A DNA stretch of 64,000 nucleotides from an uncultured bacterium (lineage in GTDB: Bacteria; Patescibacteriota; Microgenomatia; Levybacterales; UBA12049). The notes below the pieces were generated by a model. That model ran no database searches, was not told where the DNA came from, and saw only the letters and a list, made by a program, of their open reading frames with translations. This document shows, one piece after another, positions 1 to 64,000 of this stretch. A program made the position numbers and the translations under genes. The stretch is from assembly GCA_963826535.1 (NCBI GenBank), contig CAWGXL010000002.1, positions 96,654-160,653 on the forward strand. Direction: 5' to 3'. Every line of letters begins with the position of its first letter. Position 1 is the stretch's first letter.

Positions 1-1203
1 CGCGGCGTCATTGGTATGCAAGGTAGATAGTACTAAATGGCCGGTTAAAGCAGCGTTTACGGCAATACCGGCAGTCTCCGAATCACGAATTTCTCCAACA
101 AAAATTATATTTGGGTCCTGACGGAGAATAGATCGGAGCCCGCTGGCAAAAGTGAGATTGGCTTTGGGATTAGCTTGGATTTGATTTACGCCTTTCATGC
201 GATATTCAACCGGATCTTCAATTGTGGTGATATTTTTCTCACGGCTATTGATAATTTTTAGAATTGAATAGATTGAGGTCGTTTTCCCTGACCCCGTGGG
301 GCCTGTGGAGAGAACCATACCGAATGATTTTTTGAAACCATTGGTTACTTTTTTAAGATCTACTTCATTCATTCCCAAATCAACCAGTGAGAATTGTCTA
401 AAACGGGAAGCGAGTAACCGCATCACTATTTTTTCACCATACACAATTGGTAGAATTGATACGCGGATATCAAGCTCCTCTTCAGTGAGCTCGATTCTCA
501 TTTTCCCGTCTTGAGGCGCCATGTGCTCATCAGTACGCAAACTGGCTAAGACTTTAATTCTGGTCACAATCTGTTCATGTAATTTTTTTGGCAAAACTAA
601 CACATCATGAAGAATTCCATCTATTCTAAATCTCACAACCGTATGATCTTCCTGCGGCTCAATGTGAATATCCGAAGTTCTATCTTGATAACTATAATTA
701 ATAATAAGTTCAACTATTTTGGCAACAGGAGCTGATTTGTCTTTTAATAATGCATCGAAAGTTTTTTGCAGTTCGCGCCGATACATCCAAAGTTTATTAT
801 CAATATCTCTTTCAGTAGCATAATAGGCAAAGGCGCGTTGGTTTGTCTTGCGTGTGATCATTTCCAGTACCAAGCTGTCATAAGGATTAACCATTGCCAC
901 CCTTACGCCCTCTTTGTCTCTCAAAAAGGGGATTGCTAGACGGGAGCGGGCAATTCTCTCAGGAATAATCCGAAAGACATCTTCGGCAACTGTAATTTTA
1001 CTCAGAACAATAAATGGGATTTTAAGAGAATCGGCAACAAGCATGCCAAGGTTCTCATCAGTAACTATGTCCTTTTCAATTAACGCATCGCCAAAGCCAA
1101 TATTGGAATTTTTGGCAAACTCAGTTGTTTCATCCAATATTTTTTGGTCTATTAATTTTACACCAAGGAGCAATGATTTTATCTTGTCATCAGATATCAG
1201 CAT
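1..1203 (-). CDS. pilB: Type IV pilus assembly / type II secretion ATPase, PilB/GspE family. Partial: the N-terminal ~400 aa are in the window and the C-terminus runs past the window start.
   Basis: Hand translation of the minus strand gives MLISDDKIKSLLLGVKLIDQ... and then ...VLSTGPTGSGKTTSIYSILK...IEDPVEYRMKGVNQIQANPKANLTFASGLRSILRQDPNIIFVGEIRDSETAGIAVNAALTGHLVLSTLHTNDAA. This contains the Walker A box, Asp box and His box typical of GspE/PilB. It is absent from the ORF track because it has no stop inside the window. Confidence 0.85.
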   Translation of the reverse strand, partial: MLISDDKIKSLLLGVKLIDQKILDETTEFAKNSNIGFGDALIEKDIVTDENLGMLVADSLKIPFIVLSKITVAEDVFRIIPERIARSRLAIPFLRDKEGVRVAMVNPYDSLVLEMITRKTNQRAFAYYATERDIDNKLWMYRRELQKTFDALLKDKSAPVAKIVELIINYSYQDRTSDIHIEPQEDHTVVRFRIDGILHDVLVLPKKLHEQIVTRIKVLASLRTDEHMAPQDGKMRIELTEEELDIRVSILPIVYGEKIVMRLLASRFRQFSLVDLGMNEVDLKKVTNGFKKSFGMVLSTGPTGSGKTTSIYSILKIINSREKNITTIEDPVEYRMKGVNQIQANPKANLTFASGLRSILRQDPNIIFVGEIRDSETAGIAVNAALTGHLVLSTLHTNDAA

Positions 1204-1234
1204 GTGCAGAGAGGTTTTCCCGATTTGATCGGGA

Positions 1235-1600
1235 TCACTTCTTACTTAATTGTAGAATCATTTTGAGTAGATTGTCAAAGTCGAAAAAACTTTTGTTCAC
1301 ATATCCCTTAGCACCTAATTGCTTCGCGCGGTCAACATCTTTTTGCTGGCCAAGCGTTGAGAATACTAATACTGGTATTTGACTCATGGCAGGATCCCGG
1401 CTTAGATCTTGAAGTAATTCAAACCCGTCCTTTTTCGGCATAATAAGGTCAAGTAGTATGAGTTCAGGCTTAAATTCGGGAATTATTTTTAACGCTTCTT
1501 CACCGTCACCGGCTTGTCCCACTTCTATATTTTTTCCTTTTAACTTGAACGCGTAAAACTCACGGAAAAATTTGTCATCTTCAACTAATAATACACGCAT
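1235..1600 (-). CDS. Stand-alone response-regulator receiver domain (CheY-like)
   Basis: 121 aa. MRVLLVEDD...LILLDLIMPKKDGFELL...VLVFSTLGQQKD...KGYVNKSF. The phospho-acceptor Asp and conserved Lys are in the expected receiver-domain positions. Confidence 0.8.
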   Translation of the reverse strand: MRVLLVEDDKFFREFYAFKLKGKNIEVGQAGDGEEALKIIPEFKPELILLDLIMPKKDGFELLQDLSRDPAMSQIPVLVFSTLGQQKDVDRAKQLGAKGYVNKSFFDFDNLLKMILQLSKK

Positions 1601-1637
1601 AAAACAGCTTTCTGCTTTCAGCTTTTTGCTTTCAGAC

Positions 1638-1662
1638 AGCTGACAGCTAAGAGCTGACAGCT
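1638..1662 (-). promoter_or_regulatory. Two tandem copies of a near-palindrome AGCTGACAGCT(AA) between the Hpt gene stop and the CheY-like gene. Candidate operator.
   Basis: Read directly: ...cagctgacagctaa gagctgacagctaa. Each unit is an inverted repeat AGCTG-a-CAGCT. Nearby GCTTTCAG also occurs twice. Confidence 0.3.
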
Positions 1663-1664
1663 AA

Positions 1665-2054
1665 TTATCCTTTCGCTTGTTCTAATTCATTAATTCTATC
1701 GGTTAAGTCTAGTTCTTTTCCCTGTGTTTCTATTTCATTCATTGAATCCTGGAGCCTGGTAATATCGGATTGGATTTTGATCAGCACATCATGATTTACA
1801 TGTACATTTTCTTTTTCGTCCTTATTAAATAAATATTCAATTATCTCAGAAATCTTCGCGATATTATTATATCCCATGATTTGACTTTGGCTTTTTAACG
1901 AATGCGCGTCAATGTGGACTTGTTTTACAGCAATTTGGATCTGTTCTCCTTTCAGCAGGTAAGAGATGGATGCTTGCATATTTTCCAAATAATTTCTAGC
2001 TGTTTGTAAATATAATTTTTTATATTTTACAACATCTTCTTGTGATAATGCCAT
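1665..2054 (-). CDS. Histidine phosphotransfer (Hpt) domain protein
   Basis: 129 aa. The HIDAHSLKSQSQIMGYNNIA motif (H-x2-K-G/S-x-S) is in a helical context typical of Hpt domains. Confidence 0.6.
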   Translation of the reverse strand: MALSQEDVVKYKKLYLQTARNYLENMQASISYLLKGEQIQIAVKQVHIDAHSLKSQSQIMGYNNIAKISEIIEYLFNKDEKENVHVNHDVLIKIQSDITRLQDSMNEIETQGKELDLTDRINELEQAKG

Positions 2055-2188
2055 ACTTTTTAACCTCTTTAATAAACTATACTTTGATTTTCTTTTGTTG
2101 TCAATGAATTTATTGTAGGCGCGTGTTATATAATTTTAGACCGCTAATTAGAATAGGGAATGTGGTAGACTATAAATAATTATAGTGT

Positions 2189-2815
2189 ATGGCTTATTTA
2201 ATCCTTGTTCGGCATGGAGAATCGGAATGGAACGCTAAGTCTTTATGGACAGGATTAACTGATGTTGACCTAACAGAAAAAGGGCGGGAACAAGCCCGTA
2301 GCGCTGCCGGAATTCTTAAAGATATAAAAATAGATATTTGTTTTACTTCCGCATTAAAACGGGCAAAAGAAACTTGGGAGGAAATTCGTAAAATTATTAA
2401 TGCAACACATATTCCAACAATTGCAGACAGCGCATTAAACGAACGGGATTATGGCGATTTAACCGGAAAAAATAAATGGAATATTAAAGAGGAGTACGGC
2501 GAAGAGCAATTTCAAAAATGGCGCAGAGGTTGGAACTCTCCTCCTCCGAACGGGGAATCGCTGCGGAATGTATACGAACGCGTCACCCCTTATTACACCT
2601 CACGGATATTGCCCCAGCTTGAACAAGGGAAGAATGTCATTATAGTCGCCCACGGAAATAGTCTGCGCGCACTGGTCAAATATTTGGAAAAAATTCCTGA
2701 TAATGAAATATCCAAGCTTGAACTTAAATTAGGCGAGCCATATGTTTATGAGATAAATAAAACAGGAAAGATTGTTTCAAAAGACATCCGCTCTATTGGA
2801 TCTGACGCGGCTTAA
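2189..2815 (+). CDS. gpmA: 2,3-bisphosphoglycerate-dependent phosphoglycerate mutase (histidine phosphatase superfamily)
   Basis: LVRHGESEWNAKSLWTGLTDVDLTEKG matches the dPGM signature RHGESxWN. Length is 208 aa. Confidence 0.8.
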   Translation: MAYLILVRHGESEWNAKSLWTGLTDVDLTEKGREQARSAAGILKDIKIDICFTSALKRAKETWEEIRKIINATHIPTIADSALNERDYGDLTGKNKWNIKEEYGEEQFQKWRRGWNSPPPNGESLRNVYERVTPYYTSRILPQLEQGKNVIIVAHGNSLRALVKYLEKIPDNEISKLELKLGEPYVYEINKTGKIVSKDIRSIGSDAA

Positions 2816-2822
2816 TAATAAC

Positions 2823-3425
2823 ATGTCAATTATAATTTCCGCTGATGAGATAAAGAAACTTCTTCCTAATTACTCTCCGGATAAAGCTGAAGCATTTCAT
2901 CGTGAATCAGCAAAACAAGCAGATAAGCTGTTTATAAAAGCAATAAAAGAGAGTAGTTATAAGGAAGTAATTTTGCTTAGCGGAGGGGCGGCATCGGGGA
3001 AAACGGAATTTTTAGCTACTCAGTTATTTAATAAAGATTGCATAATTATGGATACGACTTTATCTACGGAATTGGGTGCAAAGAACAAAATCAGGCAAAT
3101 TATTAAATCAGGGAAAATTCCTATTATTTATTCAGTAATTCCTGACGATTTAAAAAGAGCCTTTATTGCTTTTCTTAATAGAGATAGAAAGTTTAGCGAT
3201 AAGCATTTTTATAAAACTCATTCAGGTTCGAGAAAAACATTATTATGGATAGCAGCTAACTATCGGAAAATAGAAATTAATATTATTGAAAGTTCTTATA
3301 CTCCTAATGAGAAGTTACAATTTTCGAAAATAAAATTTGAGAATAGAAAGAAATTATTAACTTATTTAGCCAACAAACAATTGACGGAAGATGATATAAT
3401 TAGTAGCATAAGCTTTATAAGGTAG
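2823..3425 (+). CDS. P-loop NTPase, zeta-toxin/AAA_33-like kinase fold (hypothetical)
   Basis: Walker A LLSGGAASGKTEF. The start was moved to the internal Met (MSIIISADEIKK) to avoid overlap with gpmA. Confidence 0.5.
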   Translation: MSIIISADEIKKLLPNYSPDKAEAFHRESAKQADKLFIKAIKESSYKEVILLSGGAASGKTEFLATQLFNKDCIIMDTTLSTELGAKNKIRQIIKSGKIPIIYSVIPDDLKRAFIAFLNRDRKFSDKHFYKTHSGSRKTLLWIAANYRKIEINIIESSYTPNEKLQFSKIKFENRKKLLTYLANKQLTEDDIISSISFIR

Positions 3426-3434
3426 TACTTAATT

Positions 3435-3698
3435 ATGCAAAAAATACTCTATAAAACAGATCAGAATAATCCGGCTATCCGCGCATATAGAGATGCTGTT
3501 GAGAAAGGTAAGAAAAATCAGCATGTGCTTGCTTATGGAGAAAAATGGGCTGTAGGAAATTTATCTTCTGGGAAAATAGATAATTTATTTAATAGTAAAA
3601 AAGAGGCTATAGAATTTGCTAAGTCAAATGCTGCTCATGGAACAGCGGTTTTTATTCATGCCGCCGATGGCCGCATAAAAGAGAGAAAAGATTATTAA
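3435..3698 (+). CDS. DUF2188-like small protein
   Basis: 87 aa. WAVGNLSSGKIDNLFNSKKEAIEFAKSNAAHGTAVFIHAADGRIKERKDY resembles the DUF2188 consensus (GW.v..eg..r....f.tk.eA...A...A...g.el.iH..dG.Iqer). Confidence 0.5.
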   Translation: MQKILYKTDQNNPAIRAYRDAVEKGKKNQHVLAYGEKWAVGNLSSGKIDNLFNSKKEAIEFAKSNAAHGTAVFIHAADGRIKERKDY

Positions 3699-3733
3699 AC
3701 TACAGTAATATTTTAAGCTGCTCAGAAAGAGAG

Positions 3734-4273
3734 GTGATTGAGATGAGATTGAAAGAAGCTTTTGAAAGATATGTTCCAGAGGCGGCTAAAAAATTTATTC
3801 CTCTCGAAGCAGAATCTTTAGGGCATTTCGCAGACCTAGTTAAAAGCGAAAATTGCACCAGAGTTCGTACTATACCAGTCATAAAAATAAAGTATTATAG
3901 TCCTAGTTCAAGAAGAGCTATTCCCCTTGCAGAATACGAATTCTCAACAAGATATGCTTCAAAAACACGGGAACATAGACAAATTGTATTTAATGAGCCA
4001 CACACGCAGGGTAATTGTTATTTATATAATGGTGAGGATAAAGATAAATTTAGAAGGGCAGCGGAATTAAGGGGCCTTGTGACTGCTGAGGCTCGATTAG
4101 GAGAACTACATCATAGCCTAATTGTTGAACGAAATTATGGTGTGCGGACAGAAGGACCAACAAAACATTGGCATTTCAATGATAGAATCCAATTTCAAGT
4201 TGAAGTAGCAAGGCATGATATAAAGCCATACCCTAAATTAGTCCCTAAAAGCGATCTTAATCGCGCAGGTTAA
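3734..4273 (+). CDS. Hypothetical protein
   Basis: 179-aa ORF with no recognisable motif. Its 3' end overlaps the convergent rsmI by 17 nt. Confidence 0.45.
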   Translation: MIEMRLKEAFERYVPEAAKKFIPLEAESLGHFADLVKSENCTRVRTIPVIKIKYYSPSSRRAIPLAEYEFSTRYASKTREHRQIVFNEPHTQGNCYLYNGEDKDKFRRAAELRGLVTAEARLGELHHSLIVERNYGVRTEGPTKHWHFNDRIQFQVEVARHDIKPYPKLVPKSDLNRAG

Positions 4274-4982
4274 ACAGCAGAACAAACTCCCCTTTGGGAG
4301 CTATCTTTTGAAAATGCCTGAGCGCTTCTGAAATTTTTTCCCTGCGTATTTCTTCATGGACTTTAGTTAATTCCCGGCATAGAACTATTTGAATATCTCC
4401 TGTTTCCTTTTTTAATTCATCAAGCGTCGTAATTAATTTATGCGGAGCTACAAAGAGGATAACCGTTGATCTTATAAAGTCTTGTGATTTTTTAATGTTT
4501 TCAAAAAATTTCTGGCGGTGGCCTGATTTATGCGGAGGATAACCAAGAAATAGAAATTTATCCGTAGGTAATCCGGATAAAGCCAAGGCTGTTATTATTG
4601 CTGATGGGCCAGGAATTGCTTCGATTTTTATTCCCATGCGAATACATTCACGTATGAGTTTGAAACCTGGGTCAGAAATAGCAGGCGTACCCGCATCCGT
4701 CGCAAGCGCAATTTTTTGACCTTTTTGCAAAAGTGATAAAATTTCCGGGATCCGGCGTAATTCAATTTGCTCATAATAGGAGAGTAAGTGGGGTTTATGA
4801 CTTTTTGCACTGCCATTGCGAATCAAATCATGGTATGGCACACTCATCGTATCCAATAAAATACCTGTTCTTCGCGTATCTTCGCAAGCAATAACATCCA
4901 CTTCAAATAAAACTTTAATAGCTCGCAACGTAATGTCCTGCAAATTGCCAATCGGCGTTGATACAATATAAAGCGTCCCCAT
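4257..4982 (-). CDS. rsmI: 16S rRNA (cytidine1402-2'-O)-methyltransferase
   Basis: YIVSTPIGNLQDITLRAIKVL...DVIACEDTRRTGILL...GTPAISDPG are hallmark RsmI (tetrapyrrole-methylase fold) motifs. Length is 241 aa. Confidence 0.85.
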   Translation of the reverse strand: MGTLYIVSTPIGNLQDITLRAIKVLFEVDVIACEDTRRTGILLDTMSVPYHDLIRNGSAKSHKPHLLSYYEQIELRRIPEILSLLQKGQKIALATDAGTPAISDPGFKLIRECIRMGIKIEAIPGPSAIITALALSGLPTDKFLFLGYPPHKSGHRQKFFENIKKSQDFIRSTVILFVAPHKLITTLDELKKETGDIQIVLCRELTKVHEEIRREKISEALRHFQKIAPKGEFVLLFNLRD

Positions 4983-5003
4983 TCGGTGTATTATACATGA
5001 TTT

Positions 5004-5630
5004 TCAAAACTTTCTGACCAGGGCGACGACTTTCCCCTGGATGCGGATGCTTTTGGGGTAGATGGGTTCCATTTGTGAGTTGGCAGGTCTTAGGACGACA
5101 ACACCATCCTGAAGATAAAATTTCTTTAGAGTCGCCAGGTTATCATCCACCAGCGCGACAACTATTTCACCGTTTTTGGCTTGCTGCGCGCGTTCAATAA
5201 TAACGTAATCTCCATCCAGAATGCCGTCATCGATCATTGATTCTCCCTTTACTTGTAAAGCATAAGCTGTTTTTGTGCCGGTTATCATAGCGGCGGATAT
5301 TTGAAATGAAGCATTGGGGTCAACATGCGGCTCCAGGGGTTTGCCGGCCGCAATATAGCCCATAAGCGGCAGTTCAATCGAGGGCTCAACTCCCAAAAAA
5401 GTATGTAAGATATTTTCGTCCTTTATCTTTAAAACGCGCGCGTTTCCCTCTACCTTTTGCACATATCCCTTATCAACAAGACTTCGGATAATGACGTGAA
5501 TTGTCGAGACACTTCGGTGGCCTGTAGCTCTTGCTATTTCAACCAATGTTGGAGAATATGCATGTTTGTTTTGAAACTGCGCGAGGAATTCTAATACTTG
5601 TCTTTCTTTTTTATATAAAACTCCAGGCAT
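5004..5630 (-). CDS. lexA: LexA repressor (S24 peptidase, SOS regulator)
   Basis: N-terminal winged HTH. Ala-Gly cleavage site (IAAGKP). Ser-Lys dyad (GESM...K). Length is 208 aa. Confidence 0.85.
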   Translation of the reverse strand: MPGVLYKKERQVLEFLAQFQNKHAYSPTLVEIARATGHRSVSTIHVIIRSLVDKGYVQKVEGNARVLKIKDENILHTFLGVEPSIELPLMGYIAAGKPLEPHVDPNASFQISAAMITGTKTAYALQVKGESMIDDGILDGDYVIIERAQQAKNGEIVVALVDDNLATLKKFYLQDGVVVLRPANSQMEPIYPKSIRIQGKVVALVRKF

Positions 5631-5640
5631 TATAAAAAAA

Positions 5641-5667
5641 TATACGATATTCGTATAATTTTGTCAA
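5641..5667 (-). promoter_or_regulatory. lexA promoter with an overlapping perfect palindrome, candidate LexA operator
   Basis: The minus strand reads TTGACA-aaattatacgaatatcg-TATATT-tttttata-ATG. This is a -35 box, 17-nt spacer and -10 box, with the ATG about 8 nt after the -10 box (leaderless). TATACGA-N3-TCGTATA spans the spacer and the -10 box. Confidence 0.5.
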
Positions 5668-5791
5668 GTAGACTTAAGTGTACAAACAATATCATCTTTA
5701 GAAGTAGGTTGCTTTGTTTACTATAGTGTGATATTGTGCAAATAGTAAAAGCCCAGAACCTGCCTAACAATCGTGCCAGTCATTAAAAAAC

Positions 5792-7285
5792 ATGACTAAA
5801 CATAGGAAAGGCACAGATACATTTAAAAGGTTAATTACTCAAATCAGTAAGCCTTTATTAAGGTCAGAAATACTTTTCCCTGAATTATCCCGAGCCTCGC
5901 CTGCTCCAATTCTCATAGCTGATACCCGGACAAGAATATATTATGTTAACCCTGCATGGGAAAAGCTTTCCGGCTACAGTTTTAAAGAAGTTAAAGGTAA
6001 AAACCCTAAGTTCCTGCAAAGTGGTAAGACACCAAAACGGGTATTTAAAAAACTCTGGCAAGCACTTACGAAAGGGGAGTCTTTTACAACCGAAGAAATA
6101 ATAGACAGGCGGAAAGATGGCACAGAATATCAGTCCTACTCGATTTATTTTCCAATAAAAAGAAATGACAAAATAATGTATTATGTTCAGTTGCAGCATG
6201 ATATCACTGAACGTATGCGCCTCCTAAAGATAATTCATGAGAAGGAAGAAATGCTTCGCCTTATTATCGATAATGCGGTGGGCTACGCAATGTTCATGCT
6301 TGATAAACGAGGCAATATAGAGAGCTGGAATACAGGGGCAGAGCGATTGATTGGATATACGGGAAGGGAGGTTATAGGTAAGTATTTTTCTATGTTTTAC
6401 GCAAGAGATGATGTTACAAAGAGAAAACCCTGGAAACTACTGGCAAAAGTAGTTAAGAAGGGGCTCTTTGAGGAAGAGTTTTTGCAAGTCAAAAAAAACG
6501 GCACAAACTTTTGGGCGCATATAACCCTCTCTGCCGTAATGAGCAAAAGAGGAGCGTTAAAAGGATTTGTCCAAATTACCCGCAATATCTCAGCAGAAAG
6601 AGAGCTTGATCGGCAAAAAGACGCATTTATCGGTATTGCCTCTCATGAGTTAAAAACACCCATTACTACACTGAGCGCATATACTCAAATTCTGGAAAAA
6701 CGATTAAAAGATGATAAGAAAAATTCGTACTTCCTTTCAAATATTAAGGCGCAAACAGATAGGCTCGTGAGTCTTATCGATGATCTGTTAAATGTGAGTA
6801 GAATTGATTCAGGAAAACTAGATTTAAATTTAAAAAAATTTGACCTTAACACTCTAATCAAAAAAGTAGTTGTAGATTTCCAATACACAACGGATACTCA
6901 TATAATTACAGAAGAGGGAATCTTGGAAAATAAAGTAATTGGAGATGAGGTTCTTCTTGAACAAGTAATTATTAATTTACTTACAAATGCAATAAAATAC
7001 TCACCAATTGCAAACAAGGTTACCATCCACCTTTCAGCCAACCATAACCAGGCAATAGTCGCCGTGCAGGATTTTGGCATAGGAATTTCAAAAAAAGATA
7101 TTTCAAAAGTATTTGAGAGGTTTTATAGAATAAGAGATAAAGAAAAAGGGAGAGTCTTAGGGTTTGGGCTTGGACTGTATATTTCCTCAGAAATCATTAA
7201 AAAGCACCGAGGTAAAATTTGGGTTGAAAGCGAGAAAGGGAAAGGTAGCATCTTCTACTTCTCATTACCATTAGGGAAAAAATAA
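5792..7285 (+). CDS. Cytoplasmic sensor histidine kinase with two PAS domains
   Basis: PAS-like repeats, then the HisKA H-box ASHELKTPITTL and HATPase_c motifs NLLTNAIKYS, DFGIGIS, GFGLGLYIS. No TM segment. Confidence 0.85.
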   Translation: MTKHRKGTDTFKRLITQISKPLLRSEILFPELSRASPAPILIADTRTRIYYVNPAWEKLSGYSFKEVKGKNPKFLQSGKTPKRVFKKLWQALTKGESFTTEEIIDRRKDGTEYQSYSIYFPIKRNDKIMYYVQLQHDITERMRLLKIIHEKEEMLRLIIDNAVGYAMFMLDKRGNIESWNTGAERLIGYTGREVIGKYFSMFYARDDVTKRKPWKLLAKVVKKGLFEEEFLQVKKNGTNFWAHITLSAVMSKRGALKGFVQITRNISAERELDRQKDAFIGIASHELKTPITTLSAYTQILEKRLKDDKKNSYFLSNIKAQTDRLVSLIDDLLNVSRIDSGKLDLNLKKFDLNTLIKKVVVDFQYTTDTHIITEEGILENKVIGDEVLLEQVIINLLTNAIKYSPIANKVTIHLSANHNQAIVAVQDFGIGISKKDISKVFERFYRIRDKEKGRVLGFGLGLYISSEIIKKHRGKIWVESEKGKGSIFYFSLPLGKK

Positions 7286-7307
7286 ACTTGACAAACGGCG
7301 TACAGTA

Positions 7308-7598
7308 GTGTACATTCATATTATGAACAATGCTTCACTTACTGCGACTGAATTTCGTAATCGTTTGTTTGAAATCTTGAATTACACAATTAAAGGCAGC
7401 GAATTTGTTATCGAAAAAGATGGCAGACCTGCTGCCAGACTGGTTCCCTATGTGCCTAAGTCTTCATCTATGAAAGTTAAAAACATATTGAAGAATTTTA
7501 AAATTGTCTTTTCCAAAGTTGGTCAGAAAAAAGGCTGGTCGGTTTTGGAGAGTCCAGGATGGAAAGAAAAAGAAAAAAAATACCTTAAAAGTTTCTGA
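7308..7598 (+). CDS. Phd/YefM-family antitoxin
   Basis: ...LTATEFRNRLFEILNYTIKGSEFVIEKDGRPAARLVPY. The stop overlaps the start of the downstream PIN gene (ATGA). The true start may be the internal Met at about 7323. Confidence 0.6.
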   Translation: MYIHIMNNASLTATEFRNRLFEILNYTIKGSEFVIEKDGRPAARLVPYVPKSSSMKVKNILKNFKIVFSKVGQKKGWSVLESPGWKEKEKKYLKSF

Positions 7599-8011
7599 TG
7601 AAAAGAATAGTAATCGATACGAATATCCTAATTGACTATTCGAAAGGATTTGCTACTTGGCCCGAAGATTTACTTATCGCAAAAAAAAGAACCACAGATC
7701 TTATTATTCCAACCATTGTTATATCAGAATATTTCGCCTCAAGTTTTCTGGAAGAACCCAAGTTGAGGAAAGCAGCCGATGACTTATTTAGCCTCTTTCA
7801 TAAGGTTGATTTTAATGAAGAAATTGCCAAAATTCTCGCAAAAATCTTGCGCAGAAAAACATTTCCCAAAAGCGCAAGCCTTGCAGATCTTATAATTGCC
7901 TCTACAGCGATTTATTTGGACGCAGAGCTTGCTACTAGAAATAAATCCGATTTTACAAAAATCCCGTCCCTCCGCATTTTTGAAGTAAAAGAGAAGAAGA
8001 GTAGAAAATGA
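7598..8011 (+). CDS. vapC: PIN-domain toxin (VapC-like)
   Basis: IVIDTNILID...ADLIIASTAIYLDAELATRNKSDF. Acidic residues sit in PIN positions. Confidence 0.7.
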   Translation: MKRIVIDTNILIDYSKGFATWPEDLLIAKKRTTDLIIPTIVISEYFASSFLEEPKLRKAADDLFSLFHKVDFNEEIAKILAKILRRKTFPKSASLADLIIASTAIYLDAELATRNKSDFTKIPSLRIFEVKEKKSRK

Positions 8012-8192
8012 AACCACACAAATCATCTCAAAGGTGAATCAGAAAGGACTCTAAGCCGGGCTTGATGCGGTCAACCCCCGTCCCAAGTGAGGAACACCAT
8101 AAAAGTAGTCCAAAGAGGTTATCAGATTTCAGCTATATCAACTACAAGCCTACATTCTTTTATTCCGGAATGTTAGAATATAAACAGCAATT

Positions 8193-8942
8193 ATGATAAC
8201 GACCAAAAATTTGCATTGGAAGGTTAATAAGGAATTAGCGAAGAAGTACTCAATTCCTCTGGATAGACAATTATACTGTGACACACCTCTTTTAAATGCT
8301 CTGGGTAATGTTAAAGGCAGAACTATTATAGATATTGGCTGTGGTAACGGTGGTCTTACTCGAGCTATAGCTGATAAGGGAGCTCTTGTTACAGGTGTGG
8401 ATACCTCGGAAAAAATGCTAAAGCAGGCAAAACAGTTAAATCAAGACCTGAGTAATCTGCATTTTCAAGTTGGCGCAGCTGAGCAACTGCCATTTAATGA
8501 CAGTGAATTTGATAATGCTGTTTGCAGTATGACTGTTAATACATTTTCCAACAGAGATATGGTTGAGGGAATGTTCAAAGAAGCATCTCGAGTCACTAAA
8601 TCAAATGCAAAGGTAATAATTTCACTTCCGCATCCGTTTACTCTCGATCAAAGAACAAAGTTTCGTTGGACAGAATGGGCATTAGGCCAAACCCAACAAA
8701 ATCTTAAACCAGGTGACGCTGTTAAACGTAAGATTATGGGAAGAAATGGTGAAATGATTTCTGTTGTAAATTATTACTGGCCACCTGATTTTTTAAGTGT
8801 TATTGCAAATAAAAACAATCTTCCCCTGAAAGAAACCCTTGAATCATTAGCTAGTGAGGAGGAATTACACAAATACCCGGAACTAGATCCAGCATTAAAA
8901 GAAACTCCATTCTTCTTAGTTATGTCTTTTAGCAAAAAGTAA
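8193..8942 (+). CDS. Class I SAM-dependent methyltransferase
   Basis: Motif I IIDIGCGNGGLT and motif II VTGVDTSEKML (Methyltransf_11-like). Confidence 0.75.
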   Translation: MITTKNLHWKVNKELAKKYSIPLDRQLYCDTPLLNALGNVKGRTIIDIGCGNGGLTRAIADKGALVTGVDTSEKMLKQAKQLNQDLSNLHFQVGAAEQLPFNDSEFDNAVCSMTVNTFSNRDMVEGMFKEASRVTKSNAKVIISLPHPFTLDQRTKFRWTEWALGQTQQNLKPGDAVKRKIMGRNGEMISVVNYYWPPDFLSVIANKNNLPLKETLESLASEEELHKYPELDPALKETPFFLVMSFSKK

Positions 8943-8963
8943 TATATTTACTGCTGAGCTGAG

Positions 8964-9034
8964 TGAGCCTGGAGGGATTTGAACCCCCAACCCATTCCTT
9001 AAGAGGGAATTGCTCTACCATTGAGCTACAGGCC
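8964..9034 (-). tRNA. tRNA-Lys (anticodon CTT)
   Basis: The reverse complement folds as a cloverleaf: GGGCCTG-TA-GCTC-AATGGTA-GAGC-A-ATTCC-CTCTTAA-GGAAT-...GGGGG-TTCAAAT-CCCTC-CAGGCTC-A. Anticodon loop is C-U-CUU-A-A. CCA is not encoded. Confidence 0.8.
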
Positions 9035-9189
9035 CGGATTGGCTATATGATTTTACTTATTAGCTAATCTATAAGAACTTTCCTATTGTAACAAACTTCA
9101 CTAAATATTTCACTCAATATTTAAGCTATAACAAGGTTATTGATTATGCTCAGTAAAAGATATACTATTTTTATAGTAGTTATTTTTTT

Positions 9190-10563
9190 ATGGGTGAAAA
9201 TAAATCATTTTGGCTCTTAACTTCTGCGTTGGCTATTATTCTTATTGTAGGGCTTGTAATCTCAGTGATTCAAACTAAACATAAAAAAAACGTTCGGAGC
9301 GAGGCTGAGACTACTTCCTTGCAAGGTTGTACAGTGAGCGTTGATAAATTGAAGATATCAGAAGATGAGCAAAGCCTGTTTGATCAAATCAATATCTACC
9401 GCCAGCAATACGGATTGAATACTCTGACATGGTCTGATTCTTTAATAAGAGGGGCTAGCTGGATGAGCAATGATATGCTGGCTAGCGGGTCTTTAAGTCA
9501 TATAGATTCGATGGGGCGGAATGTACCAACAAGGATATCAAATTGTGGTTATACCTCGCATACTTCATTAGGGGAAAATATTGACAGTGGAACTCGCGAC
9601 AGCCAATCAATTCTTGACGCTTGGAAACACTCCGCGAGTCAAAACGCAAATTTGTTGAGCGCAAATTTTAAAGAAGTAGGTATTGCACTAGAGTCTGATC
9701 TGGCAAAGAGTTCTCACTATTGGACATTGGATTTGGGAAGTCGCGGCATATCACCTACACCATCAATTACTCTTACTGTTGCCCCTTCAATTATCTTAAG
9801 CCCAACAGTTATAAAAACCCCAACACCCGGCCCTACCTACGTTCCTATCCCCACAGTATCCCCTACAAAGCCCTTAAACCCAACCCCTACTGTGAAGAAG
9901 CCAACTCCGACTCAGTCTGTTCCAACCGCAAAACCAACATTAATACCACTGCCTACAAATCCACCAATACCAACCGTAACACCTATTCCAACCGTGGTTC
10001 CAACTCCCACAACACCACCTGACTATGTTCCAAATCCACAAGATATGCAACTTTTTGCCACTGTAAAACTTACAGGAATTGGCAATGACGCTAATCGCAA
10101 TCCGAAACATCTAACCCGCCATGTGGTTGTCGGTATTTATGATCTGGAAAATAAATTGGTTACTGAAGGCAACGGATTCATTATTTACGATAGAATAAAT
10201 TTGTTCAGAGGTGTAATTCATTTCGGTCCTGTAGAAAATGGTACATATTTTGTAAAGATTCTCAGTGATCATTTGCTACGCGCAGATGTTCAGCCGACAT
10301 TTCAAGTTTTGGAAAAAGAACGCTTGAACATTCTTCCCGAAGTAACTCTCATACAGGGAGATATTAATGATGACAATGTAGTTAATATTAAGGATTATAA
10401 TTTAGCTTTGTCCTGCTTCCAAAGTAAAAAATGTAAGGATAAAGATAAAATAACAGAAAAAGATAGTGATAAAGAGACTATTGATTTCAATGACGATGGA
10501 CTTTCAGATGTTATAGATTACAACATTCTTCTGCATAATTACTGGGAAACACTAGGAGATTAG
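9190..10563 (+). CDS. Secreted or membrane-anchored CAP/SCP (PR-1-like) domain protein with a Pro/Thr-rich linker and a C-terminal dockerin-like double calcium-binding repeat
   Basis: N-terminal TM helix. CAP-like core (YRQQYGLNTL...HSASQNANLLSANFKEVGIAL). PTPTV-type repeats. GDINDDNVVNIKDYNLAL and DFNDDGLSDVIDYNILL match the dockerin/EF-hand loop D-x-N-x-D-G. Confidence 0.65.
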   Translation: MGENKSFWLLTSALAIILIVGLVISVIQTKHKKNVRSEAETTSLQGCTVSVDKLKISEDEQSLFDQINIYRQQYGLNTLTWSDSLIRGASWMSNDMLASGSLSHIDSMGRNVPTRISNCGYTSHTSLGENIDSGTRDSQSILDAWKHSASQNANLLSANFKEVGIALESDLAKSSHYWTLDLGSRGISPTPSITLTVAPSIILSPTVIKTPTPGPTYVPIPTVSPTKPLNPTPTVKKPTPTQSVPTAKPTLIPLPTNPPIPTVTPIPTVVPTPTTPPDYVPNPQDMQLFATVKLTGIGNDANRNPKHLTRHVVVGIYDLENKLVTEGNGFIIYDRINLFRGVIHFGPVENGTYFVKILSDHLLRADVQPTFQVLEKERLNILPEVTLIQGDINDDNVVNIKDYNLALSCFQSKKCKDKDKITEKDSDKETIDFNDDGLSDVIDYNILLHNYWETLGD

Positions 10564-10566
10564 ATC

Positions 10567-12243
10567 ATGAGTCACACAAAAAAGCACTCGAGAAAAAAAC
10601 TTTTTCAAATTTTAATTGAGTACGGAATTCATCTGTGGATACTGATTTTTGTCTGCAATGTAGCTATATTTTATGGTTTTAGCTTTTTTATCAGGGCATC
10701 AACAGATACTTCTCCTCCCGCGTCTCCATCGCCTGCCCCGATTCAATCGGGGCCATCGCTGATTGCATCAGGTCTAACTCCAGTAGAGTCAGGGCTTAGC
10801 CCGGAGATTCCTTCCCCCACGCCTACTATAGTGATACCTGTTCCTACTGCTGCCGGTCCGGTTGTCAGCCTGAGCTTCAGTTTGTCAGGAATAGGTACTA
10901 ACGGAGGTAATTTAAAACCATTACACCCCGCGCGCGAAGTTTCGGTCTATCTTTATAGTCCTGATTCAAATACGGCTGCTAAAACTGTAAGACCATTGCA
11001 TACAATTAAAACTCACGCGACTTATGATGCTGATCCGAACAGTCCTACTTACACTCTTTTTGTTAATAAATATATAGATCTTGGTAGAAATGTAGGTGAG
11101 CGGGATCGTTTTCAAATTGCATTTAAAACGACGCAAACACTTACGCAGCTTATAAAAGAGCCAGGATCAAATTCTCCCGGAGGGAAAATTCTTACTACCC
11201 CTTCCTCTACAGGCATAGCATTGCCTTTGCCACATCAAGTTATGATTAGCGGAGATATATATCCCGTTTCAAATTCTAATAATATTATGGATATAAACGA
11301 TTACAATATGCTAGTAAATTGTTTTAGTAACAAAGCCAGTTCTAACCGATGTATCAGCGGTTCCAGGGCAGATCTAGATGATAATGGAGTTGTCGATGGA
11401 GTTGACTATAATATTATGCTTTTGAGTTTTAGATCATTGCTGGCACAAGGGCTACCGGTGCCAAGTCTTTTTGCACCAAAACCGGTAGCTATAAATCCTA
11501 TCATTTCAAGTCCTATTTCTCGTCTTAAATTGCCCGGCTTAAATAAAAGTAAGCTATCACCAACTCCGGTTAAAACGGGACAAATCTCTCCCACGAAAAT
11601 CCCGGTAAAGTCATCAAAGGGTGGGGGAGCCAATATATTATTAATCCTTTTTGGTTTACTTATCTTTATCGGCCTAATTTTATTTGGAGCCTTTAAGCTG
11701 CATTTGCTGGATAAATTTTTAAAAAAGATTCCCAAAGGCAATACGCCGCCGCAAACCCCGGCCGGTTCCGACTCTTCACAACCAATTCCCACAGCTGATA
11801 ATACTCCTTCAACCCCTAGTTCTCCCGATCAAATCGGGGTTGAATCGGGCTCAACTTCAAATGATACTCAAATCACTTCTCCAACCACTACTTCCGATAC
11901 TGCTACCATAAACCCGTTTGAATCGAAGCAGTCTCCTGAAACTAGCACAAACCCATTTGAACCGGGACCAACAAAAAACCCAACAGATCAGCCGGGTGCA
12001 GCAGCATCATCCACAACTGACGTTTCAGGCACTATTGAGAAGTCCGGATTTTTAAAAAAAGTAAAAGTTGATGAACAAGCAGAAGGCACTTGGGTTACTT
12101 TGGCTGATGATAGTGGTATAACTCGTGGATTATATCAGGGGACGAATGTCACTGATGGATTTGTAAAAGTTAAGGGGACAATGAAAAACGATGCGGATAA
12201 TAAGCCTTATATTTTAATTACAGAATTAACCCCCGAAGGCTAA
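10567..12243 (+). CDS. Large secreted/membrane protein with a dockerin-like repeat pair, a mid-protein TM helix and a Ser/Thr/Pro-rich region
   Basis: N-terminal TM. DINDYNMLVNCF...ADLDDNGVVDGVDYNIMLL. Second hydrophobic helix NILLILFGLLIFIGLILFGAF. Low-complexity STP tail. Confidence 0.6.
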   Translation: MSHTKKHSRKKLFQILIEYGIHLWILIFVCNVAIFYGFSFFIRASTDTSPPASPSPAPIQSGPSLIASGLTPVESGLSPEIPSPTPTIVIPVPTAAGPVVSLSFSLSGIGTNGGNLKPLHPAREVSVYLYSPDSNTAAKTVRPLHTIKTHATYDADPNSPTYTLFVNKYIDLGRNVGERDRFQIAFKTTQTLTQLIKEPGSNSPGGKILTTPSSTGIALPLPHQVMISGDIYPVSNSNNIMDINDYNMLVNCFSNKASSNRCISGSRADLDDNGVVDGVDYNIMLLSFRSLLAQGLPVPSLFAPKPVAINPIISSPISRLKLPGLNKSKLSPTPVKTGQISPTKIPVKSSKGGGANILLILFGLLIFIGLILFGAFKLHLLDKFLKKIPKGNTPPQTPAGSDSSQPIPTADNTPSTPSSPDQIGVESGSTSNDTQITSPTTTSDTATINPFESKQSPETSTNPFEPGPTKNPTDQPGAAASSTTDVSGTIEKSGFLKKVKVDEQAEGTWVTLADDSGITRGLYQGTNVTDGFVKVKGTMKNDADNKPYILITELTPEG

Positions 12244-12503
12244 ATTCATCAAAAACTCCTGAAATCTCTTTGTAAAGATTATGTAATCCATATATCAAGC
12301 CGAATTTCCCTATTCATATTACAATATCTTCAATATAAGGAGGAATTATGCAATTACTTAATCAATTAATAGAAATTTTATTTGCTTCGGGTAGGACAGA
12401 TGAGTCTGATAAATATATGAAGCTATTTTCTAAACGGGAGCGGAGGAAGGAGATTTCAAAATTGTATCCAATATTCTAATACAAGATTGAAATGAAACAA
12501 AAA

Positions 12504-13115
12504 TCACAGGAATTTTGTCAAATTAAACGACATGCGGTGAAGCGTACTTAATCCGTATTTTCTGATGGCCTCCTGGTGTTTTTTGGTTCCATAGCCCTTG
12601 TTTTGTGAGAAATTATATTGAGGATAGTTTTCGTGAAGTTTAACCATGAGCGCGTCCCGATAGACTTTGGCGATTATTGATGCGGCAGCAATAGAAATAC
12701 TTTTACCATCGCCGTGAACAATAGGTTTCTGGTTTTTTCTGTCTAAATTATCAATATAAAATGCGTCAATTAAAATATATTCAGGCGATTTAGTAAGCAT
12801 TTTAACCGCTTGCTCAAATGCTTTTTGTGTAGCTTTTCCAATGCCGATCTGATTGATCACTTCGACTGAGATTTGAGCGATAGAAAAGCTTACGGCATAT
12901 TTTTTAATTATTTTAGCCAGTTTGACGCGTTTATCAGGAGCAAGTAGTTTGGAATCATTGATCTCGTCAGTGGCATTAAACTCCTGAGGCAGAATTACTG
13001 CTGCCGCGACTACCGGTCCTGCGAAACAACCCCGGCCGACTTCATCTACACCGGCGATATATTTGTAGCCATTTTGCCAGAGAAGATTTTCTTCGTCAAG
13101 TGTAGGCTTTGTCAT
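12504..13115 (-). CDS. rnhB: Ribonuclease HII
   Basis: GVDEVGRGCFAGPVVAAAVIL...DSK... are RNase HII active-site motifs. Length is 203 aa. Confidence 0.85.
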   Translation of the reverse strand: MTKPTLDEENLLWQNGYKYIAGVDEVGRGCFAGPVVAAAVILPQEFNATDEINDSKLLAPDKRVKLAKIIKKYAVSFSIAQISVEVINQIGIGKATQKAFEQAVKMLTKSPEYILIDAFYIDNLDRKNQKPIVHGDGKSISIAAASIIAKVYRDALMVKLHENYPQYNFSQNKGYGTKKHQEAIRKYGLSTLHRMSFNLTKFL

Positions 13116-13120
13116 AAATA

Positions 13121-14254
13121 TTATTTACCTTCTTCCAACAATTCTAATCCCTGTATCTGTGGCACCGCTGCGGCGAGGATTCCTTTTAAGTCACCATGCA
13201 TGCCATATGTACTGTCAATTACCTGACGGATATTTTTTTCATCCCTTGCCCACTTATTGGAAAAATAGCGTTTTTCCTTTTCAACTTCCTGCTGCATATT
13301 TGTAAATGCCTCAATTATCGCTTCAATGCGGTTTTTGAATTCTGTTCCGGTCAGGTAAGCATACAACGCTTCCATTTTGACGTCTTTACCTTTCAAAGAA
13401 TTTTTAATTATGATTTGTTGAATAAGTTTAACCCGCAATGAATCTGTCAGTGGTAATACGAAGTTTCGCTGTGTGACCCAGACTCCATTTCGAAATCCTG
13501 CAACTTTAATATTGCCCGGCATTGCTTCTGTTATAAGTACCGCTTCATCGGCATTTATGGCACGCTTGTCTGCTTTTAATTTATCAATCCACGGTTCGCT
13601 CCAGGTTCTGGTATTTTTTAATTCCCAAATAATTTTGCCCGCATATTTACCATTACTGTCCCACACTTCCTGTACAATATCCGCGCCTTTTATCCCTTTA
13701 CCCACCGGCATAATTTTGTCATGCGGATATTGTTGTTGAAGCATTTGCTCAAATGACAATTCAAATACTTCCCCTTGATTCTGTTGTGATCCTTGTGTGA
13801 GTTTGCGTTTGGCATCTTCAAGTTCTTTCAGTGTATCCTGCAACTGCTTATCCTTTTCAAGAATTTTTAAATGTTGGGCTTCTTCCGCTTTTTTTTGTTC
13901 TTCCTGGCGGATTTTCTCTTCTTCACTGGCTAATTTTTTATGCATCTCCAATTCTCTTTGTTGGTCTTTGTCTTTTAGTTGCCTTATTAACTTGGTCATT
14001 TCCAAGAGTTGGGATTGAAGCATCTCAGCTTTTTTCTTATTTTCTTCCGATTCGTTTTGGGAATCCTTAAACTTGAACTCAAATTCTTTTCTGAATCGCA
14101 ATTCTGTTTCCTTTTTAATATCTTCTTTTTGTTTCTCAAGCTCTTGAACATGCTTGCTCTTAAACTCTCCAGCTACTTCCTCTTTGAGTTGATGCTTGAG
14201 CGCCTGACTAATTTCTACCTGTTTGCCGCAATGCGGACACAATACAAAGTTCAT
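13121..14254 (-). CDS. Coiled-coil protein with N-terminal zinc ribbon (DUF2130-like)
   Basis: N-terminal CPHCGKQ...C. Long charged coiled-coil (E/K-rich). Conserved-looking C-terminal domain. Family name recalled from memory, not verified. Confidence 0.5.
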   Translation of the reverse strand: MNFVLCPHCGKQVEISQALKHQLKEEVAGEFKSKHVQELEKQKEDIKKETELRFRKEFEFKFKDSQNESEENKKKAEMLQSQLLEMTKLIRQLKDKDQQRELEMHKKLASEEEKIRQEEQKKAEEAQHLKILEKDKQLQDTLKELEDAKRKLTQGSQQNQGEVFELSFEQMLQQQYPHDKIMPVGKGIKGADIVQEVWDSNGKYAGKIIWELKNTRTWSEPWIDKLKADKRAINADEAVLITEAMPGNIKVAGFRNGVWVTQRNFVLPLTDSLRVKLIQQIIIKNSLKGKDVKMEALYAYLTGTEFKNRIEAIIEAFTNMQQEVEKEKRYFSNKWARDEKNIRQVIDSTYGMHGDLKGILAAAVPQIQGLELLEEGK

Positions 14255-14351
14255 AGTTTTTAAGTATTCACTATCATAATGCTAAATTTGATATTGCGCA
14301 AGTGCAAAAACAAAAAGTTATTGATTGGAAAATAACGAATGAGTAATGAGG

Positions 14352-14630
14352 TTATGCCGGCCAGACTTGTTCTCCGGTTTCAGTATCGGTAATTACGATA
14401 GCCTTAGTTGGACAGGCTTGTGCTGCAAGTAGAATCATCTCAGCGGCATCTGTACTGTCTGCTTTTACTGTTGACTTGTGTTCGCTGTCCAATTCAAAAG
14501 TCATAGGCGCAACCGCCAAGCAGGATGCGGCTCCAATACAAGTATCCCGAAGCACTTTTATCTTATATTTTCCTACTGTAACTTCCTTATCCTCTGAAAG
14601 CTTACCTGGCTGGCTAGGTTGATCATTCAT
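14352..14630 (-). CDS. Small ferredoxin (single Fe-S cluster type)
   Basis: CIGAASC...AAQACP cysteine pattern. Start placed at the internal Met (MNDQPSQ) because the longer ORF's N-terminus looks non-coding. Confidence 0.6.
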   Translation of the reverse strand: MNDQPSQPGKLSEDKEVTVGKYKIKVLRDTCIGAASCLAVAPMTFELDSEHKSTVKADSTDAAEMILLAAQACPTKAIVITDTETGEQVWPA

Positions 14631-14685
14631 TTTTTTCAGTATAAATAGTTTAAAAAAAAATTGCAATAGGTTATAATATTATCGG

Positions 14686-15828
14686 ATGCGAAAATTTTAT
14701 AAAATACTTAGACTTGGCCGAACTCGGCCGGTATTTATTTATAGTTTTTCATTAATTACGACACTCTTTACATTTATCCTTGTAAGTTTATTAATTTATA
14801 GCATCCACGATGCCAGTCATTTTCTCTTTTTTATTCTTCCGGTAATTCTTAACGCCTGGTACGGCGGAATAAGGCCAGGGCTACTAACAGTATTTATTAG
14901 TACAATAGCTGTCTTCATGCTATTTTTAATTCCAATGTACCAATCATTTTTATTGTTAAACGATGCTTTCTATTTAGATTTAGTAAACTACATCCTTATT
15001 GGAGTTTTAGTTAGTTTTGTTATTGATTTTCATAAACAACCGGATCAATCAATTGCCTACGAAAAACTAATTCAAGAATATATTCACCTTCTCGCAAAGT
15101 TAGACAAAAATTATAAGAAAGCGCAGGAGGAAATTATAGCGCGTGATGAATTTCTGGCTGTTGCATCTCATGAATTAAAAACCCCGGTAACATCAATGCT
15201 ACTTCAGGTCCAAGCCGCTCTTCATAATATACGAAACGTATCACTGGCAAAGTTTTCGGTTGCTAACCTTTTACAAATGCTCAATAGCACAGAGCAGCAG
15301 AGCAAAAGACTTTCCAAAATGGTGAATGATCTTCTAAACACCTCGCTTATTACGACTGGGAGGTTAGAGCTGGAACTTGAAAATGTTGATTTGGCGAAGA
15401 CTGCACGTGATGTCAGTCATAGATTTTCTGAAAAACTAAAAAAAGAACACATAGACTTACTTCTTACAGCGGATAAGCCTATTTTTGGCCAATTGGATAA
15501 GCTTAGAATTGAACAAGTAGTTACAAATCTGCTCTCTAATGCGATTAAGTATGGTGGCGGAAAGCTGATTAAGCTTAGTGTTACAAATTCAAATTCCCGA
15601 GGTCATATCATTGTTCAAGATCAAGGTATTGGAATCCCGGCGGATCTTCAGGAGAAAATTTTCGGCCGTTTCAAAAGGGGAGTCTCGCCAAATGAATATA
15701 GGGGATTAGGTGTAGGATTGTATATAACAGATCAAATTGTAAAAGCTCACAAAGGCAAAATTAATGTAACTAGTAAAGAAGGAAAAGGTACAACCTTTAC
15801 TATAGAATTGCCGTTAAAAAGAACATAA
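14686..15828 (+). CDS. Membrane-bound sensor histidine kinase
   Basis: About 4 N-terminal TM helices. H-box ASHELKTPVTSM. HATPase_c motifs NLLSNAIKYGGG, DQGIGIP, GLGVGLYITDQIV. Confidence 0.85.
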   Translation: MRKFYKILRLGRTRPVFIYSFSLITTLFTFILVSLLIYSIHDASHFLFFILPVILNAWYGGIRPGLLTVFISTIAVFMLFLIPMYQSFLLLNDAFYLDLVNYILIGVLVSFVIDFHKQPDQSIAYEKLIQEYIHLLAKLDKNYKKAQEEIIARDEFLAVASHELKTPVTSMLLQVQAALHNIRNVSLAKFSVANLLQMLNSTEQQSKRLSKMVNDLLNTSLITTGRLELELENVDLAKTARDVSHRFSEKLKKEHIDLLLTADKPIFGQLDKLRIEQVVTNLLSNAIKYGGGKLIKLSVTNSNSRGHIIVQDQGIGIPADLQEKIFGRFKRGVSPNEYRGLGVGLYITDQIVKAHKGKINVTSKEGKGTTFTIELPLKRT

Positions 15829-15837
15829 AAAATTTAT

Positions 15838-16545
15838 ATGATTGTAAAAATAAAAGAAAAAAAAGAAATTGCCAAGGGAACATTAATGGTTGTTTTTGAT
15901 TTATTAGGCCAAGAATTAAATTTCAAACCCGGACAATTTAGTAAAGTAACACTTATAAATCCACCATACAGTGACGATCGCGGAAACAATCGCTTTTTGG
16001 GATTTACAACTAGTCCTTCTGATAAAGGGTCTTTCGCAATTGTGACAAGAATGGGAATTTCTGCTTTTAAAAGATCATTAGCTGAGCTTCCCATTGGAAC
16101 AGAAGTAGAAATTGGAGGTATCGATGGACGAATTAATCTACCTGAAGATCGTAACCAACCTCTGGTATATGTAACAGGTGGCATTGGAATTACGCCAATT
16201 ATGGGAATACTCAGATTTTGTCACGGAAACTCATGGCCCTACACAATCACTCTGGTATTCTCAAATAAAAATCGTGAATCCGCTCCCTTTTTTGAGGAAC
16301 TCGAAGGTTTTACAAAAGAAACTAAAAAATTCCATTTGATTGCCACCATGACGCAAGATCCGCAGTGGCCTGGAGAAAAACGAAAAATAAACGCGCAATT
16401 CATAAAAGATTATTTTCCTCAACCCGAAAAAAATATCTATTTTGTAACCGGAACCCCTAGATTTGTGCCAAATGTTTTCCTTGAAATAAAAAATGCAGGC
16501 GTGCCTATACAAAATATAAAAATGGAAATATTTACAGGATATTAA
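15838..16545 (+). CDS. FAD/NAD(P)-binding oxidoreductase, ferredoxin-reductase (FNR)-like fold
   Basis: RFLGFTTSP (R-x-Y/F-S/T FAD motif) and VYVTGGIGITPIMGIL (GxGxxP NAD(P)-binding motif). Confidence 0.6.
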   Translation: MIVKIKEKKEIAKGTLMVVFDLLGQELNFKPGQFSKVTLINPPYSDDRGNNRFLGFTTSPSDKGSFAIVTRMGISAFKRSLAELPIGTEVEIGGIDGRINLPEDRNQPLVYVTGGIGITPIMGILRFCHGNSWPYTITLVFSNKNRESAPFFEELEGFTKETKKFHLIATMTQDPQWPGEKRKINAQFIKDYFPQPEKNIYFVTGTPRFVPNVFLEIKNAGVPIQNIKMEIFTGY

Positions 16546-16547
16546 AT

Positions 16548-16595
16548 TAAATCCCCCTTCGCCCCCTTTAATAAAGGGGGTTGGGGGATTTTTAG
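16548..16595 (+). terminator. Rho-independent terminator
   Basis: aaatcccccttcgccccctttaataaagggggttgggggattttt. A long GC-rich inverted repeat is followed by a T-tract, immediately after the stop of the upstream gene. Confidence 0.7.
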
Positions 16596-16636
16596 CTTGA
16601 CATTTTTAAGTCTTTAGACTAATCTCTATTTAATAT

Positions 16637-17458
16637 ATGCCCGGGACTGCCCAGCCTCTCATTTTACCTACTGGAAAAAAGCCGAAACTTGTTTCGAATA
16701 AAAGCAAACTTTTTTTAGTCTGTATTATCATTCTTACTACTTATCTATCCGGAAAAATTACTATTTTAAACGAAATAGGAAAACACGGACAAACATTTCA
16801 AGAATTAGAAAGAGAAATTTCATCTGTTGCTTCTGCTCGGGCAAGTCAGGATTTTTCGTCAAAAGGTACTCTGGAAAATAAAACTGATACTGATAAATTT
16901 CAAATTAAACAAATCGCAATCGGCCAAAAAGCATCTCCAGCTTTAGATCAATCCGCCTCACCCCAGCGAATTTTGGGGGAAAGGGAGATTACGGACGCTC
17001 CGGCAGGGAATATATGGGGGATAGCGACAAAAATTGATACTCATACCTATACAATGCAAGTACAGGCAGACAGTGTTATGGCAAATCCGAAAGAAATACT
17101 AACCGCTTTGAATAATTATCGTAAGCAGCACGGCAGCGGAGAGCTTGTATGGGATGATAAACTCGCGGATTTTGCCAAAAAGCGCGCTGAATTTTTTACC
17201 GAAAAAGATAATCTCGATAATCATAAAGGTTTTTTAGATTATCTTAACAATCAGGATGGATTCAAAAAATTAGGCTTCTCAAGTATTGGAGAAAACTCGA
17301 GTATTGGATTTACTTTAAATGGAGTACATCTCATAGAATGGGTTTATGCCGGCGACGAAGAACACGATGGAAACCAGTTAAACACTGAATGGCATTACGC
17401 CGGCATTGGAATTAATGGTAATGCTACAGATCTCGTCTTTGCAGGACATAAATTATAA
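16637..17458 (+). CDS. Secreted CAP/SCP-like (YkwD-like) domain protein
   Basis: Signal-anchor. ANPKEILTALNNYRKQHGSGELVWDDKLADFAKKRAEF...EWHYAGIGINGNA resembles the CAP domain. Confidence 0.55.
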   Translation: MPGTAQPLILPTGKKPKLVSNKSKLFLVCIIILTTYLSGKITILNEIGKHGQTFQELEREISSVASARASQDFSSKGTLENKTDTDKFQIKQIAIGQKASPALDQSASPQRILGEREITDAPAGNIWGIATKIDTHTYTMQVQADSVMANPKEILTALNNYRKQHGSGELVWDDKLADFAKKRAEFFTEKDNLDNHKGFLDYLNNQDGFKKLGFSSIGENSSIGFTLNGVHLIEWVYAGDEEHDGNQLNTEWHYAGIGINGNATDLVFAGHKL

Positions 17459-17700
17459 TAGAAACTCCTTAATCCTTTTTACATTTCTCTTACTGATCTA
17501 TCATGTTTTTTTTATCCCTCTGCCTTAATATAAATTTATTATAAAACACTTGAGAAATATCACTATTTTTGGTAACGGTTTTCTCGGGTTAAAATTATGA
17601 AAGAAGCAGTTTTTAATCATCTTGTAAGACTATTACAAAGTGACTTATTTTCTTCATTCCGTAAAGTCTGGACAGCCCAGGTAAGATAGGGTATGTTGTA

Positions 17701-19158
17701 TTACTTCTTGTAGTCTACTCTTTCAAATAAATAAAAGTGCTCACTTCTGAACTTCACTTTATGAGTTTTACTTGATAGTAAGATAGGAATAAGTTCATTT
17801 TCGTATTCCTTTGGTTCATAATTACCAATAATTCTGTTTTGAGTTATTAAAGCAATAAACTGTGCCGATCGGGTTGCACTCGGCACAAACCAGACATTAC
17901 TTCTATGATTTACATGAGGCCTTACTTCCAAGGAAGCAGTTATTGATGCATCTTTGGGTATACTTTGTAGCTCTTTTTCAAACGCTTTATCTTCTTCTGT
18001 TACATTATAAATAAAACACCAGCATGATGGTGTTGTCGGGAGCGGACTATAATGGTAGTTTACCCGTAATGCTACTAGAACCATTCCCATGCACACCAAG
18101 TACATTATGTATTTGGAGTACGGTTTGACTTTTTTTATTTTGACCAAAAACCAAGAAAGATATGAAAAACCAAATATGGTAGCAATAACCAAAGATGGGA
18201 TTATTCCGGTTCCATAATGAAAAACGATATTCTTCGTGTCTCTAAGTACATTTATTAAAACTGACGGAAGAGACATTAAAATCCATGGCAGCCCCAAAAT
18301 AGGGATGAAGGCAAATGGTTTCAAAAGTAATGAATAATAATCCCTAGACTCCTTATCTAAAAGGAATGTATTCAAAAAATTTATAGGATTAACTTTATTT
18401 AAGACAGTAGATGGAACTATTTCTTGATCGTATTCTTTAAGTGCCCAGTGTATGCTATCAGGGCTAAAACCAGGCATGACAACAAATACCATTAGTATAA
18501 ACCAAAATATTCCACCAATAAAAGTTACAAGACCTATTTTTCTGTTTTTAAATACAAAAAATATCGCAAGCCCCATCATTGCAATATTTAAGGATTGATT
18601 TTCTTTTGTAAGAATGGCGAGGAGAACAAACATACTATACAGCACCCATCTTTTCGTATATGCAAAGTAAAAAGCGAATAAGAAAAATGGGACAACGAGA
18701 GACACCGGGTGAAAATCATAAATGTTAGTCCAAATCATCGGAGGATTTAGTAGAAATACCAAGACGATAGTGAGAGAAGCAATTTTATTTTTAAGAATTT
18801 TATATGCAAGAAGATAAGTAGGAATTCCGCCTAGCCCAAGAAAAAAAGCTTGAGATATAAGAAGTATACGCACGTCATCCCAGATAAGATAAAGAGGAGA
18901 TAGAAGAATTAAGATGAAGTCCGCATGGACCGATAACCGAGAAACATAATCATCATGAAACCGCAAAGAAAAGAAATTACCATACATCGTATTCCAGACA
19001 GTATGATCCATATTCGAGAGGTCAAAATTTGAAGCAAAGGCATTGTGGCGCAATATAGAAAATACTGAAAGCGTAACAACGTAGATAGTGATAAATAATA
19101 CAAGAAGAATCTTATCCCAATGTCTTCTGAGAAGCTTTGAATTAATCTTAATATTCAT
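17701..19158 (-). CDS. Polytopic integral membrane protein, DUF2079-like / GT-C-like
   Basis: 485 aa with more than 10 predicted TM helices. N-terminal ...RHNAFASNFDLSNMDHTVWN... resembles the DUF2079 signature. Family recalled from memory. Confidence 0.55.
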   Translation of the reverse strand: MNIKINSKLLRRHWDKILLVLFITIYVVTLSVFSILRHNAFASNFDLSNMDHTVWNTMYGNFFSLRFHDDYVSRLSVHADFILILLSPLYLIWDDVRILLISQAFFLGLGGIPTYLLAYKILKNKIASLTIVLVFLLNPPMIWTNIYDFHPVSLVVPFFLFAFYFAYTKRWVLYSMFVLLAILTKENQSLNIAMMGLAIFFVFKNRKIGLVTFIGGIFWFILMVFVVMPGFSPDSIHWALKEYDQEIVPSTVLNKVNPINFLNTFLLDKESRDYYSLLLKPFAFIPILGLPWILMSLPSVLINVLRDTKNIVFHYGTGIIPSLVIATIFGFSYLSWFLVKIKKVKPYSKYIMYLVCMGMVLVALRVNYHYSPLPTTPSCWCFIYNVTEEDKAFEKELQSIPKDASITASLEVRPHVNHRSNVWFVPSATRSAQFIALITQNRIIGNYEPKEYENELIPILLSSKTHKVKFRSEHFYLFERVDYKK

Positions 19159-19279
19159 ACTAATGTTTAATTACAACAGATACAAAAGAATAACAAGATT
19201 AGAATTTTATTGACAACACAATTTATTATAGCAACCAGATTAATTAGTATCTATATAGTAAGAGGCTTTCTAATCATCT

Positions 19280-19645
19280 CTATCTTTGTAGATTTTCCTT
19301 TATTCGAAATATAACAATTTTTCTCACTAAATCATATGGAATCGGCTTTCCTATCGGGAATCTTACCGAGCCCTTTGCTCCCTTATAAGGAGATAATTCT
19401 TTTTTAAATGCTTCATTGCCTGAGGGTGTGGCATAAAATCCGATATGATTTTTCCATGCTGCAAAATATACCAAATTCCTGCCATTTAGTTTGAATGCGG
19501 GCATTTGATAGCTAATTGTCTCTACAGCTTCAGGCGCCGCGTTTCGTATAGTCTCCCTTATTTTTTCAAGAATGCTTTGTATGTCTTCCGGGAAGGTTTT
19601 AATGTATTCATCTATCGTGTTTATGCCTTTTTTATTTGCATTCAT
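19280..19645 (-). CDS. DUF1801 (YdhG-like) domain protein
   Basis: IDEYIKTFPEDIQSILEKIRETIRNAAPEAVETISYQMPAFKLNGRNLVYFAAWKNHIGFY. Typical DUF1801 layout. Confidence 0.6.
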   Translation of the reverse strand: MNANKKGINTIDEYIKTFPEDIQSILEKIRETIRNAAPEAVETISYQMPAFKLNGRNLVYFAAWKNHIGFYATPSGNEAFKKELSPYKGAKGSVRFPIGKPIPYDLVRKIVIFRIKENLQR

Positions 19646-19656
19646 AAATTCTCGTT

Positions 19657-20514
19657 TTATCCAATATCCTGAAGAAAATCCCGAACTGTTTTTATATATT
19701 TTTCTCTTTCGGTCCAGTGTGCCATATGAGCACTCTTTTCAAAAACTTCCATCTTGGCATTGGGAATTAGACTTTGAAAGTATTTCGTTGATTCGGGTGA
19801 TGCTTCATCAAAACGCCCGCACATTAGAAGAACCGGAACATTTATTTTGTGCAGCTTATTGCTCAAATCAAAATTTTTAAGAGTCCCAATTGGGTTGAAT
19901 TCTTTAGGCCCCCACATATATGTATAAAGTTCAACATTCTTTTTATGTCTAGCTTTTAAGTTTCCTGTAGGGAGCTTATCAATTCTAGAAATATGCCGAT
20001 AAAAAAACTCATCCGAAGCTTTTTTGTATTCTTCTGACTTATCGTCACCTCTTTTAAGAGCTATCTGCATGGCTTTTGGAAATTGATTTAGAAGTTTTTC
20101 TACATCCTTCTCCCATTGAGGCGTACTGAGATATGGACTGGAAAGAGTAAGGCTTTTTATGCCTTTAGGGTTAGTAAGAGCAAATGTAACTCCAAGCGCA
20201 GCACCCCATGATTGTCCAAGTATGTGATATTGCTTTAGACCAAGTTTTTTAACAACTGTTTGAAGTTCACTGACGAAATAGTCAACTGTCCATTGGGATT
20301 TGTCTGTTGTCCTTTCTGAATTTCCGCACCCAAGCTGGTCATAAAAGATTATATTGCGTTCATCTGCAAGATCTTCTAATGACTCTATTGAATCATGAGG
20401 AAAGCCGGGTCCGCCGTGGAGAGTTAGAAGGGGAATTGAATTAGAATCACCAATTATTTCATACCAGACTTTACCCTTATCTGTAATAATGAAGCCTTCA
20501 TTCCTTCTTTTCAT
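19657..20514 (-). CDS. pip: Proline iminopeptidase-like alpha/beta hydrolase (S33 family)
   Basis: LTLHGGPGFPHD (GGPG motif). Nucleophile elbow GQSWGAAL. C-terminal His region. Confidence 0.7.
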   Translation of the reverse strand: MKRRNEGFIITDKGKVWYEIIGDSNSIPLLTLHGGPGFPHDSIESLEDLADERNIIFYDQLGCGNSERTTDKSQWTVDYFVSELQTVVKKLGLKQYHILGQSWGAALGVTFALTNPKGIKSLTLSSPYLSTPQWEKDVEKLLNQFPKAMQIALKRGDDKSEEYKKASDEFFYRHISRIDKLPTGNLKARHKKNVELYTYMWGPKEFNPIGTLKNFDLSNKLHKINVPVLLMCGRFDEASPESTKYFQSLIPNAKMEVFEKSAHMAHWTEREKYIKTVRDFLQDIG

Positions 20515-20566
20515 GAGGTAATTATATCAGAAGACCTGTTGTTTTAATTGATTTTCTAAAAACAGT

Positions 20567-21397
20567 TTACTGACCATCTTTTTGTCGAGCAGCATTAAAT
20601 CTATCAATTTGACTATTAATGCTCCTTGCTTGTGAATTAGAACCATCATAAAGAGACCGCATAATATCAGATCCTAGTTTTTGAATTGCAATGTCTCTTT
20701 CGCTAGCCTGATTATCAAATGCTTTCACTGCATCACTATTACCACCAATTGCTTGCTGGGCTAATGATTTTATATTTACATCCTCAACAAAGCTAAGTAG
20801 CTCTGTGGCAACATCACTTCGTGGTGAATTACCCGTTCCGGCTCTTATAGCAGCTTTTGCTTCTTCCATATCTAAATTTTCTTCTGCCATCGCCCTAATA
20901 TTCGGGTTTGCAATTAAATTTACAGCCTCTTCGCGAGCAGTTGCTTCTTTATTATTGTGGTTATGTGCATCTATGAATGTGTAAAAATTATTACTAGCAT
21001 ATCTGGTTGTTTCTGCCAAACGACTATCTATGTAATCATTGGTTCGTCGACTAATAAGTGGGCTACCGATCTTGTTTGCGAGATTACGTGCTTTTGCCAC
21101 ATCTTGCTTCTCGGTCTTCGTTACTATTACATCTTGGACGATATAACCTGCATCTAAGCCTTTATCTTTGAGCGCTCCAGTCGAACCATTTAGCACTTGA
21201 TTTGTCGAAAGCTCTTTTGAGGTTGGATCAAAGAGGGTGGTGGGTTCTGTTACTGTACATGAAGCGTTTTTGGCTTCAGCGGATGTTTCTTGTCCATTCT
21301 CGCATCCGGAAAGAAAACCTACACCAATACCCGTTGTTAACGCAACGACGGCAAGCCTTTTTCCTAAATATCTTTTTGCTTCAATTGACCCCGACAT
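20567..21397 (-). CDS. Putative lipoprotein, function unknown
   Basis: Signal peptide with a lipobox (LSGC). The rest is polar. A TTGACA-18-TATAAT promoter ends 7 nt before the ATG. Confidence 0.55.
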   Translation of the reverse strand: MSGSIEAKRYLGKRLAVVALTTGIGVGFLSGCENGQETSAEAKNASCTVTEPTTLFDPTSKELSTNQVLNGSTGALKDKGLDAGYIVQDVIVTKTEKQDVAKARNLANKIGSPLISRRTNDYIDSRLAETTRYASNNFYTFIDAHNHNNKEATAREEAVNLIANPNIRAMAEENLDMEEAKAAIRAGTGNSPRSDVATELLSFVEDVNIKSLAQQAIGGNSDAVKAFDNQASERDIAIQKLGSDIMRSLYDGSNSQARSINSQIDRFNAARQKDGQ

Positions 21398-21654
21398 AGA
21401 TTTGCATTATATTACAACTATAGGTCATTTGTCAAACGTTTTCACTGAAATAATTAGGTTTTGGCAATAATAATAATCATTAATCTTTTCGTTCTCACGC
21501 TTGCTCGCCTTGGGAGGGAATGCGGGTGACACCATGAATTAGGTAGTACGTTGTGGTGAATCCAATAGGCACAAATAAATTCCCTTTAGCAACTTCTGAA
21601 AGATTCCTTTTTTTCTCTATTGCTCCGCCTTATAGACAATTTCAGAAACTTCTA

Positions 21655-22563
21655 TCAAGCTAATTGAGCTGCAATATATTCCTTTAACTGCTTTAAAAGT
21701 AAATCAATATTAGAAGAATCATTTCTTTCAATGGATTCGTAGAGATTTGTTACCGGTAAATCTCCTGCATAGAATTTCCGTCTTTTATCAAAATATTCAT
21801 CAACTTCTAAATAGTTTTTATAAACAGTTTTTAAGAAAATCTCACCATATCTATCAAAAAACTTAAAGTCATTAGCTGGATCTGCTATGCGTAATGAGAA
21901 ATCAATAATCCCGTTCATCTTGTGTGTCACCGGATCAATAATTATATGTTCAGGAAGCATATCAGAATGCGTAACCCTCATTTCAAATGGATGGTCTTTA
22001 GTTAAGATGTAAAAGTCCTTTACTGATTGTTCAATCCATTTTTGTTCCTGGACTGATAAAAGTGAAAAAAAAGATTCTCTGTCCTTTTCTAAAAATTCCT
22101 TAAAGTATTCCCCATAATCTTGAGGACTCACAAGCGATTCAATACCCATTTTTAGTGCATCTTCTTTCGAAAACGAATGGAGGCTTGAAAGAAAATTCCC
22201 CATGTCTATCGCTATATTAACTAACTCCTGTTCTGTCAAAGAAGAAGCCATTTTTCTTGAAAGTCTAATTCCGGGAATGAATTCATAAGTTTGATAATTT
22301 ATCCCGGACTCATTATCGAAATGACCAGTAATTTGTTGAATTGCTACAGGTGAGATCTGAGCAAATTTTATTAGTAAAGCGTTTTCAACACGGTCACTCT
22401 CTCCAAGTGCTTCCGTCCGCGGAAATCGAAATGCATGAAGATTATCTACCAATAAAACATAGTGATCATATCCATCATCAAATAATTTAATTTTATCAGA
22501 AGTGATATCCGGGTAATGTTTTACAAGGATAGGTAAATATTTTTCTATTACATCAATTACCAT
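21655..22563 (-). CDS. Aminoglycoside/choline-kinase-like phosphotransferase (APH family)
   Basis: Catalytic loop HSDMLPEHIIID (H-x-D-x4-N-like). IDFS DFG-equivalent. Confidence 0.65.
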   Translation of the reverse strand: MVIDVIEKYLPILVKHYPDITSDKIKLFDDGYDHYVLLVDNLHAFRFPRTEALGESDRVENALLIKFAQISPVAIQQITGHFDNESGINYQTYEFIPGIRLSRKMASSLTEQELVNIAIDMGNFLSSLHSFSKEDALKMGIESLVSPQDYGEYFKEFLEKDRESFFSLLSVQEQKWIEQSVKDFYILTKDHPFEMRVTHSDMLPEHIIIDPVTHKMNGIIDFSLRIADPANDFKFFDRYGEIFLKTVYKNYLEVDEYFDKRRKFYAGDLPVTNLYESIERNDSSNIDLLLKQLKEYIAAQLA

Positions 22564-22638
22564 ATTTGAATTATATCAAAATGTCTAAAATCCGAAGAAA
22601 ACCATATAAATTTCTCTTCCTGTTCGATGAGGTTAAAA

Positions 22639-23037
22639 TTATTCTTTTTTGGAGCGTGCTACATGTTGGTCAACAAGAACCGGATTTCCATCGGGATCAA
22701 CAATTATGAAACTTGCCGGTCCGGTGCCATCTTTTGCTTCTTGTTCAAATTTAACATCTGATACTTTTAATTTTTTTTGAATATCCCGGATGTCAGTAAA
22801 ATTTTTCAATTCCTTACCGTTCTGATCCCACCCTGGATTGAAAGTTAAAGTATTCTTCTCAATTATTCCTTGAAACAAGCCAATATTTGCGTCTCCGTTT
22901 TTCAAAATAGCCCAGCCCTGTTTTTCATTGCCTTGAATCATAGTAAATCCAAGATTTTCGTAAAAAACCTTAGAAGCGCCTATGTCTTTTACGTTCAAAC
23001 TAATAGAAAAATTTCCTATTTGCATATTTTTATCCAA
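22639..23037 (-). CDS. VOC/glyoxalase-family protein
   Basis: VFYENLGFTMI...GWAILKNGDANIGLFQ. Beta-alpha-beta-beta-beta VOC pattern. Confidence 0.6.
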   Translation of the reverse strand: MDKNMQIGNFSISLNVKDIGASKVFYENLGFTMIQGNEKQGWAILKNGDANIGLFQGIIEKNTLTFNPGWDQNGKELKNFTDIRDIQKKLKVSDVKFEQEAKDGTGPASFIIVDPDGNPVLVDQHVARSKKE

Positions 23038-23144
23038 AGATATTTATGATTGGCTTATATAGAAAGAGTATACAATATACCCCTTCACAAGAAAAGTATA
23101 GAAACTTTATGCCACGAGATAGATGCTATTCGAATGCGTTTTAC

Positions 23145-23636
23145 CTACTTATCTTTTAATTTTGCAATTCTAACTCGTGTTCTTTGCTGCAATTGCTGCA
23201 ATGCATCCTCAGGCTTACTACCAGCCACAGTGAATAAAGTTATCACTTCTTCATTATTATGCAGCGCTACTCCCAATCCCAAAACAATCGAAGGCTCACC
23301 TTGTATAGCAGAACGAAGTTCTAAAGCTTGAACTATATTTGGATTCGTTGGTAATGACTTTGTTAGTTTATTTAGCCGATCTGTCATTTTTAAGTTTAAA
23401 ATCTTTTGATAGAGTTTATCTGCAGCAGAAGGAACCTCAGAGACAATGGCAAATCCACTTTCTTGTTTAGGATTTATAAATGGAAATATGCCGACAAAAG
23501 TCTTGTAATGGGTGGGGACATCTAACGGACCTTGAAAAGTAAATGAGCTTACTCTTCTTTCAGTTATTCCAACTTGCACAAATTCTGATACCTTGTTCCA
23601 GGGCTCTCTTGGATCGATCTCACTCTCAATTGGCAT
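23145..23636 (-). CDS. Hypothetical protein
   Basis: 163-aa ORF consistent with neighbours in codon usage. No motif recognised. Confidence 0.45.
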   Translation of the reverse strand: MPIESEIDPREPWNKVSEFVQVGITERRVSSFTFQGPLDVPTHYKTFVGIFPFINPKQESGFAIVSEVPSAADKLYQKILNLKMTDRLNKLTKSLPTNPNIVQALELRSAIQGEPSIVLGLGVALHNNEEVITLFTVAGSKPEDALQQLQQRTRVRIAKLKDK

Positions 23637-23866
23637 AGAAGTGAATTATACAAATTTAGCTTTAAATGTCAAATTGACGCCGGATTTCCAGCACCCCCTT
23701 AGTGGCAAATCTCTAACTCTAAACGGGGATGGGGCCTATCCAACATTAACCCTAATGACCACATCCATCCATCATTTAAAGGCACAGATTTTATAAGCCG
23801 GGAAATTGCAAACTTTATTTACGAGAATCAAATTCTACCGAGGTGAAACCAACGCATATATAATAT

Positions 23867-24286
23867 TTATTTGTGTTTCTCTTTCATACGTTTAAACGAT
23901 TTTTCGATTAGCTTTGCAAGTACTGTTTGGTTTACATCAGAAAGCCGGTTGATATGTAAACACCCTCCGCTTGCCTTGTGTTTACCCAATCCTTTCAACT
24001 CTTCTCGATTGTCTTTATTACCTTCCAGGATATAAAGTGTTATGTTTTGTTTCCGTGGAGAAAAAGCTATTAAAGGCCAGTCTCCTTCCTGCTTACTTCT
24101 TTCTGACTTATAGTGGAATAATCCAAAACCAACGATACTTGTTCCCCACATGACAGCTTTTTCTCCGGTAATTTTTTCCATCATCGCAAGAATTTCAAAA
24201 CTGTTACTCCGTTTTTCATCCGGTTCAACGGTATTTAAAAATTCCGTTACGCTTTGACTTGTAGCTTTTGTTTTTAATTCTGACAT
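23867..24286 (-). CDS. DUF1801-like domain protein
   Basis: SVTEFLNTVEPDEKRSNSFEILAMMEKITGEKAVMWGTSIVGFGLFHYKSE... A truncated paralogous fragment lies at 31205-31299. Confidence 0.5.
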   Translation of the reverse strand: MSELKTKATSQSVTEFLNTVEPDEKRSNSFEILAMMEKITGEKAVMWGTSIVGFGLFHYKSERSKQEGDWPLIAFSPRKQNITLYILEGNKDNREELKGLGKHKASGGCLHINRLSDVNQTVLAKLIEKSFKRMKEKHK

Positions 24287-24311
24287 AGCCCAATTTTACC
24301 TGAGATACTTA

Positions 24312-24698
24312 CTATTTTTTCTTCATCCCAAACTTACCGCCATACCAAACAGCGAGTGCGGAAGTTATGACAAGGGATATTGGATACCAGTGTTGTGAAA
24401 GATTCCATCCTGCAATTACTCCAAGAAGCCCCATTACTGTTCCAATGATCAGTAAAATTTTTACATGACGCTTAGGTTTCGCGGGAGCTAATTTAGCTGT
24501 AACATATCCACCAAGAAATGCATATACAGTTCGGTAAATAAGAGCAATAAGTAATAGTGTTGGATCAAATAGCCCTTTAGAAGGCGGTGGGAAAAAGCCT
24601 ACTGCTTCAAGTATTGCATCGGTTGCAATAGATAAAATCACAACCGTCAGAATTCCTGCCAGAACAGCCCAAATACTTTTTAGTACATTTTTATTCAT
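24312..24698 (-). CDS. Small integral membrane protein (4 TM)
   Basis: Hydrophobic helices throughout. Length is 128 aa. Confidence 0.5.
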   Translation of the reverse strand: MNKNVLKSIWAVLAGILTVVILSIATDAILEAVGFFPPPSKGLFDPTLLLIALIYRTVYAFLGGYVTAKLAPAKPKRHVKILLIIGTVMGLLGVIAGWNLSQHWYPISLVITSALAVWYGGKFGMKKK

Positions 24699-24727
24699 AG
24701 CAACCTAATAATATCACCTGCATGATA

Positions 24728-25087
24728 TTAGACTTTTTTTGCGTAATTTGACATCCCGGTAATATCAATTGTTACCATAGGTTCATTTCCTACAACCCAT
24801 GCATTATGCCCCGGTTGAACAACACCGAAATCTCCTGGCCCGAACTCCTCCTCTGTTCCGTCATCCATTCTAACATGCAATCTTCCGGATATATGGTAGC
24901 CGGTATGCAATTGTTGACAGCTTTCCGTTTTCACAATTGGTTTAACGCATTCTGACCATTTCCATCCGGGTTCAAATGTCGCCCTACCAAATGTAACACC
25001 TTCAAGATTTACCAATTCAACCTTCCCTTTTGGAAAAGTCCGTGTCTCATCAGGATTATTTATACTTTTTTTCTGAATTTTTCCCAT
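24728..25087 (-). CDS. Cupin-domain protein
   Basis: G(x)5HxH-like and PG motifs (HTGYHISGRLHV...GPGDFGVVQPGHNAWV). Confidence 0.6.
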   Translation of the reverse strand: MGKIQKKSINNPDETRTFPKGKVELVNLEGVTFGRATFEPGWKWSECVKPIVKTESCQQLHTGYHISGRLHVRMDDGTEEEFGPGDFGVVQPGHNAWVVGNEPMVTIDITGMSNYAKKV

Positions 25088-25332
25088 ATTTTCTCACCCC
25101 CTTCCGAATAAGATTATACAACTTTTATAGATTTTATTAGTATAGTATATGTCTCCGAAGAAATCCATAGAAAACGGCATGAAAATTGTAGGAAAATTTA
25201 TAGCGTTTCAATTTGCGTATTATTATTTTGAAAACATCTTAATAATACCAACATATCTTTTTAACTTGCTCCTCCCTCTAACTTACAACTCCTCCAATTC
25301 AGCTTGACAACATTATTACACTTATTCTTATA

Positions 25333-26604
25333 ATGGATATACAACAGATGAAAAAAACTTCAGCATATCCTCACTATCTTATCTTGTTAGCTGGTTTAAC
25401 TTTTCTTGCATCTCTTTTCTGGTACTTAAAAATGTCATTTAGTGATACATTGATAATGTACAAGTTTGATTTACAAGTATATACTGTTGCTGCCCAAAAC
25501 GTCCTTTCCGGTGATAGCATTTATCAAACAGGTTTATTCTATTATGATCGCCTATTCTATTTTATCTACCCTCCCTTTGCTGCGCTTTTTTTCGTTCCCC
25601 TGGCAAACCTGTCATTGGAAGACAGTAAGTATATTTCAATACTGACAAATATAGCTGCACTTGTGTCTATAGCATGGATTTGTTGGGGGTTGCTTGAACA
25701 TTCGTGGGGAAGGAAGAGGTTAGTACTCACCTTATTTACTTCCGCACTATTATTATGGACAGAACCTGTTCAGGGAACATTATATTATGGCCAAATTAAT
25801 CTTTTACTCATGTTGCTGGTCTTAGCAGGTTTTTCAATGCGGAGAAACTCGATTTGGCAAGGGATATTAATCGGCGTAGCTACAAGTATCAAGTTAACTC
25901 CTGTAATTTTCATTGCCTATCTTTTTTTAACTCAACGCGTACGTGCCGGTATTATTGCTATTGGCACTTGTATCCTCGCCATAATTATTGGTTTTCTGCT
26001 CTTGCCCGATGACTCGCTTCGTTATTGGAGTGAGTTGCGTTATGGAGCAGGCTTGGTGGATGTTGGTATAAAATCATCATCCCTCAATGGTGTCTTGTTA
26101 AGGTTAATCAATCATACTGGAACTGCTAATGTTATTTGGTACATTGCTGCATCGGCGGTTGGAATATTGGGTATGTACCTTGCTGTACATAATAGTAAAA
26201 GGGGGAATGAGCTATTAGGATTACTTCTTTGTGCAATTACCGGATTACTAATATCACCTTTTTCCTGGACTCATCATTGGATATGGATGATTCTATTTAT
26301 TCCTTTGTTGCTCCATATATCTCTTCAAAAAAGAAACAGCCTTGGTTGGGTGAGTATATTGGTGTTGTGTGTTGTACTCCTCTCTTTCCGTCCTGGATAC
26401 CACCCTTTCCTTGGCGCAATTAGTAACGCTCTCGTCAATAAAAACCTACTTCTCTTTCACTTGTTTGATGCTATTACTCAAAACCTCTATAGTTTGGTCG
26501 GCATGATCATTTTAGGTTGCTCGGCTTTTATCGTGCTTTTTCATAATCGTTATAAAACTGACCCCGATCTAACTAACAAAATCATTGAGGACTCCCCGAT
26601 TTGA
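25333..26604 (+). CDS. GT87/DUF2029-family polytopic membrane glycosyltransferase-like protein
   Basis: DLQVYTVAAQNVLSGDSIYQ...YYDRLFYFIYPPFAALFFVPLANL is the DUF2029 N-terminal signature. 423 aa, multi-TM. Confidence 0.65.
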   Translation: MDIQQMKKTSAYPHYLILLAGLTFLASLFWYLKMSFSDTLIMYKFDLQVYTVAAQNVLSGDSIYQTGLFYYDRLFYFIYPPFAALFFVPLANLSLEDSKYISILTNIAALVSIAWICWGLLEHSWGRKRLVLTLFTSALLLWTEPVQGTLYYGQINLLLMLLVLAGFSMRRNSIWQGILIGVATSIKLTPVIFIAYLFLTQRVRAGIIAIGTCILAIIIGFLLLPDDSLRYWSELRYGAGLVDVGIKSSSLNGVLLRLINHTGTANVIWYIAASAVGILGMYLAVHNSKRGNELLGLLLCAITGLLISPFSWTHHWIWMILFIPLLLHISLQKRNSLGWVSILVLCVVLLSFRPGYHPFLGAISNALVNKNLLLFHLFDAITQNLYSLVGMIILGCSAFIVLFHNRYKTDPDLTNKIIEDSPI

Positions 26605-26722
26605 TTATAAATTAGGGATTTACCTATTCAACAGCTGTTTTGTATCTGAAATCTTATGAGTAAACGATATAAATAATAGTTTTGGTATTGTTAAAAAGGG
26701 GACATGCTTAGTTAGAAAATAA

Positions 26723-28801
26723 ATGAGAAATAACCTAGAACAAATAAAAACCTTCGTTAAAGCTTACAGGCGGATAATCATAATTGCTGCTCTCCTAATT
26801 TTTTCTCTAATCAACCCTCTCGTTTTTAATTACTACTATGGTAATCATGAAAAACTCTCTGAAACCTCTTATATCCTCCAGGATACTAAAAAATACGGTC
26901 CTGAATATTACGTTCATGCCCGTTTCCTTTATGAGGGCTATAAAAATCTTAAACTTGGCCGGTTTAATACACTATCTATAATTGATGAGAGTAATCCACT
27001 CTTTTCCTTTCCGCATTTTCAATTTTATAACATAGGACCCTCATTTATCCTCGCTGTTGCTAATTTCTATTTTCAGGATCCTATCAATAGCTATATCTTT
27101 GGAATTTGGTTAGCAACTTTTTTGTACGCTACAGGCGTCTATCTCCTCACTAAGAAACTAACCCGCTCTACCCAAACCAGTCTTCTACTTTCTTTTATTT
27201 TTATTACGAGCCCTTACTATATTACTATTTTTTTAAGTAGAAGTGCCTTTTCCGAATACATTGCTATCTCACTTATTCCAATTATTATATTGCAAATTTA
27301 TCACTTCTTGCAAACTTGCAAGGAACGGAACCCTAAATCTTTTTGGTTAAAATATTTATTCCTTTCAAGCCTACTAGTTATAAGTTCTACCATTTTTCTT
27401 CTTACTCATAATATAACCACCTTATTTTTCATAATAATTCTTGGGACTCCTGCTCTTATTCTCCTGGGTACAAAAGTAAAACCGGATGTTAAATCACTTT
27501 TATTGTTTATACCACCATCAGTTCTCATTCTTAGTAATATTTTATTTTATTGGATTCCCGTAATCACTTATGGTAACAAAACTAATATCAGTTCTACTTA
27601 TTCTCTACTACAAACCGGTCTACAGTGGAGTCCCTGGAATGTAGTTCTAGCCATTTTCCCAACCTCATCTCCCGGAGCAGTTAATACCGAGCTTTATTTA
27701 CAAATTGGCCTACCGACCCTATTACTATTTATCCTCTTTTTTAATTGGAGAAAAGCTTACATTCACCTACTAATTATATTGAGCTTTATTCTGGTTTGTT
27801 TCAATGTTTGGTCATATATTCCTCCTCTTTTCCATACTGTACAGTTTTCTTTAAGATTGTTGGCTTTTATACCACTCCTTCTTTTATTTGCAGCTAAGAG
27901 GCTTGGCAAAATTTCCTTCTATCTCCTTCTTTTTTCAACAATTTTTACTGCAATATTATTTTATCAAAGAGACACATCTTTTTATTTTCCGGCTCAAAAA
28001 TCGTTTAGCACTTTCCCAACTATAAATGATTGGGGTTTTTACCAAAATAGCGATTATAATGTTGCGCTTAAACCTAGTATGGACATTAAGAAGAGCCGGA
28101 TAAATGTTCGTGGAGAAACGGTAAATAATAATCAGGTATTCATTTTGGATAAAGTTAAAAATTCACTAGCGGTTACTTTCGAAATTAGTTTGAAAACTGA
28201 ATCTAACAAATTTGATAGTATAATATTTATCGACAGCCGACGTGATGAAAAAGGTGAGAGTATAAATTCCGAGATTCCTTATTCTGAAGTAAATGGTAAA
28301 TTTATTTATACTACCTGTCTGACAAATACTAAAGATGCCGACTTTTTTATTGTAAACAAAGGACAAGCTAATATTGTTTTTTTACAGATAAATAAGTACA
28401 ATGATTCACAGAACTCGTATATCGACGGTTTGTATCCCTACACTTGCAACTATAAATATAATCCGGTCAATCACAATTTTGATTTCAAGTTCGATAGGAA
28501 AGGCGAACAAGTTATTCTCCCTATTTATTACTCAACAGACAACCGGATTACTTCGTCAAATGATAAAGATATTGCCCCTTTTGGCGGCCTCCTTTACGCG
28601 GGTCACTCCTATACCGTTTTAGATAAAGATAAACTTGAAAGTAACCATGTCACAGTCAGTTTATTAGCTAATAATAGATTTATTCCTTTGGCTAAAACCT
28701 CACTGATGCTAACTTTATCAATACTTATTATTAGTTTAGTATTATTAACCACCAAAAAATTAAGAGCTTCAAAGTTTATAAACAAACTTAATAAAAAATA
28801 A
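26723..28801 (+). CDS. Large polytopic membrane protein (GT-C-like) with a C-terminal extracytoplasmic domain and a terminal TM anchor
   Basis: 692 aa. About 10 N-terminal TM helices, then a ~300-aa soluble region, then a TM helix. Confidence 0.55.
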   Translation: MRNNLEQIKTFVKAYRRIIIIAALLIFSLINPLVFNYYYGNHEKLSETSYILQDTKKYGPEYYVHARFLYEGYKNLKLGRFNTLSIIDESNPLFSFPHFQFYNIGPSFILAVANFYFQDPINSYIFGIWLATFLYATGVYLLTKKLTRSTQTSLLLSFIFITSPYYITIFLSRSAFSEYIAISLIPIIILQIYHFLQTCKERNPKSFWLKYLFLSSLLVISSTIFLLTHNITTLFFIIILGTPALILLGTKVKPDVKSLLLFIPPSVLILSNILFYWIPVITYGNKTNISSTYSLLQTGLQWSPWNVVLAIFPTSSPGAVNTELYLQIGLPTLLLFILFFNWRKAYIHLLIILSFILVCFNVWSYIPPLFHTVQFSLRLLAFIPLLLLFAAKRLGKISFYLLLFSTIFTAILFYQRDTSFYFPAQKSFSTFPTINDWGFYQNSDYNVALKPSMDIKKSRINVRGETVNNNQVFILDKVKNSLAVTFEISLKTESNKFDSIIFIDSRRDEKGESINSEIPYSEVNGKFIYTTCLTNTKDADFFIVNKGQANIVFLQINKYNDSQNSYIDGLYPYTCNYKYNPVNHNFDFKFDRKGEQVILPIYYSTDNRITSSNDKDIAPFGGLLYAGHSYTVLDKDKLESNHVTVSLLANNRFIPLAKTSLMLTLSILIISLVLLTTKKLRASKFINKLNKK

Positions 28802-29003
28802 TTCTTTCAAAATTATGATACTGACACTGAAAACTTTTCTAACCGGTTTAGTTTGCATATAAAGAAGTATTGCGGACTGAAAGATTTATGGTTCTTTTAT
28901 TGCTTTAATTATGGCAGGAATCTAAACTATATCTTGTTCCCCGAGGCTTGGATAAATATAACAAGATTACAAAATGGAATACCTCAAAAAAATGTTCAGG
29001 ATG

Positions 29004-29429
29004 CTAATGTACTTTACTTAGATCTCGGTTAACAAATGTTACTCCAAAAGCAAGCAGTTCTTCTTTATGCGGCGCGCTTTCTTCAATTGGATTCCAGATA
29101 TAAATCGCCTTTTTTAAATAAAAGGCGAGACCGATTTCCATAAGAACATTTGCACCGATATAACCCTTAATGCCATTCTTTTCATTATTGATGACTAAAA
29201 TACTATCTCCTTTTGCGATTTCATTAAAATTAGTTAAGATGAATTCCCTTTTTTGTTCAGGACTATTAACATCTTTAAAATGGGAGACCTCAAAGTCGTT
29301 CTTCTTTTTCATTATCTGTGCGGATACAGGTATATTTACCTTGAATCCTTTTACAATTAGCTCTTTTTCAATCTCAACCAACTCATTATAAAATGCCATA
29401 CTGGCACAAAGAAAAATTGTCTTTTTCAT
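29004..29429 (-). CDS. Nucleoside 2-deoxyribosyltransferase-like protein
   Basis: IFLCASMAFYNE...GYIGANVLMEIGLAFYLKKAIYIW fits the PF05014-like core (G..D.GT.fE.G.A.a..KP). Confidence 0.5.
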   Translation of the reverse strand: MKKTIFLCASMAFYNELVEIEKELIVKGFKVNIPVSAQIMKKKNDFEVSHFKDVNSPEQKREFILTNFNEIAKGDSILVINNEKNGIKGYIGANVLMEIGLAFYLKKAIYIWNPIEESAPHKEELLAFGVTFVNRDLSKVH

Positions 29430-29517
29430 ATTTAGATTATATCAGAGGAATAGTCATGATAATCCTAAGAAATCGATTAAAAACCTCATGAATTATGTAG
29501 AAATATTTGGGAGTTAT

Positions 29518-29793
29518 CTAAATTGCTTTTAATTTTTTTGTAAATATCTTAATTATACCAATTAAAAGAAACAACGGCCCACATCCATGAAAAATCACAC
29601 TTGCTGCGTTTTCTAGTCCATAAGACCAGTGAATTAAATTAGCATTACTAAGATGAGCAAGCACGAAACCAAATAAAATAAAAGAGGCACCAAGTATTAA
29701 CCAAAATTTTACGGGCCACTTTTTGATATTCATAATCAGATCATAACAGAAAGTTCTTTTAGAAGTTTTTGTTATCTTTTGTTTATTACCCAT
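29518..29793 (-). CDS. Small membrane protein
   Basis: 91 aa, two hydrophobic helices. Confidence 0.4.
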   Translation of the reverse strand: MGNKQKITKTSKRTFCYDLIMNIKKWPVKFWLILGASFILFGFVLAHLSNANLIHWSYGLENAASVIFHGCGPLFLLIGIIKIFTKKLKAI

Positions 29794-29891
29794 TTCAATA
29801 AATATTTTTCATCAAGATTTTCCATTTGTACTTGATTGACTCACTCTGTATCGTCAACTGTTAATTAATTCGAATATGATATTATAATTTT

Positions 29892-31133
29892 GTGTTTATA
29901 AAAAATAAAAGTTTTTTACTACTGGGATTATTAATTTTTATTGCTATTTTAATCCGCACCATCCACTTTCCAGAATATTTAAATTTTTCTCATGATCAGG
30001 GCGATTTTTCACTAAGGGCGTTTGAATTATACCAAACAAAATCAGTTGTCTTGATTGGGCCATCCACATCATTTATATGGAACGGACATGAATTTTATCA
30101 GGGATCAGTTATCTACTATATGTTTCTGCTTTTTCTATTACCTGCCAACTTCGATCCAATGAATGCTTCCTATTTATTTATGATATTTGCTGTAATAATG
30201 ATTATCCCGCTTTTTTTGGGCGTAAAGTATCTGCTAAATGAAAAATCTGCGTATCTGATTTCAGTCTTTTATGCGCTCCTGCCTTTATATATAGATTATA
30301 CAAAATTTTTATGGAACCCTAATTTCCAATTTGCATTATTACCTGTACTAGTCTTTCTTATGGGAATGTATCAGAAGTATAAAAGCACCATTTTATTTTT
30401 ATTTATTGGAGTATGGTTGGGGTTTTTACTAATGTTTCATTATCAGTTTGCACTTATTATTCTGGGAATAATGATCTATTATTTCGTTATAAAAAAAGAA
30501 AAAATAAAATTACTTCCATTATTAGTTTTAGGACTCGCGATTGGCTTCTCGCCGATAATTTTATTTGAACTGCGGAATAATTTTTATAATTTGAGAACGA
30601 TTTTATTAATCCTACCTCATTTCAACGAAATACATGAACCGAATAGCATATTACCGGTCCACTATTTTTTAAGTATATCTTTATTCGCTTTGATAATAAT
30701 TATCAGTTTTTTCAAACGTTTTATAACTTACCCGTTAATTATTTCAATATGTTTAATCCTATTTTTTTACTCACTTGTATTTTATAGTCTGAAGCTCGAA
30801 GCATTCAGTAATGAAACCGACTTGAAGTATCAAGGCTTACAAAAAATAGCGATAAAGATTAAAAAAGATGCCCCATCGAATTTTAATATCGTTGATCAAC
30901 ACACCCGAGACAATCAAGCAGCTGCCTTGAGATATCTCCTTACAGTTCAGTCTGTTGTACCTAATTCAAAAGATGATTACCATTCAGCCAATACGCTTTA
31001 TATTTACTCAAAAGAATCATTAGAAGATCTACTAAGAAATCCAATCTATGAAATTAAATCCTTTTTGCCTTATAAAAAAGCTACTTCTAGAAGAATAGAC
31101 AATCAATTATTTCTCTATACTCTTACTAAATAA
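29892..31133 (+). CDS. Polytopic membrane protein, GT-C (ArnT/PMT-like) glycosyltransferase fold candidate
   Basis: 413 aa. Multi-TM with a DQGDFSLRAFE-type first-loop motif resembling GT39/83 proteins. Confidence 0.5.
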   Translation: MFIKNKSFLLLGLLIFIAILIRTIHFPEYLNFSHDQGDFSLRAFELYQTKSVVLIGPSTSFIWNGHEFYQGSVIYYMFLLFLLPANFDPMNASYLFMIFAVIMIIPLFLGVKYLLNEKSAYLISVFYALLPLYIDYTKFLWNPNFQFALLPVLVFLMGMYQKYKSTILFLFIGVWLGFLLMFHYQFALIILGIMIYYFVIKKEKIKLLPLLVLGLAIGFSPIILFELRNNFYNLRTILLILPHFNEIHEPNSILPVHYFLSISLFALIIIISFFKRFITYPLIISICLILFFYSLVFYSLKLEAFSNETDLKYQGLQKIAIKIKKDAPSNFNIVDQHTRDNQAAALRYLLTVQSVVPNSKDDYHSANTLYIYSKESLEDLLRNPIYEIKSFLPYKKATSRRIDNQLFLYTLTK

Positions 31134-31204
31134 ATCTACGGAATGCATGATTCTAAATTTATTTAATAAACTCCCTTCAGCTCCGCCTGGTGAAAAATGT
31201 CCGA

Positions 31205-31299
31205 ACCTATTTTATGTATTCCCGTCTGCCTTTTTTTGCTCGGTTTCAATCGTCTCGAGAAATTTTTTAGGATTCTGATTTGTAGCTTGTGTTTTTAAT
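31205..31299 (-). pseudogene. Short remnant homologous to the N-terminus of the DUF1801-like gene at 23867-24286
   Basis: The minus strand encodes MAELKTQATNQNPKKFLETIETEQKKADGNT*, matching MSELKTKATSQSVTEFLNTVEPDEK.... The nucleotide stretch tgatttgtagcttgtgtttttaattccgccat matches tgacttgtagcttttgtttttaattctgacat near 24255-24290. Confidence 0.5.
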
Positions 31300-31345
31300 T
31301 CCGCCATAGGTTTATCCTCTCAAAAGAGGAAAGTATTATTCCTCT

Positions 31346-32650
31346 TCAATTTTTGTGATTTTTCAATGTAAAATTTACCCTAGATGATATCCCCTTGGTC
31401 AACGTTTGCATATCCTTACTGAAATGCTTCCAATCAATAAATTCAGAGGCGATGAAAAATAGGCTTACTACAGAGATCAGCTGAATCCGATACGTAAACC
31501 ACACATGTATATAAGAGTGGTTTGCAGCTATTAGATACCAGCCATAAGGCATAAAGCCAATAAGTATCCATGGGAGAATGTTTTTAATTTTCTGCTTATC
31601 AAAACGGAAATACTTTATCAAGAAGAGGAGAAGTAAAATTGCAAAAGACAAAACAATAACTTTATTGGTTTTATTATATCCAATCAGCTGAAAAAAGTTC
31701 AGCTTAATGACAGCAAGGTGGCTGAAGTTTGCGTCTGCCTGAGTAATGGTCCGGTTCATGATTTGATGTAATGCTGTCGAGATGGCTTGAGGAGTAAAAA
31801 ATAATTGAACCAACGCCCACTTGCTAAACCATAATGATAGATATCCCAGCGACCAGAAGAAAGCATGCAATAAAATGCGCATTATGTTTTTATCTACCGA
31901 TGCGGTAATAAGAAGTATAAGCCCCAGAGTCACAAGTGGTGCAGTTAAAAGATCAAAAAAAGTTGTTATTGCCCCAACAATAAAAAAGATGAGATAATGC
32001 AGCTGATTCTTATGCAGCGGTTTTTTAAGAAGGATTACAGCGCTGAGCAATGCGATTAAAAAAACAGCCGAGAATTGCATTGATCTGCTTAGATAGAAAT
32101 AATCCACTGAAAGGAGCCCCAAAACAAAAAAGGCTGTTTTCTTTCTTCCTAATCTTTTCCATGATAATGTGACGAATAACGCAAAAGCTACTAAATGAGC
32201 GGCGGTAAGGAGTATCCTGATCTCATTGTATGAAAATATGGTCAATAGCGGCCGCAAATAGACCAGATATCCGTGCCAGTATCTCTCATTTCCTGTTTGC
32301 GGCTTTGCGTTTTCTGTATATAACTTTTTTAAATTTGCTACTTGATTTACGCTATCAACTTCTGCTTCATACCTATAATTAACAAAAGCAGACCAGGCTG
32401 GCTTACTCTCGTCCACCGAATAAGCTGTATTTAGCATAATTGAATCCGTAAAGTTGTCGAGACCTATTTGCCGCCAAGGTACTCCGAAAACTGGATAAAT
32501 CCCCTCTTTTTCCATTACGCTTATTGACTTAGCAATATTACTTTCCAAATATGATGATGGAATCATACACGCCAAAATCAAAGATAGCGCAAAAGCTGAT
32601 AATAAAATAAGATAGGTTGCCAGCAATTGGTAGATAATTTTTACAATCAT
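31346..32650 (-). CDS. Polytopic membrane protein (GT-C-like / hypothetical)
   Basis: 434 aa with more than 10 TM helices. Confidence 0.5.
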   Translation of the reverse strand: MIVKIIYQLLATYLILLSAFALSLILACMIPSSYLESNIAKSISVMEKEGIYPVFGVPWRQIGLDNFTDSIMLNTAYSVDESKPAWSAFVNYRYEAEVDSVNQVANLKKLYTENAKPQTGNERYWHGYLVYLRPLLTIFSYNEIRILLTAAHLVAFALFVTLSWKRLGRKKTAFFVLGLLSVDYFYLSRSMQFSAVFLIALLSAVILLKKPLHKNQLHYLIFFIVGAITTFFDLLTAPLVTLGLILLITASVDKNIMRILLHAFFWSLGYLSLWFSKWALVQLFFTPQAISTALHQIMNRTITQADANFSHLAVIKLNFFQLIGYNKTNKVIVLSFAILLLLFLIKYFRFDKQKIKNILPWILIGFMPYGWYLIAANHSYIHVWFTYRIQLISVVSLFFIASEFIDWKHFSKDMQTLTKGISSRVNFTLKNHKN

Positions 32651-32793
32651 ACGGTAATTCTACAATGAAAGCTCTACTAATTCAAAGAACGAGTGGTAGG
32701 GAATGGAAGGTAAATTGGCAGGAAGCGGAGCCTGTCTTTATTGCTCCAAAAGAGTTTTCACTTGCTGGCCGATAGAAGAAGACCTAAAAAATA

Positions 32794-32940
32794 ATGTTGC
32801 TCCCCCAGCCGAGGATTAGTATAAATATAGACTTTACGGCTATTATACAGGCTTTTCAGGATATTCGATATATGGGAGAACTAAGACAAAGGTGGAGTGA
32901 AATTAAAAAGTTACAAGTTGATAGTTTTGCTTTTACTTAA
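32794..32940 (+). CDS. Small conserved ORF (48 aa), copy A of a three-member repeat family
   Basis: MLLPQPRISINIDFTAIIQAFQDIRYMGELRQRWSEIKKLQVDSFAFT. About 75% nucleotide identity to 36884-37030. Confidence 0.4.
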   Translation: MLLPQPRISINIDFTAIIQAFQDIRYMGELRQRWSEIKKLQVDSFAFT

Positions 32941-33490
32941 TAACTTTTAATAGAACACTCGTTCTTACTGTTGTTACCTCTTCTACTTTTATTTTTTCAA
33001 GCTTTACCTTATCTGTGTCTATATTTTCAAATAGTCTTAGGCCTTTTCCAAGGAGAACAGGCATAATATCTATCTGCAACTCATCGCATAGCCCAGCATT
33101 AAGGCATTGCTGAATGGTGCTTGCGCCTATTACCTGAACATCTTTCTCACTCGCTGCTTTCTTTGCCTTAAGAATTGCACTCTCAATACCATCAGTTACA
33201 AATGTAAAAGTAAGTTTGTCATTTCCTTTGGGATACTTTGCTGGAGGTGTATGTGTCAAGACAAAAATGGGAGTTTGAAATTCATAGTCATCGTTAGCCC
33301 ACGAAAATGGGTCTGCCATCTCATACACATGTCTCCCCATAATAACAGCACCTGTGTTTTTAATCATTTCCTGAAAAGTTGGAGCATCATGGAGTTCACT
33401 AAAATCTGAATAAAGCTTTTCCACACTTCCATTACTGTCATTGATAAACCCGTCCAAAGACATGGTCATACCAGCGATTACTTTTCCCAT
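32933..33490 (-). CDS. Dihydrofolate reductase-family protein (RibD C-terminal domain-like)
   Basis: MTMSLDGFINDSNG...VIMGRHVYE...VIGASTIQQCL...LLGKGLRLFE pattern. Confidence 0.65.
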   Translation of the reverse strand: MGKVIAGMTMSLDGFINDSNGSVEKLYSDFSELHDAPTFQEMIKNTGAVIMGRHVYEMADPFSWANDDYEFQTPIFVLTHTPPAKYPKGNDKLTFTFVTDGIESAILKAKKAASEKDVQVIGASTIQQCLNAGLCDELQIDIMPVLLGKGLRLFENIDTDKVKLEKIKVEEVTTVRTSVLLKVIK

Positions 33491-33633
33491 AGAAGAATTA
33501 TATCAAATGAAGCATCTTAAATCCGAAAAAATCCATAGAAAACCAAAGCAATGCTCCACCTGTATAAGAGCGTCTAAATATTTTAAATCAAACTAAAAGT
33601 TAAAAGATTTTGATATAATTCTAATTAATTACT

Positions 33634-34413
33634 ATGATAGACGGTCAAGAACAACCTAGTAAGACCCGCATTGAGGCAATTCAGCATATGTCTAATGAAG
33701 CTTTTGCAAGAAAGTATTCTACTGAAACTACTCCCCCTAGTCACTTCTCAGATAAAATAGGTTATTTTATTACCAATGAAAACGATTATCCATGGTCGTT
33801 GAAAGATATTAAAGTACGTGGAGGAATTCATCTTGCCGTTATGGGAGGGGTTGATCCCGTTTTAGGTCAGATAGCAGCAGCTTCTCCTGATTTAACAATA
33901 ATGATCGACATCAACCAAAGTTCCCTACAGGTTACTACGGAAGGAAGAATAAAACCCATTGCAGAATCACAAAATAGTACAGAATATTGGAGAAAAGTAG
34001 GAGATTATTTCAATAATACCGTAAAAAAGATTAATCCAAATCGCTGGGACTTCCCTATAGATCAAGACAGTATGAATGGTGGATGGTCATCCCCTGAGCA
34101 TTTTCCTAAAGTGAAAGACGCGGTAGCCAGAGGTAGAGTCAAATGGGCAGCAGGAGATTTAACCAAAGATGGAATTGAATTGGCATTGAAGTTAGCCAAT
34201 GAAACAGAAAGCCAAGTTCGGCTAGTCTATGTTTCTAATATTTTTGACTACTCCAAGCATAATAAAGAGGAGTTTGCAAAAAGATTAGCTAAAGGAATTG
34301 AAGAAGGGACATTAGATCCTCACGCGCAAATTATTCATACTGCTTCGATAGAAGGACTTAAGACCGAGATTTACGATGTCGCAGATTACATACATGCTAA
34401 TACTTCAGAATAA
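33634..34413 (+). CDS. Hypothetical protein
   Basis: 259-aa ORF, no motif recognised. Confidence 0.45.
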   Translation: MIDGQEQPSKTRIEAIQHMSNEAFARKYSTETTPPSHFSDKIGYFITNENDYPWSLKDIKVRGGIHLAVMGGVDPVLGQIAAASPDLTIMIDINQSSLQVTTEGRIKPIAESQNSTEYWRKVGDYFNNTVKKINPNRWDFPIDQDSMNGGWSSPEHFPKVKDAVARGRVKWAAGDLTKDGIELALKLANETESQVRLVYVSNIFDYSKHNKEEFAKRLAKGIEEGTLDPHAQIIHTASIEGLKTEIYDVADYIHANTSE

Positions 34414-34511
34414 TTAGATTCAATCCTCCCAACCGTTGTATTCCAAAAATGAGGCTAAAATATTCTGCTCCTTGGGCTAGACAGTGTTAGAACCTAATGC
34501 CTGAAGACTTA

Positions 34512-34862
34512 TTATTTCCGCAAAATCTTCTCCATCGCTTTGCCCTTTGATAACTCATCGATCAGCTTATCCAAATAGCGAATTGCCTGCATAGTTGGCT
34601 CTTCGATGTCTTCTACTCGGACACCGCAGATCACACCTTTGATCAAAGCCCGCGAAGGATTAAGCTTCGGAGCTTCCGCAAAGAAGGTCTCAAAGTCTGT
34701 CTTTTTTTCCAGTTGCGCTCTCAACTCTTCCTGGCCATACCCTGTCAGCCAACGGATGATTTCATTAACTTCTGTTTTTGTACGTCCTTTTTTCTCCGCC
34801 TTAGCAACATAAAAGGGATAGACACTCGCGAAGCTCATTGTATAAATTCGATGTTTTATCAT
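34512..34862 (-). CDS. DUF2200-family protein
   Basis: [34 protein letters not shown]...[39 protein letters not shown]. Conserved DUF2200 signature, recalled from memory. Confidence 0.55.
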
Positions 34863-34957
34863 GATACCTCCTTGCTTCTATAGTTTTCTTTATTTTATCA
34901 CGAGAATATAGGGCTCCGCCTGTTAGAAAATACCAGAATCTATTTCTTTACTTTACG

Positions 34958-35305
34958 TTAATCACAATTAGGAACGCCCATAAAGCAAGGCCATTGGTCA
35001 ACAATCCAGCTTCCCCAAATATAAGCAATAAGTGCCAGACCCGCGACTCGCAATAAAAAGTTTATAGGATTTTTTGTTAAAGATTTTCCAGACGTTATGT
35101 TTTTTACAATTGGTGCGAGTATTAGTACGAAAACTGTTTGAAGCAACCAAGTAAAGGTAAAAAGAGCCACAGGAAAGCCTTTGTTAAATTTCCATCTATT
35201 TACAAGCTCAAGAGCGATAAAAGGGATAAGAAAAATAAAACCTAAAGCTGCCGCCGAGATAAAAGTGGATTTTTCAAGAAGTTTTTGCATAATGTAATTA
35301 TACAA
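34958..35305 (-). CDS. Small membrane protein
   Basis: 115 aa, 3-4 TM helices. Confidence 0.45.
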   Translation of the reverse strand: MYNYIMQKLLEKSTFISAAALGFIFLIPFIALELVNRWKFNKGFPVALFTFTWLLQTVFVLILAPIVKNITSGKSLTKNPINFLLRVAGLALIAYIWGSWIVDQWPCFMGVPNCD

Positions 35306-35350
35306 AATTGACCTTGATCCGCCTAATGGACGAATTCAGAACCTATTTTA

Positions 35351-35944
35351 CTAAAACGAGCCGGTTTTAACTTTTCCAAAGCGCTTATAGTTTGCGAATA
35401 TTATTCCGCTTGGAGAAGTTTTAGATTCTAATAATTTAAAGGCTGCTGGAATAGTACCATTATCAAACAAGCGTTTTCCCTTCCCAAGAGTTATTGGGAA
35501 AATTTTTAGCCAAAGCTCATCGACTAAATCATTTTTAAGAAGTGTTTGAATTAAATTTCCGCTGCCGTAAACTTTAAAATCCGGACCATCTTGTTGTTTA
35601 AGTTTTTTTAATTCTTCAACTACATTGTTGTTTATGAACACAGAGTTACTCCATTTGTGTTTTTTAAGAGAATTTGAAACAACATACTTTGTAGCATCGT
35701 TAACACCGGGCCATGCATTTTCATGCTGGGGCCAATAAGAAGCAAATATCTCAAACGTTTTTCTGCCAAGAAGTAAGCTGAAAGGCTGCTTCATCTGCTC
35801 GGCCATGACTTTTCCTGAAAAATCATCAAAATAAGGGGCAGTCCACCCACCGTATTTAAAATCACCTGAGGTATCTTCTTCTGGTCCGCCGGGGGCTTGC
35901 ATAACACCATCAAGCGTAATAAATTCAAGAACAACTATCTTTCT
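35351..35944 (-). CDS. Dihydrofolate reductase-family protein (RibD_C-like), second paralog
   Basis: Start set at internal MRKIVVLEFITLDGVMQAPGG.... The upstream extension in the ORF track looks non-coding, and a TGTTATAAT box sits 6 nt before this ATG. Confidence 0.65.
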   Translation of the reverse strand, partial: RKIVVLEFITLDGVMQAPGGPEEDTSGDFKYGGWTAPYFDDFSGKVMAEQMKQPFSLLLGRKTFEIFASYWPQHENAWPGVNDATKYVVSNSLKKHKWSNSVFINNNVVEELKKLKQQDGPDFKVYGSGNLIQTLLKNDLVDELWLKIFPITLGKGKRLFDNGTIPAAFKLLESKTSPSGIIFANYKRFGKVKTGSF

Positions 35945-36139
35945 CATATAGCTATTATAACATACGATTTTGAGGATAATTTTTAGCTCCACCTCATGGA
36001 CAACGTCAGAACCTTTTTTATGAATTCTATATGAAGGAGGCCTCAAAATAACACTAAATATTGAATAACGGTAATAATATATTGACAAACGATAAGATAT
36101 TTATTATGATAAGGCTATCTAATACTAAGTGAGGTATTT

Positions 36140-36617
36140 ATGAAAAAAGGTTCAACATTATTCTTAAAAGTAGTAATTTTACTTATCGCAATTGGCGTGC
36201 TTGCATGGCTGATTTGGTTTCCTCAAATTGAAGGAAGAGCTGCTAACTTAGATCTAATCAGTATTTATACAGATCCGCTTATTATCTATGGTTATATAGC
36301 TTCAATCCCATTTTTTGTTGCGTTATATCAGGCATTTAAGCTTTTAGGCTATATTGATAGCAATAAAGTTTTTTCTCAATCATGCAGTGAAAGCAGTGAG
36401 GAATATAAAATACTGTGCAATCATAATCAGTGGCTTAATTGTGCTAGGAATACTATACATAAGGTTATTTGTTAACGGTGACGACCCGGCAGGTCCTACT
36501 GCCTTGGGCATTTTTACTACTTTTGCTTCTATCGTAATTGCAACTGCTGCTGCTGTTTTTCAAAGACTTCTCCAAAATGCCGTAGACATAAAATCAGAAA
36601 ATGATTTAACTGTATGA
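36140..36617 (+). pseudogene. DUF2975-like membrane protein gene interrupted by a frameshift near a T6 run (about 36369-36374)
   Basis: Two overlapping ORFs (36140-36475 and 36354-36617) in different frames together give a ~160-aa 4-TM protein. It lies immediately upstream of a YozG-like XRE regulator. This is the classical DUF2975-YozG pairing. Confidence 0.5.
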
Positions 36618-36626
36618 GGTGCAATT

Positions 36627-36833
36627 ATGGCAATAATAATAAATATCGATGTCATGCTGGCAAAGCGAAAAATGAGCGTCACTGAACTTACAGAGAAGGT
36701 TGGTATAACCATGGCTAATCTTTCCATCTTGAAAAATGGAAAGGCAAAAGCTATCCGTTTCTCAACTTTGGAAGCGATTTGCAAAGCCTTAGATTGTCAG
36801 CCTGGAGATATTCTGGAATACAAAAACGACTAA
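36627..36833 (+). CDS. XRE-family HTH transcriptional regulator (YozG-like)
   Basis: 68 aa. MSVTELTEKVGITMANLSILKNGKAKAIRFSTLEAICKALDCQPGDIL. Confidence 0.75.
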   Translation: MAIIINIDVMLAKRKMSVTELTEKVGITMANLSILKNGKAKAIRFSTLEAICKALDCQPGDILEYKND

Positions 36834-36883
36834 AACGCCGACGGATAATTTTGGACGATCGATTTAATGGTTGTTTCAATACC

Positions 36884-37030
36884 TTGCTCCGTGAGCCTTG
36901 GATTAATATAACCCTAGACTTTGAAGCTATTATACACGCATTTCAGGACTTACACTATATTGGGGAAATGCGGCAAAGGTGGAATGAGATCAAAAAACTA
37001 CATGTCGGTGTTCCATTATCAACTATTTAG
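36884..37030 (+). CDS. Small conserved ORF (48 aa), copy B of the repeat family (TTG start)
   Basis: LLREPWINITLDFEAIIHAFQDLHYIGEMRQRWNEIKKLHVGVPLSTI. Same 147-nt length as copy A. Confidence 0.4.
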   Translation: MLREPWINITLDFEAIIHAFQDLHYIGEMRQRWNEIKKLHVGVPLSTI

Positions 37031-37173
37031 AGTGTAATGGTTAGTCAAAAAACGAGCAACTTACAAAAAAGAATTCTGACGACCATATATGTAGGAGGTG
37101 AGTGTGAAAATATAGTTTCAGTTATGGAATCGCTTACCCATTTTGGACTTAGAACAATGTTTGAAAGACTATT

Positions 37174-37603
37174 TCATTTAGTAGGAGAAAATTCAATGAT
37201 CCACTCAATACCGTATTTATCTCGAAACATACCCGCATATGAGCCCCACGGACTGTCTCCTATAGATCCTTCTACTTCTCCTCCAGCCGAAAGGCCAGTA
37301 AATAATCTGTCCGCCTCTTCTTTACTTTCCGTACTTACCAAAATTTTGCTTCGATTTTCATGCTCATTTACTCGCCCCAAAACCTCCGGAACATCATTGG
37401 CTATCAGCATAGTACTGATACCAATAGGTAAGGCAATATGCATTATTTTATTTTCTTCTTTTTCTGGCACTGGGAATTCAGTCACTCGCAATGTCTTTGA
37501 AACGTACTACTTTCGCAAACTCTCCGCCGAATACTGATTTATAAAACGTAAATGCTTCTTCTGCATTACCGTTGAAGTTAATCCAAGGATTTATTGTTGC
37601 CAT
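37174..37603 (-). pseudogene. PhnB-like VOC-family protein gene with a frameshift near 37493
   Basis: The upstream frame encodes MATINPWINFNGNAEEAFTFYKSVFGGEFAKVVRFKDIASD* (PhnB N-terminal signature). The downstream frame continues ...PVPEKEENKIMHIALPIG...SPWGSYAGMFRDKYGIEWII. Confidence 0.55.
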
Positions 37604-37643
37604 ACGTTATATGATATCAAATTAAAGTAATTTGATAAAGAGC

Positions 37644-37718
37644 TTTTATTTGGCTCCCCCGCGAGGACTCGAACCTCGAACCAATCGATTAACAGTCGAT
37701 TGCTCTACCATTGAGCTA
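37644..37718 (-). tRNA. tRNA-Asn (anticodon GTT), CCA encoded
   Basis: The reverse complement gives TCCCCTG-TA-GCTC-AATGGTA-GAGC-A-ATCGA-CTGTTAA-TCGAT-TGGTT-CGAGG-TTCGAGT-CCTCG-CGGGGGA-G-CCA. Confidence 0.8.
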
Positions 37719-37802
37719 CAGGGGAATGTCAAAAGTTCCTGCCGGGTTTGAAGCGGCGGAACGTATCCGTTATTTTATCATTAAAGAATGCATAAATCCA
37801 TA

Positions 37803-38711
37803 CTAAATCTTCCACCCAAGCTCTATCTTAATCTCCTTCACTGCTTTTTCATATTTGTCTTTCGTTAGCTGGTTATTTAATATGCAATACTTTTTACTAG
37901 TTAGTCCAAAGCAACCGATGCAATCAGAGCAGTTTGTTAGCCTTTCACTATAGTAACAATTTGAGCAACCTTGACTTGATACAAGAAACGCAGAGTCATA
38001 GCAGTCGGTTACCTCTATCGTTTCATAACATCGCTCGCATGCAGTTTTTATTACAGGGTTTCCATATGTGAAAAGGACATCCCAACAATTCTTTGTGTTA
38101 AAACCACTATTATACATATATCCGCAGTTTTCAGCAGTATAAGTATTAAAGCCCCAATAACAGTTCTTTGAATCATATATGTAATCTCCATATGGACTGT
38201 TTTCGCTATTAAGTTGAATGCTTGCAGGATGTGGAATCTGTTTTTTTAACTCAAACATTTGTTTTAGAATTTTTTCAGGTTTTTCCTTATTTAGTACTTC
38301 CACCTTTTTCAAATATTCATCTTTGGTATATTGCCGGTTAAATATACAATATTTTTTATGAGTTAGTGCAACACAACCAAAACAATCAGTGCAAGTGTTT
38401 AAAAATGATGAATAATGGCAATCAGTAGAGTTATTACAATTTATAAGATAAGTACAGCTATTACAATTATTGCAATCAATAGATTCATAACATTTTTCTG
38501 AGAATACCATCTGATAAGAATCTACGACCTTATTACCATTTGCCAATGTTGTATAGATAGAATCTGATAGTTCTAATACACAGAAGCAGTAAAAGCAATT
38601 CTTGATATTATCTACAAAATCTACGTATACACTATCAACAGCTGAGCGAATCATAGCAGACGGTACAGGAATCGATTTTTTCAGAAGTTCATATTTTTCC
38701 AGAAAATTCAT
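37803..38711 (-). CDS. Cys-rich protein, paralog B (internally duplicated CxxC-rich modules), unknown family
   Basis: MNFLEKYELLKKSIPVP.... Two modules each contain NC..C...LINCNNSTDCH.S..LN.C.DC.GC..L..KKYCI.N.Q.TK. C-terminus is LGWKI. Confidence 0.6.
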   Translation of the reverse strand: MNFLEKYELLKKSIPVPSAMIRSAVDSVYVDFVDNIKNCFYCFCVLELSDSIYTTLANGNKVVDSYQMVFSEKCYESIDCNNCNSCTYLINCNNSTDCHYSSFLNTCTDCFGCVALTHKKYCIFNRQYTKDEYLKKVEVLNKEKPEKILKQMFELKKQIPHPASIQLNSENSPYGDYIYDSKNCYWGFNTYTAENCGYMYNSGFNTKNCWDVLFTYGNPVIKTACERCYETIEVTDCYDSAFLVSSQGCSNCYYSERLTNCSDCIGCFGLTSKKYCILNNQLTKDKYEKAVKEIKIELGWKI

Positions 38712-38715
38712 AATC

Positions 38716-39624
38716 TTATACCTTCCACCCAAGCCCTTTTTTTATATCTATTAAAGCTTTTTCATATTGCACTTTTGTTAGCTGATTATTAAGTATACAA
38801 TATTTTTTATTCTTCAAACCCACACACCCGAAACAGTCAGAGCAGTTTAAGAGCTTTGTACCGTAGTGACAATTCATGCAACCCTCACTATATGTTAAAA
38901 AAGCGCAGTTATAACAAAAATCAGTATAAACATTCTCATAACATAGCTCTGCAAAACGATTAGTCTCCGGAGTCCCTCCAGTATGAAATATATCCCAACA
39001 ATGCTTCGTTAAACCACAGAAGTACATAAATCCGGAATTTTCAGAATAGTAACCTTGAAATGCCCAGTAACAGTTCTTTGAGTTATAGATATAATTACCA
39101 TATGGACAGTTCTCGCTATTGGATTGCTGACTTGCAGGATGAGGGATTTTAGGTTTAATTTCAAGCATTTGGTTAAGAATCTTTTGAGGATCTTGCTTTT
39201 TTAAATCCTCAACTTTTTTCAAATATTCATCTTTGGTATATTGCCGGTTAAATATACAATATTTTTTGTGATTTAACCCGACGCATCCAAAACAGTCAGA
39301 GCAAGAGTTTAATAAAGCGGAAAAATGGCAATCTGTAGAATTATTACAATCAATTAAATATGTGGAGCTATAACACTTAGTACTTTCAATACATTCGTAG
39401 CATTTTTCCGACTCAGTCACAAAATCACAATCTACAAGTTTATTCCCCCAACCATAATATGTATAAATACTATCAAAAAGCCTAGTTCCATCAAAGCAAT
39501 AATAGTCGTTCTTTCCTATATAGACAGCATCTACATATTCGCACTCAACTGTATTAGGACCGATTGTTATCGCTGGCACGGGAACAGATTTCTTCAGAAG
39601 CTCATATTTTTCAAGGAAAGTCAT
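38716..39624 (-). CDS. Cys-rich protein, paralog A (internally duplicated CxxC-rich modules), unknown family
   Basis: MTFLEKYELLKKSVPVP.... Same architecture as paralog B, with about 60% identity by eye. C-terminus is LGWKV. Confidence 0.6.
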   Translation of the reverse strand: MTFLEKYELLKKSVPVPAITIGPNTVECEYVDAVYIGKNDYYCFDGTRLFDSIYTYYGWGNKLVDCDFVTESEKCYECIESTKCYSSTYLIDCNNSTDCHFSALLNSCSDCFGCVGLNHKKYCIFNRQYTKDEYLKKVEDLKKQDPQKILNQMLEIKPKIPHPASQQSNSENCPYGNYIYNSKNCYWAFQGYYSENSGFMYFCGLTKHCWDIFHTGGTPETNRFAELCYENVYTDFCYNCAFLTYSEGCMNCHYGTKLLNCSDCFGCVGLKNKKYCILNNQLTKVQYEKALIDIKKGLGWKV

Positions 39625-39639
39625 TGTACCTAATTTTTA

Positions 39640-42000
39640 CTATAATCTTGCCCGTTGGGAGATTTCGGCTTCGATTACCTCGGCGTTGCGGCCGAATTTA
39701 AGTCTCGAGAGTTCTTTTATCAGGTCGGCGACTCTTACGTTGCTAAGTTCTTTTTCGCGGCTAATATCTTTAGTGGTATCAAGCGAGAAAGGCGGTACAG
39801 GCTCACCGTTTACCAGGGTTCTCATATAAGCATTATATTTGTCAACATTTATTAAATCTGTTTCATTAAACATCGGTTGGAATTCGCGCTGTAAATAGCT
39901 GGCATCATTGACGCCGACCCGGAATGAAGCAATTGTCCCCACGTTTCCGAAAATTGCGTTTTTAATCTCTTCCTCCATCTGGCCTATGAATTGATTTGCC
40001 ACGATAAGATTGAGGCGGTATTTACGGGCTTCGGAAAGGATTTGGGCAAAATCGGGAGTAGCGAAATTTTGGAATTCGTCAACGTAGAGGTAGAAGTCTC
40101 GTCGTTTGTCCATATCCATATCCTGGCGTGACATAGCGGCAACCAGTATCTTGGGAACTAAGACCAAGCCCAAAAAGCTGGCGTTTTCTTCGCCGATTTT
40201 TCCTTTAGATAAATTAATAAGAAGGATTTTTCTTTCATCCATAACTTTACGGAAATCGAATGAGCTTTTGGATTGGCCAATTATATTTCTTATCATTTTA
40301 TTTGTAACGAAACGGCCGAATTTAGAGACAATATAATCCATAACCTCGGATTTGTGAAAGTCGGATGTTGTCGCGATTTGATCAGTCCAGTAACGGCGGA
40401 TAATAGGATCCTGAACTTTGGGCAATAACTCCTGTACATAGGCTGGATCCGTAAGAATACGTACAACCTCAATAAAGGTGCTTCCCGGCTCGTACATGAC
40501 AGTTAACATAGCATTTCGAACAGCATGTTCAAAACGTGGTCCGATAATACCGGTTTTATTTGGATCGAAGAGCTTATACATTAACCCTATTATAGAGTTG
40601 GTAACAAAATGTTTTTGTTGTTCTGTCTGGGCATCAAGCATATTGAACCCCATCGGCCGCTCTAAATCTGATGGATCAAATAAAATAACTTCTTCGGCGC
40701 GGTTGGGCGGAATTTGGCGCAATACATCTTCTACTAAATCTCCATGTGGATCAACAACGGCTATTCCTTCGCCCGCGTGAATATCTTGCATGATCATACT
40801 TTTAAGGAATTCGCTTTTTCCGGTACCTGTTTTTCCGATGATATACGTATGCCTTCTTCTATCGTCTTGGCTAACATATACTCCACGATTGAGACCACGG
40901 AATGTGCTTTTGCCAAGGTAAAGACCGCTTGTCGGTAGATTGGATGGCGCCGGTGCACGTTTGGATGTCAGCCAGTGAATACCGGGCGTTGTTATACTTT
41001 TATTTGGGAAATGGAAGATGGTTGCGAGTTCCTCACTGGTATGTAATGATGACTGACCCCACAGCGGGAAGTATCTATAAATAAAATCATGCATAAAAAA
41101 ACCTTTCATGAGGTGTTTGTTTTTTCTGAAATAATTTTGACCGGCGTATTGACCGAAAGTATTGATAATATTATTTAAGTGTGATTGTGCTGCTTGTTTT
41201 GTAGTAGAACATACAACAATCCTTATAACAGTATCAAACCCAACTTTGTTGATAGAACCTTCAATGCCCTCAAGCTCTTTCGCATCGGTTTTATATTTAG
41301 CAGTTTCCGGGCTGGCTTCATTTTTTTTAGTTTTACTAATATATCCCCTCCCTGATTTTTTCCAGTGATCACCTGCAGGCCTGACCAATATTTGAATTGT
41401 CGCCCCTTCTCCTTCACCCATTTTTGCAAGGACAGAGGTAATCGATGACAACGGGTCAACCGGCATATCTTTGAAGACTCTTATAGGTATATAGGAACTA
41501 TTTTTCTGATGTAATGAAGCAAAAGCTACTTTTCCATTTTCAGTAAAGATTTGGTATTCAGTTCCTACTACGTTGCCCGCTTTCTGTTTTGCAGTTGGAT
41601 CATTGACCGGCACGACTTCAGCATCCGGATAGGAGCCATTAATTTGCTTTTCTATGAAATCCCGATGTTTATTCGGAACCCAGACATAGAAACGAATTTC
41701 ACCCGGAAGTCCTACGACTTCAAAAGACAGGTGAGGTTGTGTTTTAAAGAATTCGAGCCATCCGATTTCCCTAAGCGATGCAAGTCCCGAAAACATTTGC
41801 TCGGCGGCATCTATTTTGATCTCATTTTCCCGTGGAACTGTTACCTGCAATAGGGTCGAATTTAGTGACTCTTGTTCGCGGTTTCTATTCCGAAACCAGA
41901 TAAGCAATGTATATCCAAATAACCACAAAAACCCTATCGTAACTGAAATAACAATTAAAGTAATAATAACGGTTATAATGAGAGAATTTATATTATCCAT
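39640..42000 (-). CDS. Membrane-anchored P-loop ATPase of the type IV secretion coupling-protein superfamily (TraG/TraD/VirD4-like, with a TraM-recognition-type C-terminal region)
   Basis: N-terminal hydrophobic hairpin. Walker A YIIGKTGTGKSEF. Walker B LYVDEFQNF. C-terminal ...ANQFIGQMEEEIKNAIFGNVGTIASFRVGVNDASYLQREF resembles TraG-D_C. Confidence 0.65.
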   Translation of the reverse strand: MDNINSLIITVIITLIVISVTIGFLWLFGYTLLIWFRNRNREQESLNSTLLQVTVPRENEIKIDAAEQMFSGLASLREIGWLEFFKTQPHLSFEVVGLPGEIRFYVWVPNKHRDFIEKQINGSYPDAEVVPVNDPTAKQKAGNVVGTEYQIFTENGKVAFASLHQKNSSYIPIRVFKDMPVDPLSSITSVLAKMGEGEGATIQILVRPAGDHWKKSGRGYISKTKKNEASPETAKYKTDAKELEGIEGSINKVGFDTVIRIVVCSTTKQAAQSHLNNIINTFGQYAGQNYFRKNKHLMKGFFMHDFIYRYFPLWGQSSLHTSEELATIFHFPNKSITTPGIHWLTSKRAPAPSNLPTSGLYLGKSTFRGLNRGVYVSQDDRRRHTYIIGKTGTGKSEFLKSMIMQDIHAGEGIAVVDPHGDLVEDVLRQIPPNRAEEVILFDPSDLERPMGFNMLDAQTEQQKHFVTNSIIGLMYKLFDPNKTGIIGPRFEHAVRNAMLTVMYEPGSTFIEVVRILTDPAYVQELLPKVQDPIIRRYWTDQIATTSDFHKSEVMDYIVSKFGRFVTNKMIRNIIGQSKSSFDFRKVMDERKILLINLSKGKIGEENASFLGLVLVPKILVAAMSRQDMDMDKRRDFYLYVDEFQNFATPDFAQILSEARKYRLNLIVANQFIGQMEEEIKNAIFGNVGTIASFRVGVNDASYLQREFQPMFNETDLINVDKYNAYMRTLVNGEPVPPFSLDTTKDISREKELSNVRVADLIKELSRLKFGRNAEVIEAEISQRARL

Positions 42001-42006
42001 TTTTCT

Positions 42007-42534
42007 TTAAATTGAGGCTTGTTTATTTTGTTTTACATCTTTGACTGCATCCGGGTCGTATTTACACCATTGGTACATTATCATAGCCGCAAGCCAATGG
42101 GTTGAGTCTAAAAATTCAGTATTTTTTAACTTTTGCAGCGCTTGTGGATAATTCATTGGGAGGTGGATCGTACCGGTTGGAGTCTTGATAATTGGCGTTG
42201 AATCTACGGCAGGAGTAACTGCCGTAACCTTTTGAATTTCTTTTTCTAATTTTAACTCGCGGCCATCAGGACCATGTTCGACTATATTTTTTAATTCTTG
42301 CGGAATCATAACTTCGGGGGATAACGAAGTAGTTATTTCAGGCGTTACAGTTTCCGCGCTATGAGTGGATTCGGATACCGGCACAGCAATTGTTGGCTCC
42401 TGTTCTTTATTCCCGGTGATTACCGCCGGTTCAGGCATATCTCCGCTTTGTTGCCCAGCTGTTGCAGCCGGTTGACCCGTTATATTTGTTTGAGGTGGAA
42501 CTGTTTGTTTTTGTAATTGTTTTGGATCCTGCAT
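42007..42534 (-). CDS. Hypothetical protein with a disordered Pro/Thr/Gln-rich N-terminal half
   Basis: 175-aa ORF immediately upstream of, and co-oriented with, the ATPase. Confidence 0.45.
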   Translation of the reverse strand: MQDPKQLQKQTVPPQTNITGQPAATAGQQSGDMPEPAVITGNKEQEPTIAVPVSESTHSAETVTPEITTSLSPEVMIPQELKNIVEHGPDGRELKLEKEIQKVTAVTPAVDSTPIIKTPTGTIHLPMNYPQALQKLKNTEFLDSTHWLAAMIMYQWCKYDPDAVKDVKQNKQASI

Positions 42535-42613
42535 ATGTCTATCTTACCATGTGGATTTGAAATAAACAATTAAATTAGCCTGACACTTTCATTACAAAAC
42601 GATTATTATCTGC

Positions 42614-43831
42614 TTATTTGGTTAAAATATAATCAACAACCTCATCAGCAATCTCTCTTTTAGATTTATGTGAAAATTTTTTAGATTTCCCGTTCTTTGA
42701 AACTACTATAACTTCATTCGTGTCTTCATTAATACCTTGATTTGGCTTTCCCACATCATTAATAACAAGTATATCAATGGGCGTTTTTTTCAGTTTTTCG
42801 CGTGCTTCTATTACTAACTCTTTATCTGTTTTCTGCCATTCTGCTTTAAAAGCGATTAAATTAATTTTAGGATTGGCTTTTTTAATGTAAGTATATATTT
42901 TATCTCTTTTTTTTAACCTAATTGTTACCGCTTTTTCACTCGGTATTTTCCCATCCCATGCTGTGGGTTTAAAATCAGATACAGCAGCAGCATGAAAACA
43001 AATATCAGAATCTGGGGAATATTTTTTTACGAGTTCCGCGAGCTCATCAGCCGTTTCAAATTCATGTTGTTCTATCTGAAAACGTGGAATAACAGATGTT
43101 TTAGAACGAAGCAAAATTACCTTTGCCCCCCGTAAATAACAACTTTCCGCAATTGCCACTCCCATTTTCCCTGAACTTTTGTTTAAAATAAATCTGACAT
43201 CATCAATTTTTTCCATAGTTCCGCCGGCTGTTACTAATATTCTTTCCCCTTTTAATAATTCATTTCTTTTTAATAACCGCAATGACTCATCAAAAATTTT
43301 GGTAATATCTGTCAAGCGCCCGGCACCTTCATAACCACAAGCCAGTAATCCGGAATCAGGATTTATTATTTGATAACCTCTCCCTTTAAGTTTATGAACA
43401 TTTTCTTGCGTCGTCGGATTGTGCCACATATTCACATTCATAGATGGAAAAATAAGAATAGGAGCTTTGGTAGCAAGTAGGGTAGTGGCAAGAAAGTCAT
43501 CTGCAATTCCATGTGCCATTTTGGCAATAATATTTGCCGTAGCAGGCGCAACAAGAAATAAATCCGCTTTATCTGCAAGTTGAATATGGTCAACTTCTCT
43601 TTTTTCCAGTATTTCTTTGTAATCAAAGTCTTTGGAAAATAAATATCTATAAACTTTGTTGCCGGTTAGATTTTCAAATTCATCTGGCGAAATCATTTTT
43701 GTAGCATTATCCGTCATGATTACAAAAACTTTTATACCTAGTTTCTTAAAAGCAGTTATGAGCTCCTTGATCTTAAAAGCAGCAATTCCTCCACATATAC
43801 CAATAACAACAGTTTTCGTACGAAAATCCAT
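42614..43831 (-). CDS. coaBC: Bifunctional phosphopantothenoylcysteine decarboxylase / phosphopantothenate-cysteine ligase
   Basis: N-terminal flavoprotein domain (KTVVIGICGGIAAFKIKELI) and C-terminal DFP/CoaB domain. Length is 405 aa. Confidence 0.85.
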   Translation of the reverse strand: MDFRTKTVVIGICGGIAAFKIKELITAFKKLGIKVFVIMTDNATKMISPDEFENLTGNKVYRYLFSKDFDYKEILEKREVDHIQLADKADLFLVAPATANIIAKMAHGIADDFLATTLLATKAPILIFPSMNVNMWHNPTTQENVHKLKGRGYQIINPDSGLLACGYEGAGRLTDITKIFDESLRLLKRNELLKGERILVTAGGTMEKIDDVRFILNKSSGKMGVAIAESCYLRGAKVILLRSKTSVIPRFQIEQHEFETADELAELVKKYSPDSDICFHAAAVSDFKPTAWDGKIPSEKAVTIRLKKRDKIYTYIKKANPKINLIAFKAEWQKTDKELVIEAREKLKKTPIDILVINDVGKPNQGINEDTNEVIVVSKNGKSKKFSHKSKREIADEVVDYILTK

Positions 43832-43850
43832 AATAATAAATTATTATAAC

Positions 43851-44000
43851 CTACTTTCCGGGCTTCCAACCGCAGAGTGGGCAGGCTGTTAAATCGCCTT
43901 TTTGAATATTTAGTGTATCTTCATCATCCGCCACCCATCCACATTCTTTGCAAATGATTTTGAAACAAACCTCACATTTATTAGTTTTATTAGAGCTCAT
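43851..44000 (-). CDS. Small zinc-ribbon protein
   Basis: CEVC...CKEC...CPLC motifs. Start placed at the internal Met to avoid overlap with the upstream gene. Confidence 0.35.
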   Translation of the reverse strand: MSSNKTNKCEVCFKIICKECGWVADDEDTLNIQKGDLTACPLCGWKPGK

Positions 44001-44008
44001 ATTATAGC

Positions 44009-44863
44009 TTAACAAGCATACGGAGCACTGCACCCATTTACAGGACATTTAATCCTGCCATTACTTATAGTTGCGTCGATATCAGCTACACCACAAACCG
44101 GGCAATTTTTGCAGTGTAAAGTCTTCTCCCCAAATGAAATTTTTTCTGAATCAACAACACCTAATCTTGGAGTTACTGAATTTACTACAACAGTTTTACC
44201 TGAAGCTCCTCCGCCACCAGCACATCCTGGCTGTTCCGCAATAGCATTCAATATACTTCCAAAAGACTTCACATCAATCTGATTTGGCTTATACCACGTA
44301 TCGGGTTTTAATATAACTCTTTGTTTTTTTGCCGCTTCTTCGGTATAGTACAACTGAGACATACGAAGAATTGTCGCAGCAATAGCTTTTTGTAAATCAT
44401 GCTTGGTTAGTCCCTCTTGCAGACAATAAACCTCAAAATCTGCGATCATTTGTTGCGTTTTCTCATTGAATTGATATAGCCTTTCGCCTTGCAATATATC
44501 CTTATATACATCCTCCCATCCTGTTTTTTCCTGTGTGACTGAGTTTTTAAAAGCATGAGTTGATCTAACTTTCTCTAAGACTCCCACCACATCACTCACG
44601 CTTTGTATCTCTTCACTCTCTCCCGGTTTTATAGCAGCAACTGCCTCTACATATTCTTCAATCGATGCCATGACCGGAAGTCTTTTTCCTGTAAGCCTGT
44701 AAATAACTTCACGACTTTCCTGATGTGTAAAGTTTGTTTTCACTGTATAGTTAGTAACTGAATCAGCTTTCTTCTGCATTATAAAAAAGTATGAATCGGG
44801 ATATGTTATTTGTTCACCACTATCTGTTGTTAATCCGGAATCTCCTTTTGGACTTGTCATCAC
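44009..44863 (-). CDS. Hypothetical protein with a C-terminal Cys-rich (zinc-ribbon-like) tail
   Basis: 284 aa, ending ...HCKNCPVCGVADIDATISNGRIKCPVNGCSAPYAC. Confidence 0.5.
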   Translation of the reverse strand: MMTSPKGDSGLTTDSGEQITYPDSYFFIMQKKADSVTNYTVKTNFTHQESREVIYRLTGKRLPVMASIEEYVEAVAAIKPGESEEIQSVSDVVGVLEKVRSTHAFKNSVTQEKTGWEDVYKDILQGERLYQFNEKTQQMIADFEVYCLQEGLTKHDLQKAIAATILRMSQLYYTEEAAKKQRVILKPDTWYKPNQIDVKSFGSILNAIAEQPGCAGGGGASGKTVVVNSVTPRLGVVDSEKISFGEKTLHCKNCPVCGVADIDATISNGRIKCPVNGCSAPYAC

Positions 44864-44876
44864 AGCTATTGACCCA

Positions 44877-45479
44877 TCAGGAGTATCTTTCGGAAAGAAA
44901 AAACTTTTTCATTGCCATTATGGATCTCTTTACTGATCCGTTTCTTTCATTTTCTGAAACAATCTCTTCCATATCTGAATATGAATTTCTTGAGCGCTCT
45001 GATTTTCCATAAGAACGATCTTCAAGCCTATTTGGATCTATAGGATCTCTAAAATATTTAGTAGGATAAACCAGATGATTTGATAAATATTCAAGCTTAA
45101 AGCCTAATAAGTCTTTTTCTGTTTTCTGAACCCAGTCCGACATATCTCCCGAACTATTTAGATCTTTTATTAAAGCGAGTTGTAATTTCATAATAAAACC
45201 GACTTCTGATTTTTTTCCCCGTAAATTGTACCAATCCTTAGGTAACTTTTCTTTTAGCCAGTTGTAGTCAAAGTGGCTGATATAATCTGCTAACGTACTA
45301 TTCTCGGTATGCTTTTTTTCTTTTACCTCTTCCTTTTTTCGTTGGCGGTAATTATCTAAATAAAATATTTTTGCGTCATGAATAGGTGGTCGGGGATACT
45401 CAATAATCCTTGTACGCGCAGTATTTCTTACTTTGAATAATTGTTCATCCTGGGGTAAATATCTCGCTGCTTCTACCAT
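44877..45479 (-). CDS. Hypothetical protein
   Basis: 200-aa charged protein. No motif recognised. Confidence 0.45.
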   Translation of the reverse strand: MVEAARYLPQDEQLFKVRNTARTRIIEYPRPPIHDAKIFYLDNYRQRKKEEVKEKKHTENSTLADYISHFDYNWLKEKLPKDWYNLRGKKSEVGFIMKLQLALIKDLNSSGDMSDWVQKTEKDLLGFKLEYLSNHLVYPTKYFRDPIDPNRLEDRSYGKSERSRNSYSDMEEIVSENERNGSVKRSIMAMKKFFLSERYS

Positions 45480-45502
45480 ATTAATTTTATCATTTCCTGT
45501 GT

Positions 45503-46045
45503 TTACTTTTTAATCCACTTTGTTTCTCTCTTTTTTTCTCTGAAATTAACGTATCGTGCAATGGTAAAGAAGAGATCGGATAGGCGGTTGAGATAAATCA
45601 TAATTGCAATATCTACATCTTCATTCTTCATCAAAGCAACAACGCGGCGTTCTGCTCGTCTGGCAATAGTACGGCATATATGTAATTGGGAGCCTGTTTT
45701 TCCTCCGCCCGGTAAAATAAAATTTTTAAGTGGCGGGAGCTTAATTGTCAATTTATCGATTAACTTTTCAAAATCCAGCGGACGTTTCTCAAGTCCGGGG
45801 ATCGGCTCCGCTTCCGGTGTAGATAAAGCTGATCCTATTTCAAATAGATCGTGCTGAATCTCTTCAAGTTCTTTTTTGAGTTGTTTAAATTTTTTTGGAG
45901 AAAGAAATGCAAGAGCAACACCAATGGAACTATTGAGCTCATCAATTGTGCCGTATGTTTCAACGCGCGCGTTTGCTTTAGAAACTCTAGTCCCATCGAT
46001 AAGCGAAGTTTTCCCTTTATCTCCGGTACGGGTATAGATTGGCAT
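45503..46045 (-). CDS. pduO: ATP:cob(I)alamin adenosyltransferase, PduO/MMAB type
   Basis: MPIYTRTGDKGKTSLIDGTRVSKANARVETYGTIDELNSSIG is the PduO-type N-terminal signature. The internal Met was chosen as the start. Confidence 0.75.
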   Translation of the reverse strand: MPIYTRTGDKGKTSLIDGTRVSKANARVETYGTIDELNSSIGVALAFLSPKKFKQLKKELEEIQHDLFEIGSALSTPEAEPIPGLEKRPLDFEKLIDKLTIKLPPLKNFILPGGGKTGSQLHICRTIARRAERRVVALMKNEDVDIAIMIYLNRLSDLFFTIARYVNFREKKRETKWIKK

Positions 46046-46078
46046 AATAGTTAAAAGTTTAAAGTACAAAATTAAAAG

Positions 46079-46627
46079 TTAAACTTGCGTATTGGCAGCT
46101 TGTAAGTTTTTTCTTAATCTCAAGGCTGCTTCGTAACCCATAAAGAATAAACCTGTATAGAGGAAGTCGCCGATTAATGTATTTCTAAAAAAAGGAATTG
46201 CTGCCACAAAACAGTCAATCAGCCCTGAAAATGTTTTAGGGTACATGGTACCAATTAGCCAAACACCAAAGTTAGTAATGAGATAAAAAAGTAAGGAAGA
46301 CAAAAGAGTGGCAATTATAATGTTTGTTGTTTTTTTGTGTTTTTTTAGCCAAATACCAATGCAGCCGATAAGTAAAAAACTGCCATAGACAAACACCATC
46401 TTTTCCATACCGTAAAAACCGAGAAATAGATCTGAAAAGAATAAAGCTAAGAGGGGAATTATGATAGCGTATTTTTTGTCCAGGTAAGCTCCGCCGAATA
46501 AAGCCATAGCGGCGATTGGAGCGATGTTGGGTGGGTGCGGAAGCAAGCGCAATACTGCGGCAATAGTGATTATTACCAGTGGACTAATGAAGTAGCTAAT
46601 TTTCAATTTAAAATTTTTAATTTTCAT
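46079..46627 (-). CDS. ECF-transporter S-component-like membrane protein. Candidate cobalamin/corrinoid substrate-capture subunit by context.
   Basis: 182 aa, 5-6 TM helices. LPHPPNIAPIAAMALFGGAY resembles ECF S-component N-termini. It lies between DUF4430 and pduO. Confidence 0.45.
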   Translation of the reverse strand: MKIKNFKLKISYFISPLVIITIAAVLRLLPHPPNIAPIAAMALFGGAYLDKKYAIIIPLLALFFSDLFLGFYGMEKMVFVYGSFLLIGCIGIWLKKHKKTTNIIIATLLSSLLFYLITNFGVWLIGTMYPKTFSGLIDCFVAAIPFFRNTLIGDFLYTGLFFMGYEAALRLRKNLQAANTQV

Positions 46628-46635
46628 TTTAGTAT

Positions 46636-46762
46636 TTCAAATTACTCAGATTATTGTCATTCCCCTGCACAGGGGAATCCAGAAGATATAAATAACTTTT
46701 CCTTATAACAAGTAAATGTAATAACTTGTTTTACCTCCTGGATTCCCGCGTTCGCGGGAATG
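46636..46762. repeat. Pair of imperfect inverted hairpin repeats flanking about 65 bp (REP/MITE-like or bidirectional terminator)
   Basis: Left: ttgtcattcccctgcacaggggaatccag. Right: cctggattcccgcgttcgcgggaatgacaa. Each is itself a hairpin and the two are mutually inverted. The centre has a further palindrome aacaagt...acttgtt. Confidence 0.5.
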
Positions 46763-46777
46763 ACAACTGCTTATGAG

Positions 46778-47152
46778 TTAATATTTTTCTATTTTCCATT
46801 CAATCGTATCTGTGTCTTGCGTTTGGTACTCTGCCGGTCCAACTTCTGACATTTTGCTGTTTATGTAAAATGCCCAGTATTCATGCTTGGAATTATCGGC
46901 CTCGCGGCCATTGATAGTTGTGACCAGGCCTGACTTGTCTTGTTTAATTCCATATTTTTGCTTGAGGAGTGTAAGAGCGTCTTTGCCTTTTTGGCCTTTA
47001 TATGTATAGTTTTGGGAGTGGGTTTCTTGTTGAACTGTTTTAGTAGGAGCAATTGTAGGTTTTGGCTGTATAAATAGCGGGACAGAAGAAATTAAAGCTA
47101 CGAATATAATAATTAAGAAGATATTTTTTTGGTTTAGAAATGTTTTTCTCAT
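46778..47152 (-). CDS. DUF4430-domain protein (transcobalamin/intrinsic-factor beta-domain-like, putative B12-binding)
   Basis: Signal-anchor, then ...GKDALTLLKQKYGIKQDKSGLVTTINGREADNSKHEYWAFYINSKMSEVGPAEYQTQDTDTIEWKIEKY fits the DUF4430 pattern (G..A...L......G.fv..InG.....W.fyvN....vGa..y.l.dgD.i.w.y). Confidence 0.65.
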   Translation of the reverse strand: MRKTFLNQKNIFLIIIFVALISSVPLFIQPKPTIAPTKTVQQETHSQNYTYKGQKGKDALTLLKQKYGIKQDKSGLVTTINGREADNSKHEYWAFYINSKMSEVGPAEYQTQDTDTIEWKIEKY

Positions 47153-47335
47153 AAAAAAATCCCTCTCGTTTTTTGTCCCGAGAAGGATACGTAATTTTGA
47201 TTCCAGTCAGGCACAAGTCTATGCCTGACCCCGCTCTGCGGGGCTCGGGACGAAATAATGCTCTCTAGTTTTCTGGCTATACAGTTGCGGCTCAGCCATG
47301 GATTTTCACCATGATTGCCTAAAAGAGCGTTCTAA
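47153..47335 (-). ncRNA. Putative cobalamin (B12) riboswitch in the 5' leader of the DUF4430 gene
   Basis: The minus strand reads ...UAGGCAAUCAUGGUGAAAAUCCAUGGCUGAGCCGCAACUGUAUAGCC.... This resembles the conserved aAGGGAAnccGGUGaaAAUCC...CCGCnACUGUa core. It is followed by hairpins GUCAGGCAUAGACUUGUGCCUGAC and CCCCGCagaGCGGGG. A final helix CCUUCUCGGG/CGAGAGGG sequesters the SD GAGAGGG 8 nt before the AUG. Confidence 0.5.
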
Positions 47336-47398
47336 TTTAAATCAATAATACACTTAATTTTTTGTTTTAGCAAGGTTTAATTTTTTTTAATTAGGGCT

Positions 47399-47845
47399 CT
47401 AAATTTTTGTTTTCAATTCCTTACGAAACTTGTTTATAAAATCTCCGGGTTTTAACACTTCAATCGGCTTTAGGTACTCAATAACACCCTTTTTGAAAAA
47501 TCCTTTATCAAAAGAAATAACGAACTGAATACGTGTAGCCCGTTTTGCTGCGGCAATGATTGGCTCATCTTTGAAATTACTAAACGCGTCGTGCGCTTTT
47601 TTAATCTCTTCTTCGGTGGCATCATCGACAATTGTAAGAATGTTTTTACTGAGTATCGCTTCAAATCTGAGCGTTTCTTGCTCATTCCCATCTTTTATAT
47701 TGTTATTTTGCACTTCAAATACGACTTTTTTCGAAATATAGCATTTCAGTTTCCCCCGTATACAGTAGTCTATAATGAACGCAGAGGCTCCCTTTTTGGA
47801 TCTACAGAATGACAGCAGTACCGATGAGTCAAGAAATATATGCAT
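47399..47845 (-). CDS. PIN-domain toxin (VapC-like)
   Basis: MHIFLDSSVLLSF... N-terminal PIN signature with acidic residues. Its start overlaps the stop of the upstream antitoxin gene. Confidence 0.6.
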   Translation of the reverse strand: MHIFLDSSVLLSFCRSKKGASAFIIDYCIRGKLKCYISKKVVFEVQNNNIKDGNEQETLRFEAILSKNILTIVDDATEEEIKKAHDAFSNFKDEPIIAAAKRATRIQFVISFDKGFFKKGVIEYLKPIEVLKPGDFINKFRKELKTKI

Positions 47846-48126
47846 TATGGGAGATCAGACAAACGTTTTTCAACCTCGGAAGCAAGCGGCTCCGGCAGCT
47901 TATCTTCTTTCACCCATTCATCAATTTGATTTTTGCTAAACTTCCTGTAGTCAGCATAATGTGCAACTTTTCTTGATTGAATAATGAGCTTATCTCCCTC
48001 CACTTTCGCTTTTGCCACGTCTCCTTCGTCAAGACCCAATTGTTTACGAAATTGTTTTGGAATAGTGATGACCCCTTTCGGCAAAATCTTGATCCATGTT
48101 TCCCGTGATTTAATTTGTGTTTGCAT
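47845..48126 (-). CDS. AbrB/MazE/SpoVT-family antitoxin
   Basis: KGVITIPKQFRKQLGLDEGDVAKAKVEGDKLII is a swapped-hairpin AbrB-type DNA-binding domain. Length is 93 aa. Confidence 0.6.
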   Translation of the reverse strand: MQTQIKSRETWIKILPKGVITIPKQFRKQLGLDEGDVAKAKVEGDKLIIQSRKVAHYADYRKFSKNQIDEWVKEDKLPEPLASEVEKRLSDLP

Positions 48127-48247
48127 ATTTCACCTTCTATGGAATTAACAGAATTCCATATTGCCATATTAAGTTATTACGAGAGGGAAGTCAAGCTCAA
48201 ATTTAGGATAAATGTCAACTTTGCTACTAATTTTACAAACTAATGGT

Positions 48248-48658
48248 TTAGCGGGGCATTGGCTTGTAAATGATTGCTGATTTATTACAAGAAACTTTTA
48301 GATCAATTATTGTAGTTTTATCGTTCCCGGGTTTTGGTGTTATATCGTATTTTTTTATACTTCTTAGATCCCAAAAGGAAAACATTTCTCTATGAGAAAT
48401 GGTTTGCGGTAACTCATTACTTAAATCTGGGTTGTTTATTTTAGTTTCCTCTGTAGCCCTTATCTCTAGAGAACCACCATTTTTAACTATTGCTAGCAAG
48501 CCTCCTATTTTTTCCGGCTCATTTATTGTCGGATGTATGATTTTGCCTTTTTCTTTTGGTCCTGTATTGCAATCAACTAAATCTGATCTATCTCCTTCTG
48601 CACAACCTACAAGTAAAGTTGTTGCTAAGGCAAGCTCTCCTAGTTCTATTCCTCTCAT
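48248..48658 (-). CDS. Putative lipoprotein
   Basis: Signal peptide with a lipobox (LLVGC). Confidence 0.5.
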   Translation of the reverse strand: MRGIELGELALATTLLVGCAEGDRSDLVDCNTGPKEKGKIIHPTINEPEKIGGLLAIVKNGGSLEIRATEETKINNPDLSNELPQTISHREMFSFWDLRSIKKYDITPKPGNDKTTIIDLKVSCNKSAIIYKPMPR

Positions 48659-48707
48659 AGGTGCATTATAACACGTCTTATAAGACTGTCAACGCCTGAG
48701 TTAATTT

Positions 48708-51113
48708 TTAACTTATAAGTAATTGAATATTGCTTGCACCGTCAATTCCCACATTAACATTTTTTCCTCTGGCAATTTCTCCTGTTAATTTTTGCTTGGC
48801 AATCAAGTCTTCAATATTATCTTGAATATAGCGTTTGATCGGTCTGGCCCCGAATTGCGGATCAAACCCTTCCTGGGCAATTTTTTCAATCACCGCCTCG
48901 TCGAAAGTTATTTTGATATCCTGCTTATCCAAGTCCATCGTTATTTTCTTAAGGAGCAAATTTACTACTTTTTTCACGTCTGACGGACTCAAGGGCTTGA
49001 AGGTAATAACACCATCAAAGCGATTTAATAATTCCGGTTTGAATATTTTTTCGGTTTGTAAGTGATCCAAAAGCCTTGTGTGAAATTTTTTATCAAGCAT
49101 AGTTCCTTTATTCACTTCTTGTCTTATAAATTCCGAGCCTGCATTTGAAGTGGCTATGATAAGGGCATTGTCAAAAGACACAGTTACTCCTTTGTTATCG
49201 GTTAACCTTCCATCATCAAAAACTTGTAAAAATAAATTAAGGATTTTAGGATGTGCTTTTTCAAATTCATCAAGCAACACAAGCGACGCAGGCGCGTCTT
49301 TAATTTTATCGGTTAATTCTCCTCTTTCATTTCCTTCGCCAGGTGGAGCTCCCAAAAGTCTTCGCATCCCAATCTCATCTGTATATTCACTCATATCCAG
49401 CCGTATCATCTTGCTCTCTCCTCCGTAATATAGATCCGCTAGCGCTTTAGTTGTTTCGGTTTTACCCACACCGGTTGGACCAAGGAAGAGAAAGGATATT
49501 GGTTTTTGAGACGTTGCCATACCTGAACGCGCTCTGCGCATAGCCTCAGCAATAGCAGTTACAGCTTCTTTCTGGTCAATGATCCGTTCATGTAATTTAT
49601 CTTCTAAATGGAGAAGTACATCTATTTCTTTCTTATCAGGCATGGCAATCGCCACATGCACCGTATCTTCAACATGTTTGACGATATGTTCTGCTAAGAC
49701 TATTTTTTTATTAATATGTTCAAAATTAGGTACAGCCGAAAGAGCAACTTTGTTTGCAACACTTTGGATCAAGGAAACTGCGTTCCCGGGCAGAGATTGA
49801 TCTTGAAAAAAGCGGTCTGCCAACTCTACCGCGCTATCAATTGCACGATAGCTTATGATGACTTTGTTCTTTTCTTCTATATCATGTGTTTTTTTCATAA
49901 CCATTTGGATGGCAGTATTTTTATCCGGTGGCTTGAGTTGTATAACTGTAAATACTTCTTTAAGTGGATTGCGATCCATATAAGATTTGTAATTTCCTGA
50001 AGATATTGTGGCTATTACCGGCAAATTACCGGATTTCAAATATGGCAGAAGCGCGCCGGAAATATCAAGATTGTAAGATGATGCTCCCATGATATTTTGA
50101 AGTTCAGGAATGTATAGAATTACATCAACCGCATGAGAAACTTCGGCGATTATTGTTTGTAAGCGTGTTTCAAGTTCATTTCGATTGCCTACCCCGGCAA
50201 TAAAAGTACCAAGCATAAGTTCTAATACACGGTGGTCATTTAGAAATGAAACAAGGTTGCCCTCAGCGCTGTTATATGCGAATGCTCTCACAATATTTTC
50301 TTTCCCACTGCCTGTATTTCCAACAAGGAGAACATTATTATTTTCAGCTCTTATCAACCCTTCTAATAGAGTCTTAAATTCTATTTCCCGGCCTGTGATC
50401 TGTGGTTTATTTTTATATGCTTCATAAGTGAAATTTTGAGTATATTTTTTGGTTTCAGGTGTCCAACCGGTTGTTAAGAAATCACCAATTCCTCCACCCG
50501 AAAAATGCAAACTGTGTTTTGGCGGGAATTCTTCGTCTGTGTATTCGGATCTTACCCAATAAAGTAAATTATTTAAATCATCTGTTTTTAATTGTTTGGC
50601 AAACAAGAGTTTACTTTCCGATTCGGTAAACATCAGATAAGCTATAAATATATCGAGTGTAGTAACAAATTTTCCTTTGAATGTTTTGGCAACCTCTAGT
50701 GCGCTTGAAGCAAGCGCCTGCGTTGCAAGAGCCTGCATAGCGATGTCCTTTTCGTTCATATTCGTTTTCTGCATAAAGCAGCGCACAGCCGGATATTTAA
50801 ATAATCTCCGAATAATTGCCGGCGTTGTGTTTTCGTTTAAAAACAGCGATAGGGCAGGCATAGTAAATGATTCATAGATTTTTTCACCGTTATTTTTATC
50901 AACTGTAAGTTTTGGGACAATTTTACTTATTTTATATCTGAAGAATATTTCGTTTATAAGAAATAGGTTTAGCAAAAATAAAGGAATTCGCAGAGACTCA
51001 TTTTGTGAAAATAAATATATTATAATTGAAATTAAAAAGAAGAAAATAAGCAAGCGAATTGACCTCACATATGCTTTGCGAAAAAATAAATTTAATTTTG
51101 TGTAAAGTTGCAT
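48708..51113 (-). CDS. Membrane-anchored ClpA/ClpB/ClpC-family AAA+ protein with two nucleotide-binding domains. The first appears catalytically inactivated.
   Basis: N-terminal TM helices. Clp_N-like repeats. D1 Walker A is GNTGSGKE (Thr replaced by Glu) and D1 Walker B is ILYIPELQ (Asp replaced by Pro). D2 is canonical (FLGPTGVGKTE, LVLLDEFEKAHP) with a ClpB_D2-small C-terminal domain. Confidence 0.75.
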   Translation of the reverse strand: MQLYTKLNLFFRKAYVRSIRLLIFFFLISIIIYLFSQNESLRIPLFLLNLFLINEIFFRYKISKIVPKLTVDKNNGEKIYESFTMPALSLFLNENTTPAIIRRLFKYPAVRCFMQKTNMNEKDIAMQALATQALASSALEVAKTFKGKFVTTLDIFIAYLMFTESESKLLFAKQLKTDDLNNLLYWVRSEYTDEEFPPKHSLHFSGGGIGDFLTTGWTPETKKYTQNFTYEAYKNKPQITGREIEFKTLLEGLIRAENNNVLLVGNTGSGKENIVRAFAYNSAEGNLVSFLNDHRVLELMLGTFIAGVGNRNELETRLQTIIAEVSHAVDVILYIPELQNIMGASSYNLDISGALLPYLKSGNLPVIATISSGNYKSYMDRNPLKEVFTVIQLKPPDKNTAIQMVMKKTHDIEEKNKVIISYRAIDSAVELADRFFQDQSLPGNAVSLIQSVANKVALSAVPNFEHINKKIVLAEHIVKHVEDTVHVAIAMPDKKEIDVLLHLEDKLHERIIDQKEAVTAIAEAMRRARSGMATSQKPISFLFLGPTGVGKTETTKALADLYYGGESKMIRLDMSEYTDEIGMRRLLGAPPGEGNERGELTDKIKDAPASLVLLDEFEKAHPKILNLFLQVFDDGRLTDNKGVTVSFDNALIIATSNAGSEFIRQEVNKGTMLDKKFHTRLLDHLQTEKIFKPELLNRFDGVITFKPLSPSDVKKVVNLLLKKITMDLDKQDIKITFDEAVIEKIAQEGFDPQFGARPIKRYIQDNIEDLIAKQKLTGEIARGKNVNVGIDGASNIQLLIS

Positions 51114-51116
51114 AAG

Positions 51117-51446
51117 CTATAAGAATAATATTAATACAGTGGCTATAGGAAATATCAGAAAAGAAAAGATTACTACGAATTCAATTAAAATTAAAATGAG
51201 GAAAATAAAAATATTTGCTATAATCAATCCGGTCTTGACGAGTATTCCGATTGCTCGGGAGAATCCTACTAATCCTTCTCTATATTCATTCTTAAGAGGC
51301 TTAAAGTAAGTTTTAATGCATAGAGAGAGAGCTGATAATTGAATGAAATAATTATTTAATGATACAAAATATACCAACATATCCCGCGGAGCATCTATAT
51401 ACCAAAATTTTAAAAAAGTAAAAGATAACAGCCATGAATTATTCAT
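51117..51446 (-). CDS. Small membrane protein
   Basis: 109 aa with a long hydrophobic C-terminal half. Confidence 0.4.
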   Translation of the reverse strand: MNNSWLLSFTFLKFWYIDAPRDMLVYFVSLNNYFIQLSALSLCIKTYFKPLKNEYREGLVGFSRAIGILVKTGLIIANIFIFLILILIEFVVIFSFLIFPIATVLILFL

Positions 51447-51582
51447 AGGTCTTTTTAAGTATATACCCCTCAGCTTTCAAAATTCAAATTAAAAATACCT
51501 GAGAGTTACCCGGCTTTAGCTCCATGCGGATTAGCATAAAAATTTCAGGTATAATTTACAACTGAAGGTAGTTTTTAAGAAG

Positions 51583-53193
51583 CTATTTTAGCGAGCCTAA
51601 AAGTTGTTGAAGTAGTGCAAGAATCTTTGCTAGAAGCTCCATAATCATTTGTATAATGCCTGATTCCCCGCCGCCGCCTTTACGGGAAGTTTTTTGCAAT
51701 GAACTTGGCTCTGCTGAGCTTGGTTCTATTTTCTCATTAGGAACCGATGATGGTTGTTGACCGCTATCACCTGGGGATTTAAGCTCTGGTTGACCGTCTG
51801 GTGATTTAAGCGTTTGTTTATCGACTGGTTTTGTAGGAACATCCGTGGTACAGGGATCACCACTCAGACAGTAAAAGTTGGTGGGGGAAATGTAGGGCGA
51901 AGATGGGTTGGGACCTTGAGGGGAAGTAGGGTTGTTACTCTGTGTGGGAAGAGCTGCAGTTTCTGCCACTATTGCCTTGCCCGCGTTTATACGACCATAT
52001 TGCCAGTTTTGTCCTGTTCCGGTAATTTTGTCTGCAGTTTCAAACAACCGTTGTACAACAGATGTTGCAGAAGTTCCGTATGAAGATGACCAGATAAGTC
52101 CCACAACGCCTGCGACCATTGGTGTTGACATGGATGTTCCGCTGAGGTAATCATAGTTTGTCTTTAAACCAGGTTTTAATTGCTGTAGCTTATAAGAGCT
52201 TATTGGAAGTGTTGAATAAATAACACTACCCGGAGCTGCAACGTCAACCCATGTCCCATAAGTTGAGAATGAAGACAACGCGTCTTTATTATCGGTTGAG
52301 GCAACCGCGATAACATTTTCGCAGTGAGCGGGGTAGTTAACCGTTTTGTTACCAAAGTTTCCTGCCGCAGCAGCCATAATTACACCTTTGTCCCAGGCAT
52401 ATTTCACAGCTTCACATTTTATATCTTGTCCGCTAGTGCCTCCCAGGCTCATATTTATTACTTTAGCTCCATTATCTGCTGCCCAGATAATCCCTTCCGC
52501 AACTGCTGAATCAGGACCGTAACCTTCATCATCTAAGATTTTCCCGATTATTAGATTACACCCAGGACACACGCCGGCAGTACCCACGGAATTATTAGTC
52601 GCAGCTGCAATAATGCCGGCGATATGTGTTCCATGACCGAACCCGTCGTCAATTCCGGACCCGCTAAAATCTTTCTTGCCGGTAATTTTCGCGGAAAGTT
52701 CAGGCTGATTGGAGTCAATACCGGTATCAAGGACAGCGATTAAAATACCATTGCCGAGGGTAACATCCCAGGCTGGTTCTACGTTAATATCGGCATGCAG
52801 CGATCCCGCTTCCCCCTTAATGGTTTGTCCTGTATTACTCAACCCCCATTGCTGATTATAATCAGGATCATTTGGAACCAAAAATGCTTGATTTAGATAA
52901 TCAGGCTCTGCCACTTCTATTAAATTATCTTTTTTCAACTGTTCAAGTATGGCATCTCCCTGGCCCTCCGGCACTTGGATTACAAGTCTATTGATCGCAT
53001 CAATCCGTTTAATAATCCGGGCATTATATTTATTTAAGTGTTCATTTATTGATTGCTCGGATACTCCTGGCTTATATTTTATAATTATTTGATCTTCAAC
53101 CCGTGGGCTGGAAGGGGAGGGAGGTAATGGTATTGAAGGCACTGTGCTCGATGGAGGTTCAATTACCTTTTCCTCTTGCCTTAATACAGCCAT
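51583..53193 (-). CDS. Subtilisin-like serine protease (peptidase S8) with an I9-type propeptide, a Pro/Ser-rich linker and a C-terminal hydrophobic tail
   Basis: Catalytic triad motifs VLDTGID, HGTHIAGIIAA, GTSMSTPMVAGV. An in-frame hydrophobic segment KKYILIFVVAAFLLLIIL lies immediately upstream of the first canonical ATG. The true start may therefore be upstream and non-canonical. Confidence 0.8.
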   Translation of the reverse strand: MAVLRQEEKVIEPPSSTVPSIPLPPSPSSPRVEDQIIIKYKPGVSEQSINEHLNKYNARIIKRIDAINRLVIQVPEGQGDAILEQLKKDNLIEVAEPDYLNQAFLVPNDPDYNQQWGLSNTGQTIKGEAGSLHADINVEPAWDVTLGNGILIAVLDTGIDSNQPELSAKITGKKDFSGSGIDDGFGHGTHIAGIIAAATNNSVGTAGVCPGCNLIIGKILDDEGYGPDSAVAEGIIWAADNGAKVINMSLGGTSGQDIKCEAVKYAWDKGVIMAAAAGNFGNKTVNYPAHCENVIAVASTDNKDALSSFSTYGTWVDVAAPGSVIYSTLPISSYKLQQLKPGLKTNYDYLSGTSMSTPMVAGVVGLIWSSSYGTSATSVVQRLFETADKITGTGQNWQYGRINAGKAIVAETAALPTQSNNPTSPQGPNPSSPYISPTNFYCLSGDPCTTDVPTKPVDKQTLKSPDGQPELKSPGDSGQQPSSVPNEKIEPSSAEPSSLQKTSRKGGGGESGIIQMIMELLAKILALLQQLLGSLK

Positions 53194-53718
53194 TAGAATT
53201 ATGAGAAGTAGAAACGCTGCAACAACGAAAATAAGAATATATTTTTTGGAGGTTTTAGATTTTTGCCCATCACCCGGTGTAGTACTGTCAGGTACCTTGC
53301 TCTGTAGGTTACCCTCTGGTACCTGGCTTTGGTCTTGTGATTGTGGTTTTTCTTGAGTATTTATTTCTTTTATAGTTAATTATTAGTGTAATATACATTT
53401 TTAATCCTTGTCAACAGGAAGACTGTTAGCTGACAAAGTGCTCGATCAGTCACGGTTTTCAATCGTGGTTAAAACTACATATATTATAGTATCGAAAAAA
53501 TCATCAAACAATTTTACCGTATAATTGAATTTTTTAAGGCTTTTGAGTGCGACAACACAGACTTACATATCAAAGAAATTGCATTTATTAAAGTCTCAAT
53601 AAAAATCCGGTTGCAAAGCGGAATGTAGAAGATATAATATATAAATCTAAAACGAACGCGACCCATAACGGAAATTTGTGCGCTCAGGCAGAATCGCTAT
53701 TCTAAAAGATAATAAAAT

Positions 53719-55044
53719 ATGAATATTACTATTGAGCATATAGAAGATGCTGCAAAGAGATTGAATGGTGTTATTTCAAAAACTCCCTTGCAATTTTCCA
53801 AAAGATTATCGGAAAAATTTGGAGCAAAAATTTATCTCAAAAGGGAGGACCAGCAGGAAGTGCGGTCTTTCAAGATACGCGGAGCATATAATAAAATTGC
53901 TTCTTTAACGTCCATTGAAAGAAGAAAAGGAGTTGTCAGTGCCAGTGCCGGTAATCATGCCCAGGGAGTAGCATACAGTTGTTCAGCACTCAAAATAAAA
54001 GGGACAATTTTCATGCCCGTAATTACGCCGACTCAAAAAATTGACAAAGTAAAACATTTTGGCCGGGAATTTGTAGAAGTGCGCTTAGTTGGCAACACTT
54101 ATGATGACGCCAGTATTGCTGCACACAAATTTTGTGATGAAAAAAACGCAGTATACGTACATCCGTTTGATGACCCACTTATAATTGCCGGACAGGGAAC
54201 GATCGGTAAAGAAATCTTTAATTCCCTCTCCCTTGAGGGGCGGACAGAGCGAAGCGAAGGAGCCCGCCTGCTTGACAGGGGCGAAGAGGGTCAGGGTGAG
54301 GGTGGAAAGATAGGAGATAATTTAGTAGTTATCGCTGCGATTGGTGGAGGTGGACTTATTTCAGGTATATCTTCATATCTCAAACAAAAAAATCCCAAAA
54401 TCTCAATAATCGGTATTGAGCCTGAGGGAGCTGCTGCAATGCATGAGTCACTCAAGCATAAAAAATTAGTAACGCTTGAGAAAATTGACACATTTGTAGA
54501 TGGAGCCGCAGTTAGAAGAGTTGGAGAAACTACGTTTGAAATTTGTAAAAAATATGTGGAAAGTGTTTACGTAGTGCCTGAAGGATTGATTTGCTCAATT
54601 ATGATTGAACTATACCAAAATGAAGGTATTATTGCCGAGCCTGCAGGAGCGCTTAGTGTCTCAGCGCTATTAACTCTAAAAGAAAAAATAAAAGGAAAGA
54701 CTGTTGTCTGCATTCTTAGCGGAGGCAATAATGATCTTTTGCGTTATCCTGAAATTATGGAGCGAAGCCTGGTTTATCAGGGAAGAAAACATTACTTTAT
54801 AATAGAATTCACACAAAAACCCGGACATCTGCGTAAATTTGTAGATCAGGCATTAGGACCAAATGACGACATTGCGCGTTTTGAGTATATTAAAAAAACA
54901 AATAAAGAAAAAGGCGCTGCGCTTATTGGTATTGAACTGCAAGACAAGAAAGATTTAGAACCACTTTTAAAACGTATGAAAGCGATCGAGTTAAATTTCC
55001 GCATACTGACAAGCGAAGAACTTCTATACAAGTATTTGATATAA
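53719..55044 (+). CDS. ilvA: Threonine ammonia-lyase (threonine dehydratase), PLP-dependent, with a C-terminal regulatory domain and an unusual ~28-aa GC-rich insertion
   Basis: KTPLQ...FKIRGAYNKI (PLP Lys), SAGNHAQGVAY, GGGGLISG. The insertion LEGRTERSEGARLLDRGEEGQGEGGKIG lies at 54235-54320. Confidence 0.75.
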   Translation: MNITIEHIEDAAKRLNGVISKTPLQFSKRLSEKFGAKIYLKREDQQEVRSFKIRGAYNKIASLTSIERRKGVVSASAGNHAQGVAYSCSALKIKGTIFMPVITPTQKIDKVKHFGREFVEVRLVGNTYDDASIAAHKFCDEKNAVYVHPFDDPLIIAGQGTIGKEIFNSLSLEGRTERSEGARLLDRGEEGQGEGGKIGDNLVVIAAIGGGGLISGISSYLKQKNPKISIIGIEPEGAAAMHESLKHKKLVTLEKIDTFVDGAAVRRVGETTFEICKKYVESVYVVPEGLICSIMIELYQNEGIIAEPAGALSVSALLTLKEKIKGKTVVCILSGGNNDLLRYPEIMERSLVYQGRKHYFIIEFTQKPGHLRKFVDQALGPNDDIARFEYIKKTNKEKGAALIGIELQDKKDLEPLLKRMKAIELNFRILTSEELLYKYLI

Positions 55045-55072
55045 TTGTACAAATTCTTATTTAAATGTATTT

Positions 55073-55453
55073 ATGATCAAAGCAATTCATACAAACAAAG
55101 CTCCTGCAGCAATATATCCCTATTCACAGGCAATGGTAGCAAATGGATTTATCTTTTGTTCCGGTCAAATCGGTTTAAATCCGAAAAACGGCAATCTGGT
55201 AGTTGGATTGGAAAATCAGACTAGGCAGGTTATAAACAATTTAAAAGAAGTATTAAAAGCATCTGATTCTGACCTGGATTTTGTCGTAAAAACTACAATT
55301 TATCTAAAAAATATTTCTGACTTTATGAGTGTAAATTCTATTTACGGCGAATACTTTTCTACTCACAAACCCGCACGATCTACTTTTGAAGTTGCCGCTT
55401 TACCCAAAGGAGCCCTTATTGAAATAGATGCAATAGCAATTAAGAAAGAATAA
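55073..55453 (+). CDS. ridA: RidA/YjgF-family reactive-intermediate deaminase
   Basis: 126 aa. ...AIYPYSQAMVANGFIFCSGQIGLNP... with C-terminal IEIDAIA. Confidence 0.75.
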   Translation: MIKAIHTNKAPAAIYPYSQAMVANGFIFCSGQIGLNPKNGNLVVGLENQTRQVINNLKEVLKASDSDLDFVVKTTIYLKNISDFMSVNSIYGEYFSTHKPARSTFEVAALPKGALIEIDAIAIKKE

Positions 55454-56357
55454 TTGCTCTCCAATCAGCTGCGAATCGCTGAATACCTGTAGTTGTAAGC
55501 TCATGTCTAATGTCAAGTTTATTTCCCTCTATTGCCCCCATAAACTCCGAAATTGTTTTGATTTTAATCAATTCCGGAGGCGGTTGCCAATAGGGTATAT
55601 CAGCAAGTCCTTTTGCATAAGCTTTCGCATCAAGCTCATTTTGTTGAATCTGAGAAAGCTTGAACCATTCGCGATACGCGCTTGCAGGAGCTGTTATGAT
55701 CTCAGCATTTAATTCAATACTTTGTTTGATATGCTCAACTTTTCGTAAAGATGAGGCAAGCATCCAAGTAATTGGCCCCTTTTCTTTAGTTAAAAAATGA
55801 CCTTTTATTTTCATGCCATTTTCTATAAGCCTTATACCATTCTGTCCTTTATCATCAAGCCTTCCGACAAACGGAGAAATAAATGGAGGCCATTGGTTTG
55901 AAGCATTTTTATTTGATTCTCTGATTATCCTCTCATGCAAATTGATCGCGAAAATTTGCTGTTGTGAGAATACAAGCGTATTATTGATCGGAATATTTTT
56001 TTCACGCAGCGATGAACGCGCCTTGAACCCTTCAAGTGTAGTTGGTAATTTTACGTAAATTCTTTTATCCCAACTTGCAATATCCTCCCCTTGTTCTATC
56101 ATCTCATCTGCGGTAGTTGATTCATCAGCATATACTTCGGCAGATACAGCGCCCGGAACCAATCCCAGAATTTCCATAACAATTTCCTTTTGCAATTCAA
56201 ATGCCTCACTTTGTCTAAGCTTGCGGTCTTTAAGCGTCTTTGCAATCAGAGTAGGATTGGTTGTAGCACCCCAGAGTCCAGAATTTTTTTCTTTGGCCAA
56301 TTTTGCTATTTCTTTATATTCCTGAACATCACCTGAATCGAGTAGAAACTTTGTCAT
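55440..56357 (-). CDS. tal: Transaldolase-family protein
   Basis: FLLDSGDVQEY...WGATTNPTLI are transaldolase/FSA motifs. Length is 305 aa. Confidence 0.7.
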   Translation of the reverse strand: MTKFLLDSGDVQEYKEIAKLAKEKNSGLWGATTNPTLIAKTLKDRKLRQSEAFELQKEIVMEILGLVPGAVSAEVYADESTTADEMIEQGEDIASWDKRIYVKLPTTLEGFKARSSLREKNIPINNTLVFSQQQIFAINLHERIIRESNKNASNQWPPFISPFVGRLDDKGQNGIRLIENGMKIKGHFLTKEKGPITWMLASSLRKVEHIKQSIELNAEIITAPASAYREWFKLSQIQQNELDAKAYAKGLADIPYWQPPPELIKIKTISEFMGAIEGNKLDIRHELTTTGIQRFAADWRAIILS

Positions 56358-56418
56358 GAAATTATAATACCATTTTTGGGTATTGACATCAATTGTTTTG
56401 TGTTATAAATTATATTTA

Positions 56419-56979
56419 ATGTCTAGTTTAACTGATAGTTTAAAAAACGCTCTTTCATCTTTAGTTTCTGGTGCAGGAGATGTTGTTGGTACAACCCGCG
56501 ATGTAGCAAAAGACACAGTTGTTAAAACTGTGAAAGCAAGCGGTGATATTGCCACAACATCGGTAGACACAGCAGGAAATGTTGTCACCGAAGGAGTTAC
56601 AGTCGCTTCTCAAACTGGAGTATCTACAATTCAAGCAGTAACCGGTTTGGTTACCGGCGCAATTGAAGGAGTTAAAGAAGTCGGAGGAAATGTAGGCGGT
56701 GCAGCTACAGAAGTTTCCCGGGATGCGGTAAAAGGCGTTAAAGCAATTGGCGGAGATGTAGGAGAAGCAGCAGTATCTGCGGTTGTAGGTTCAATTCAAG
56801 CCGCCCGTGATATTGGAGCTGATACCGGAGAACTTGCGAAAGATGCAGTAATGGGTACGTTAAAAGCAGCTGACGAAATCGGAAGCGAAGCCGGAAGTAT
56901 AGTTCGAAAAGCCCTTCTTAATGCAGCTGCACTGCCTCATGATATTATTGACGCGCTTCTGACCGGTAAAAAAGAATAA
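56419..56979 (+). CDS. Low-complexity Ala/Val/Gly/Thr-rich repeat protein (about 11-residue amphipathic repeats)
   Basis: Repeats of the form VxTxGxVxxxAxDxG. Start set at the internal ATG (MSSLTDSLK). Confidence 0.45.
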   Translation: MSSLTDSLKNALSSLVSGAGDVVGTTRDVAKDTVVKTVKASGDIATTSVDTAGNVVTEGVTVASQTGVSTIQAVTGLVTGAIEGVKEVGGNVGGAATEVSRDAVKGVKAIGGDVGEAAVSAVVGSIQAARDIGADTGELAKDAVMGTLKAADEIGSEAGSIVRKALLNAAALPHDIIDALLTGKKE

Positions 56980-56989
56980 AAAACTGCTT

Positions 56990-58159
56990 ATGGCAGAACA
57001 TATCCTCTACTTAGGTTATTGGTACCAAAGAACCTCGCTACATCTATCGGAAGTTTACGACTTTCTTAAATATGGTACAAGTCCCCTTAATTTAAACAAA
57101 GAGAAATTACAGCATTTACTTTCAGAAATGACTTTGAAAAAAGTTTCATTTACAATCGATATTTTAGAATATATCGAATTGGAAGCTGAAGATAATATAA
57201 AAATAAGATTTTACGAGGACGGTTTGGTAGTTATGGCAAAACCATTCCATAAAATCGAGGAAGCAAAAACACAACTTTCTGAATATTATGCAAATCGTTT
57301 TATCCCGGCCATCAGTTATCTTTTCAGTCTTGGTGCTCCTGTCCCCAAAGAATTGGCAAAAACAAAATCTACATACACCTATTTTTTGATCACACAACAC
57401 GCAAATAAAGAAGCAGTAGATATTTTACTCAAAGAATTGGGCGAGAAAGAATATTTTGAGTTTATGAACGAAGATATTGCAATCTACAGAGGAGACACTC
57501 ATTATGTGATCAACAGCAATAAAGATTTTGCAGGTATTGAACAATTGATAGAGATGTTTATTTTCTTTAGTGAATTTAAAGCACAGCTGCATCAATATCT
57601 CGATCTGCATAGGTCTGTTTGGGAAAAGATTGAGAAAATAAAAGAGCAAGGTGCTATTCTCGGCAGAAATATTGAAAAGCAGCGTCATGAACTTGAAAGT
57701 TACAAAAAAAGTATAGAACTTATTGATGGCCGAATGGAGCAAATGGGATTATATATTTCGACCAGGTCCAGTATTGTCCAAAAAAGCGGGTGGGGAGATG
57801 TTTTGACTAAGGTATTGGAATTTAAGTACGAAAATCTGCGCCACAATCTTGACTATGTGAAGTCATTATGGAAAATGACCAAACAATATGTTGATTCCGC
57901 TATACAACTTTTTAATGAGATAAATCAAACAAGTACCAAGTATGCTGTAAATGTACTGACGATTATCTCAAGCGTCGGTATCGTAGGAGTAATTCTCTCG
58001 CACCTTGTGAAAACAGAATATCCGCAAGTATCAAGTATCGGCATTTTTTACCTTTTACTACTTCTCTCAGTTTCGTTCTTTATCCACAGGTTTACTGGTT
58101 TTATCTTCAAGTCCATACGATACAAGATAAGCAATGTTGATTATAAAAAAGAGCTCTAA
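56990..58159 (+). CDS. Hypothetical protein with two C-terminal TM helices (CorA-like topology but no GMN motif)
   Basis: 389 aa. Soluble helical N-terminal domain plus 2 TM helices at the C-terminus. Confidence 0.5.
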   Translation: MAEHILYLGYWYQRTSLHLSEVYDFLKYGTSPLNLNKEKLQHLLSEMTLKKVSFTIDILEYIELEAEDNIKIRFYEDGLVVMAKPFHKIEEAKTQLSEYYANRFIPAISYLFSLGAPVPKELAKTKSTYTYFLITQHANKEAVDILLKELGEKEYFEFMNEDIAIYRGDTHYVINSNKDFAGIEQLIEMFIFFSEFKAQLHQYLDLHRSVWEKIEKIKEQGAILGRNIEKQRHELESYKKSIELIDGRMEQMGLYISTRSSIVQKSGWGDVLTKVLEFKYENLRHNLDYVKSLWKMTKQYVDSAIQLFNEINQTSTKYAVNVLTIISSVGIVGVILSHLVKTEYPQVSSIGIFYLLLLLSVSFFIHRFTGFIFKSIRYKISNVDYKKEL

Positions 58160-58267
58160 CCACGCCTGCTTCCTTACTCATCTGTCAGGTTCCTGTCAAG
58201 TAGAAGTGGATCATCAGGGATATAATTTGGCTTATAGTATAGATATTGAGTTATTCTTAAATTTACT

Positions 58268-59425
58268 ATGCAAAGGTTAGAACAGGCAATACCTGGAATA
58301 ATCGATGGAGTCAATGGTTTTGCACCATGGGAAGCGCCTCATCGTGAAGCGATTAAACCTCAACAGGTTCCATTTGCTATGCATAATGGGAAAGAACGAC
58401 GTCCGACACATTCCATAGACCACGGTGATTTTCAGATAATAGCAATTCCTGGATTAATGGGTATTTTTAATATCACAGCATTCCCAAGAGATAATGATTC
58501 GACGCATCTTCTAGGACGACAACTAATTGATCGTCAAAAAATTACTATTGGAACACCGGATACTTCAAGACTAGTATGGCTTACGATGAATAATAGGCAT
58601 TTAGAAACGACCCCGGAACAGAGTATTTGGGAACCAGGCGATACACTTGGTTACAATTTGGAAGATCCAAGAGCTGTTGTTGTTAGTAAAAGTAAAAGAG
58701 TAGCTCTGGGATTATCAGCGTTGTCAGAAAAACCAGACGACAATGGAATCTATCTTCCATACCCTGCTCGGGCGTATGTTGACAGTATAAATCCTACAGC
58801 CCTGGTAGACTTGGAGGTCATAACAGAGTTTGGGCCAGGGAAAAACTTCGTGTCACTAGGCTATCCGGGAGAAGAAGATAATTGGTGGGGTTTTAGACGT
58901 GAAGGTGAAGGCTTAGGACATGAATTACTAGTTCTCCATGATGATGGAAAGAAATTCCGAGCAGTGGGAACATTACCTCTTCCAAAGGATATACCTGGTT
59001 TCGGATTAAAGGCAGGTGCCTCTGCAACGCCGGTATGGATTGATGAACAATGGGGAATTATCCCTTTCCACGGTATGGAATTTGAAAATGGTTTATTTGT
59101 TTACTCGCAAGGAGTAGCGATACTAGAAAGAGGGACTTCTCATGAGCAACCATTCGCTGTTAAAAATCCGATACCAACCCTACACCCCGACCACTTTAAT
59201 CCTCTTAGAGGCGAAGATCTAACGGCTCTAGAATTAAATCCCATAATTAGAAGAGCAACATATAGCACCGGCTTGCATGTTGATGTTTCAAATGACATAT
59301 TCAGAACCTTAGTTAGCGTTGGAGATACTGTTACTGTTTTTGAAAATCGAAAATTATCAAAAGTGAAAGAAATGCTCAGAACCAAAAAATCAGGAGTAAT
59401 TTATCCTAGCTCCCAGGCTGCTTAA
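58268..59425 (+). CDS. Hypothetical protein. GC content is visibly above the local background.
   Basis: 385-aa ORF with no motif recognised. By eye about 42-45% GC against about 35% for neighbours. Confidence 0.5.
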   Translation: MQRLEQAIPGIIDGVNGFAPWEAPHREAIKPQQVPFAMHNGKERRPTHSIDHGDFQIIAIPGLMGIFNITAFPRDNDSTHLLGRQLIDRQKITIGTPDTSRLVWLTMNNRHLETTPEQSIWEPGDTLGYNLEDPRAVVVSKSKRVALGLSALSEKPDDNGIYLPYPARAYVDSINPTALVDLEVITEFGPGKNFVSLGYPGEEDNWWGFRREGEGLGHELLVLHDDGKKFRAVGTLPLPKDIPGFGLKAGASATPVWIDEQWGIIPFHGMEFENGLFVYSQGVAILERGTSHEQPFAVKNPIPTLHPDHFNPLRGEDLTALELNPIIRRATYSTGLHVDVSNDIFRTLVSVGDTVTVFENRKLSKVKEMLRTKKSGVIYPSSQAA

Positions 59426-59805
59426 TCATTTATAAAACTTTTTTTGTGAATTCCATTTCTCAACGCATTTAATATAAGCAGCGCACATTTCATTCTTGTT
59501 GGAGTGAGAGTAATACCCAGTAAGTCGAGTACAACTTCTGCATCAATTTTTCGAAGATCAGTTACCGATTTTTGTTTTATTTCCTCGGTAAAAAGAGAAG
59601 CAGAGGCTTTGGAAATAGCACAACCCTCGCCAATAAACGCGACTTCCTTAACTCTATTATTTTTTAATTTAATTGTAAGACGGATCCTGTCCCCGCAATA
59701 CGGATTATCTTCCTCAACATCAATATCAGGATCTTGTACCACACCGTAATTCTGTGGGTTTTTCCAATGTTCCAAAATAATGTCGCGATATAATTGATCC
59801 TGCAT
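59422..59805 (-). CDS. sufU: SUF-system Fe-S assembly protein SufU (NifU-N/IscU-like)
   Basis: LYRDIILEHWKNPQNYG...CGDRIRL...GEGCAISKASASL...RMKCALL conserved Cys/Asp ligands. Confidence 0.8.
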   Translation of the reverse strand: MQDQLYRDIILEHWKNPQNYGVVQDPDIDVEEDNPYCGDRIRLTIKLKNNRVKEVAFIGEGCAISKASASLFTEEIKQKSVTDLRKIDAEVVLDLLGITLTPTRMKCALLILNALRNGIHKKSFIND

Positions 59806-59807
59806 AA

Positions 59808-60376
59808 TTAAATTTTCAAAGTTTTTTTTACAACGTTAATTCCTTCGACTAATCTATCAACATCCTCCTTAGTATTATATAAATACAGAGATGCTCTCGC
59901 TGTAGCCGGTACACCTAGAGCTTGCATAGTAATTTGTGCGCAGTGATGGCCGGAGCGGATTGCAATATTTTGTCCATCGAGAATTTGAGCGATATCATGC
60001 GCATGGGCGTTTGTTATATTAAAAGAAAAAATACCGAGCCGGTCTTTATATGTTTTTGGACCGTATAATTTTAAGAAAGGTAAATTTTTTAATTTTTCAA
60101 GTGCATATTTAGTTAGTTCATTTTCATAACTAGCGATTTTTTCCCAACCAATTTTTTTTAAATATGAAATTGAGGCTGACAAACCTACAACCCCTTCAAG
60201 ATTACCGGTTCCTGCTTCAAATTTATCAGGAAGATCAGCCCAAGTTGCTTTATTTTTGGTTACAGTTTTTATCATATGACTACCGACATGAAGCGGATCC
60301 ATTGTTTCGAGCAAATCTTCCTTTGCCCATAGCACACCGACCCCCGTTGGCCCAAGCATTTTGTGAGCGGAGAAGG
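59808..60376 (-). CDS. sufS: Cysteine desulfurase SufS, C-terminal half only. The 5' part is truncated at the low-GC/high-GC junction.
   Basis: ...AFSAHKMLGPTGVGVLWAKEDLLETMDPL...RSGHHCAQ.... The PLP-Lys motif (FS-A/G-HK) is the first recognisable element. Everything N-terminal in the ORF track is translated from unrelated high-GC DNA. Confidence 0.75.
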
Positions 60377-61328
60377 CAAGACGTTCTTCCTGGGGTATGC
60401 CGCGGTGCAGGCGGGAGGCGACCCCTCGCTGCTGTTCGATGACCTCGTCCGCAACGCGCCGGGATTCTCGAAGCCCTGGCTGCAAGCCGCCTTCGTGCTG
60501 CTCGTGGTCGGGTATGGAACGAAGATGGGATTGGCCCCCATGCATACGTGGAAGCCCGACGCGTATGGCGAGGCGCCGGGGATCGTGGGCGCCCTGATGG
60601 CCGGCGCCCTGACGAGCTGCGCCTTCCTCGCTCTTTCCCGGGTCTTTCACGTTCTGACCGCCGCGGGAGAGGGAGCATTTGCTGGGCGCATCCTGGTCGT
60701 GCTCGGGCTCTTCTCCATGGCCGTCGCCGGCGTGTTCACGGTCCGTCAGCGAGACCTGAAGCGCATGCTGGCGTATTCGAGCGTCGAGCACATGGGAATT
60801 CTGGCGTTCGGTCTCGGCCTCGGCGGCAGCGGTATCTTCGGCGCCTTCCTGCACATGCTGAACAACGGGATCATCAAGGGCGTGATGTTCCTCTCGGCCG
60901 GGAACATCCACCGGGCCTACGACAGCAAGTACGTCGAGGACGTGTCGGGGGCGCTCCGGCGCGTCCCGTGGTCCGGCGCCTTGTTCCTGGCCGGGTTCTT
61001 CGCGGTGACCGGCTCTCCGCCCTTTGGCCCGTTCGTCAGCGAGCTGTCCATTCTCAATGCCGCGATGGAACAGCATCGCTGGGGCGTCGCGGCGGCCATG
61101 CTGGGTCTGCTTCTCGTCGTGTTCATGGGGATGGGGGTGACGGTGCTCGGAGTCGTCCAGGGCGAGGCGGGGCCGAGCTCGAGCCAGTCCCGATTCCGGG
61201 ACGGCGTTCTCAACACATTGCCGGCGCTGGTGCTCCTGGCCATGTCGTTCGGCATGGGAGTGGCCATGCCCGACGCGATCCAGTCGATGGTCCGGGAGGC
61301 CGCGGACTACGTCGGAGGCCGGCGATGA
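60363..61328 (+). CDS. NuoL/NuoM/NuoN- or HyfB/HycC-like proton-translocating membrane subunit. C-terminal ~320 aa only, 5'-truncated at the junction.
   Basis: MGLAPMHTWKPDAYGEAPGIVGALMAG and KRMLAYSSVEHMGI are complex-I antiporter-subunit signatures. High GC. Its stop overlaps the next gene's ATG (ATGA). Confidence 0.7.
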   Translation: MSGEGKTFFLGYAAVQAGGDPSLLFDDLVRNAPGFSKPWLQAAFVLLVVGYGTKMGLAPMHTWKPDAYGEAPGIVGALMAGALTSCAFLALSRVFHVLTAAGEGAFAGRILVVLGLFSMAVAGVFTVRQRDLKRMLAYSSVEHMGILAFGLGLGGSGIFGAFLHMLNNGIIKGVMFLSAGNIHRAYDSKYVEDVSGALRRVPWSGALFLAGFFAVTGSPPFGPFVSELSILNAAMEQHRWGVAAAMLGLLLVVFMGMGVTVLGVVQGEAGPSSSQSRFRDGVLNTLPALVLLAMSFGMGVAMPDAIQSMVREAADYVGGRR

Positions 61329-62860
61329 GCCTCCGGGCGGGGCGCGCGGTCGAGAATGGCGAAGCCGTCCCGGTGGGCGAAGTCCCCGAGCTGTCGAACG
61401 AGGAGTTCCGGCAGGTCGTGATCGAGGCCTGCCGTCGGGAGCGGCGAGTGTCGGCGCTGTTCGGCGACTCGAGAGACGGCGAGGGTGGCCGCGATCTCGT
61501 GGAGCTCTACGCGGTACTGGCCGAGGAGGACACGGCGTCGCTGCTCCTCGCCCGGACCCGGATCGAGGCCGACGTCTTCGAGTCGCTGACGCCGGATTGC
61601 CCGCAGGTGCACCTGTTCGAGCGCGAGATTGCCGAGCAGTACGGGTGCGTGCCGCGGGGGCACCCGTGGCTGAAGCCCGTTCGGTTCCATGCCCCGTACC
61701 GTCGCCCGGCCTCGGGCGTCGAGACGGGGCCCAGGCCGCCCGTGGTCGGAGTGATGGACTACTACCGGGTCGAGGGCGACGAGGTGCACGAGGTGGCGGT
61801 CGGGCCCGTGCACGCGGGGATCATCGAGCCGGGCCACTTTCGCTTCCAGTGCCACGGGGAGACGGTGTTCCACCTCGAGATCTCGCTCGGCTACCAGCAC
61901 CGGGGCATCGAGCGGCACCTCGTCGGCGGTCCGACGCCCAGGACCGTGCACTACATGGAGACGCTCGCCGGCGACACGACGCTCGGTCACGCGACCGCGT
62001 ACTGCCACGCCGTGGAAGCCCTGGCCCGGATCCACGCCCCGGCGAAGGCGCAGTTCATTCGCGGCATCGCGCTCGAGCTGGAGCGACTGGCGAACCACGT
62101 CGGCGATCTCGGTGCTCTCGCGGGCGATGTCGGCTATCTGCCCACGGCCTCGTTCTGCGGGCGCATCCGCGGCGACTACCTGAACATGAGCGCGCTCTTG
62201 TGCGGGAATCGATTCGGCCGGGACCTGACTCGCGTGGGCGGCGTGCGCTTCGACATCGACGAAGCGGTGCGAGAGAGCCTTGTCACGCGGCTGGACGCCG
62301 CGGAGCGGGACACCGCGAGTGCCGTGAACCTGCTCTGGGAGTCGTCGTCGGTGATGTCGCGGTTCGAGGATGCCGGGAGCATCTCGGAGGAGGTCGCGCG
62401 GGAGATCGGTCTCGTGGGCCCGGCCGCCCGCGCCAGTGGCCTGGGACGCGACGTGCGAACCGACTTTCCCAAGGGCGTCTACCGCTACAGCCACGTGCCG
62501 ATGTGCACGTGGAGCACCGGTGATGTCTTTGCGCGGGCGTACGTCCGCTGGCTCGAGATCCAGAACTCGATCCGCTTTATCCGCGAGGAGCTTCAGGAGC
62601 TGCCGGAAGGCGCGCTCCAGGTGAGTGTGCCCATCTTGATGCCCGAGAGCATCGTGGTGTCGCTCGTCGAGGGCTGGCGTGGGGAGATCTGCCACGTGGC
62701 GATCACCGACGAGGCGGGGAAGTTCCGCCGCTACAAGGTCGTCGACCCCTCGTTCCACAACTGGTCCGGTCTCGCGCTCGCCCTCCGCGGACAGGAGATC
62801 TCGGACTTTCCGTTGTGCAACAAGAGCTTCAACCTGTCCTACGCGGGCTTCGACCTGTGA
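61325..62860 (+). CDS. NuoC-NuoD fusion / HycE-like large subunit of a group-4 hydrogenase-related complex, apparently lacking the [NiFe] cysteine ligands
   Basis: NuoC-like FEREIAEQYGCVPRGHPWLKPV, then GPVHAGIIEPGHFRF. At the L1 position it reads ETLAGDTTLGHATAYCHAVE (no CxxC). At the C-terminus it reads VDPSFHNWSG (no DPCxxC). Start taken at the ATG at 61325 rather than the track's 60548. Confidence 0.7.
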   Translation: MSLRAGRAVENGEAVPVGEVPELSNEEFRQVVIEACRRERRVSALFGDSRDGEGGRDLVELYAVLAEEDTASLLLARTRIEADVFESLTPDCPQVHLFEREIAEQYGCVPRGHPWLKPVRFHAPYRRPASGVETGPRPPVVGVMDYYRVEGDEVHEVAVGPVHAGIIEPGHFRFQCHGETVFHLEISLGYQHRGIERHLVGGPTPRTVHYMETLAGDTTLGHATAYCHAVEALARIHAPAKAQFIRGIALELERLANHVGDLGALAGDVGYLPTASFCGRIRGDYLNMSALLCGNRFGRDLTRVGGVRFDIDEAVRESLVTRLDAAERDTASAVNLLWESSSVMSRFEDAGSISEEVAREIGLVGPAARASGLGRDVRTDFPKGVYRYSHVPMCTWSTGDVFARAYVRWLEIQNSIRFIREELQELPEGALQVSVPILMPESIVVSLVEGWRGEICHVAITDEAGKFRRYKVVDPSFHNWSGLALALRGQEISDFPLCNKSFNLSYAGFDL

Positions 62861-62901
62861 TTCGTCTCCTTCGAGCTCGAGTGCTTCAGGGTCATCGGAC
62901 C

Positions 62902-63729
62902 ATGCCGTTTCCGGACGGGCCTCCGCCGGAGCTGCCCGCGCGGTTTCGCGGCCGGCCCGAGATCGACGCCGGCCTGTGCCGGTCCGGCTGCCGCGCGTGC
63001 GCGGAGGCCTGTCCGACCCAGGCGATCACGGGCGGGGAGTCGGCTCAGATCGACCTCGGCCGCTGCCTCTTCTGCACCGACTGCGTGGAGGCCTGTCCCG
63101 AGGGCGCGATCTCCTTCACCAATGACTATCGTCTCGCGGTGCGCCGGCGCGAGGACCTCGTGGTCTGCGGCAATCAGGATGCGCTCCCGCTCGCCGCGGA
63201 GCTGGGTGCGGAGCTGCATCGCCTGCTCGGGCGGTCGCTCAAGCTGCGCCAGGTATCGGCGGGCGGCTGCAATGGGTGCGAGCTCGATACCAATGTCCTC
63301 AACACGGTGGGCTGGGACCTCGGGCGGTTCGGGGTGCAATTCGTGGCGTCTCCTCGACACGCGGACGGCCTGCTCATCACCGGCGCGGTCTCCCAGAACA
63401 TGAAGCTCGCGCTCCAGAAGACCTACGATGCGATCCCCGCGCCGAAGATCGTCATCGCCGTGGGGGCATGCGCCGTCGGCGGCGGCCCGTTCGCCGGCCA
63501 CGCGGAGGTGAACGACGGGGCCACCGATCTGCTGCCGATCGACCTGCTGATACCGGGCTGTCCGCCGCACCCCCTCACGATCCTCGACGGCATCCTCCGG
63601 TTGCTGGGTCGAGTGGACGGCGGGAAGCCCCGGTCGAGTCCGGCGATCGAGCAACCCGGGCAGTCAGCGTGGCGAGCCAGGCCGGGTGGTGGCACGCCGC
63701 CCGGCCGTGTGGGCGAACAGCGGCCGTGA
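62902..63729 (+). CDS. Fusion of a 2x[4Fe-4S] ferredoxin (HycF/NuoI-like) with a NuoB/HycG-like small subunit
   Basis: CRSGCRACAEACP and CLFCTDCVEACP cluster motifs. Then GGCNGCE...VASPRHADGLLITGAVS...VGACAVGGGPF...IPGCPPHP (N2-cluster-type ligands). An alternative upstream start at 62815 is possible. Confidence 0.7.
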   Translation: MPFPDGPPPELPARFRGRPEIDAGLCRSGCRACAEACPTQAITGGESAQIDLGRCLFCTDCVEACPEGAISFTNDYRLAVRRREDLVVCGNQDALPLAAELGAELHRLLGRSLKLRQVSAGGCNGCELDTNVLNTVGWDLGRFGVQFVASPRHADGLLITGAVSQNMKLALQKTYDAIPAPKIVIAVGACAVGGGPFAGHAEVNDGATDLLPIDLLIPGCPPHPLTILDGILRLLGRVDGGKPRSSPAIEQPGQSAWRARPGGGTPPGRVGEQRP

Positions 63730-64000
63730 TCTGGCCCGTCCGTCGCCGGTCCTCACGCCACGCGCCAAGCGTGACCCGCGGGCCGGCCCTAGGCCTGCGG
63801 CCTGGCGATTCCTTGCAGCCCTAAATTTTAGGGCTGCGGGATACGCGGACGGCGCCGCGCAACCTATTCAGAATTGGAGGTCATCCGCCTGTCCAGCGTA
63901 AAGTATGGCGCGAGTGAGGAAAACGCCCGCACCATGAACCTGCTCCAGACCTGCATACCTGCCGACGCGCGCAGCGTCTGCCGTCTTACGGAGCCGGATA

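Follow-up and report, generated by a model that had tools for sequence, protein, structure and literature searches.

The window, the whole 64-kb stretch of DNA that we analysed, carries on its minus strand a string of tightly packed genes that includes two adjacent, cysteine-rich proteins, here called CysA and CysB. CysA (38716..39624, minus strand) is encoded by an open reading frame of 302 codons whose product matches the database protein P0001 at 100%, and CysB (37803..38711, minus strand), its paralogue, is identical to the database protein P0056. The ORF list gave CysB a TTG start and the span 37803..38732. Translation almost certainly begins at the ATG at 38711 instead, because this codon lies 4 nt past the CysA stop and is preceded by a GGAAGG ribosome-binding site, and CysB is therefore also 302 residues long. 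The two proteins are 61% identical over 303 aligned columns (E 1e-129), in agreement with the first-pass annotation, which had described tandem paralogues of about 300 residues with roughly 60% identity. Their alignment also contains the common termini that it had pointed out, FLEKYELLKKS.PVP at the N terminus and LGWK[VI] at the C terminus. The lack of a signal peptide or a transmembrane segment is borne out by a charged N terminus and a Kyte-Doolittle 19-residue maximum of 1.0-1.2 in both proteins. Cysteine makes up 8.3% of the residues, and the proteins are merely mildly acidic (pI 5.7-6.2), which rules out DNA mimicry. The nearest relative of CysB is P0058 with 69% identity, and CysA is more distant (61%), so that the duplication is old. 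No further copy of the family was found in the window by tblastn.

Directly upstream of the pair, as had been noticed from the letters, lies the gene for a VirD4/TraD-like coupling-type ATPase (T4CP) of 786 residues (39640..42000, minus strand), which was assigned by the Pfam domain models T4SS-DNA_transf (38.7 bits; cut-off 20.1), TrwB_AAD_bind (34.2 bits; cut-off 20.5) and TraG-D_C, likewise above its cut-off. The NCBIfam matches to VirD4-like and TraD models were all sub-threshold; since the equivalog cut-offs were missed, the window ATPase is a distant T4CP member. Its Walker motifs, GKxGxGKS and DEF, are invariant among the T4CPs aligned with it, and its N terminus appears hydrophobic when the translation is judged by eye. 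The stop codon of the ATPase lies 15 nt before the ATG of CysA. This gap, together with the 4-nt gap between CysA and CysB, implies that the three genes are likely co-transcribed. A low-complexity ORF of 175 aa (42007..42534, minus strand) stops 7 nt before the ATPase gene. It matches no family and is not a conserved neighbour of T4CP orthologues, with one weak match among 80 T4CP-centred loci. At the other end, directly downstream of CysB, the string closes with a gene for tRNA-Asn(GTT) (37651..37725, minus strand; ARAGORN, Rfam tRNA model at 71.9 bits). This tRNA was the sole Rfam match when the operon region was searched for regulatory RNAs, and promoter and terminator scans of the same region gave no excess over the shuffle expectation.

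CysA and CysB each consist of two related halves. The N- and C-terminal halves are 38% identical in CysA (E 3e-28) and 32% in CysB (E 5e-29), over 128-145 residues, and contain 12 and 13 cysteines in CysA and 13 and 12 in CysB. The duplication proposed in the first-pass annotation is thus real; its module size of about 110 aa has to be revised to nearer 130 aa. From the internal repeat alignment, the family alignment and the Cys register, module 1 of CysA was placed at 39175..39585 (minus strand; approximately residues 14-150). It begins with an IPxPA lead-in, continues with a solenoid with Cys or Ser at every third residue, and closes with C108-x2-C111-x2-C114-x8-C123-I-x-N-x-Q followed by a helix. 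Module 2 (38737..39147, minus strand; approximately residues 160-296), placed by the repeat alignment and the Cys register, is built in the same way, with CxxC-x8 units in a 12-residue period (C237/240, 249/252, 261/264, 267 and 276). The corresponding modules of CysB, at 38262..38672 and 37824..38234 (both minus strand), were located with the CysA-CysB and internal repeat alignments. Both proteins align end to end with a 36-sequence short-form alignment and carry all of its invariant residues. They also share the two hallmarks of the family, namely the N-terminal helix F-L-x-K-[YF]-x-x-L-x-x-S-x-P and two modules that each close with C-x2-C-x-G-C-x8-C-[IL]-x-N-x-Q and a helix. CysA and CysB are therefore very probably long-separated paralogues within a vast, unnamed family of the ultra-small CPR/Patescibacteria, in which an N-terminal helix precedes two predicted solenoid modules of about 130 aa.

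We examined the cysteines in a family alignment of 591 sequences. All Cys-rich columns fall on a strict 3-residue register, and this inward register has a mean column entropy of 1.56, versus 2.77 and 2.22 in the other two registers. Most of these columns exchange Cys with Ser and with Leu, Val or Ile: ladder columns are 25-78% Cys with Ser, Leu and Val as alternatives, and column 264, for example, is 59% Cys and 31% Leu. The total number of cysteines is even in just 49% of the sequences. Cysteines co-occur positively when they stand 3, 9 or 12 residues apart (phi at most 0.42), and the mean phi for those 6 residues apart is -0.11. The best-kept set, CxxCxxC-x8-C, is all-Cys in 75% of short-form modules and in 27% of the second modules of the long form, where 'SLCC' is the commonest pattern. 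These observations, together with structure models that resemble β-solenoids, speak against the initial suggestion of a series of Zn knuckles or a new type of metal-binding repeat.

An AlphaFold2 model of the short form (CysA) reached a mean pLDDT of 75, with the C-terminal module as its most confident part (87-97) and module 1 at 46-55. The long-form model had a pTM of 0.81 and a pLDDT of 60-69 in the solenoid core. The fold matches of both models were β-solenoids alone; Foldseek of the long-form model against the PDB returned nothing at E<3. Each module is thus predicted to form a tight β-solenoid whose inward-facing, every-third residues are Cys, Ser or small aliphatic residues, that is, a 'Cys ladder'. 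The closest structural analogue is the antifreeze protein of Tenebrio molitor (TmAFP, PDB 1EZG), which likewise has 12-residue coils and small inward residues (Cys, Ser or Ala) at every third position. TmAFP, however, is secreted and has invariant i/i+6 cross-coil disulfides and a TxT ice-binding face, whereas our family has negative i+6 co-occurrence, variable cysteines, no signal peptide, no TxT ladder and no match to the Pfam antifreeze model; TmAFP is an analogue and not a family member. The curli subunit CsgA (PDB 8C50), another β-solenoid stack, differs by its Gln/Asn/Gly-rich repeats of about 20 residues, its Sec signal, its export through CsgG/E/F and its lack of Cys, and it has no sequence similarity to the family (6% identity). 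The Pfam Hexapep and Pentapeptide repeat models gave no match. Searches of Pfam, NCBIfam, PHROGs, PADLOC and the PDB (by sequence and profile) were all negative for CysA and CysB, and nothing in Pfam or NCBIfam, curated zinc-finger models included, scored better than E 0.3, so the earlier statement that the pair belongs to no characterised family stands.

The family is extensive. With CysA as a query, the short form had 1014 matches at E<=1e-3. A profile retrieved 3460 clusters at 50% identity at this threshold, 2288 at 1e-10 and 1138 at 1e-30; the family size is therefore best read as a lower bound of at least 3,460 clusters. The long form comprises more than 7286 clusters at 90% identity, and 582 stretches were confirmed in GTDB species representatives. 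The family is restricted to CPR/Patescibacteria, and nearly all of the 79 family-centred loci that we kept are labelled as CPR lineages. Its carriers include the cultivable Saccharibacteria Nanosynbacter lyticus and Southlakia epibionticum. Most members are 520-620-aa long forms, in which a double treble-clef zinc finger (zf_Tbcl and zf_Tbcl_2) is fused at each end, and the window proteins represent the short form, which consists of the core alone and is typical of Microgenomates-like lineages. Family genes usually stand in head-to-tail arrays of 2-10 diverged paralogues: the 79 loci contain 251 of them, with a maximum of 10 per 20 kb, and at least nine copies follow each other in one locus (L038). 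Identity within arrays is 28-53%, and the paralogues are ancient and kept as orthologues across genomes. A single contig of 894,453 bp was the longest contig for 28 of the 120 top clusters. A genome holds 10-30 diverged paralogues, and the family is estimated to take up 1-4% of the coding capacity. Solo copies also occur in unrelated contexts, for example at locus L166. The ORFs between array copies are miscellaneous; an apparent second gene alternating with family members at a period of about 1.7 kb turned out to be the 560-aa long form itself. The arrays are comparable in size and divergence to those of VirB2-like pilins in Patescibacteria, which are CPR-specific, consist of 2-11 highly diverged paralogues with a mean identity of 25% and are tied to T4SS-family genes (PMC12102498). 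Those pilins, however, are small, membrane or Sec-dependent proteins encoded near virB4, and our family consists of soluble, solenoid-type proteins of 300-600 aa encoded near a T4CP. We came across no account of the family in two T4SS papers, one Southlakia Tn-seq study and one study of CPR gene content. The 'cysteine-rich proteins' of Peribacteria are a different group, as they have 580-3860 aa and are mostly secreted and pappalysin-like (PMC4736985, Table S4), and a Roizmanbacteria 'secreted cysteine-rich protein', which is a passing mention in the literature, was likewise rejected as the same family. An origin from phages or mobile elements was also discarded, since 2.9 million viral contigs yielded one marginal partial match.

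Across the family, a recurring gene order emerged, in which a TrmB-like regulator is encoded divergently from one or more family genes that are followed by a T4CP on the same strand (TrmB(-) | Cys+ xN | T4CP+). In 16 of 29 cases the T4CP directly adjoined the family genes on the same strand, and in 19 of 25 cases the TrmB-like regulator directly adjoined them in divergent orientation. Near the family there is one T4CP per 43 kb. A survey of 2918 genomes counted 5713 T4CPs, about two per genome (PMC12102498), and CPR genomes measure roughly 1 Mb (PMC12857230); adjacency to a T4CP is enriched about tenfold over the genome-wide density and is seen in three or more CPR classes. No T4CP lies within 10 kb in 58 of the 79 loci. 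The first-pass annotation had regarded homologs that are widespread and unlinked to the ATPase as telling against its view: the homologs are indeed widespread, and they are unlinked in part, in that most copies have no ATPase neighbour and adjacency is still strongly enriched. In short-form lineages, the zinc finger is a separate gene of 91-93 aa, and the order T4CP, zinc finger and one to three Cys genes with gaps of 2-8 nt was found in five of eight independent loci. Each end of the long form has this stand-alone protein as a homologue (E about 1e-15), which establishes a gene-fusion link between zinc finger and solenoid core. Both the partner and the long-form ends match the 'probable treble clef' models zf_Tbcl (PF13451) and zf_Tbcl_2 (PF23477) at about the gathering score (27.0 bits with a cut-off of 27, and 23.5 with a cut-off of 24), and the finger has a strongly basic consensus, CPxCRxQRRLxFRNERxLYxRKC. 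RecA, RecX, UvrB and LexA genes near some short-form operons reflect local synteny in a narrow lineage and not a link to DNA repair.

The window departs from this canonical context of a non-clade-II T4CP with a zf_Tbcl protein and/or a divergent TrmB-like regulator. CysA and CysB lack the zinc-finger domain, and neither a zinc-finger gene nor a TrmB-like gene lies anywhere in the 64 kb. The window ATPase belongs to a separate branch, 'clade II', apart from the family-linked T4CPs in 200 of 200 neighbour-joining bootstraps. We collected 80 loci centred on T4CPs of this clade (857 kb in all) and found neither a family member nor a zinc-finger gene at any of the 59 whose downstream sequence extends for 1.2 kb or more. 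The adjacency in the window is therefore local and not a conserved operon: the proposal of one operon with the ATPase holds for the tight packing of the genes and fails for conserved linkage. In the five closest relatives, a tRNA-Ile gene directly follows the T4CP. We nevertheless rejected the idea that the pair had been cleanly inserted at a tRNA gene, because the window has tRNA-Asn, after CysB, and the flanks cannot be aligned.

With low confidence, we favour a model in which a VirD4-like coupling ATPase has the solenoid proteins as clients or partners that can stand in for one another. Docking on the membrane-anchored ATPase would fall to the conserved parts, namely the N-terminal helix, the module caps and the fused or separate zinc finger, and binding specificity would differ between paralogues through the diverged outward faces of their solenoids. 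A single motor might then deliver a varied set of cargoes to or across the membrane of cells that live attached to their hosts. Contact with the ATPase, export and a role in host interaction are inferred, the first two from gene order. Substrates of VirD4 in other bacteria, such as the X-Tfe of Xanthomonas with their XVIPCD and the Beps of Bartonella with their BID domain, are similarly diverged paralogues with conserved recognition parts and no signal peptide that are genetically associated with a VirD4-like ATPase. The family differs in having no XVIPCD or BID by Pfam and no recurrent T4SS channel genes, so that the resemblance is in logic alone. Several observations count against the client model: the absence of family neighbours from the window's own T4CP clade, the many arrays that have no T4CP within 10 kb, and the lack of VirB4 or VirB6 channel genes among the recurrent neighbours. 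Zinc fingers and unconserved cysteines are more typical of intracellular than of exported, disulfide-locked proteins, and the confidence of the solenoid-core models is moderate. Finally, the T4CP homologue was reported to be non-essential for epibiotic growth of S. epibionticum, where other T4SS genes were essential (PMC12102498), which also speaks against it.

An unlikely alternative is that the proteins stay in the cytoplasm as accessory subunits that act on nucleic acid, with the Arg-rich treble-clef zinc fingers binding DNA or RNA and the solenoids serving as scaffold or specificity factor for an FtsK/VirD4-type motor. This idea is in keeping with the part that T4CPs play in conjugation, where they act as DNA-dependent motors, with the usual intracellular location of zinc fingers, and with the basic finger consensus, the lack of a signal peptide and the tight operons. 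However, 10-30 diverged paralogues per genome would be unusual for a DNA-handling factor, and the proteins themselves are not DNA mimics. RecA, RecX, UvrB and LexA were found at none of the 79 family-centred loci, and CPR genomes mostly lack relaxases (PMC12102498). About equally improbable is a non-functional link in the window, in which two copies of a multiplied cytoplasmic solenoid family with a structural, polymer-forming or scaffold role were moved behind a clade-II T4CP by a local rearrangement. The clade-II survey, the tRNA gene that follows the T4CP of the closest relatives, the missing zinc-finger and TrmB genes and the solo copies in unrelated contexts are all consistent with such an event, and dozens of copies per genome make chance adjacency not negligible. 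The short gaps that imply co-transcription argue against it, as does the enrichment beside other T4CPs in at least three classes; if the family came to lie beside a paralogous T4CP a second time, independently, this can equally be read as convergence.

It is very unlikely that the family consists of metal-binding proteins, with multiple Zn knuckles or Fe-S sites, that function in storage, redox or sensing. The high Cys content, the CxxC pairs at every 12 residues in module 2 and the positive co-occurrence at 3, 9 and 12 residues would suit this role, and so would C-x2-C-x2-C-x8-C, which occurs in both modules of CysA and CysB with a spacing reminiscent of [4Fe-4S] ligands and whose fourth Cys is His in some relatives (CCCH in 6-13%). 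Yet no Cys/His set of four is conserved across homologues, the terminal set being incomplete in 25-73% of modules, and the ladder cysteines exchange with Ser and aliphatic residues. The motif lacks the CP of the ferredoxin pattern CxxCxxCxxxCP and is not family-wide. There was no Pfam Fer4 or zinc-finger match, the fold matches are solenoids, and the weak coupling between cysteines is explicable by core packing. We consider least probable a role in anti-phage defence or conflict, in which the arrays would supply a diversified set of sensors inside the cell and the membrane ATPase would be their effector or partner. In its favour, the arrayed paralogues have diverged and combine conserved ends with variable surfaces, and the window ATPase weakly resembles defence ATPases of the HerA and Mad8 types (PADLOC mad8, E 9e-15). 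CRISPR systems are described as rare in CPR bacteria (PMC6509639). On the other hand, the Cys proteins have no PADLOC match, the near absence of the family from viral contigs offers no hint of genes exchanged with phages in an arms race, and ancient paralogues kept as orthologues are unlike fast-turnover defence islands.

A large part of bacterial diversity belongs to the CPR/Patescibacteria, and an unnamed family takes up a noticeable part of their coding capacity despite genomes of only about 1 Mb. The client model, if extended, leads to a speculative proposal: an orphan VirD4-like ATPase clade, a double treble-clef zinc finger, two to more than 25 Cys-ladder solenoids and a TrmB-like regulator may form an unrecognised CPR-wide system, in which one membrane motor serves many variable clients, either exported for interaction with the host or kept as an intracellular recognition repertoire. 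A 2025 survey found 148 of the 5713 CPR T4CPs near virB4 and left open the role of most patescibacterial VirD4-like ATPases, as they are not encoded with a T4SS; its authors state that exaptation for another function 'cannot be ruled out' (PMC12102498). Such a system, if true, would explain why the genes of most of the 5,713 patescibacterial T4CPs lie away from a T4SS. The conserved order of TrmB-like regulator, solenoid array with fused or separate zinc finger and T4CP offers a testable candidate partner set for these orphan ATPases. The analysis also defines a new Cys-laddered β-solenoid family with no solved relative, of which the window pair is an ordinary member in a non-canonical context.

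CysA (38716..39624, minus strand) and CysB form a tandem paralogous pair of minus-strand ORFs, each encoding 302 residues, with 61% identity between the two proteins (E 1e-129). CysB is listed by the ORF caller from a TTG at 38732, but its true start is the ATG at 38711, which lies 4 nt past the CysA stop, is preceded by GGAAGG and gives a product identical to database protein P0056. Alignment of the N- with the C-terminal half of each protein (32-38% identity over 128-145 residues; E about 1e-28) confirms the internal duplication, and each half carries 12-13 Cys. Neither protein contains a hydrophobic segment (maximum KD19 1.0-1.2). The ATG of CysA follows after 15 nt the stop of a 786-residue VirD4/TraD-like coupling-type ATPase (T4CP; 39640..42000), which matches Pfam T4SS-DNA_transf, TrwB_AAD_bind and TraG-D_C above cut-offs. 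The first-pass annotation had thus correctly described a tandem pair with duplicated Cys-rich modules and no TM segment, directly downstream of a coupling-protein-like ATPase. A low-complexity 175-residue ORF (42007..42534, minus strand) ends 7 nt upstream of the ATPase gene; it has no family match in Pfam or NCBIfam and is not conserved beside T4CP orthologues (one weak match in 80 loci). Further upstream, ahead of coaBC, a 65-residue ORF (43851..44048, minus strand) has eight Cys in CxxC pairs; it gave weak FYVE-like and zinc-ribbon matches only, below cut-offs, and is unrelated to CysA and CysB.

Sequence and profile searches of Pfam, NCBIfam, PHROGs, PADLOC and PDB returned no match for CysA or CysB, in line with the earlier view that they belong to no characterised family. 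Homologues of CysA number 1014 proteins at E<=1e-3, all unnamed or 'hypothetical', and an exhaustive profile search yielded 3460 clusters at 50% identity, 1138 of these at E<=1e-30, with 582 confirmed family stretches in GTDB species representatives. Nearly all of the 79 family-centred loci retained bear the names of CPR lineages (Peregrini-/Peribacteria, Gracilibacteria, Saccharibacteria, Paceibacterota/Nomurabacteria, Abawacabacteria and Microgenomates), and the family is essentially absent from viral contigs. Among the best 120 clusters, one 894,453-bp contig is the longest contig for 28, a 494,050-bp contig for 6 and the window's own 196,521-bp contig for 4, and from these lengths one genome of about 0.9 Mb would hold dozens of paralogues. 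CysA and CysB are each closer to a protein from another assembly (76% and 69% identity, respectively) than to each other, indicating that their duplication is old and that both copies were retained. We found no published description of these proteins in the literature; their family is very large, specific to CPR and undescribed, and it combines a distinctive predicted fold with a gene neighbourhood that is conserved. Typical CPR-type family genes also occur in MAGs titled 'uncultured Gammaproteobacteria', 'Woesearchaeota archaeon' and 'Bdellovibrionales' (L001/L002, L048 and L075, the last with a TrmB-like neighbour too), probably due to mis-binning or, less probably, because the family truly occurs in DPANN.

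The regular Cys pairs had been taken as Zn knuckles or a novel metal-binding repeat. In an alignment of 591 sequences, all Cys-rich columns fall on a strict 3-residue register (72, 75, ... 114; 228, 240, 246 ... 267, 276), and in most of them Cys is exchanged for Ser and for Leu/Val/Ile; Cys reaches 91% or more only at C108, C111, C114, C267 and C276. Column entropy is 1.56 in the inward register versus 2.77 and 2.22 in the other two. The AlphaFold2 models of CysA (mean pLDDT 75; 87-97 in the C-terminal module) and of a long-form member (pTM 0.81) both contain runs of very short strands, with a DSSP strand spacing of 9-12 residues that leaves the modelled coil length uncertain. Cys residues co-occur with a weak positive association when 3, 9 or 12 residues apart and a negative one when 6 apart, which fits a 12-residue coil and does not fit i/i+6 disulfides as in TmAFP. 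Of the short-form modules, 75% have the full terminal C-x2-C-x2-C-x8-C set; in the long form, 48% of first and 27% of second modules do, where 'SLCC' is the commonest pattern. The interchange of ladder Cys with Ser/Leu/Val/Ile, the incompleteness of the terminal set in many modules and an even Cys count in only 49% of sequences all argue against Zn knuckles, and we interpret the cysteines chiefly as residues of the core ladder in a predicted tight solenoid. In some members, CysA and CysB included, each module cap may hold a single metal site, but such a site does not define the family.

Most family genes in the fetched loci (191 of 251) encode a long form of 520-620 residues, in which the two-module core is extended by about 105 residues at the N-terminus and about 160 at the C-terminus. 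Both extensions hold a double treble-clef zinc finger (sub-threshold zf_Tbcl_2 matches) and share homology with one another as well as with a separately encoded protein of 91-93 residues (Zf; E about 1e-15), whose Pfam scores for zf_Tbcl and zf_Tbcl_2 lie close to the cut-offs. The build of the long form, Zf, two solenoid modules and Zf, therefore identifies CysA and CysB as the bare core of a modular protein. In Microgenomates-like lineages, the Zf gene adjoins short-form genes, and zinc finger and solenoid core are thereby connected by a fusion/fission link.

Across the 79 family-centred loci, the genes are arrayed head to tail, with as many as 10 copies in 20 kb (at least 9 in L038) and 28-53% identity within arrays. 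Recurrent neighbours come from just two other gene families, a VirD4-like ATPase (29 genes in 21 loci) and a 252-residue TrmB-like regulator (25 genes in 21 loci), usually in the order TrmB(-), Cys+ ... Cys+, T4CP+; the T4CP is the immediate same-strand neighbour in 16/29 cases and TrmB the immediate divergent neighbour in 19/25. These loci carry one T4CP per 43 kb, as against about two per genome (5713 in 2918 genomes; PMC12102498) of roughly 1 Mb (PMC12857230), a roughly tenfold enrichment. In short-form lineages, five of eight independent look-ups revealed an operon of T4CP, Zf and one to three Cys genes with 2-8-nt gaps; the other three showed Zf followed by Cys near a TrmB gene, a solo copy and an array on a short contig. 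Gene order thus connects three components: solenoid core, treble-clef zinc finger and one particular group of VirD4-like ATPases. In two assemblies, a small pair of genes, an 87-residue ORF and a toxin-antitoxin-like TumE-domain protein of 135-137 residues, also lies within short-form arrays (L165 7361..8000; L167 1837..2482). In one narrow lineage, the short-form operons have RecA immediately upstream, RecX immediately downstream and UvrB/LexA nearby (L168 3055..4128, L167 3391..3852, L165 10672..13457, L082 9474..11579); this is probably local synteny, since none of these genes was seen in the 79 family-centred loci.

The window departs from this pattern, having neither a Zf nor a TrmB gene. 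In a neighbour-joining tree, its ATPase lies deep inside a clade (clade II) that is split from all array-associated T4CPs of Peribacteria, Paceibacteria and Microgenomates in 200/200 bootstraps on the ATPase domain alone. We sampled 80 metagenomic loci centred on its closest relatives (38-75% identity; 857 kb in total, with at least 1.2 kb of downstream sequence in 59). Neither hmmsearch nor tblastn detected a family member or Zf gene in these 80 loci, while the positive control recovered 234 matches. The usual gene order there is T4CP, tRNA and a convergent XerC/D-like recombinase; a cobalamin-adenosyltransferase gene lies upstream in 16 loci as in the window, indicating orthologous positions. 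In the five closest relatives (L083, L085, L087, L088 and L127), the T4CP is followed directly by tRNA-Ile(TAT) in either orientation; in the window, CysA and CysB stand between the T4CP and tRNA-Asn(GTT) (37651..37725). The site behind the clade-II T4CP looks rearrangement-prone, and a clean insertion of the Cys pair could not be reconstructed from the flanks. The proposed single operon with the ATPase therefore holds in part: the tight T4CP-CysA-CysB string is very probably co-transcribed, but with a clade-II ATPase the adjacency is atypical for the family, and the string is a lineage-specific arrangement rather than a conserved operon. Tandem same-strand VirD4-like ATPase genes were seen in six other loci (L139, L143, L145, L150, L152 and L153); of these, L139, L143 and L152 were placed in the tree, where they fall outside clade II, yet they have no Cys-family neighbours.

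The identity of CysA and CysB as family members is well supported; their role is not. Only 148 of 5713 patescibacterial T4CPs lie near virB4, and exaptation to another function 'cannot be ruled out' (PMC12102498); the family's gene neighbourhood bears on this open question of orphan coupling ATPases. We tentatively favour a model in which the solenoid proteins would serve the coupling ATPase as exchangeable clients or partners: conserved parts would dock on the ATPase, and diversified outward faces would provide many specificities for one motor. Somewhat less probable is that the proteins are non-exported partners that handle nucleic acid. We give similar weight to the window pair having no functional tie to its ATPase, a reading that the clade-II placement favours and the tight string disfavours. 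The metal-binding role originally proposed is improbable in view of the exchangeable ladder cysteines, and a sensor repertoire of defence type appears slightly more doubtful still.

Elsewhere in the window, GC jumps abruptly from 0.31-0.40 to 0.63-0.68 in 60164..64000, with the switch point within about 60.1-60.4 kb. Genes in the high-GC part specify NuoC/NuoD-like and NuoB-plus-ferredoxin-like subunits of complex-I / group-4 hydrogenase type, foreign to a CPR genome, and the likely cause of the switch is that the assembly is chimeric or the window concatenated. By eye, two small pairs of overlapping genes (7308..8011, plus strand; 47399..48126, minus strand) resemble VapBC / PIN-AbrB toxin-antitoxin systems.

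Follow-up and report, generated by a model that had tools for sequence, protein, structure and literature searches.

Within the window, by which we mean the whole 64-kb stretch of DNA that was analysed, the minus strand carries, read 5′ to 3′, a cobalamin riboswitch followed by the genes for a DUF4430 protein, a DUF6580 membrane protein and a PduO-type adenosyltransferase (Table 1). An earlier note on this DNA had proposed riboswitch, DUF4430 protein, permease and PduO in just this order, and all four elements were found where it had placed them. The identical gene order is repeated across many CPR genomes, and we consider it likely that a bacterium of the CPR/Microgenomates type uses the locus to salvage cobalamin (corrinoids) and that the class II riboswitch shuts this operon off when B12 is plentiful: The note's reading as a B12-riboswitch-governed module for cobalamin uptake and adenosylation is upheld and is reinforced by the comparative data. 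The operon very probably extends to a fourth gene, a frameshifted zinc-ribbon (ZnR) gene at 45479-44009.

Table 1. Features of the locus, listed from upstream to downstream on the minus strand, with the family or evidence behind each assignment
Feature	Coordinates	Strand	Family or evidence
Riboswitch, DUF4430 protein, DUF6580 membrane protein, PduO		minus	order 5′ to 3′
Promoter-like site, TTGCTA / 17 nt / TATTAT	47345..47373	minus	consensus scan; ~15 nt upstream of aptamer
Cobalamin riboswitch aptamer, class II (RF01689 AdoCbl-II)	47258..47330	minus	cmscan; covariation in 22 related aptamers
Expression platform	47153..47257	minus	sequence and folds, z -3.5 and -4.2
DUF4430 protein, 124 aa, N-terminal hydrophobic anchor or signal segment	46778..47152	minus	PF14478
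Palindromic insertion in the DUF4430-DUF6580 spacer	46654..46766		imperfect inverted repeat (repeat search)
DUF6580 membrane protein of 182 aa with the fold of an ECF S-component; predicted to transport corrinoids	46079..46627	minus	PF20221
PduO-type ATP:cob(I)alamin adenosyltransferase, 180 aa from ATG at 46045	45503..46045	minus	PF01923, TIGR00636
ZnR protein, N-terminal half	44877..45479	minus	blastp/tblastn to residues 53-189 of L014 orf474
ZnR protein, C-terminal half	44009..44863	minus	blastp/tblastn to residues 188-468 of L014 orf474

The adenosyltransferase and the DUF4430 protein had been recognized correctly. The adenosyltransferase matches PF01923 over its full length with 205 bits and TIGR00636 with 199.2 bits, the equivalog-domain cutoff of the latter being 108.45, and the N-terminal motif of PduO is present, as the protein starts with MPIYTRTGDKGKTS. 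The DUF4430 protein matches PF14478 with 52.4 bits at a cutoff of 23.8 (residues 58-122; Pfam). It had additionally been described as secreted or anchored and as transcobalamin-like: The N-terminal hydrophobic segment and the homology to a β-domain speak for this description, but the likeness is confined to the β-domain. In transcobalamin, haptocorrin and intrinsic factor, the C-terminal β-domain is homologous to the DUF4430 domain (PMC4350170), and the DUF4430 family profile matches the haptocorrin β-domain (4KKI, residues 329-433, E 1.1e-6) as well as the TC2 β-domain (5NO0) and intrinsic factor. Compared with these eukaryotic carriers, the window protein consists of the β-domain alone, tethered by the N-terminal hydrophobic segment; the α-domain, an α6/α6 barrel, is absent, DUF4430 being the sole significant domain match within the 124 residues. 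In the related CPR locus L024, orf576 fuses DUF4430 to an α/α-toroid domain, and orf472 of locus L050 matches toroid families only. The window protein can be aligned with the DUF4430 protein encoded beside CbrT in Lactobacillus and is predicted to be the counterpart of CbrS, i.e., an extracellular corrinoid binder. Bacteroides BtuH was rejected as a further DUF4430 protein, as the BtuH paper mentions neither DUF4430 nor transcobalamin.

Riboswitch aptamer and expression platform

The aptamer matches the full model (1-81) of RF01689 (AdoCbl-II) with 40.4 bits (E 3.4e-6; cmscan, Rfam), which exceeds the gathering threshold of 36.5 bits by just 4 bits. The earlier note had thus been right about the presence of a cobalamin aptamer but not about its class, which is RF01689 and not RF00174: For the latter (gathering threshold 31.5 bits), no match is listed in the window at threshold, and a permissive Rfam scan suppressed two matches of lower score from the same clan. 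The core that the note had quoted, UAGGCAAUCAUGGUGAAAAUCC...CCGCAACUGUA, was found in the sequence. In an alignment of 22 related aptamer sequences, 76.9% of the cells assigned to pairs are indeed paired, compared with 36-46% when the partners are slid. The covariation score amounts to 0.414 versus 0.16 in shuffles, with none of 500 shuffles reaching 0.414, and drops to 0.09-0.14 (maximum 0.143) with slid partners. Within the same alignment, all five pairs of the first hairpin (96% paired) have undergone compensatory changes and the inner P3 pairs covary; the outer helix P2 aligned poorly and helix 1 (P2 and P3) is just 55% paired.

With the class II cobalamin riboswitches (env8HyCbl, RF01689), the window leader shares the compact aptamer of ~75 nt, the P3-P6 helices and the conserved core. 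Every position that is invariant among the 22 sequences is retained, and in the cmscan alignment P2 and the short helix contain mismatches. Unlike in class II riboswitches, J1/3 is absent from the leader: This internal loop, which constitutes a second T-loop and is a determinant of AdoCbl/MeCbl selectivity, is nearly wholly missing due to a 6-nt gap deleting model positions 7-12. Since a functional Cbl-II riboswitch without J1/3 is on record (PMC6158498), its loss does not bar membership in RF01689. Upstream of the aptamer, the promoter-like site is a consensus match only; such sites are no commoner in this region than in shuffles.

Downstream of the aptamer, the leaders share with class II riboswitches a small conserved stem-loop in the SL13 position, a few nucleotides behind the aptamer (PMC5028336), which reads UCC-CGAGCA-GGA in most related leaders. 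The corresponding motif of the window, UCCCGAGC...AGG, starts at 47250 and differs from SL13 of class II riboswitches by an insertion: It is split by a hairpin insert of 15-16 nt (47243-47229), and a similar inserted hairpin is carried by leader L002. A second platform hairpin follows at about 47228-47206. The segment GUCCCGAG (47251-47244) is able to pair with CUCGGGAC (47182-47175), which makes it an alternative partner for the 5′ arm of the hairpin containing the Shine-Dalgarno sequence (SD). This terminator or SD-sequestering hairpin comprises 10 bp (47188-47179 with 47168-47159) and is followed by U7 (47159-47153) and the AUG at 47152; with GAGAGGG held in its 3′ arm, the terminal helix that had been postulated to hide the SD is real. 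According to the folds, neither the alternative helix nor the terminator/SD hairpin is disrupted, and both are very stable. Moreover, the design of the platform, consisting of a post-aptamer CCCGAGCAGGA motif, the complementary CUCGGGA and an SD-bearing hairpin with U6-8 and AUG, is repeated with differing stem sequences in 11 related leaders and, in a short form, in L019.

From these elements we propose the following switch. As long as the ligand is absent, the alternative helix would form and expose the SD, and the operon would be transcribed and translated. Upon binding of cobalamin, the SL13-like stem-loop would be captured by the aptamer, probably via the L5-L13 kissing loop known for class II, whereupon the terminator/sequestering hairpin would form and expression would end. 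By hand, an L5-L13 complementarity of 3 bp at most was found, and this pairing is not demonstrable because both loops are nearly invariant. In env8, the ribosome binding site lies within L13 itself, resulting in translational control, whereas the SD of the window is located in a separate terminator-like hairpin farther downstream, which implies a relay via the alternative helix. As J1/3 is missing and the SL13-like motif is interrupted, both the control by a ligand and the form of that ligand are uncertain. One might even suppose that the aptamer of this particular genome has decayed and no longer regulates, so that the operon would be constitutive and the riboswitch match a relic: Besides the two defects just named, the narrow margin over the RF01689 threshold and the mismatches in P2 and the short helix point in this direction, as do other disturbances of the locus, namely the palindromic insertion, the frameshift of the fourth gene and the presence of a toxin-antitoxin pair in the place of the relatives' nrdJ. 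We regard such decay as unlikely, given that all invariant positions of the aptamer are retained, that the alternative helix and the very stable terminator/SD hairpin are intact, and that both peculiarities have parallels, the loss of J1/3 in a functional Cbl-II riboswitch and the hairpin insert in leader L002.

The DUF6580 membrane protein and how it may be energised

The permease had been called S-component-like, which applies to its fold but not to its Pfam family: The protein matches PF20221 (DUF6580) with 183 bits and no other Pfam family is reported at E up to 0.1, so that it belongs to no named ECF S-component family, and the profile PF12822 (ECF_trnsprt) suggested for it gave no match. 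From end to end, the protein consists of a six-helix S-component fold, as in the B12 transporters BtuM and CbrT, without an extra domain, and its top structural match is BtuM. In searches of the PDB sequences, neither phmmer nor the DUF6580 profile matched BtuM at E up to 10, and a single-sequence DUF6580 search of the PDB found nothing. The only sequence-level link from DUF6580 to a characterised protein leads to CbrT, which itself falls in PF12822: hmmsearch connects the two over almost the full length at E 0.014, hhalign yields a probability of 86% (E 5e-6, 79 columns), and a handful of proteins match both Pfam models. This weak but specific similarity of sequence profiles, which is located in TM1-3, indicates that DUF6580 is a distant relative of CbrT and not a CbrT member. 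The DUF6580 alignment contains the invariant polar residues H31, N34, S65, D66, N119, N149 and D154; an invariant or nearly invariant cysteine does not occur among its 23 sequences. Among the papers searched for DUF6580/PF20221, none mentions the family.

The genomic context of the family ties it to cobalamin. Of 80 DUF6580 loci from several phyla, 49 carry a riboswitch of the cobalamin clan and none was found to carry one of another class; in 33 of the 80, the DUF6580 gene lies within a riboswitch-led co-directional unit. The neighbours include NrdJ (34/80), DUF4430 (31/80), PduO (26/80) and TonB-dependent receptors (23/80): In CPR loci, DUF6580 adjoins DUF4430, pduO and nrdJ; it is encoded directly behind TonB-dependent receptors in Ignavibacteria and Bacteroidota, and in diderm phyla it is the sole inner-membrane protein of the riboswitch-receptor operon. 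This last observation also bears on the question of whether DUF6580 could be a mere membrane accessory, for instance a platform on which the DUF4430 protein docks or an enzyme modifying corrinoids (decyanase or reductase), with another system performing the transport. BtuM is itself chemically active through Cys-dependent decyanation (PMC6072759), and the invariant polar residues of DUF6580 could be catalytic. Nevertheless, an accessory role appears very improbable in view of a protein that is made up entirely of the S-component fold, lacks a conserved cysteine, stands alone in the inner membrane of the diderm operons and is accompanied in none of the 80 loci by the gene of another transporter, be it BtuCDF or a different ABC system.

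How the putative transporter DUF6580 might be energised was assessed from the surrounding genes. The absence of ECF A/T components from the window, which had been stated before, was confirmed: Neither ABC ATPase nor EcfT genes were detected in the 64 kb by Pfam analysis of ~60 ORFs and a motif scan. Among 521 ORFs of the 80 loci, 2 are ABC-ATPase-like, neither of them adjacent. We favour transport without an ECF module, which would proceed by toppling of the S-component. A precedent is provided by BtuM from Thiobacillus denitrificans, a solitary S-component-like B12 transporter and decyanase (Rempel et al. 2018, PMC6072759; PDB 6FFV, 8OVV), whose Cys80 is the cobalt ligand and essential for binding and decyanation and for which an adenosyltransferase (BtuR) has been proposed to trap the vitamin (PMC6072759). 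BtuM and DUF6580 are alike in being small membrane proteins of ~20 kDa with no linked ECF module and, at the family level, in being encoded near a TonB-dependent receptor, a cobalamin adenosyltransferase or both. They differ in that no sequence similarity is detectable between them, in that Cys80 has no counterpart in DUF6580, where no cysteine is conserved, and in their distribution, which is mostly Proteobacteria for BtuM and CPR, Ignavibacteria and Bacteroidota for DUF6580.

The missing adjacency of an ECF module is, however, no proof of ECF independence, since CbrT, the closest relative by sequence, requires such a module and in Lactobacillus, too, the module is not adjacent to cbrT. DUF6580 might accordingly be a conventional group II ECF S-component that docks on a shared EcfAA'T encoded elsewhere, in which case the same gene set would support an ATP-driven, CbrT-like B12 import. 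We judge this possibility to be somewhat improbable. It draws on CbrT being the only characterised protein linked to DUF6580 by sequence, on a gene order equal to cbrS-cbrT-pduO and on the position of the similarity, as it is through TM1-3 that S-components make contact with EcfT. It is countered by the absence of an EcfT gene, both from the window and around the 80 DUF6580 loci, and of an adjoining ABC ATPase, by BtuM as the top structural match, and by the DUF6580 genes behind TonB-dependent receptors in Ignavibacteria and Bacteroidota, which is the context described for solitary BtuM (PMC6072759).

Relation to the Lactobacillus cluster and proposed pathway

The nrdJ-cbrS-cbrT-pduO cluster of Lactobacillus with ECF-CbrT is said to have been predicted by Rodionov in 2009. 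For L. delbrueckii, the cluster and the B12 transporter ECF-CbrT have been described (Santos et al. 2018, eLife, PMC5997447; PDB 6FNP). In L. helveticus (L081, L082), the genes for a class II ribonucleotide reductase, DUF4430 (136 aa), CbrT (174 aa) and PduO (186 aa) follow each other in that order, which matches the window in the order as well as in the sizes of the last three proteins (124, 182 and 180 aa, respectively); the upstream position of nrdJ is the same as in related CPR loci. The locus is a variation on this gene cluster already described in lactobacilli and not a novel type of system. The differences concern the membrane protein (PF20221 here, PF12822 there), the control by a riboswitch in the CPR version, whereas the L. 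helveticus cluster has no Rfam match, and the ECF module, which in contrast to ECF-CbrT was not found for DUF6580 in the window and the flanks of 80 loci. Furthermore, the window lacks an adjoining nrdJ, and the ZnR gene is additional.

In most related loci, the module adjoins the gene for NrdJ; this gene is absent from the 64-kb window, and the toxin-antitoxin pair occupies its place. In the ~60 kb of CPR sequence within the window, no B12-dependent enzyme (NrdJ, MetH, mutases) was found at all, so that the consumer of the coenzyme is assumed. Two candidate assignments were rejected: The ORF of ~800 aa that precedes the module in related loci is not the counterpart of the window's ClpB-like protein but NrdJ, and the window's sole TP_methylase ORF (4257-4982) is not a corrin biosynthesis gene but RsmI.

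Taken together, the pathway may be envisaged as follows. Outside the cell, the tethered DUF4430 protein would bind the corrinoid and hand it over to DUF6580, which would move it across the membrane, in the version that we favour by ECF-independent toppling of the S-component. PduO would then trap the vitamin as adenosylcobalamin, as has been proposed for BtuM and BtuR, and the product would most likely be used by the class II ribonucleotide reductase NrdJ, encoded outside the window. The downstream frameshifted ZnR gene would be a member of the same regulon.

CPR bacteria (Patescibacteria) have tiny genomes, do not make most cofactors and are thought to be reliant on neighbours or hosts. Owing to this dependence, the supply of B12 for class II ribonucleotide reductase is central to CPR biology. 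Literature searches on ECF transporters in Patescibacteria and on CPR together with cobalamin riboswitches returned nothing relevant. The locus and its relatives offer a concrete and testable B12 route, in which DUF4430 would bind the vitamin at the surface and DUF6580 transport it, joined by PduO and all under the control of a riboswitch. They also suggest a probable function for DUF6580, a Pfam domain that occurs in thousands of proteins, including ones encoded behind BtuB-like receptors in diderm phyla, and make it an added candidate beside the known B12 importers BtuCDF, ECF-CbrT, BtuM and BacA. The family comprises roughly 2,900 genes. Current understanding is not overturned by this; a known scheme is widened to new protein families and lineages.

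The zinc-ribbon gene and the palindromic insertion

The ZnR gene lies 23 nt downstream of pduO, and its frameshift, read in the sequence, is located near 44897-44880. Alignments place a G-C-x-G-G-G motif and a C-terminal CxxC...C zinc ribbon in the C-terminal half; a fold relative of the protein was not detectable. In related loci, the ZnR gene invariably succeeds pduO and in five of nine cases possesses a riboswitch of its own; ahead of the window gene, no second aptamer was found even at E up to 5. The riboswitch-linked zinc-ribbon protein is a lead toward a further B12-handling step. Putting the two unfamiliar families together, we tentatively suggest a broader scheme that is speculative as a whole: DUF6580 would be the third family of B12 transporters with an S-component fold after CbrT and BtuM, would work ECF-free and without the Cys ligand of BtuM, perhaps via the invariant His31, and would serve as the main B12 importer of the cytoplasmic membrane in many CPR, Ignavibacteria and some Bacteroidota, while ZnR, whose gene stands under a separate B12 riboswitch in several genomes, would act in the cytoplasm as a new factor of B12 handling, for example a reductase, a dealkylase or a chaperone of PduO or NrdJ.

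Several "half" ZnR representatives among the homologues raised the idea that the split recurs in other genomes, but the one that was checked sits at a contig end. Finally, the spacer between the DUF4430 and DUF6580 genes harbors the palindromic insertion, each arm of which holds its own GC-rich palindrome. In orthologous operons this insertion is absent and the spacers are short. It is transcribed within the operon, and its RNA forms a predicted hairpin of -53 kcal/mol (z -6.1).

Layout of the operon and its riboswitch

The earlier note had read this stretch as a compact cobalamin-salvage module under a B12 riboswitch. Its coordinates and quoted RNA core proved accurate when the minus strand was read through 47373-44009, and the observation was confirmed and its interpretation supported, with four corrections: the class of the riboswitch, the family of the permease, the resemblance to transcobalamin, which is confined to the β-domain, and the extent of the operon. 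The locus is of value because it gives DUF6580 a well-supported functional assignment and offers a lead to ZnR, a B12-linked Zn-ribbon protein encoded downstream of pduO.

Features of the cobalamin operon in the window
Feature	Position	Strand	Remark
Promoter-like site	47373-47345	minus	
Aptamer, 73 nt	47330-47258	minus	
Structured spacer, 105 nt	between aptamer and 124-aa ORF	minus	
DUF4430 ORF, 124 aa	47152-46778	minus	
Spacer with large palindrome, 150 nt	between 124-aa and 182-aa ORFs	minus	
DUF6580 ORF, 182 aa	46627-46079	minus	
PduO ORF, 180 aa	46045-45503	minus	188 aa from upstream TTG
ZnR N-terminal ORF, 200 aa	45479-44877	minus	23 nt past pduO
ZnR C-terminal ORF, 284 aa	44863-44009	minus	

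An Rfam scan of the whole window at gathering thresholds returned three matches, two tRNAs and RF01689 (AdoCbl-II, cobalamin clan), which coincides with the aptamer and covers the full model at 40.4 bits (gathering threshold 36.5; E 3.4e-6). RF00174, the family proposed, was not listed at its gathering threshold anywhere in the window. Because the score margin is small, we sought independent support by aligning the window aptamer with 21 RF01689 matches from related loci. RNAalifold on these 22 aptamers gave two hairpins with many compensatory changes; under the full Rfam-type architecture 76.9% of the pairs are standard, compared with 36-46% for slid partners, and the covariation score of 0.414 exceeds both shuffled alignments (0.16; 0 of 500 as high) and slid versions (at most 0.143). 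Little is contributed by the outer helix P2, whose alignment is poor. The J1/3 internal loop, which influences AdoCbl/MeCbl selectivity in class II cobalamin riboswitches and is missing from some functional members (PMC6158498), is absent from the window aptamer in the Rfam alignment. In a related locus (L016, 1743-1955), an apparent second, tandem Cbl-II-like aptamer (…GGGUGAAGCUUGUGAAAUUCAAGCACUGUGCCGCAACUGUAAU…), not reported at gathering threshold, lies in the leader that separates the RF01689 aptamer from the ZnR-type gene.

The RNA downstream of the aptamer folds more stably than shuffled sequence (z -4.2). Its last element is a terminal hairpin of 10 bp, AUCCUUCUCG / CGAGAGGGAU (47188-47179 with 47168-47159), whose 3' arm contains the SD and is followed directly by U7 and AUG, which bears out the proposed SD-sequestering helix. 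Folding also revealed that GUCCCGAG (47251-47244) is complementary to CUCGGGAC (47182-47175), a pairing that would break the terminal hairpin. In related CPR leaders, the motif directly 3' of the aptamer, YCCCGAGCAGGA, is nearly invariant and capable of folding into a small stem-loop (UCC / GGA); it is followed by a complementary CUCGGGA and by an SD-containing hairpin with U6-8 and AUG. This arrangement is shared by the window and 11 relatives (L003, L006, L012, L013, L014, L016, L024, L025, L034, L042, L050), and L019 has it in shortened form. In the window the motif is interrupted by an inserted hairpin of 15-16 nt (47243-47229), and a similar insertion is found in L002. When a class II riboswitch binds cobalamin, the kissing loop that L5 makes with SL13, a stem-loop further downstream, is stabilised (PMC5028336), and the conserved post-aptamer stem-loop is in the right place for SL13. 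From this layout and the known kissing loop we infer a shut-off model: bound ligand would hold SL13, a held SL13 would block the alternative helix, and the terminator/sequestering hairpin would then form and turn the operon off. The L5-L13 pairing itself was looked for by hand and could not be shown.

The DUF6580 membrane protein and its partners

The first and third proteins were assigned as proposed: the former matches DUF4430 (PF14478, 52.4 bits) and, like its relatives, has an N-terminal hydrophobic segment; the latter is unambiguously a PduO-type adenosyltransferase. Transcobalamin consists of an α/α barrel and a DUF4430-type β-domain. The DUF4430 family profile matches the C-terminal β-domains of haptocorrin (E 1.1e-6), transcobalamin and intrinsic factor, and the description as transcobalamin-like is therefore right for the β-domain only. 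Some CPR loci encode a larger protein between riboswitch and DUF6580, beside or in place of the small DUF4430 protein (L024 1708-3438; L050 2070-3488; L010, L027, L032, L060). That of L024 combines DUF4430 with a prenyltransferase/squalene-cyclase-type α/α toroid and a C-terminal membrane anchor, that of L050 (orf472) matched toroid families only, and the remaining four, of which L027 carries an LPDTG motif, were grouped with these by BLAST.

The permease, which had been read as ECF S-component-like, matches no named ECF S-component family and instead belongs to PF20221 (DUF6580, 183 bits); a structure model from 23 homologues reached pLDDT 85. Searched against PDB sequences, the DUF6580 family profile had a sole, nearly full-length match (E 0.014), chain A of the ECF-CbrT entry 6FNP, which has 182 residues and is labelled 'Membrane protein'. 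We take this chain to be CbrT, the Lactobacillus S-component for B12, on the grounds that proteins closely homologous to it are ECF S-components of Lactobacillus whose genes lie between a DUF4430 gene and pduO. The chain belongs to PF12822; hhalign pairs it with DUF6580 over TM1-3 (86% probability, E 5e-6), and some CbrT homologues also match PF20221 and some DUF6580 proteins also match PF12822. The invariant polar residues of DUF6580 include His31, Asn34, Ser65, Asp66, Asn119, Asn149 and Asp154. The solitary B12 transporter BtuM is defined by a conserved cysteine that ligates cobalt (PMC6072759); the DUF6580 family alignment contains no conserved cysteine, and the family therefore lacks this ligand. 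The literature searched does not mention DUF6580, of which an earlier in-silico mention under another name is possible.

In L. delbrueckii, CbrT is encoded in an nrdJ-cbrS-cbrT-pduO cluster (Santos et al., PMC5997447), and in L. helveticus a gene for a 136-aa DUF4430 protein lies between class II RNR and CbrT, with pduO next. Judged by gene order, the window trio is thus the CPR counterpart of cbrS-cbrT-pduO. It differs from the Lactobacillus cluster in its transporter family, in its riboswitch (none was found in the latter by Rfam scan), in the additional downstream gene ZnR and in nrdJ, which is part of that cluster but is not adjacent in the window.

Scanning one genome per species gave at least 566 DUF6580 loci, of which the best 80 were analysed with 3.5-kb flanks. 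Represented among these 80 are CPR lineages (Levyi-, Woese-, Woyke-, Shapiro-, Saccharibacteria and others), Ignavibacteria, Bacteroidota and a small number of further phyla. Rfam scans placed a cobalamin-clan riboswitch in 49 of them, almost always on the DUF6580 strand, and no other riboswitch class in any of the 80. In 33 of the 80 loci DUF6580 is downstream of the riboswitch and any intervening genes run in the same direction (in 5 of these 33 it follows immediately), and NrdJ adjoins in 34. The usual CPR order is nrdR, nrdJ, riboswitch, DUF4430 (or the larger anchored protein), DUF6580, pduO, sometimes a second riboswitch, and a Zn-ribbon protein of 360-550 aa, the upstream ORF passing the NrdJ equivalog model (590 bits; cutoff 400); in Ignavibacteria and Bacteroidota it is RF00174, TonB-dependent receptor, DUF6580. 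ABC ATPase-like ORFs account for 2 of the 521 ORFs in the 80 loci, neither adjacent. DUF6580 is thus the constant membrane component, and its partner is either a tethered binding protein (CPR) or an outer-membrane receptor (Ignavibacteria, Bacteroidota). A constant DUF6580 with a varying partner is as expected of a cytoplasmic-membrane B12 translocator, and corrinoid transport is predicted.

In a Saccharibacteria locus (L033, 34-3998) an RF01482 (AdoCbl) riboswitch precedes the DUF4430-DUF6580 pair, with a B12-binding radical SAM gene further upstream in place of nrdJ. The NrdJ gene of the closed Levyibacteriota genome CP066685.1 (L019, 9-3065) contains an intein that bears a LAGLIDADG endonuclease domain.

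The Zn-ribbon gene downstream of pduO

The operon very probably extends beyond the module of the earlier note by a fourth gene, ZnR, here in two ORFs. In related loci pduO is followed by single proteins of 430-520 aa, whose N- and C-terminal halves these two ORFs match. They are separated by a frameshift beside a gaaag run near 44897-44880, where removal of one base gives ...KKFFLSEDTPDGSIAVMTSPKG..., which fits the consensus; the frameshift reflects either a sequencing error or a pseudogene. The family comprises 387 clusters at E ≤1e-3 among 1.84 billion representatives, matches nothing in Pfam, NCBIfam or PHROGs, and shows the invariant motifs E-R-x-G, S-P-x-G-x-x-G and G-C-x-G-G-G besides a C-terminal Cys-rich ribbon. 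All nine HMM-detected members in the best 80 of at least 566 loci follow pduO, five with their own cobalamin riboswitch directly upstream. ZnR belongs to the B12 regulon; a role as reductase, dealkylase or chaperone is speculation. Overlapping the gene end is a 65-aa Cys-rich mini-ORF (43851-44048, minus) with 49% identity to the C-terminal zinc ribbon of L009 orf431, from another ZnR subgroup; this mini-ORF may be the remnant of a second copy.

Other features of the window

Upstream, the operon is flanked by a PIN/MazE-type toxin-antitoxin pair, a 136-aa ORF and a ClpB-like ATPase. The pair (47399-48126, minus) comprises a PIN-domain toxin of 148 aa and a MazE/AbrB-type antitoxin of 93 aa, with a one-base overlap of their ORFs, and lies directly upstream of the riboswitch promoter, where most related CPR loci have nrdJ. 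The spacer from the DUF4430 gene to the DUF6580 gene contains an imperfect inverted repeat of 113 nt (46654-46766) with its own GC-rich palindrome in each arm (ATTCCCGCGnnCGCGGGAAT type). The repeat folds as RNA into a hairpin of -53 kcal/mol (z -6.1); it matches Rfam RF02625 (WsnRNA46) over the full length but below threshold (35.2 bits; gathering 65.3), occurs once in the window and is not present in orthologous operons. It resembles a REP/MITE-type insertion.

The only tetrapyrrole-methylase-family ORF in the window (4257-4982, minus) was considered as a corrin enzyme and rejected, being RsmI, the 16S rRNA 2'-O-methyltransferase (TIGR00096, 208 bits; cutoff 168). Towards the end of the window (60300-64000), GC jumps at about 60,350, where values near 0.38 give way to 0.63-0.70. 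On the low-GC side an Aminotran_5 gene (59808-61076, minus) retains just the C-terminal half; on the high-GC side a Proton_antipo_M gene (60363-61328, plus) lacks its N-terminus, and the high-GC part encodes complex-I/hydrogenase-type subunits (a 49 kDa/30 kDa fusion, a 20 kDa subunit and ferredoxin). The window therefore joins two unrelated sequences.

Downstream of the B12 module, a VirD4/TraG-like coupling protein of 786 aa is preceded by a 175-aa ORF (39640-42534, minus, for the two together). In L013 (4628-7501) and L042 (4577-7410) an ORF of ~790 aa likewise follows pduO with a ~160-aa ORF ahead, and that of L013 matches TraG-D_C, which suggests conserved synteny.

Follow-up and report, generated by a model that had tools for sequence, protein, structure and literature searches.

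A gene on the minus strand of the 64,000-nucleotide stretch of DNA analysed here (the window) encodes an 801-residue ATPase that appears from its sequence to be a membrane-anchored relative of the protein-unfolding ATPases ClpA, ClpB and ClpC with one dead ring. Immediately upstream lies a gene for a 109-residue membrane protein, and the conservation of the pair marks ATPase and partner as a two-gene module of ultra-small (CPR) bacteria. The function that we infer, and on which we are evenly divided, is that of a membrane-tethered remodeller powered by its D2 ring and working with the small membrane partner, probably without canonical threading. The coordinates of all features are collected in Table 1.

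Table 1. Features of the ATPase gene, the partner gene and the region upstream, ordered along the direction of transcription.
Feature	Coordinates	Strand	Basis
Promoter-like site, TTGAAT, 18 nt, TATACT; 12 nt upstream of partner gene	51458..51487	(-)	Weak consensus match
Conserved 109-aa membrane protein gene, obligate partner	51117..51446	(-)	ORF, conserved upstream of ATPase
Membrane-anchored Clp/Hsp100-like ATPase gene	48708..51113	(-)	ORF, 801 aa; Pfam, NCBIfam and PDB matches; AlphaFold; Foldseek
Predicted membrane hairpin, two hydrophobic helices and ~6-residue loop, residues 21-58	50940..51053	(-)	Hydropathy, charge, conservation, AlphaFold
All-helical N-domain, residues 67-195	50529..50915	(-)	AlphaFold; hhalign to Clp_N of CPR paralogs
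D1 AAA+ module, catalytically degenerate, residues 239-468	49710..50399	(-)	ClpC alignment; without PF00004 match
D1 Walker A, GNTGSGKE; glycines and Lys retained, Thr to Glu	50298..50321	(-)	B. subtilis ClpC alignment, family conservation
D1 pore loop, AGVGNRNELE for AGxKYRGEFE; tyrosine gone	50169..50198	(-)	ClpC alignment, family conservation
D1 Walker B, VILYIPE; Asp to Pro	50103..50123	(-)	B. subtilis ClpC alignment, family conservation
D1 arginine-finger site, KEVF for ERRF; two arginines gone	49950..49961	(-)	ClpC alignment, family conservation
D2 AAA+ and D2-small, residues 500-790; GPTGVGKT, LLDE, TSN, NR, GAR intact	48744..49616	(-)	Pfam, family conservation
D2 pore loop, GAPPGEGNERGEL for GxPPGYVGYxEGGxL; two residues shorter, non-aromatic	49314..49352	(-)	ClpC alignment
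Site of the ClpP-docking loop of ClpA/ClpC/ClpX; (I/L/V)G(F/L) absent	49032..49145	(-)	Alignment, family check

The earlier note, made from the sequence alone, had described the open reading frame at 48708-51113 as a Clp-type protein with two rings, and the open reading frame call, the Pfam domains and the PDB matches all bear this out. Pfam recognizes AAA_lid_9 (2.9e-08), AAA_2 (8.6e-47) and ClpB_D2-small (1.9e-23) and finds no protease domain, while the closest solved relatives by sequence are ClpC chains (PDB phmmer, 371 bits, 1e-109), with ClpB and ClpA also among the matches. ClpC, ClpB and ClpA are likewise the top Foldseek matches of the AlphaFold model (mean pLDDT 83; best E-values 1e-50 to 7e-50). 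The marks of a two-module class-I Clp/Hsp100 protein (D1 and D2 folds, AAA_lid_9, an AAA_2-type D2 and ClpB_D2-small) are all present, and the full order of parts is transmembrane (TM) hairpin, reduced N-domain, degenerate D1, active D2 and D2-small. The family nevertheless scores far under the cut-off of every curated Clp family model: 417.6 bits against 993.15 for the ClpA model TIGR02639 (one continuous alignment, residues 118-789), 450.1 bits against the equivalog cut-off of 1232.1 for the ClpB model TIGR03346 (best stretch 469-792) and 387.9 bits against 884.95 for the ClpV/TssH model; no T6SS genes occur among the conserved neighbours. Conservation was assessed in 120 homologs and in a further 74 members, taken from species-representative genomes (GTDB). 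A profile of the N-terminal part of the ATPase matched 14 entries in a set of 5.8 billion proteins, mostly short or partial sequences that make this count unusable for family size.

The catalytic lesions lie in the first ring. GSGKE at Walker A and IPELQ at Walker B had been recognized earlier as substitutions in D1, and they hold up in the alignment to B. subtilis ClpC and in the 120 and 74 members. Residue by residue, Walker A reads GNTGSGKE against GEPGVGKT and Walker B reads VILYIPELQ against IILFIDELH; a misalignment, with the true motifs elsewhere, is ruled out by the HMMER alignment to ClpC. Position 272 in Walker A is Glu in 118 of 120 homologs and position 336 in Walker B is Pro in 119 of 120, confirming that the degenerate D1 is conserved. 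Among the 74 further members, the Walker B Asp position holds Pro in 68 and Asp in none, GK[ST] is still present in the D1 of 17, and the D1 arginine fingers are missing from every one. By this pattern of conservation, the Thr-to-Glu and Asp-to-Pro changes are family traits and not errors. PF00004 does not match D1 of the ATPase, compared with 82.7 bits for the canonical paralog. The mean majority-residue frequency is 0.62 in D1 versus 0.75 in D2, and D1 thus remains under constraint. The D1 lid helix runs to about 458 and the first D2 element begins at 469, a gap of about 10 residues, and neither the alignment nor the AlphaFold model contains a coiled-coil M-domain after D1.

D1 keeps the P-loop GxxGxGK. 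We propose that it would serve as a non-hydrolysing scaffold or assembly ring and may still bind nucleotide as D2 of NSF does. A ring used chiefly to assemble the complex or to bind nucleotide is familiar from NSF D2, p97/Cdc48 D1 and Pex1/Pex6 D1 (cf. PMC9265785, PMC6160233), and the ATPase would share with these proteins the principle that one ring assembles and the other works. They differ from it in belonging to the classical AAA clade, in having an active ring with aromatic pore loops that threads substrate, and in not being integral membrane proteins.

The N-terminal TM helices suspected in the earlier note are upheld by hydropathy, by their register across homologs and by the AlphaFold hairpin. 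Both hydrophobic segments (~21-36 and ~43-58) exceed 1.6 on the family-averaged Kyte-Doolittle scale and, like the start codon, are in register across homologs, which rules out a TM region produced by a wrong start codon. AlphaFold places hairpin helices at residues 14-36 and 42-62 (pLDDT about 90); in the second helix E55 is invariant and N49 nearly invariant among the closer homologs. Clusters of Lys and Arg lie on both cytoplasmic sides, a positive-inside charge pattern, and the predicted N-in/C-in helical hairpin would hold the ATPase at the cytoplasmic membrane face. In FtsH and Msp1/ATAD1, too, an N-terminal TM anchor fixes a hexameric AAA+ ring to the cytoplasmic side of a membrane (PMC7018516). 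These proteins share the anchor with the ATPase but have a single ring with prominent aromatic pore loops for gripping substrate and, in FtsH, an M41 protease, none of which the ATPase possesses.

Behind the hairpin, the AlphaFold model contains about eight short helices (residues 79-190, pLDDT about 90). The Clp_N-like repeats claimed for this region are weakly supported: Clp_N (PF02861) gives no Pfam match at E<=0.01 and searching PDB sequences with an N-terminal profile returns none, but hhalign pairs the N-domain with the Clp_N region of CPR paralogs over 84 columns (78% probability, E 1.9e-5). The N-domain is probably a divergent, truncated relative of Clp_N, and in sequence and model together a reduced Clp_N-like domain would separate the D1 ring from the membrane.

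The ATPase is preceded so closely by the 109-residue gene that the partner's stop codon lies 3 nt ahead of the ATPase ATG. The partner is 51-52% identical to the open reading frame directly upstream of the ATPase homologs in two other loci, L001 and L003; a third, L002, also contains a related open reading frame that had not been called. When 80 loci were found via the partner, the ATPase was the next gene in about 76 and the other four ended at contig edges; the two genes thus occur together in about 76 of 76 testable CPR loci, mostly of Levybacteria, with a distance from partner stop to ATPase start of -4 to about +10 nt (overlapping or near-abutting). We read the two genes, as the best account of this spacing and linkage, as a translationally coupled two-gene module, and their linkage suggests that the products may interact physically. 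Promoter-like sites such as the one upstream of the partner gene do not exceed the chance count in the scanned region.

The partner family comprises 67 clusters among 1.84 billion representatives, always as stand-alone proteins of about 105-150 residues, and by sequence it appears to be without relatives elsewhere. Pfam (including a relaxed scan with 38 members), NCBIfam and PADLOC return nothing for it. AlphaFold predicts, at pLDDT 90, a helix at 4-37, a conserved loop at 46-56 and a helix at 57-108, a fold for which the best PDB match by Foldseek reaches only E 3.3.

These conservation data effectively refute the explanation that the ATPase is a decaying paralog or an annotation artefact, with the D1 lesions due to pseudogenisation and the TM region to a wrong start, which we regard as extremely improbable. 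Several catalytic lesions do fall in D1, and the protein sequence in the window has no name in databases, as such an explanation would have it; yet the open reading frame is intact, the lesions at P336 and E272 are themselves conserved, D2 is invariant, the N-terminus stays in register from the same start and the gene is coupled to a conserved partner in well over 70 species-level genomes.

D2 had been called canonical, which is correct for its catalytic motifs and incorrect for its pore loop. Walker A, Walker B, sensor 1, the arginine finger and sensor 2 are invariant across the family, with the arginine finger R698 and the sensor-2 R757 conserved in essentially all members, and D2 would be the sole motor. 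In the pore loop, GYVGY has become GE-G with loss of the tyrosine, and about 16 of 74 members (about a fifth) have the loop deleted outright. Threading by Clp/Hsp100 proteins relies on aromatic pore-loop residues, KYR in D1 and GYVG in D2. None of the 74 members has Tyr at the D1 or the D2 position, and no substitute conserved aromatic was found in either loop. Since both pore-1 loops are without aromatics and part of the family can do without the D2 loop, processive threading of polypeptides is most likely absent. Non-aromatic loops might still grip particular substrates, and the conservation of the charged GE-G-ERGELT in most members suggests that the D2 loop retains some role. The region that would hold the ClpP-docking loop, residues 657-694, reads NAGSEFIRQEVNKGTMLDKKFHTRLLDHLQTEKIFKPE; a check for this loop, proposed earlier, found (I/L/V)-G-(F/L) absent from the query and from all 74 GTDB members. 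In 2 of the 120 homologs a fortuitous LGF lies within a helix. The loss of the D1 arginine fingers and of the pore tyrosines in D1 and D2 had been overlooked, as had the 109-residue neighbour.

The pore loops bear on the proposal of a membrane-anchored unfoldase with one dead ring. The tether and the dead D1 stand; a threading unfoldase does not follow, with the pore aromatics absent. A true membrane-anchored unfoldase or extractase, whose central pore would use non-canonical loops to draw membrane or secretory proteins out of the membrane or across it and hand them to FtsH, the neighbouring S8 protease pathway or chaperones, strikes us as rather unlikely, as does its export version, in which the partner would be a channel as in PTEX (HSP101 with the EXP2 pore). 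Such a machine would profit from the fully competent motor that the D2 sequence indicates, from a modelled order of TM anchor, N-domain and D1 that would face the pore entrance to the membrane, from the chaperone genes nearby and from a signal-anchored S8 protease, which is encoded just upstream of the module in 8 of the 80 loci as well as in the window. Against it, aromatics are missing from the pore loops of both rings in 74 of 74 members, on top of the deletions in D2, the ATPase has neither a ClpP-docking loop nor a protease domain, and the S8 protease is extracytoplasmic and not a conserved neighbour. The roles suggested earlier, in quality control of the envelope or in extracting secreted substrates, are on the same grounds unsupported as far as they involve threading. 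A role in proteostasis is still plausible; many loci have genes for a canonical Clp paralog and for DnaJ, DnaK and GrpE a short way upstream.

As noted earlier, no ClpP or adaptor gene lies within the flanking ~5 kb. Contrary to the earlier statement, the S8 protease gene is not a direct flank, since the partner gene intervenes, and recurrence of 8/80 for the protease and 0/80 for the lipoprotein gene rules out both as defining components. The lipoprotein gene has a perfect sigma-70 promoter of its own. Across the 80 loci, a canonical Clp paralog lies within 4 kb upstream of the module in about 34, with DnaJ in 23, DnaK in 18 and GrpE in 8. A setting next to the canonical paralog and dnaK-dnaJ-grpE points to a part in the proteostasis of the membrane or envelope; it may also reflect nothing more than descent by tandem duplication. 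The ATPase family probably arose by duplication of the CPR Clp gene. It counts against our reading that the window contains no CIRCE heat-shock operator (TTAGCACTC-N9-GAGTGCTAA, up to 3 mismatches). Anti-phage defence was rejected: PADLOC gives generic D2-type matches only for the ATPase (DolB, PDC-M37B) and none for the partner, and synteny with the core genes nusA, infB and dnaK argues against a defence island.

The neighbouring paralog raises the further explanation that the ATPase is a membrane tether or regulator of the canonical Clp protein, forming mixed hexamers or docking so as to localise or modulate a disaggregase, with its own D1 and pore loops dispensable. We hold this to be improbable. 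Proximity in those roughly 34 loci and the absence of an M-domain and an IGF loop from both paralogs fit it well enough, but the two are merely 34-43% identical, no canonical paralog is adjacent in the window or in L001 and L003, the invariant partner is the 109-residue protein and not the paralog, and strict conservation of the D2 catalytic site speaks for an ATPase that acts on its own.

For the D2-powered remodeller, ATP cycles of D2 would remodel or gate a membrane-embedded partner, for which the 109-residue protein is the prime candidate; contact could involve polar residues that are conserved within the membrane, N49 and E55 of the ATPase and K71, D78 and E89 of the partner. With ClpA and ClpC the ATPase shares two AAA+ modules (AAA_lid_9, AAA_2, D2-small) and a helical N-domain, and with ClpA the absence of a long M-domain. 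It differs from both in lacking the (I/L/V)G(F/L) loop, the D1 Walker B Asp, the arginine fingers, the pore Tyr and the D2 GYVG Tyr and in carrying an N-terminal TM hairpin. ClpB and Hsp104 resemble it in having no ClpP loop, a highly similar D2 and genes near dnaK-dnaJ-grpE, next to which clpB is found in some bacteria. Unlike them, the ATPase has one active ring, no pore tyrosines and a membrane anchor, and it is without the coiled-coil M-domain, which in ClpB is the DnaK-coupling element.

Closer in manner of working may be Torsin, a Clp/Hsp100-related AAA+ protein found in the ER and nuclear envelope of eukaryotes. Torsin lacks aromatic pore loops, is attached to the membrane through a hydrophobic domain at its N-terminus and depends on the membrane-spanning cofactors LAP1/LULL1 (PMC5425593). 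The missing aromatic pore loops and the N-terminal hydrophobic anchor are shared, by analogy only and without implying homology, as may be a dedicated membrane partner, for which gene linkage points to the 109-residue protein. Torsin differs in being a single AAA+ module without an arginine finger, which its cofactor supplies, whereas D2 of the ATPase has its own arginine finger and sensor 2 and so should need no cofactor for catalysis. Furthermore, the Torsin cofactor has a degenerate AAA+ fold and the partner here is a small helical membrane protein; Torsin faces the lumen and the ATPase, as predicted, the cytoplasm. On our best reading of this analogy, the ATPase in its membrane-tethered, partner-assisted and probably non-threading mode would stand nearer to Torsin than to ClpB. 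That the module applies the Torsin principle in bacteria, with threading abandoned and ATP used by D2 to remodel or gate a dedicated small membrane cofactor, and would hence be an undescribed two-component membrane machine specific to Microgenomatia/Levybacteria (CPR), we suggest only tentatively, with more doubt than belief.

Clp/Hsp100 proteins are textbook threading machines and, to our knowledge, the characterised bacterial members are all soluble and all have pore-loop tyrosines. We found no relevant description in the literature of a membrane-anchored or CPR-specific Clp or of the two-gene module, and a paper on CPR protein families mentions neither Clp nor AAA. A family that has conserved the D2 motor and gained a hairpin and a partner would reveal other uses of the Clp/Hsp100 scaffold, and it may offer a simple prokaryotic model of non-threading, cofactor-dependent AAA+ action, a matter still unsettled for Torsins. 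The orphan family of 109-residue membrane proteins gains a testable context, and CPR bacteria, whose cell biology is poorly understood, would gain a lineage-specific, envelope-associated machine.

A Pfam scan of the ATPase matched three domains (listed with other features in the table) and did not match PF00004 to the first of its two ATPase modules. The nearest NCBIfam models were ClpB (450 bits), ClpA (418 bits, aligning as a single stretch over residues 118-789), ClpK, ClpV, and ClpG, and the ATPase falls far under all of the curated cut-offs (885-1900 bits). The closest solved proteins are ClpC, ClpB, and ClpA, which were again the Foldseek matches to the full-length AlphaFold model (mean pLDDT 83). 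Based on these scores, solved relatives, and structural matches, the ATPase is a class-I Clp/Hsp100 relative and the equivalog of no named member. The M-domain is absent, with only about 10 residues between the lid of the first ring (D1) and the second ring (D2), and, unlike ClpA, ClpC, and ClpX, the corresponding region of TM-Clp contains no (I/L/V)G(F/L) ClpP-docking motif. As the earlier note had stated, no ClpP or adaptor gene was found near the ATPase gene.

Positions of features in the window (nucleotides, strand) and in the encoded proteins (residues)
Feature	Position	Description
TM-Clp ATPase gene	48708..51113 (-)	801 aa
Hydrophobic segments	ATPase residues about 21-36 and 43-58	conserved in homologs
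Helical domain	ATPase residues 79-190	follows the hairpin
AAA_lid_9	ATPase residues 398-467	Pfam
AAA_2	ATPase residues 538-700	Pfam
ClpB_D2-small	ATPase residues 708-788	Pfam
Partner gene	51117..51446 (-)	109 aa
S8 protease gene	51583-53370 (-)	first ATG at 53193
Sigma-70 consensus promoter	48665-48692 (-)	TTGACA, 16 nt, TG-TATAAT
Lipoprotein-like ORF	48248..48658	
MazE/AbrB-type antitoxin and PIN-domain toxin genes	47399-48126 (-)	93 and 148 aa, one-base overlap
VirD4/TraG/TrwB-type gene	39640-42000 (-)	786 aa
Class-V aminotransferase ORF	59808..61076 (-)	Pfam matches C-terminal half only
High-GC part	~60300-64000	GC 0.62-0.75, from about 0.35-0.40

The N-terminal transmembrane region proposed in the earlier note is borne out by conservation, hydropathy, and structure prediction. 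An artefact of a wrong start codon is ruled out, since homologs begin at the same position, keep tail residues K6, R12, R17, and R20, and share both hydrophobic segments. In the second segment N49 is nearly invariant and E55 is invariant among closer homologs, and a K61/K64 cluster follows. Both segments exceed the Kyte-Doolittle threshold of 1.6 in family-averaged hydropathy and are modeled by AlphaFold as a helical hairpin (pLDDT about 90). An N-in/C-in topology is suggested by the positive charges at either end and the 6-residue loop between the segments; possibly, the hairpin is re-entrant instead of fully spanning. The helical domain that comes next appears to resemble Clp_N weakly. It has no Pfam Clp_N match and its family profile finds no PDB sequence; profile-profile comparison with the Clp_N region of paralogs from CPR genomes (ultra-small bacteria, Patescibacteria) gave 78% probability (E 1.9e-5, 84 columns).

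A residue-by-residue alignment of D1 to B. subtilis ClpC confirmed the reported substitutions in Walker A (GNTGSGKE versus GEPGVGKT in ClpC) and Walker B (VILYIPELQ versus IILFIDELH). Both arginine fingers (LKEVF versus LERRF) and the pore tyrosine (AGVGNRNELE versus AGTKYRGEFE) are also gone, and D1 is therefore more damaged than had been noted. These lesions are kept as family characters. E272 is conserved in 118 and P336 in 119 of 120 homologs (57-100% identity), G265, G268, and G270 occur in all 120, and position 271 holds K in 114 of them and R in the other six. Of a further 74 members, recovered from species-representative genomes, 68 have Pro at the Walker B Asp position and none has Asp; all 74 lack both the arginine fingers and the pore tyrosine, and at the Walker A position 45 carry E and 17 carry S or T. 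D1 remains constrained, as its mean majority-residue frequency is 0.62 versus 0.75 for D2, and pseudogenisation of TM-Clp is excluded by conservation. Because D1 keeps its P-loop without the Walker B Asp or the arginine fingers, we infer a ring that may bind nucleotide and would not hydrolyze it.

The description of D2 as canonical holds for its catalytic motifs, which are invariant (Walker A GPTGVGKT, Walker B LLDE, sensor 1 TSN, arginine finger NR698, sensor 2 GAR757), but not for its pore loop, which reads GAPPGE-G-NERGEL versus GxPPGYVGYxEGGxL in ClpC and the canonical CPR paralogs. No member has a tyrosine in this loop, about 16/74 have lost the loop entirely, and no other conserved aromatic residue was found in the pore-loop segments.

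The S8 protease gene had been described as flanking the ATPase gene; between the two, however, lies the overlooked partner ORF, whose stop codon is 3 nt before the ATPase ATG. The partner, a small membrane protein, is obligate and translationally coupled to the ATPase. It is directly upstream of the ATPase homolog in 3/3 loci fetched via the ATPase (called in two, uncalled in one). When species-representative genomes were queried with the partner only, 139 loci were recovered and the best 80 kept; the TM-Clp gene follows immediately in all ~76 with enough downstream DNA, the other four being ended by contig ends. The ATPase start falls about -4 to +10 nt from the partner stop, with a 4-nt overlap frequent. 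The partner has no match in Pfam, NCBIfam, or PADLOC and no PDB fold match, and when 1.84 billion representative proteins were searched exhaustively with its profile, only 67 clusters emerged. Their members are stand-alone and about 105-150 aa long, the exceptions being truncated fragments and a single weak match to a repetitive 423-aa protein. AlphaFold (pLDDT 90) predicts a helix (residues 4-37), a conserved, putatively cytoplasmic loop (46-56, FKPLKNEYREGL), and a long helix (57-108) whose last ~45 residues are strongly hydrophobic, with conserved K71, D78, and E89.

The ATPase is a membrane-tethered two-ring Hsp100 relative in which, as read from the alignments, D1 is stripped of catalytic and pore elements and D2 is catalytically intact without a pore tyrosine. 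D1 would then serve for scaffolding or assembly, leaving D2 as the sole motor, and the ATPase would more likely remodel or gate the membrane partner or a complex associated with it. The earlier note's unfoldase or extractase is a live rival, albeit one we hold to be rather unlikely. Canonical threading is unlikely, since processive unfolding by Clp/Hsp100 proteins depends critically on aromatic pore loops (PMC5425593) and some members of the family dispense with the D2 loop. The closest working analogy is Torsin with LAP1/LULL1. Torsin shares with TM-Clp the relation to Clp, the absence of aromatic pore loops, and membrane attachment through an N-terminal hydrophobic region, and it acts together with transmembrane cofactors (PMC5425593); an important difference is that TM-Clp D2 keeps its own arginine finger.

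Among the best 80 of the 139 partner-bearing loci, a canonical Clp paralog lies within 4 kb upstream in about 34, with DnaJ (23/80), DnaK (18/80), and GrpE (8/80) also upstream and NusA downstream (42/80). The paralog carries the motifs GVGKT, FIDEIH, ERRF, and GYVGY and has 34-43% identity to the TM form; that TM-Clp tethers it to the membrane seems improbable, more so than an unfoldase or extractase. The paralog is itself unusual (L002:1223-5506, a locus fetched via the ATPase, and upstream parts of ~34 others), lacking the M-domain and IGF loop and having SHR instead of KYR in its D1 pore loop; the L002 copy, 1427 aa in all, is extended at its C terminus by ~560 repeat-rich residues. Of the flanking genes previously noted, the S8 protease is directly upstream of the module in 8/80 loci, as in the window, whereas the lipoprotein-like ORF recurs in 0/80. 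The latter is marked as a separate transcription unit by a perfect sigma-70 promoter of its own, which sits immediately past the ATPase stop codon. Record titles of pair-bearing loci are mostly Levybacteria/Levyibacteriota, with some Gottesmanbacteria, Parcubacteria, and 'Patescibacteria group'. One set is titled 'uncultured Gammaproteobacteria', a label we read as a placeholder, given that one record so titled, L020, and L002, which bears a CPR-type pair, are one and the same contig. Two comparison loci from one MAG (L007 and L008, JAHIGH01 contigs 9 and 207) both carry the partner gene, one behind an S8 protease, and may represent two module copies per genome or strain heterogeneity.

Several other features of the window were observed. 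Ahead of its first ATG, the S8 frame has about 60 more open codons with no ATG, GTG, or TTG among them. This stretch codes for a signal-anchor helix (KKYILIFVVAAFLLLIILMAVL) resembling the ones found in the S8 homologs of L008 and L004, another comparison locus; the gene probably uses a non-canonical start codon and its product is probably membrane-anchored or secreted. The ATPase gene is followed, about 0.6 kb downstream, by the antitoxin and toxin genes, which form a predicted VapBC-like pair. The coupling-protein domains of the VirD4/TraG/TrwB-type protein mark it as an ATPase of type IV secretion or conjugation, here encoded by a CPR genome. GC content jumps abruptly at about 60300, inside the aminotransferase ORF. 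The high-GC part, with genes for NuoD-like and NuoB/4Fe-4S-like proteins, looks to be the product of chimeric assembly or binning, or of concatenation, and not native CPR sequence.

Neither the TM-Clp family nor its partner was found described in a full-text literature search or the CPR protein-family paper, and databases name the homologs only 'ATP-dependent Clp protease ATP-binding subunit ClpA/ClpC'. The scaffold is that of Hsp100, but the combination of gains and losses (membrane hairpin, dead D1, and dedicated membrane cofactor, without pore tyrosines, M-domain, or ClpP loop) is unmatched in any named subfamily. The module, confined to uncultivated lineages, is a surprise for AAA+ specialists and is experimentally tractable.

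Follow-up and report, generated by a model that had tools for sequence, protein, structure and literature searches.

Chimeric contigs are a recognised class of error in metagenome assembly (PMC8201837, PMC11261854), and their frequency varies with the assembler employed (PMC11261854). Misassemblies have been reported to be relatively rare in comparison with mis-binning (PMC8201837), and contigs uniting the DNA of different genomes are the class of error that tools of the GUNC type target (PMC8201837). The stretch of DNA analysed here, 64,000 nucleotides long and referred to below as the window, resembles such inter-genome chimeras in several respects: two distant lineages lie on one contig, GC content, tetranucleotide profile and codon use change in a step, genes are truncated at the breakpoint and the adjacency lacks independent support. 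It differs from the classic chimera generated along a path of the assembly graph, in that its join contains no shared repeat or k-mer. According to our analyses, the window would consist of ~60.4 kb of low-GC Patescibacteria-like chromosome joined end to end to unrelated high-GC DNA, the latter carrying the distal part of an operon for a membrane complex of the hyf/Ehr type. We consider it highly probable that the window is part of a deposited chimeric contig derived from a metagenome or a single cell, and that its join does not reflect biology but is almost certainly an error.

An abrupt passage from low-GC to high-GC DNA had already been pointed out in a sequence-only reading of the window, which recommended sliding-window GC and tetranucleotide profiles as a check. 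Both profiles flip at one place only, and this single break separates 36.9% GC in positions 1 to 60381 from 68.5% GC in positions 60382 to 64000. In 500-nt windows the low-GC side showed a GC fraction of 0.369 ± 0.037, with a maximum of 0.470, whereas the high-GC side showed 0.688 ± 0.019, with a minimum of 0.652, and a two-segment model of GC content outperformed a one-segment model by ~704 lnL units. Strand-symmetrised tetranucleotide profiles of 2 kb maintained a correlation of r ≥ 0.85 with the left-side mean up to 60 kb, while the correlation of the right side of the join with the left fell to about −0.5 (−0.51 between sides). GC at third codon positions ranged from 0.27 to 0.32 on the left side, with 0.27 in the sufS fragment, versus 0.87 to 0.90 on the right side, with 0.87 in the hyfF fragment. 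No further join was found by tetranucleotides and GC within positions 1 to 60381, where the best second change point improved the fit by +11 lnL units, and the 64-kb window contains no Ns. Composition alone placed the change point at 60324 (support 60316–60337), 57 nt away from the join defined by homology. This displacement is explained by the sufS active-site stretch, which is locally GC-rich; the same conserved GC-rich patch of sufS is present in the low-GC relative L001, and position 60324 was rejected as the true join.

Homology on both sides defined the join exactly (Table 1). In blastn comparisons, three high-GC contigs from JGI metagenomes (L003, L004 and L005) each begin aligning at window base 60382, the four bases to the left of it being mismatched in all three, while L001, at 73% nucleotide identity, matches through 60381 and stops at 60382. 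The overlap of the two source sequences at the join therefore amounts to 0–1 nt. In hyfF the cut falls at the second base of codon 165, and in sufS it falls after one base of a codon. The previous reading, in which the two frames met within 60363–60380 as converging gene halves, has to be corrected in both respects, as the homology-defined join lies at the position given in Table 1 and sufS and hyfF abut with their truncated 5′ ends, both genes being read away from the join.

Table 1. Features at and around the join, in positions of the window
Feature	Position	Strand	Basis
sufU (Fe-S sulfur-transfer protein), intact, 127 aa	59422..59805	-	TIGR01994 SufU 1.2e-31, PF01592
sufS 3′ fragment, comprising the final 190 codons and one base of the codon before them	59808..60381	-	TIGR01979, PF00266
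Spurious 422-aa ORF over the join (190 aa of SufS plus 232 aa antisense to hyfF)	59808..61076	-	exact P0361
Blunt join of two source genomes	60381..60382 (between these bases)	.	homology ends on both sides
hyfF-like 3′ fragment (hydrogenase-4 subunit F, NuoM/N-type antiporter subunit)	60382..61328	+	NF005044, PF00361
Spurious 483-aa antisense ORF over the large-subunit gene	61307..62758	-	exact P0366
Large subunit (NuoC/NuoD- or HycE-like), intact, 511 aa	61325..62860	+	PF00346, PF00329
Fusion of 2x[4Fe-4S] ferredoxin (HycF/NuoI-like) and NuoB/HycG-like small subunit, 275 aa	62902..63729	+	PF01058 and Fer4 families

The nature of the join bears on the way in which it could have originated. Switching between genomes at repeats or shared k-mers is the commonest source of chimeric contigs in de Bruijn graph assemblers, and on this account an assembler would have passed here from one genome to the other at a sequence common to both. 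Nevertheless, comparison of L003, L004 and L005 with L001 revealed no sequence common to both sources at the join, and no repeat occurs near it, which leaves misassembly of this kind with a next to negligible probability. The lack of shared sequence argues instead for a chimeric read or template, or for a join made after assembly. In the former case, a chimeric template or read arising by ligation, amplification or long-read chimerism could have extended or bridged a contig end; in the latter, a merging or scaffolding step that inserted no Ns might have been responsible. An origin at a restriction site or linker was also contemplated and rejected, since the join reads A on its left and CGT on its right, whereas the relatives carry TCGT on the right side and AAAG on the left, so that no common site existed there. 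Overall, we infer a laboratory or computational origin of the join, and not one in a cell.

To the left of the join, only the 3′ part of sufS is found, on the minus strand. The earlier estimate that about 220 N-terminal residues would be missing proved to be close, as the fragment spans positions 215–402 of 403 in TIGR01979 and 195–371 of 371 in PF00266, so that ~214 N-terminal residues are absent. Its TIGR01979 score of 258 bits lies below the cut-off of 475, and the match is not full-length, the N-terminal half of the PLP fold being absent from it. Both the lysine motif 'SAHK' and the C-terminal stretch 'SGHHC' are preserved in the fragment. The left fragment is a gene fragment of the SufS family and not a functional member of it. 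Similarity to Patescibacteria-like SufS begins at 'LAFSAHK', the PLP-lysine motif, and the sequence N-terminal of it is unrelated. The adjoining sufU is 71% identical to the sufU that adjoins sufS in L001, and the order sufU–sufS of this cysteine desulfurase pair is the same in L001 and L002, the difference being that the sufS of the window lacks residues 1 to ~214.

The nearest named relatives of both SufS and ClpC were proteins annotated as 'Patescibacteria group bacterium', with 73–75% and 75% identity, respectively, and Saccharimonadales and Levyibacteriota appeared lower in the list of ClpC matches. The left ~60 kb also encodes LexA, histidine kinases, RNase HII, CoaBC, a subtilase, threonine dehydratase, transaldolase, a PilB-type ATPase and a VirD4-like protein, and looks like an ordinary stretch of the chromosome of a Patescibacteria-like organism.

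The contigs of the nearest low-GC relatives, L001 (1–928) and L002 (1–835), end inside sufS as well, at different codons. The best 120 SufS matches were, without exception, partial proteins of no more than 329 aa. Such a predominance of partial matches probably reflects the use of a fragment as query, and assemblies of this lineage may also break recurrently within the 5′ half of the gene.

On the right side, the plus-strand gene begins mid-protein, as had been proposed from the sequence, while its identification as NuoL-like could not be maintained, because it encodes a protein like hydrogenase-4 subunit F, of the NuoM/N class (PF00361). Nor does this antiporter subunit lack the ~300 N-terminal residues initially estimated: 164 of 479 residues are missing. 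The fragment, beginning within codon 165, runs to codon 479 and the stop, and tblastn placed residues 165–479 of the L003 HyfF at 60381..61325. It matches positions 193–494 of 531 in NF005044 with a score of 240 bits against a cut-off of 610, a match that is not full-length for hydrogenase-4 subunit F, and it shares 97% amino acid identity with the full-length 479-aa proteins P0121 and P0122 of JGI metagenomes. HyfF matches at 95–97% identity were all JGI metagenome proteins, whereas the named relatives belonged to Planctomycetota, Phycisphaerales and Tepidisphaeraceae (61–71%) and to Myxococcota (65%), with Thermoanaerobaculia also listed. At the nucleotide level, the high-GC segment is 92–94% identical to L003, L004 and L005, and it is colinear with L003 over 60382–64000 at 92% identity. 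All three contigs have a complete hyfF, upstream of which lie hyfB-like, hyfC/NuoH-like and 215-aa genes, and this is its native context. Elsewhere in the 64-kb window, neither the lost parts of the two truncated genes nor the genes preceding hyfF in the relatives were found.

Searching each side separately, as had been recommended, led to different taxa, namely Patescibacteria for the left side and, for the right, Planctomycetota or Acidobacteriota as nearest named relatives of a high-GC lineage. On the strength of these protein matches, the two sides represent lineages differing at the level of phyla, Patescibacteria-like on the left and an unrelated high-GC organism on the right.

The order hyfF–large subunit–ferredoxin/NuoB fusion in this hydrogenase-related membrane complex of the hyf/Ehr type (group 4) is the same in L003 and L005, the window differing from them in the loss of HyfF residues 1–164 and in the absence of the hyfB-like, hyfC-like and 215-aa genes. 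The large subunit is 92.6% identical over its full length to a 510-aa protein of L003, encoded there at 5440–6972. In group-4 hydrogenases two cysteine pairs hold the NiFe centre, whereas the 511-residue large subunit of the window contains no CxxC motif and hence lacks both pairs. The high-GC operon looks like one for a hydrogenase-related (Ehr-type) complex rather than for a true hydrogenase. The ferredoxin/NuoB fusion is 95.6% identical to a 250-aa protein of L003 (7014–7766) and continues in the window for 25 codons beyond the L003 stop. Since the tblastn alignment was ungapped over residues 1–250, this difference in size (275 versus 250 aa) corresponds to a different stop codon and not to a frameshift. 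As for the two truncated genes, the sufS and hyfF fragments are functionless in their present context, each of them lacking its promoter, its start codon and the N-terminal third to half of the protein.

The possibility that the join is genuine deserves consideration. A Patescibacteria cell might have taken up high-GC bacterial DNA, possibly from its host or a neighbour, and incorporated it into sufS by illegitimate recombination, very recently and before any amelioration. Several features of the window are compatible with such an event: the breakpoint lies within a long deposited contig, the left side encodes machinery of the DNA-uptake or transfer type (a PilB/GspE ATPase and a VirD4/TraG-like coupling protein), and rare end-joining in the cell would also leave a blunt join. 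In addition, the high-GC DNA extends to the window end at 64000, with a single boundary visible in the window, and the presence of the 5′ half of sufS beyond that DNA would fit a true insertion. Genomic islands acquired by horizontal transfer likewise appear as blocks of atypical composition adjoining native DNA. Unlike such islands, however, the high-GC piece is accompanied by no integrase, transposase or tRNA/att site at the join, the only tRNAs in the 64-kb window being located at 8963 and 37651, and neither meaningful direct or inverted repeats nor a target-site duplication were found to flank the join, which also lacks microhomology. The piece begins within a codon of a membrane-subunit gene and comprises part of an operon deprived of its promoter, the genes to the right of the join within the window being of the hyf type only. 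Furthermore, the insertion would have destroyed the only sufS seen in the window, partner of the adjoining sufU and member of an essential pathway.

The evolution of the high-GC piece also speaks against residence in a low-GC genome. When substitutions were polarised with L003 and L005, the ratio of GC>AT to AT>GC changes was 34:17 on the window lineage versus 40:17 on the native L003 lineage, and the GC content of the piece (0.685) equals that of L003. Neither the substitution counts nor the comparison of GC with L003 revealed any drift toward the AT-rich composition of the left side, so that the extreme contrast in GC (37% versus 69%) shows no amelioration. Synonymous and nonsynonymous changes in the piece amounted to 58 and 26, respectively, and this mostly synonymous pattern indicates that selection in a high-GC host has acted on its genes until the present. 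The window piece, L003 and L005 display mutual identities of ~93.3–93.5%, from which the window piece would be a third member of a high-GC population.

Occurrence of the same adjacency in independent genomes had been named as one observation that would speak against an artificial join. It was looked for and not found: the 31–44-mers from each side of the join had no exact match among GTDB representative genomes and JGI metagenome contigs, and the join-spanning protein P0361 stands as a singleton in the protein collection, so that no second assembly carrying the adjacency appeared in any of these sources. Taking both sides of this evidence into account, we regard uptake and recombination in a living cell as highly unlikely. 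The explanation favoured from the outset in the sequence-only reading, a misassembly, contamination or artificial join, gains support from the blunt mid-codon cuts, the different lineages, the complete hyfF operon of the relatives and the lack of drift. The window combines what characterises a chimeric contig, that is, different source organisms in one assembled record, with an adjacency that is not reproduced and native contexts that differ.

A more trivial origin would be the construction of the window itself, if two records of one assembly had been concatenated and the boundary between bases 60381 and 60382 were simply that between two contigs. The blunt join and the arbitrary cuts in both genes certainly resemble two abutted contig ends, and L001 and L002 offer examples of contigs that end inside sufS. 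The public record contradicts this explanation. The ClpC of the window is 100% identical to P0241, found in NCBI/ENA on one contig of 196,521 nt, and the same contig carries four other left-side proteins, namely SufU (P0362), a 385-aa protein (P0363), a 389-aa protein (P0364) and threonine dehydratase. The spurious 422-aa ORF, which crosses the join by 695 nt, has its exact counterpart in NCBI and ENA in P0361, recorded on one 196,521-nt contig and forming a cluster of one among ~15 billion proteins. The 483-aa P0366, wholly within the high-GC part, is recorded on the 196,521-nt contig too. Since P0361 and P0366 share this contig with the left-side proteins, the join is part of the deposited contig and includes no Ns. 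Conversely, genuine contig ends would have yielded a partial SufS of 190 aa and a partial HyfF of 314 aa, and both are absent from the collection. Concatenation during construction of the window was accordingly rejected, P0361 being an exact match that spans the join in the deposited contig, and we attach only a very small probability to it. The join is thus present in a public contig, its sides differ in origin and both genes are bluntly cut mid-codon.

The proteins recorded for the high-GC part also provide a hint about the remainder of the deposited chimeric contig. An exact look-up of 13 forms or alternative starts of the true hyfF, large-subunit and ferredoxin/NuoB products and of the partial SufS and HyfF retrieved none of them from the collection, and among three minus-strand ORFs looked up those of 422 and 483 aa were present and one of 271 aa was absent. 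P0366 had been called instead of the true large-subunit gene. The fact that true hyf genes were missed and antisense ORFs were called suggests gene calling tuned to low-GC DNA, and the high-GC part would therefore be a minority of the 196,521-nt contig or of the genome.

The join itself has nothing biological to teach, and the value of its detection lies in quality control and in a flag on the record. At least 3.6 kb of a 196.5-kb contig in NCBI/ENA is foreign DNA, and as a consequence of the chimera and of low-GC-tuned gene calling the spurious P0361 and P0366 have entered protein collections, whereas the real hyf genes went uncalled. To infer an incomplete SufS or the possession of hydrogenase-like genes for this Patescibacteria lineage would be misleading.

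Some other loci of the low-GC side may be mentioned. Two ORFs of 389 and 385 aa to the left of sufU (56990–59425, plus strand), corresponding to P0364 and P0363, have no Pfam or NCBIfam match, and each forms a singleton cluster in the collection of 15 billion proteins. The window starts within a gene for a secretion or pilus ATPase of the PilB/GspE type (1–1246, minus strand; PF00437, MshEN domain), and a VirD4/TraG-like coupling protein of 786 aa is encoded at 39640–42000 on the minus strand, adjoined by several ORFs without family match (37803–39624 and 42007–42534). The PilB/GspE and VirD4/TraG-like genes may constitute a DNA-transfer module. GC on the low-GC side reaches its lowest level (0.30–0.33) in the region 27000–31000, where a single 2-kb window, alone among those of the left side, deviates by more than 3 SD from the mean tetranucleotide profile, with which it still correlates at r = 0.95. 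This region encodes a protein of 692 aa that matches no family, together with membrane glycosyltransferases of the PMT_2 type, with a GT87-type glycosyltransferase located just upstream (25333–26604), and looks like a cell-envelope locus rather than a second join.
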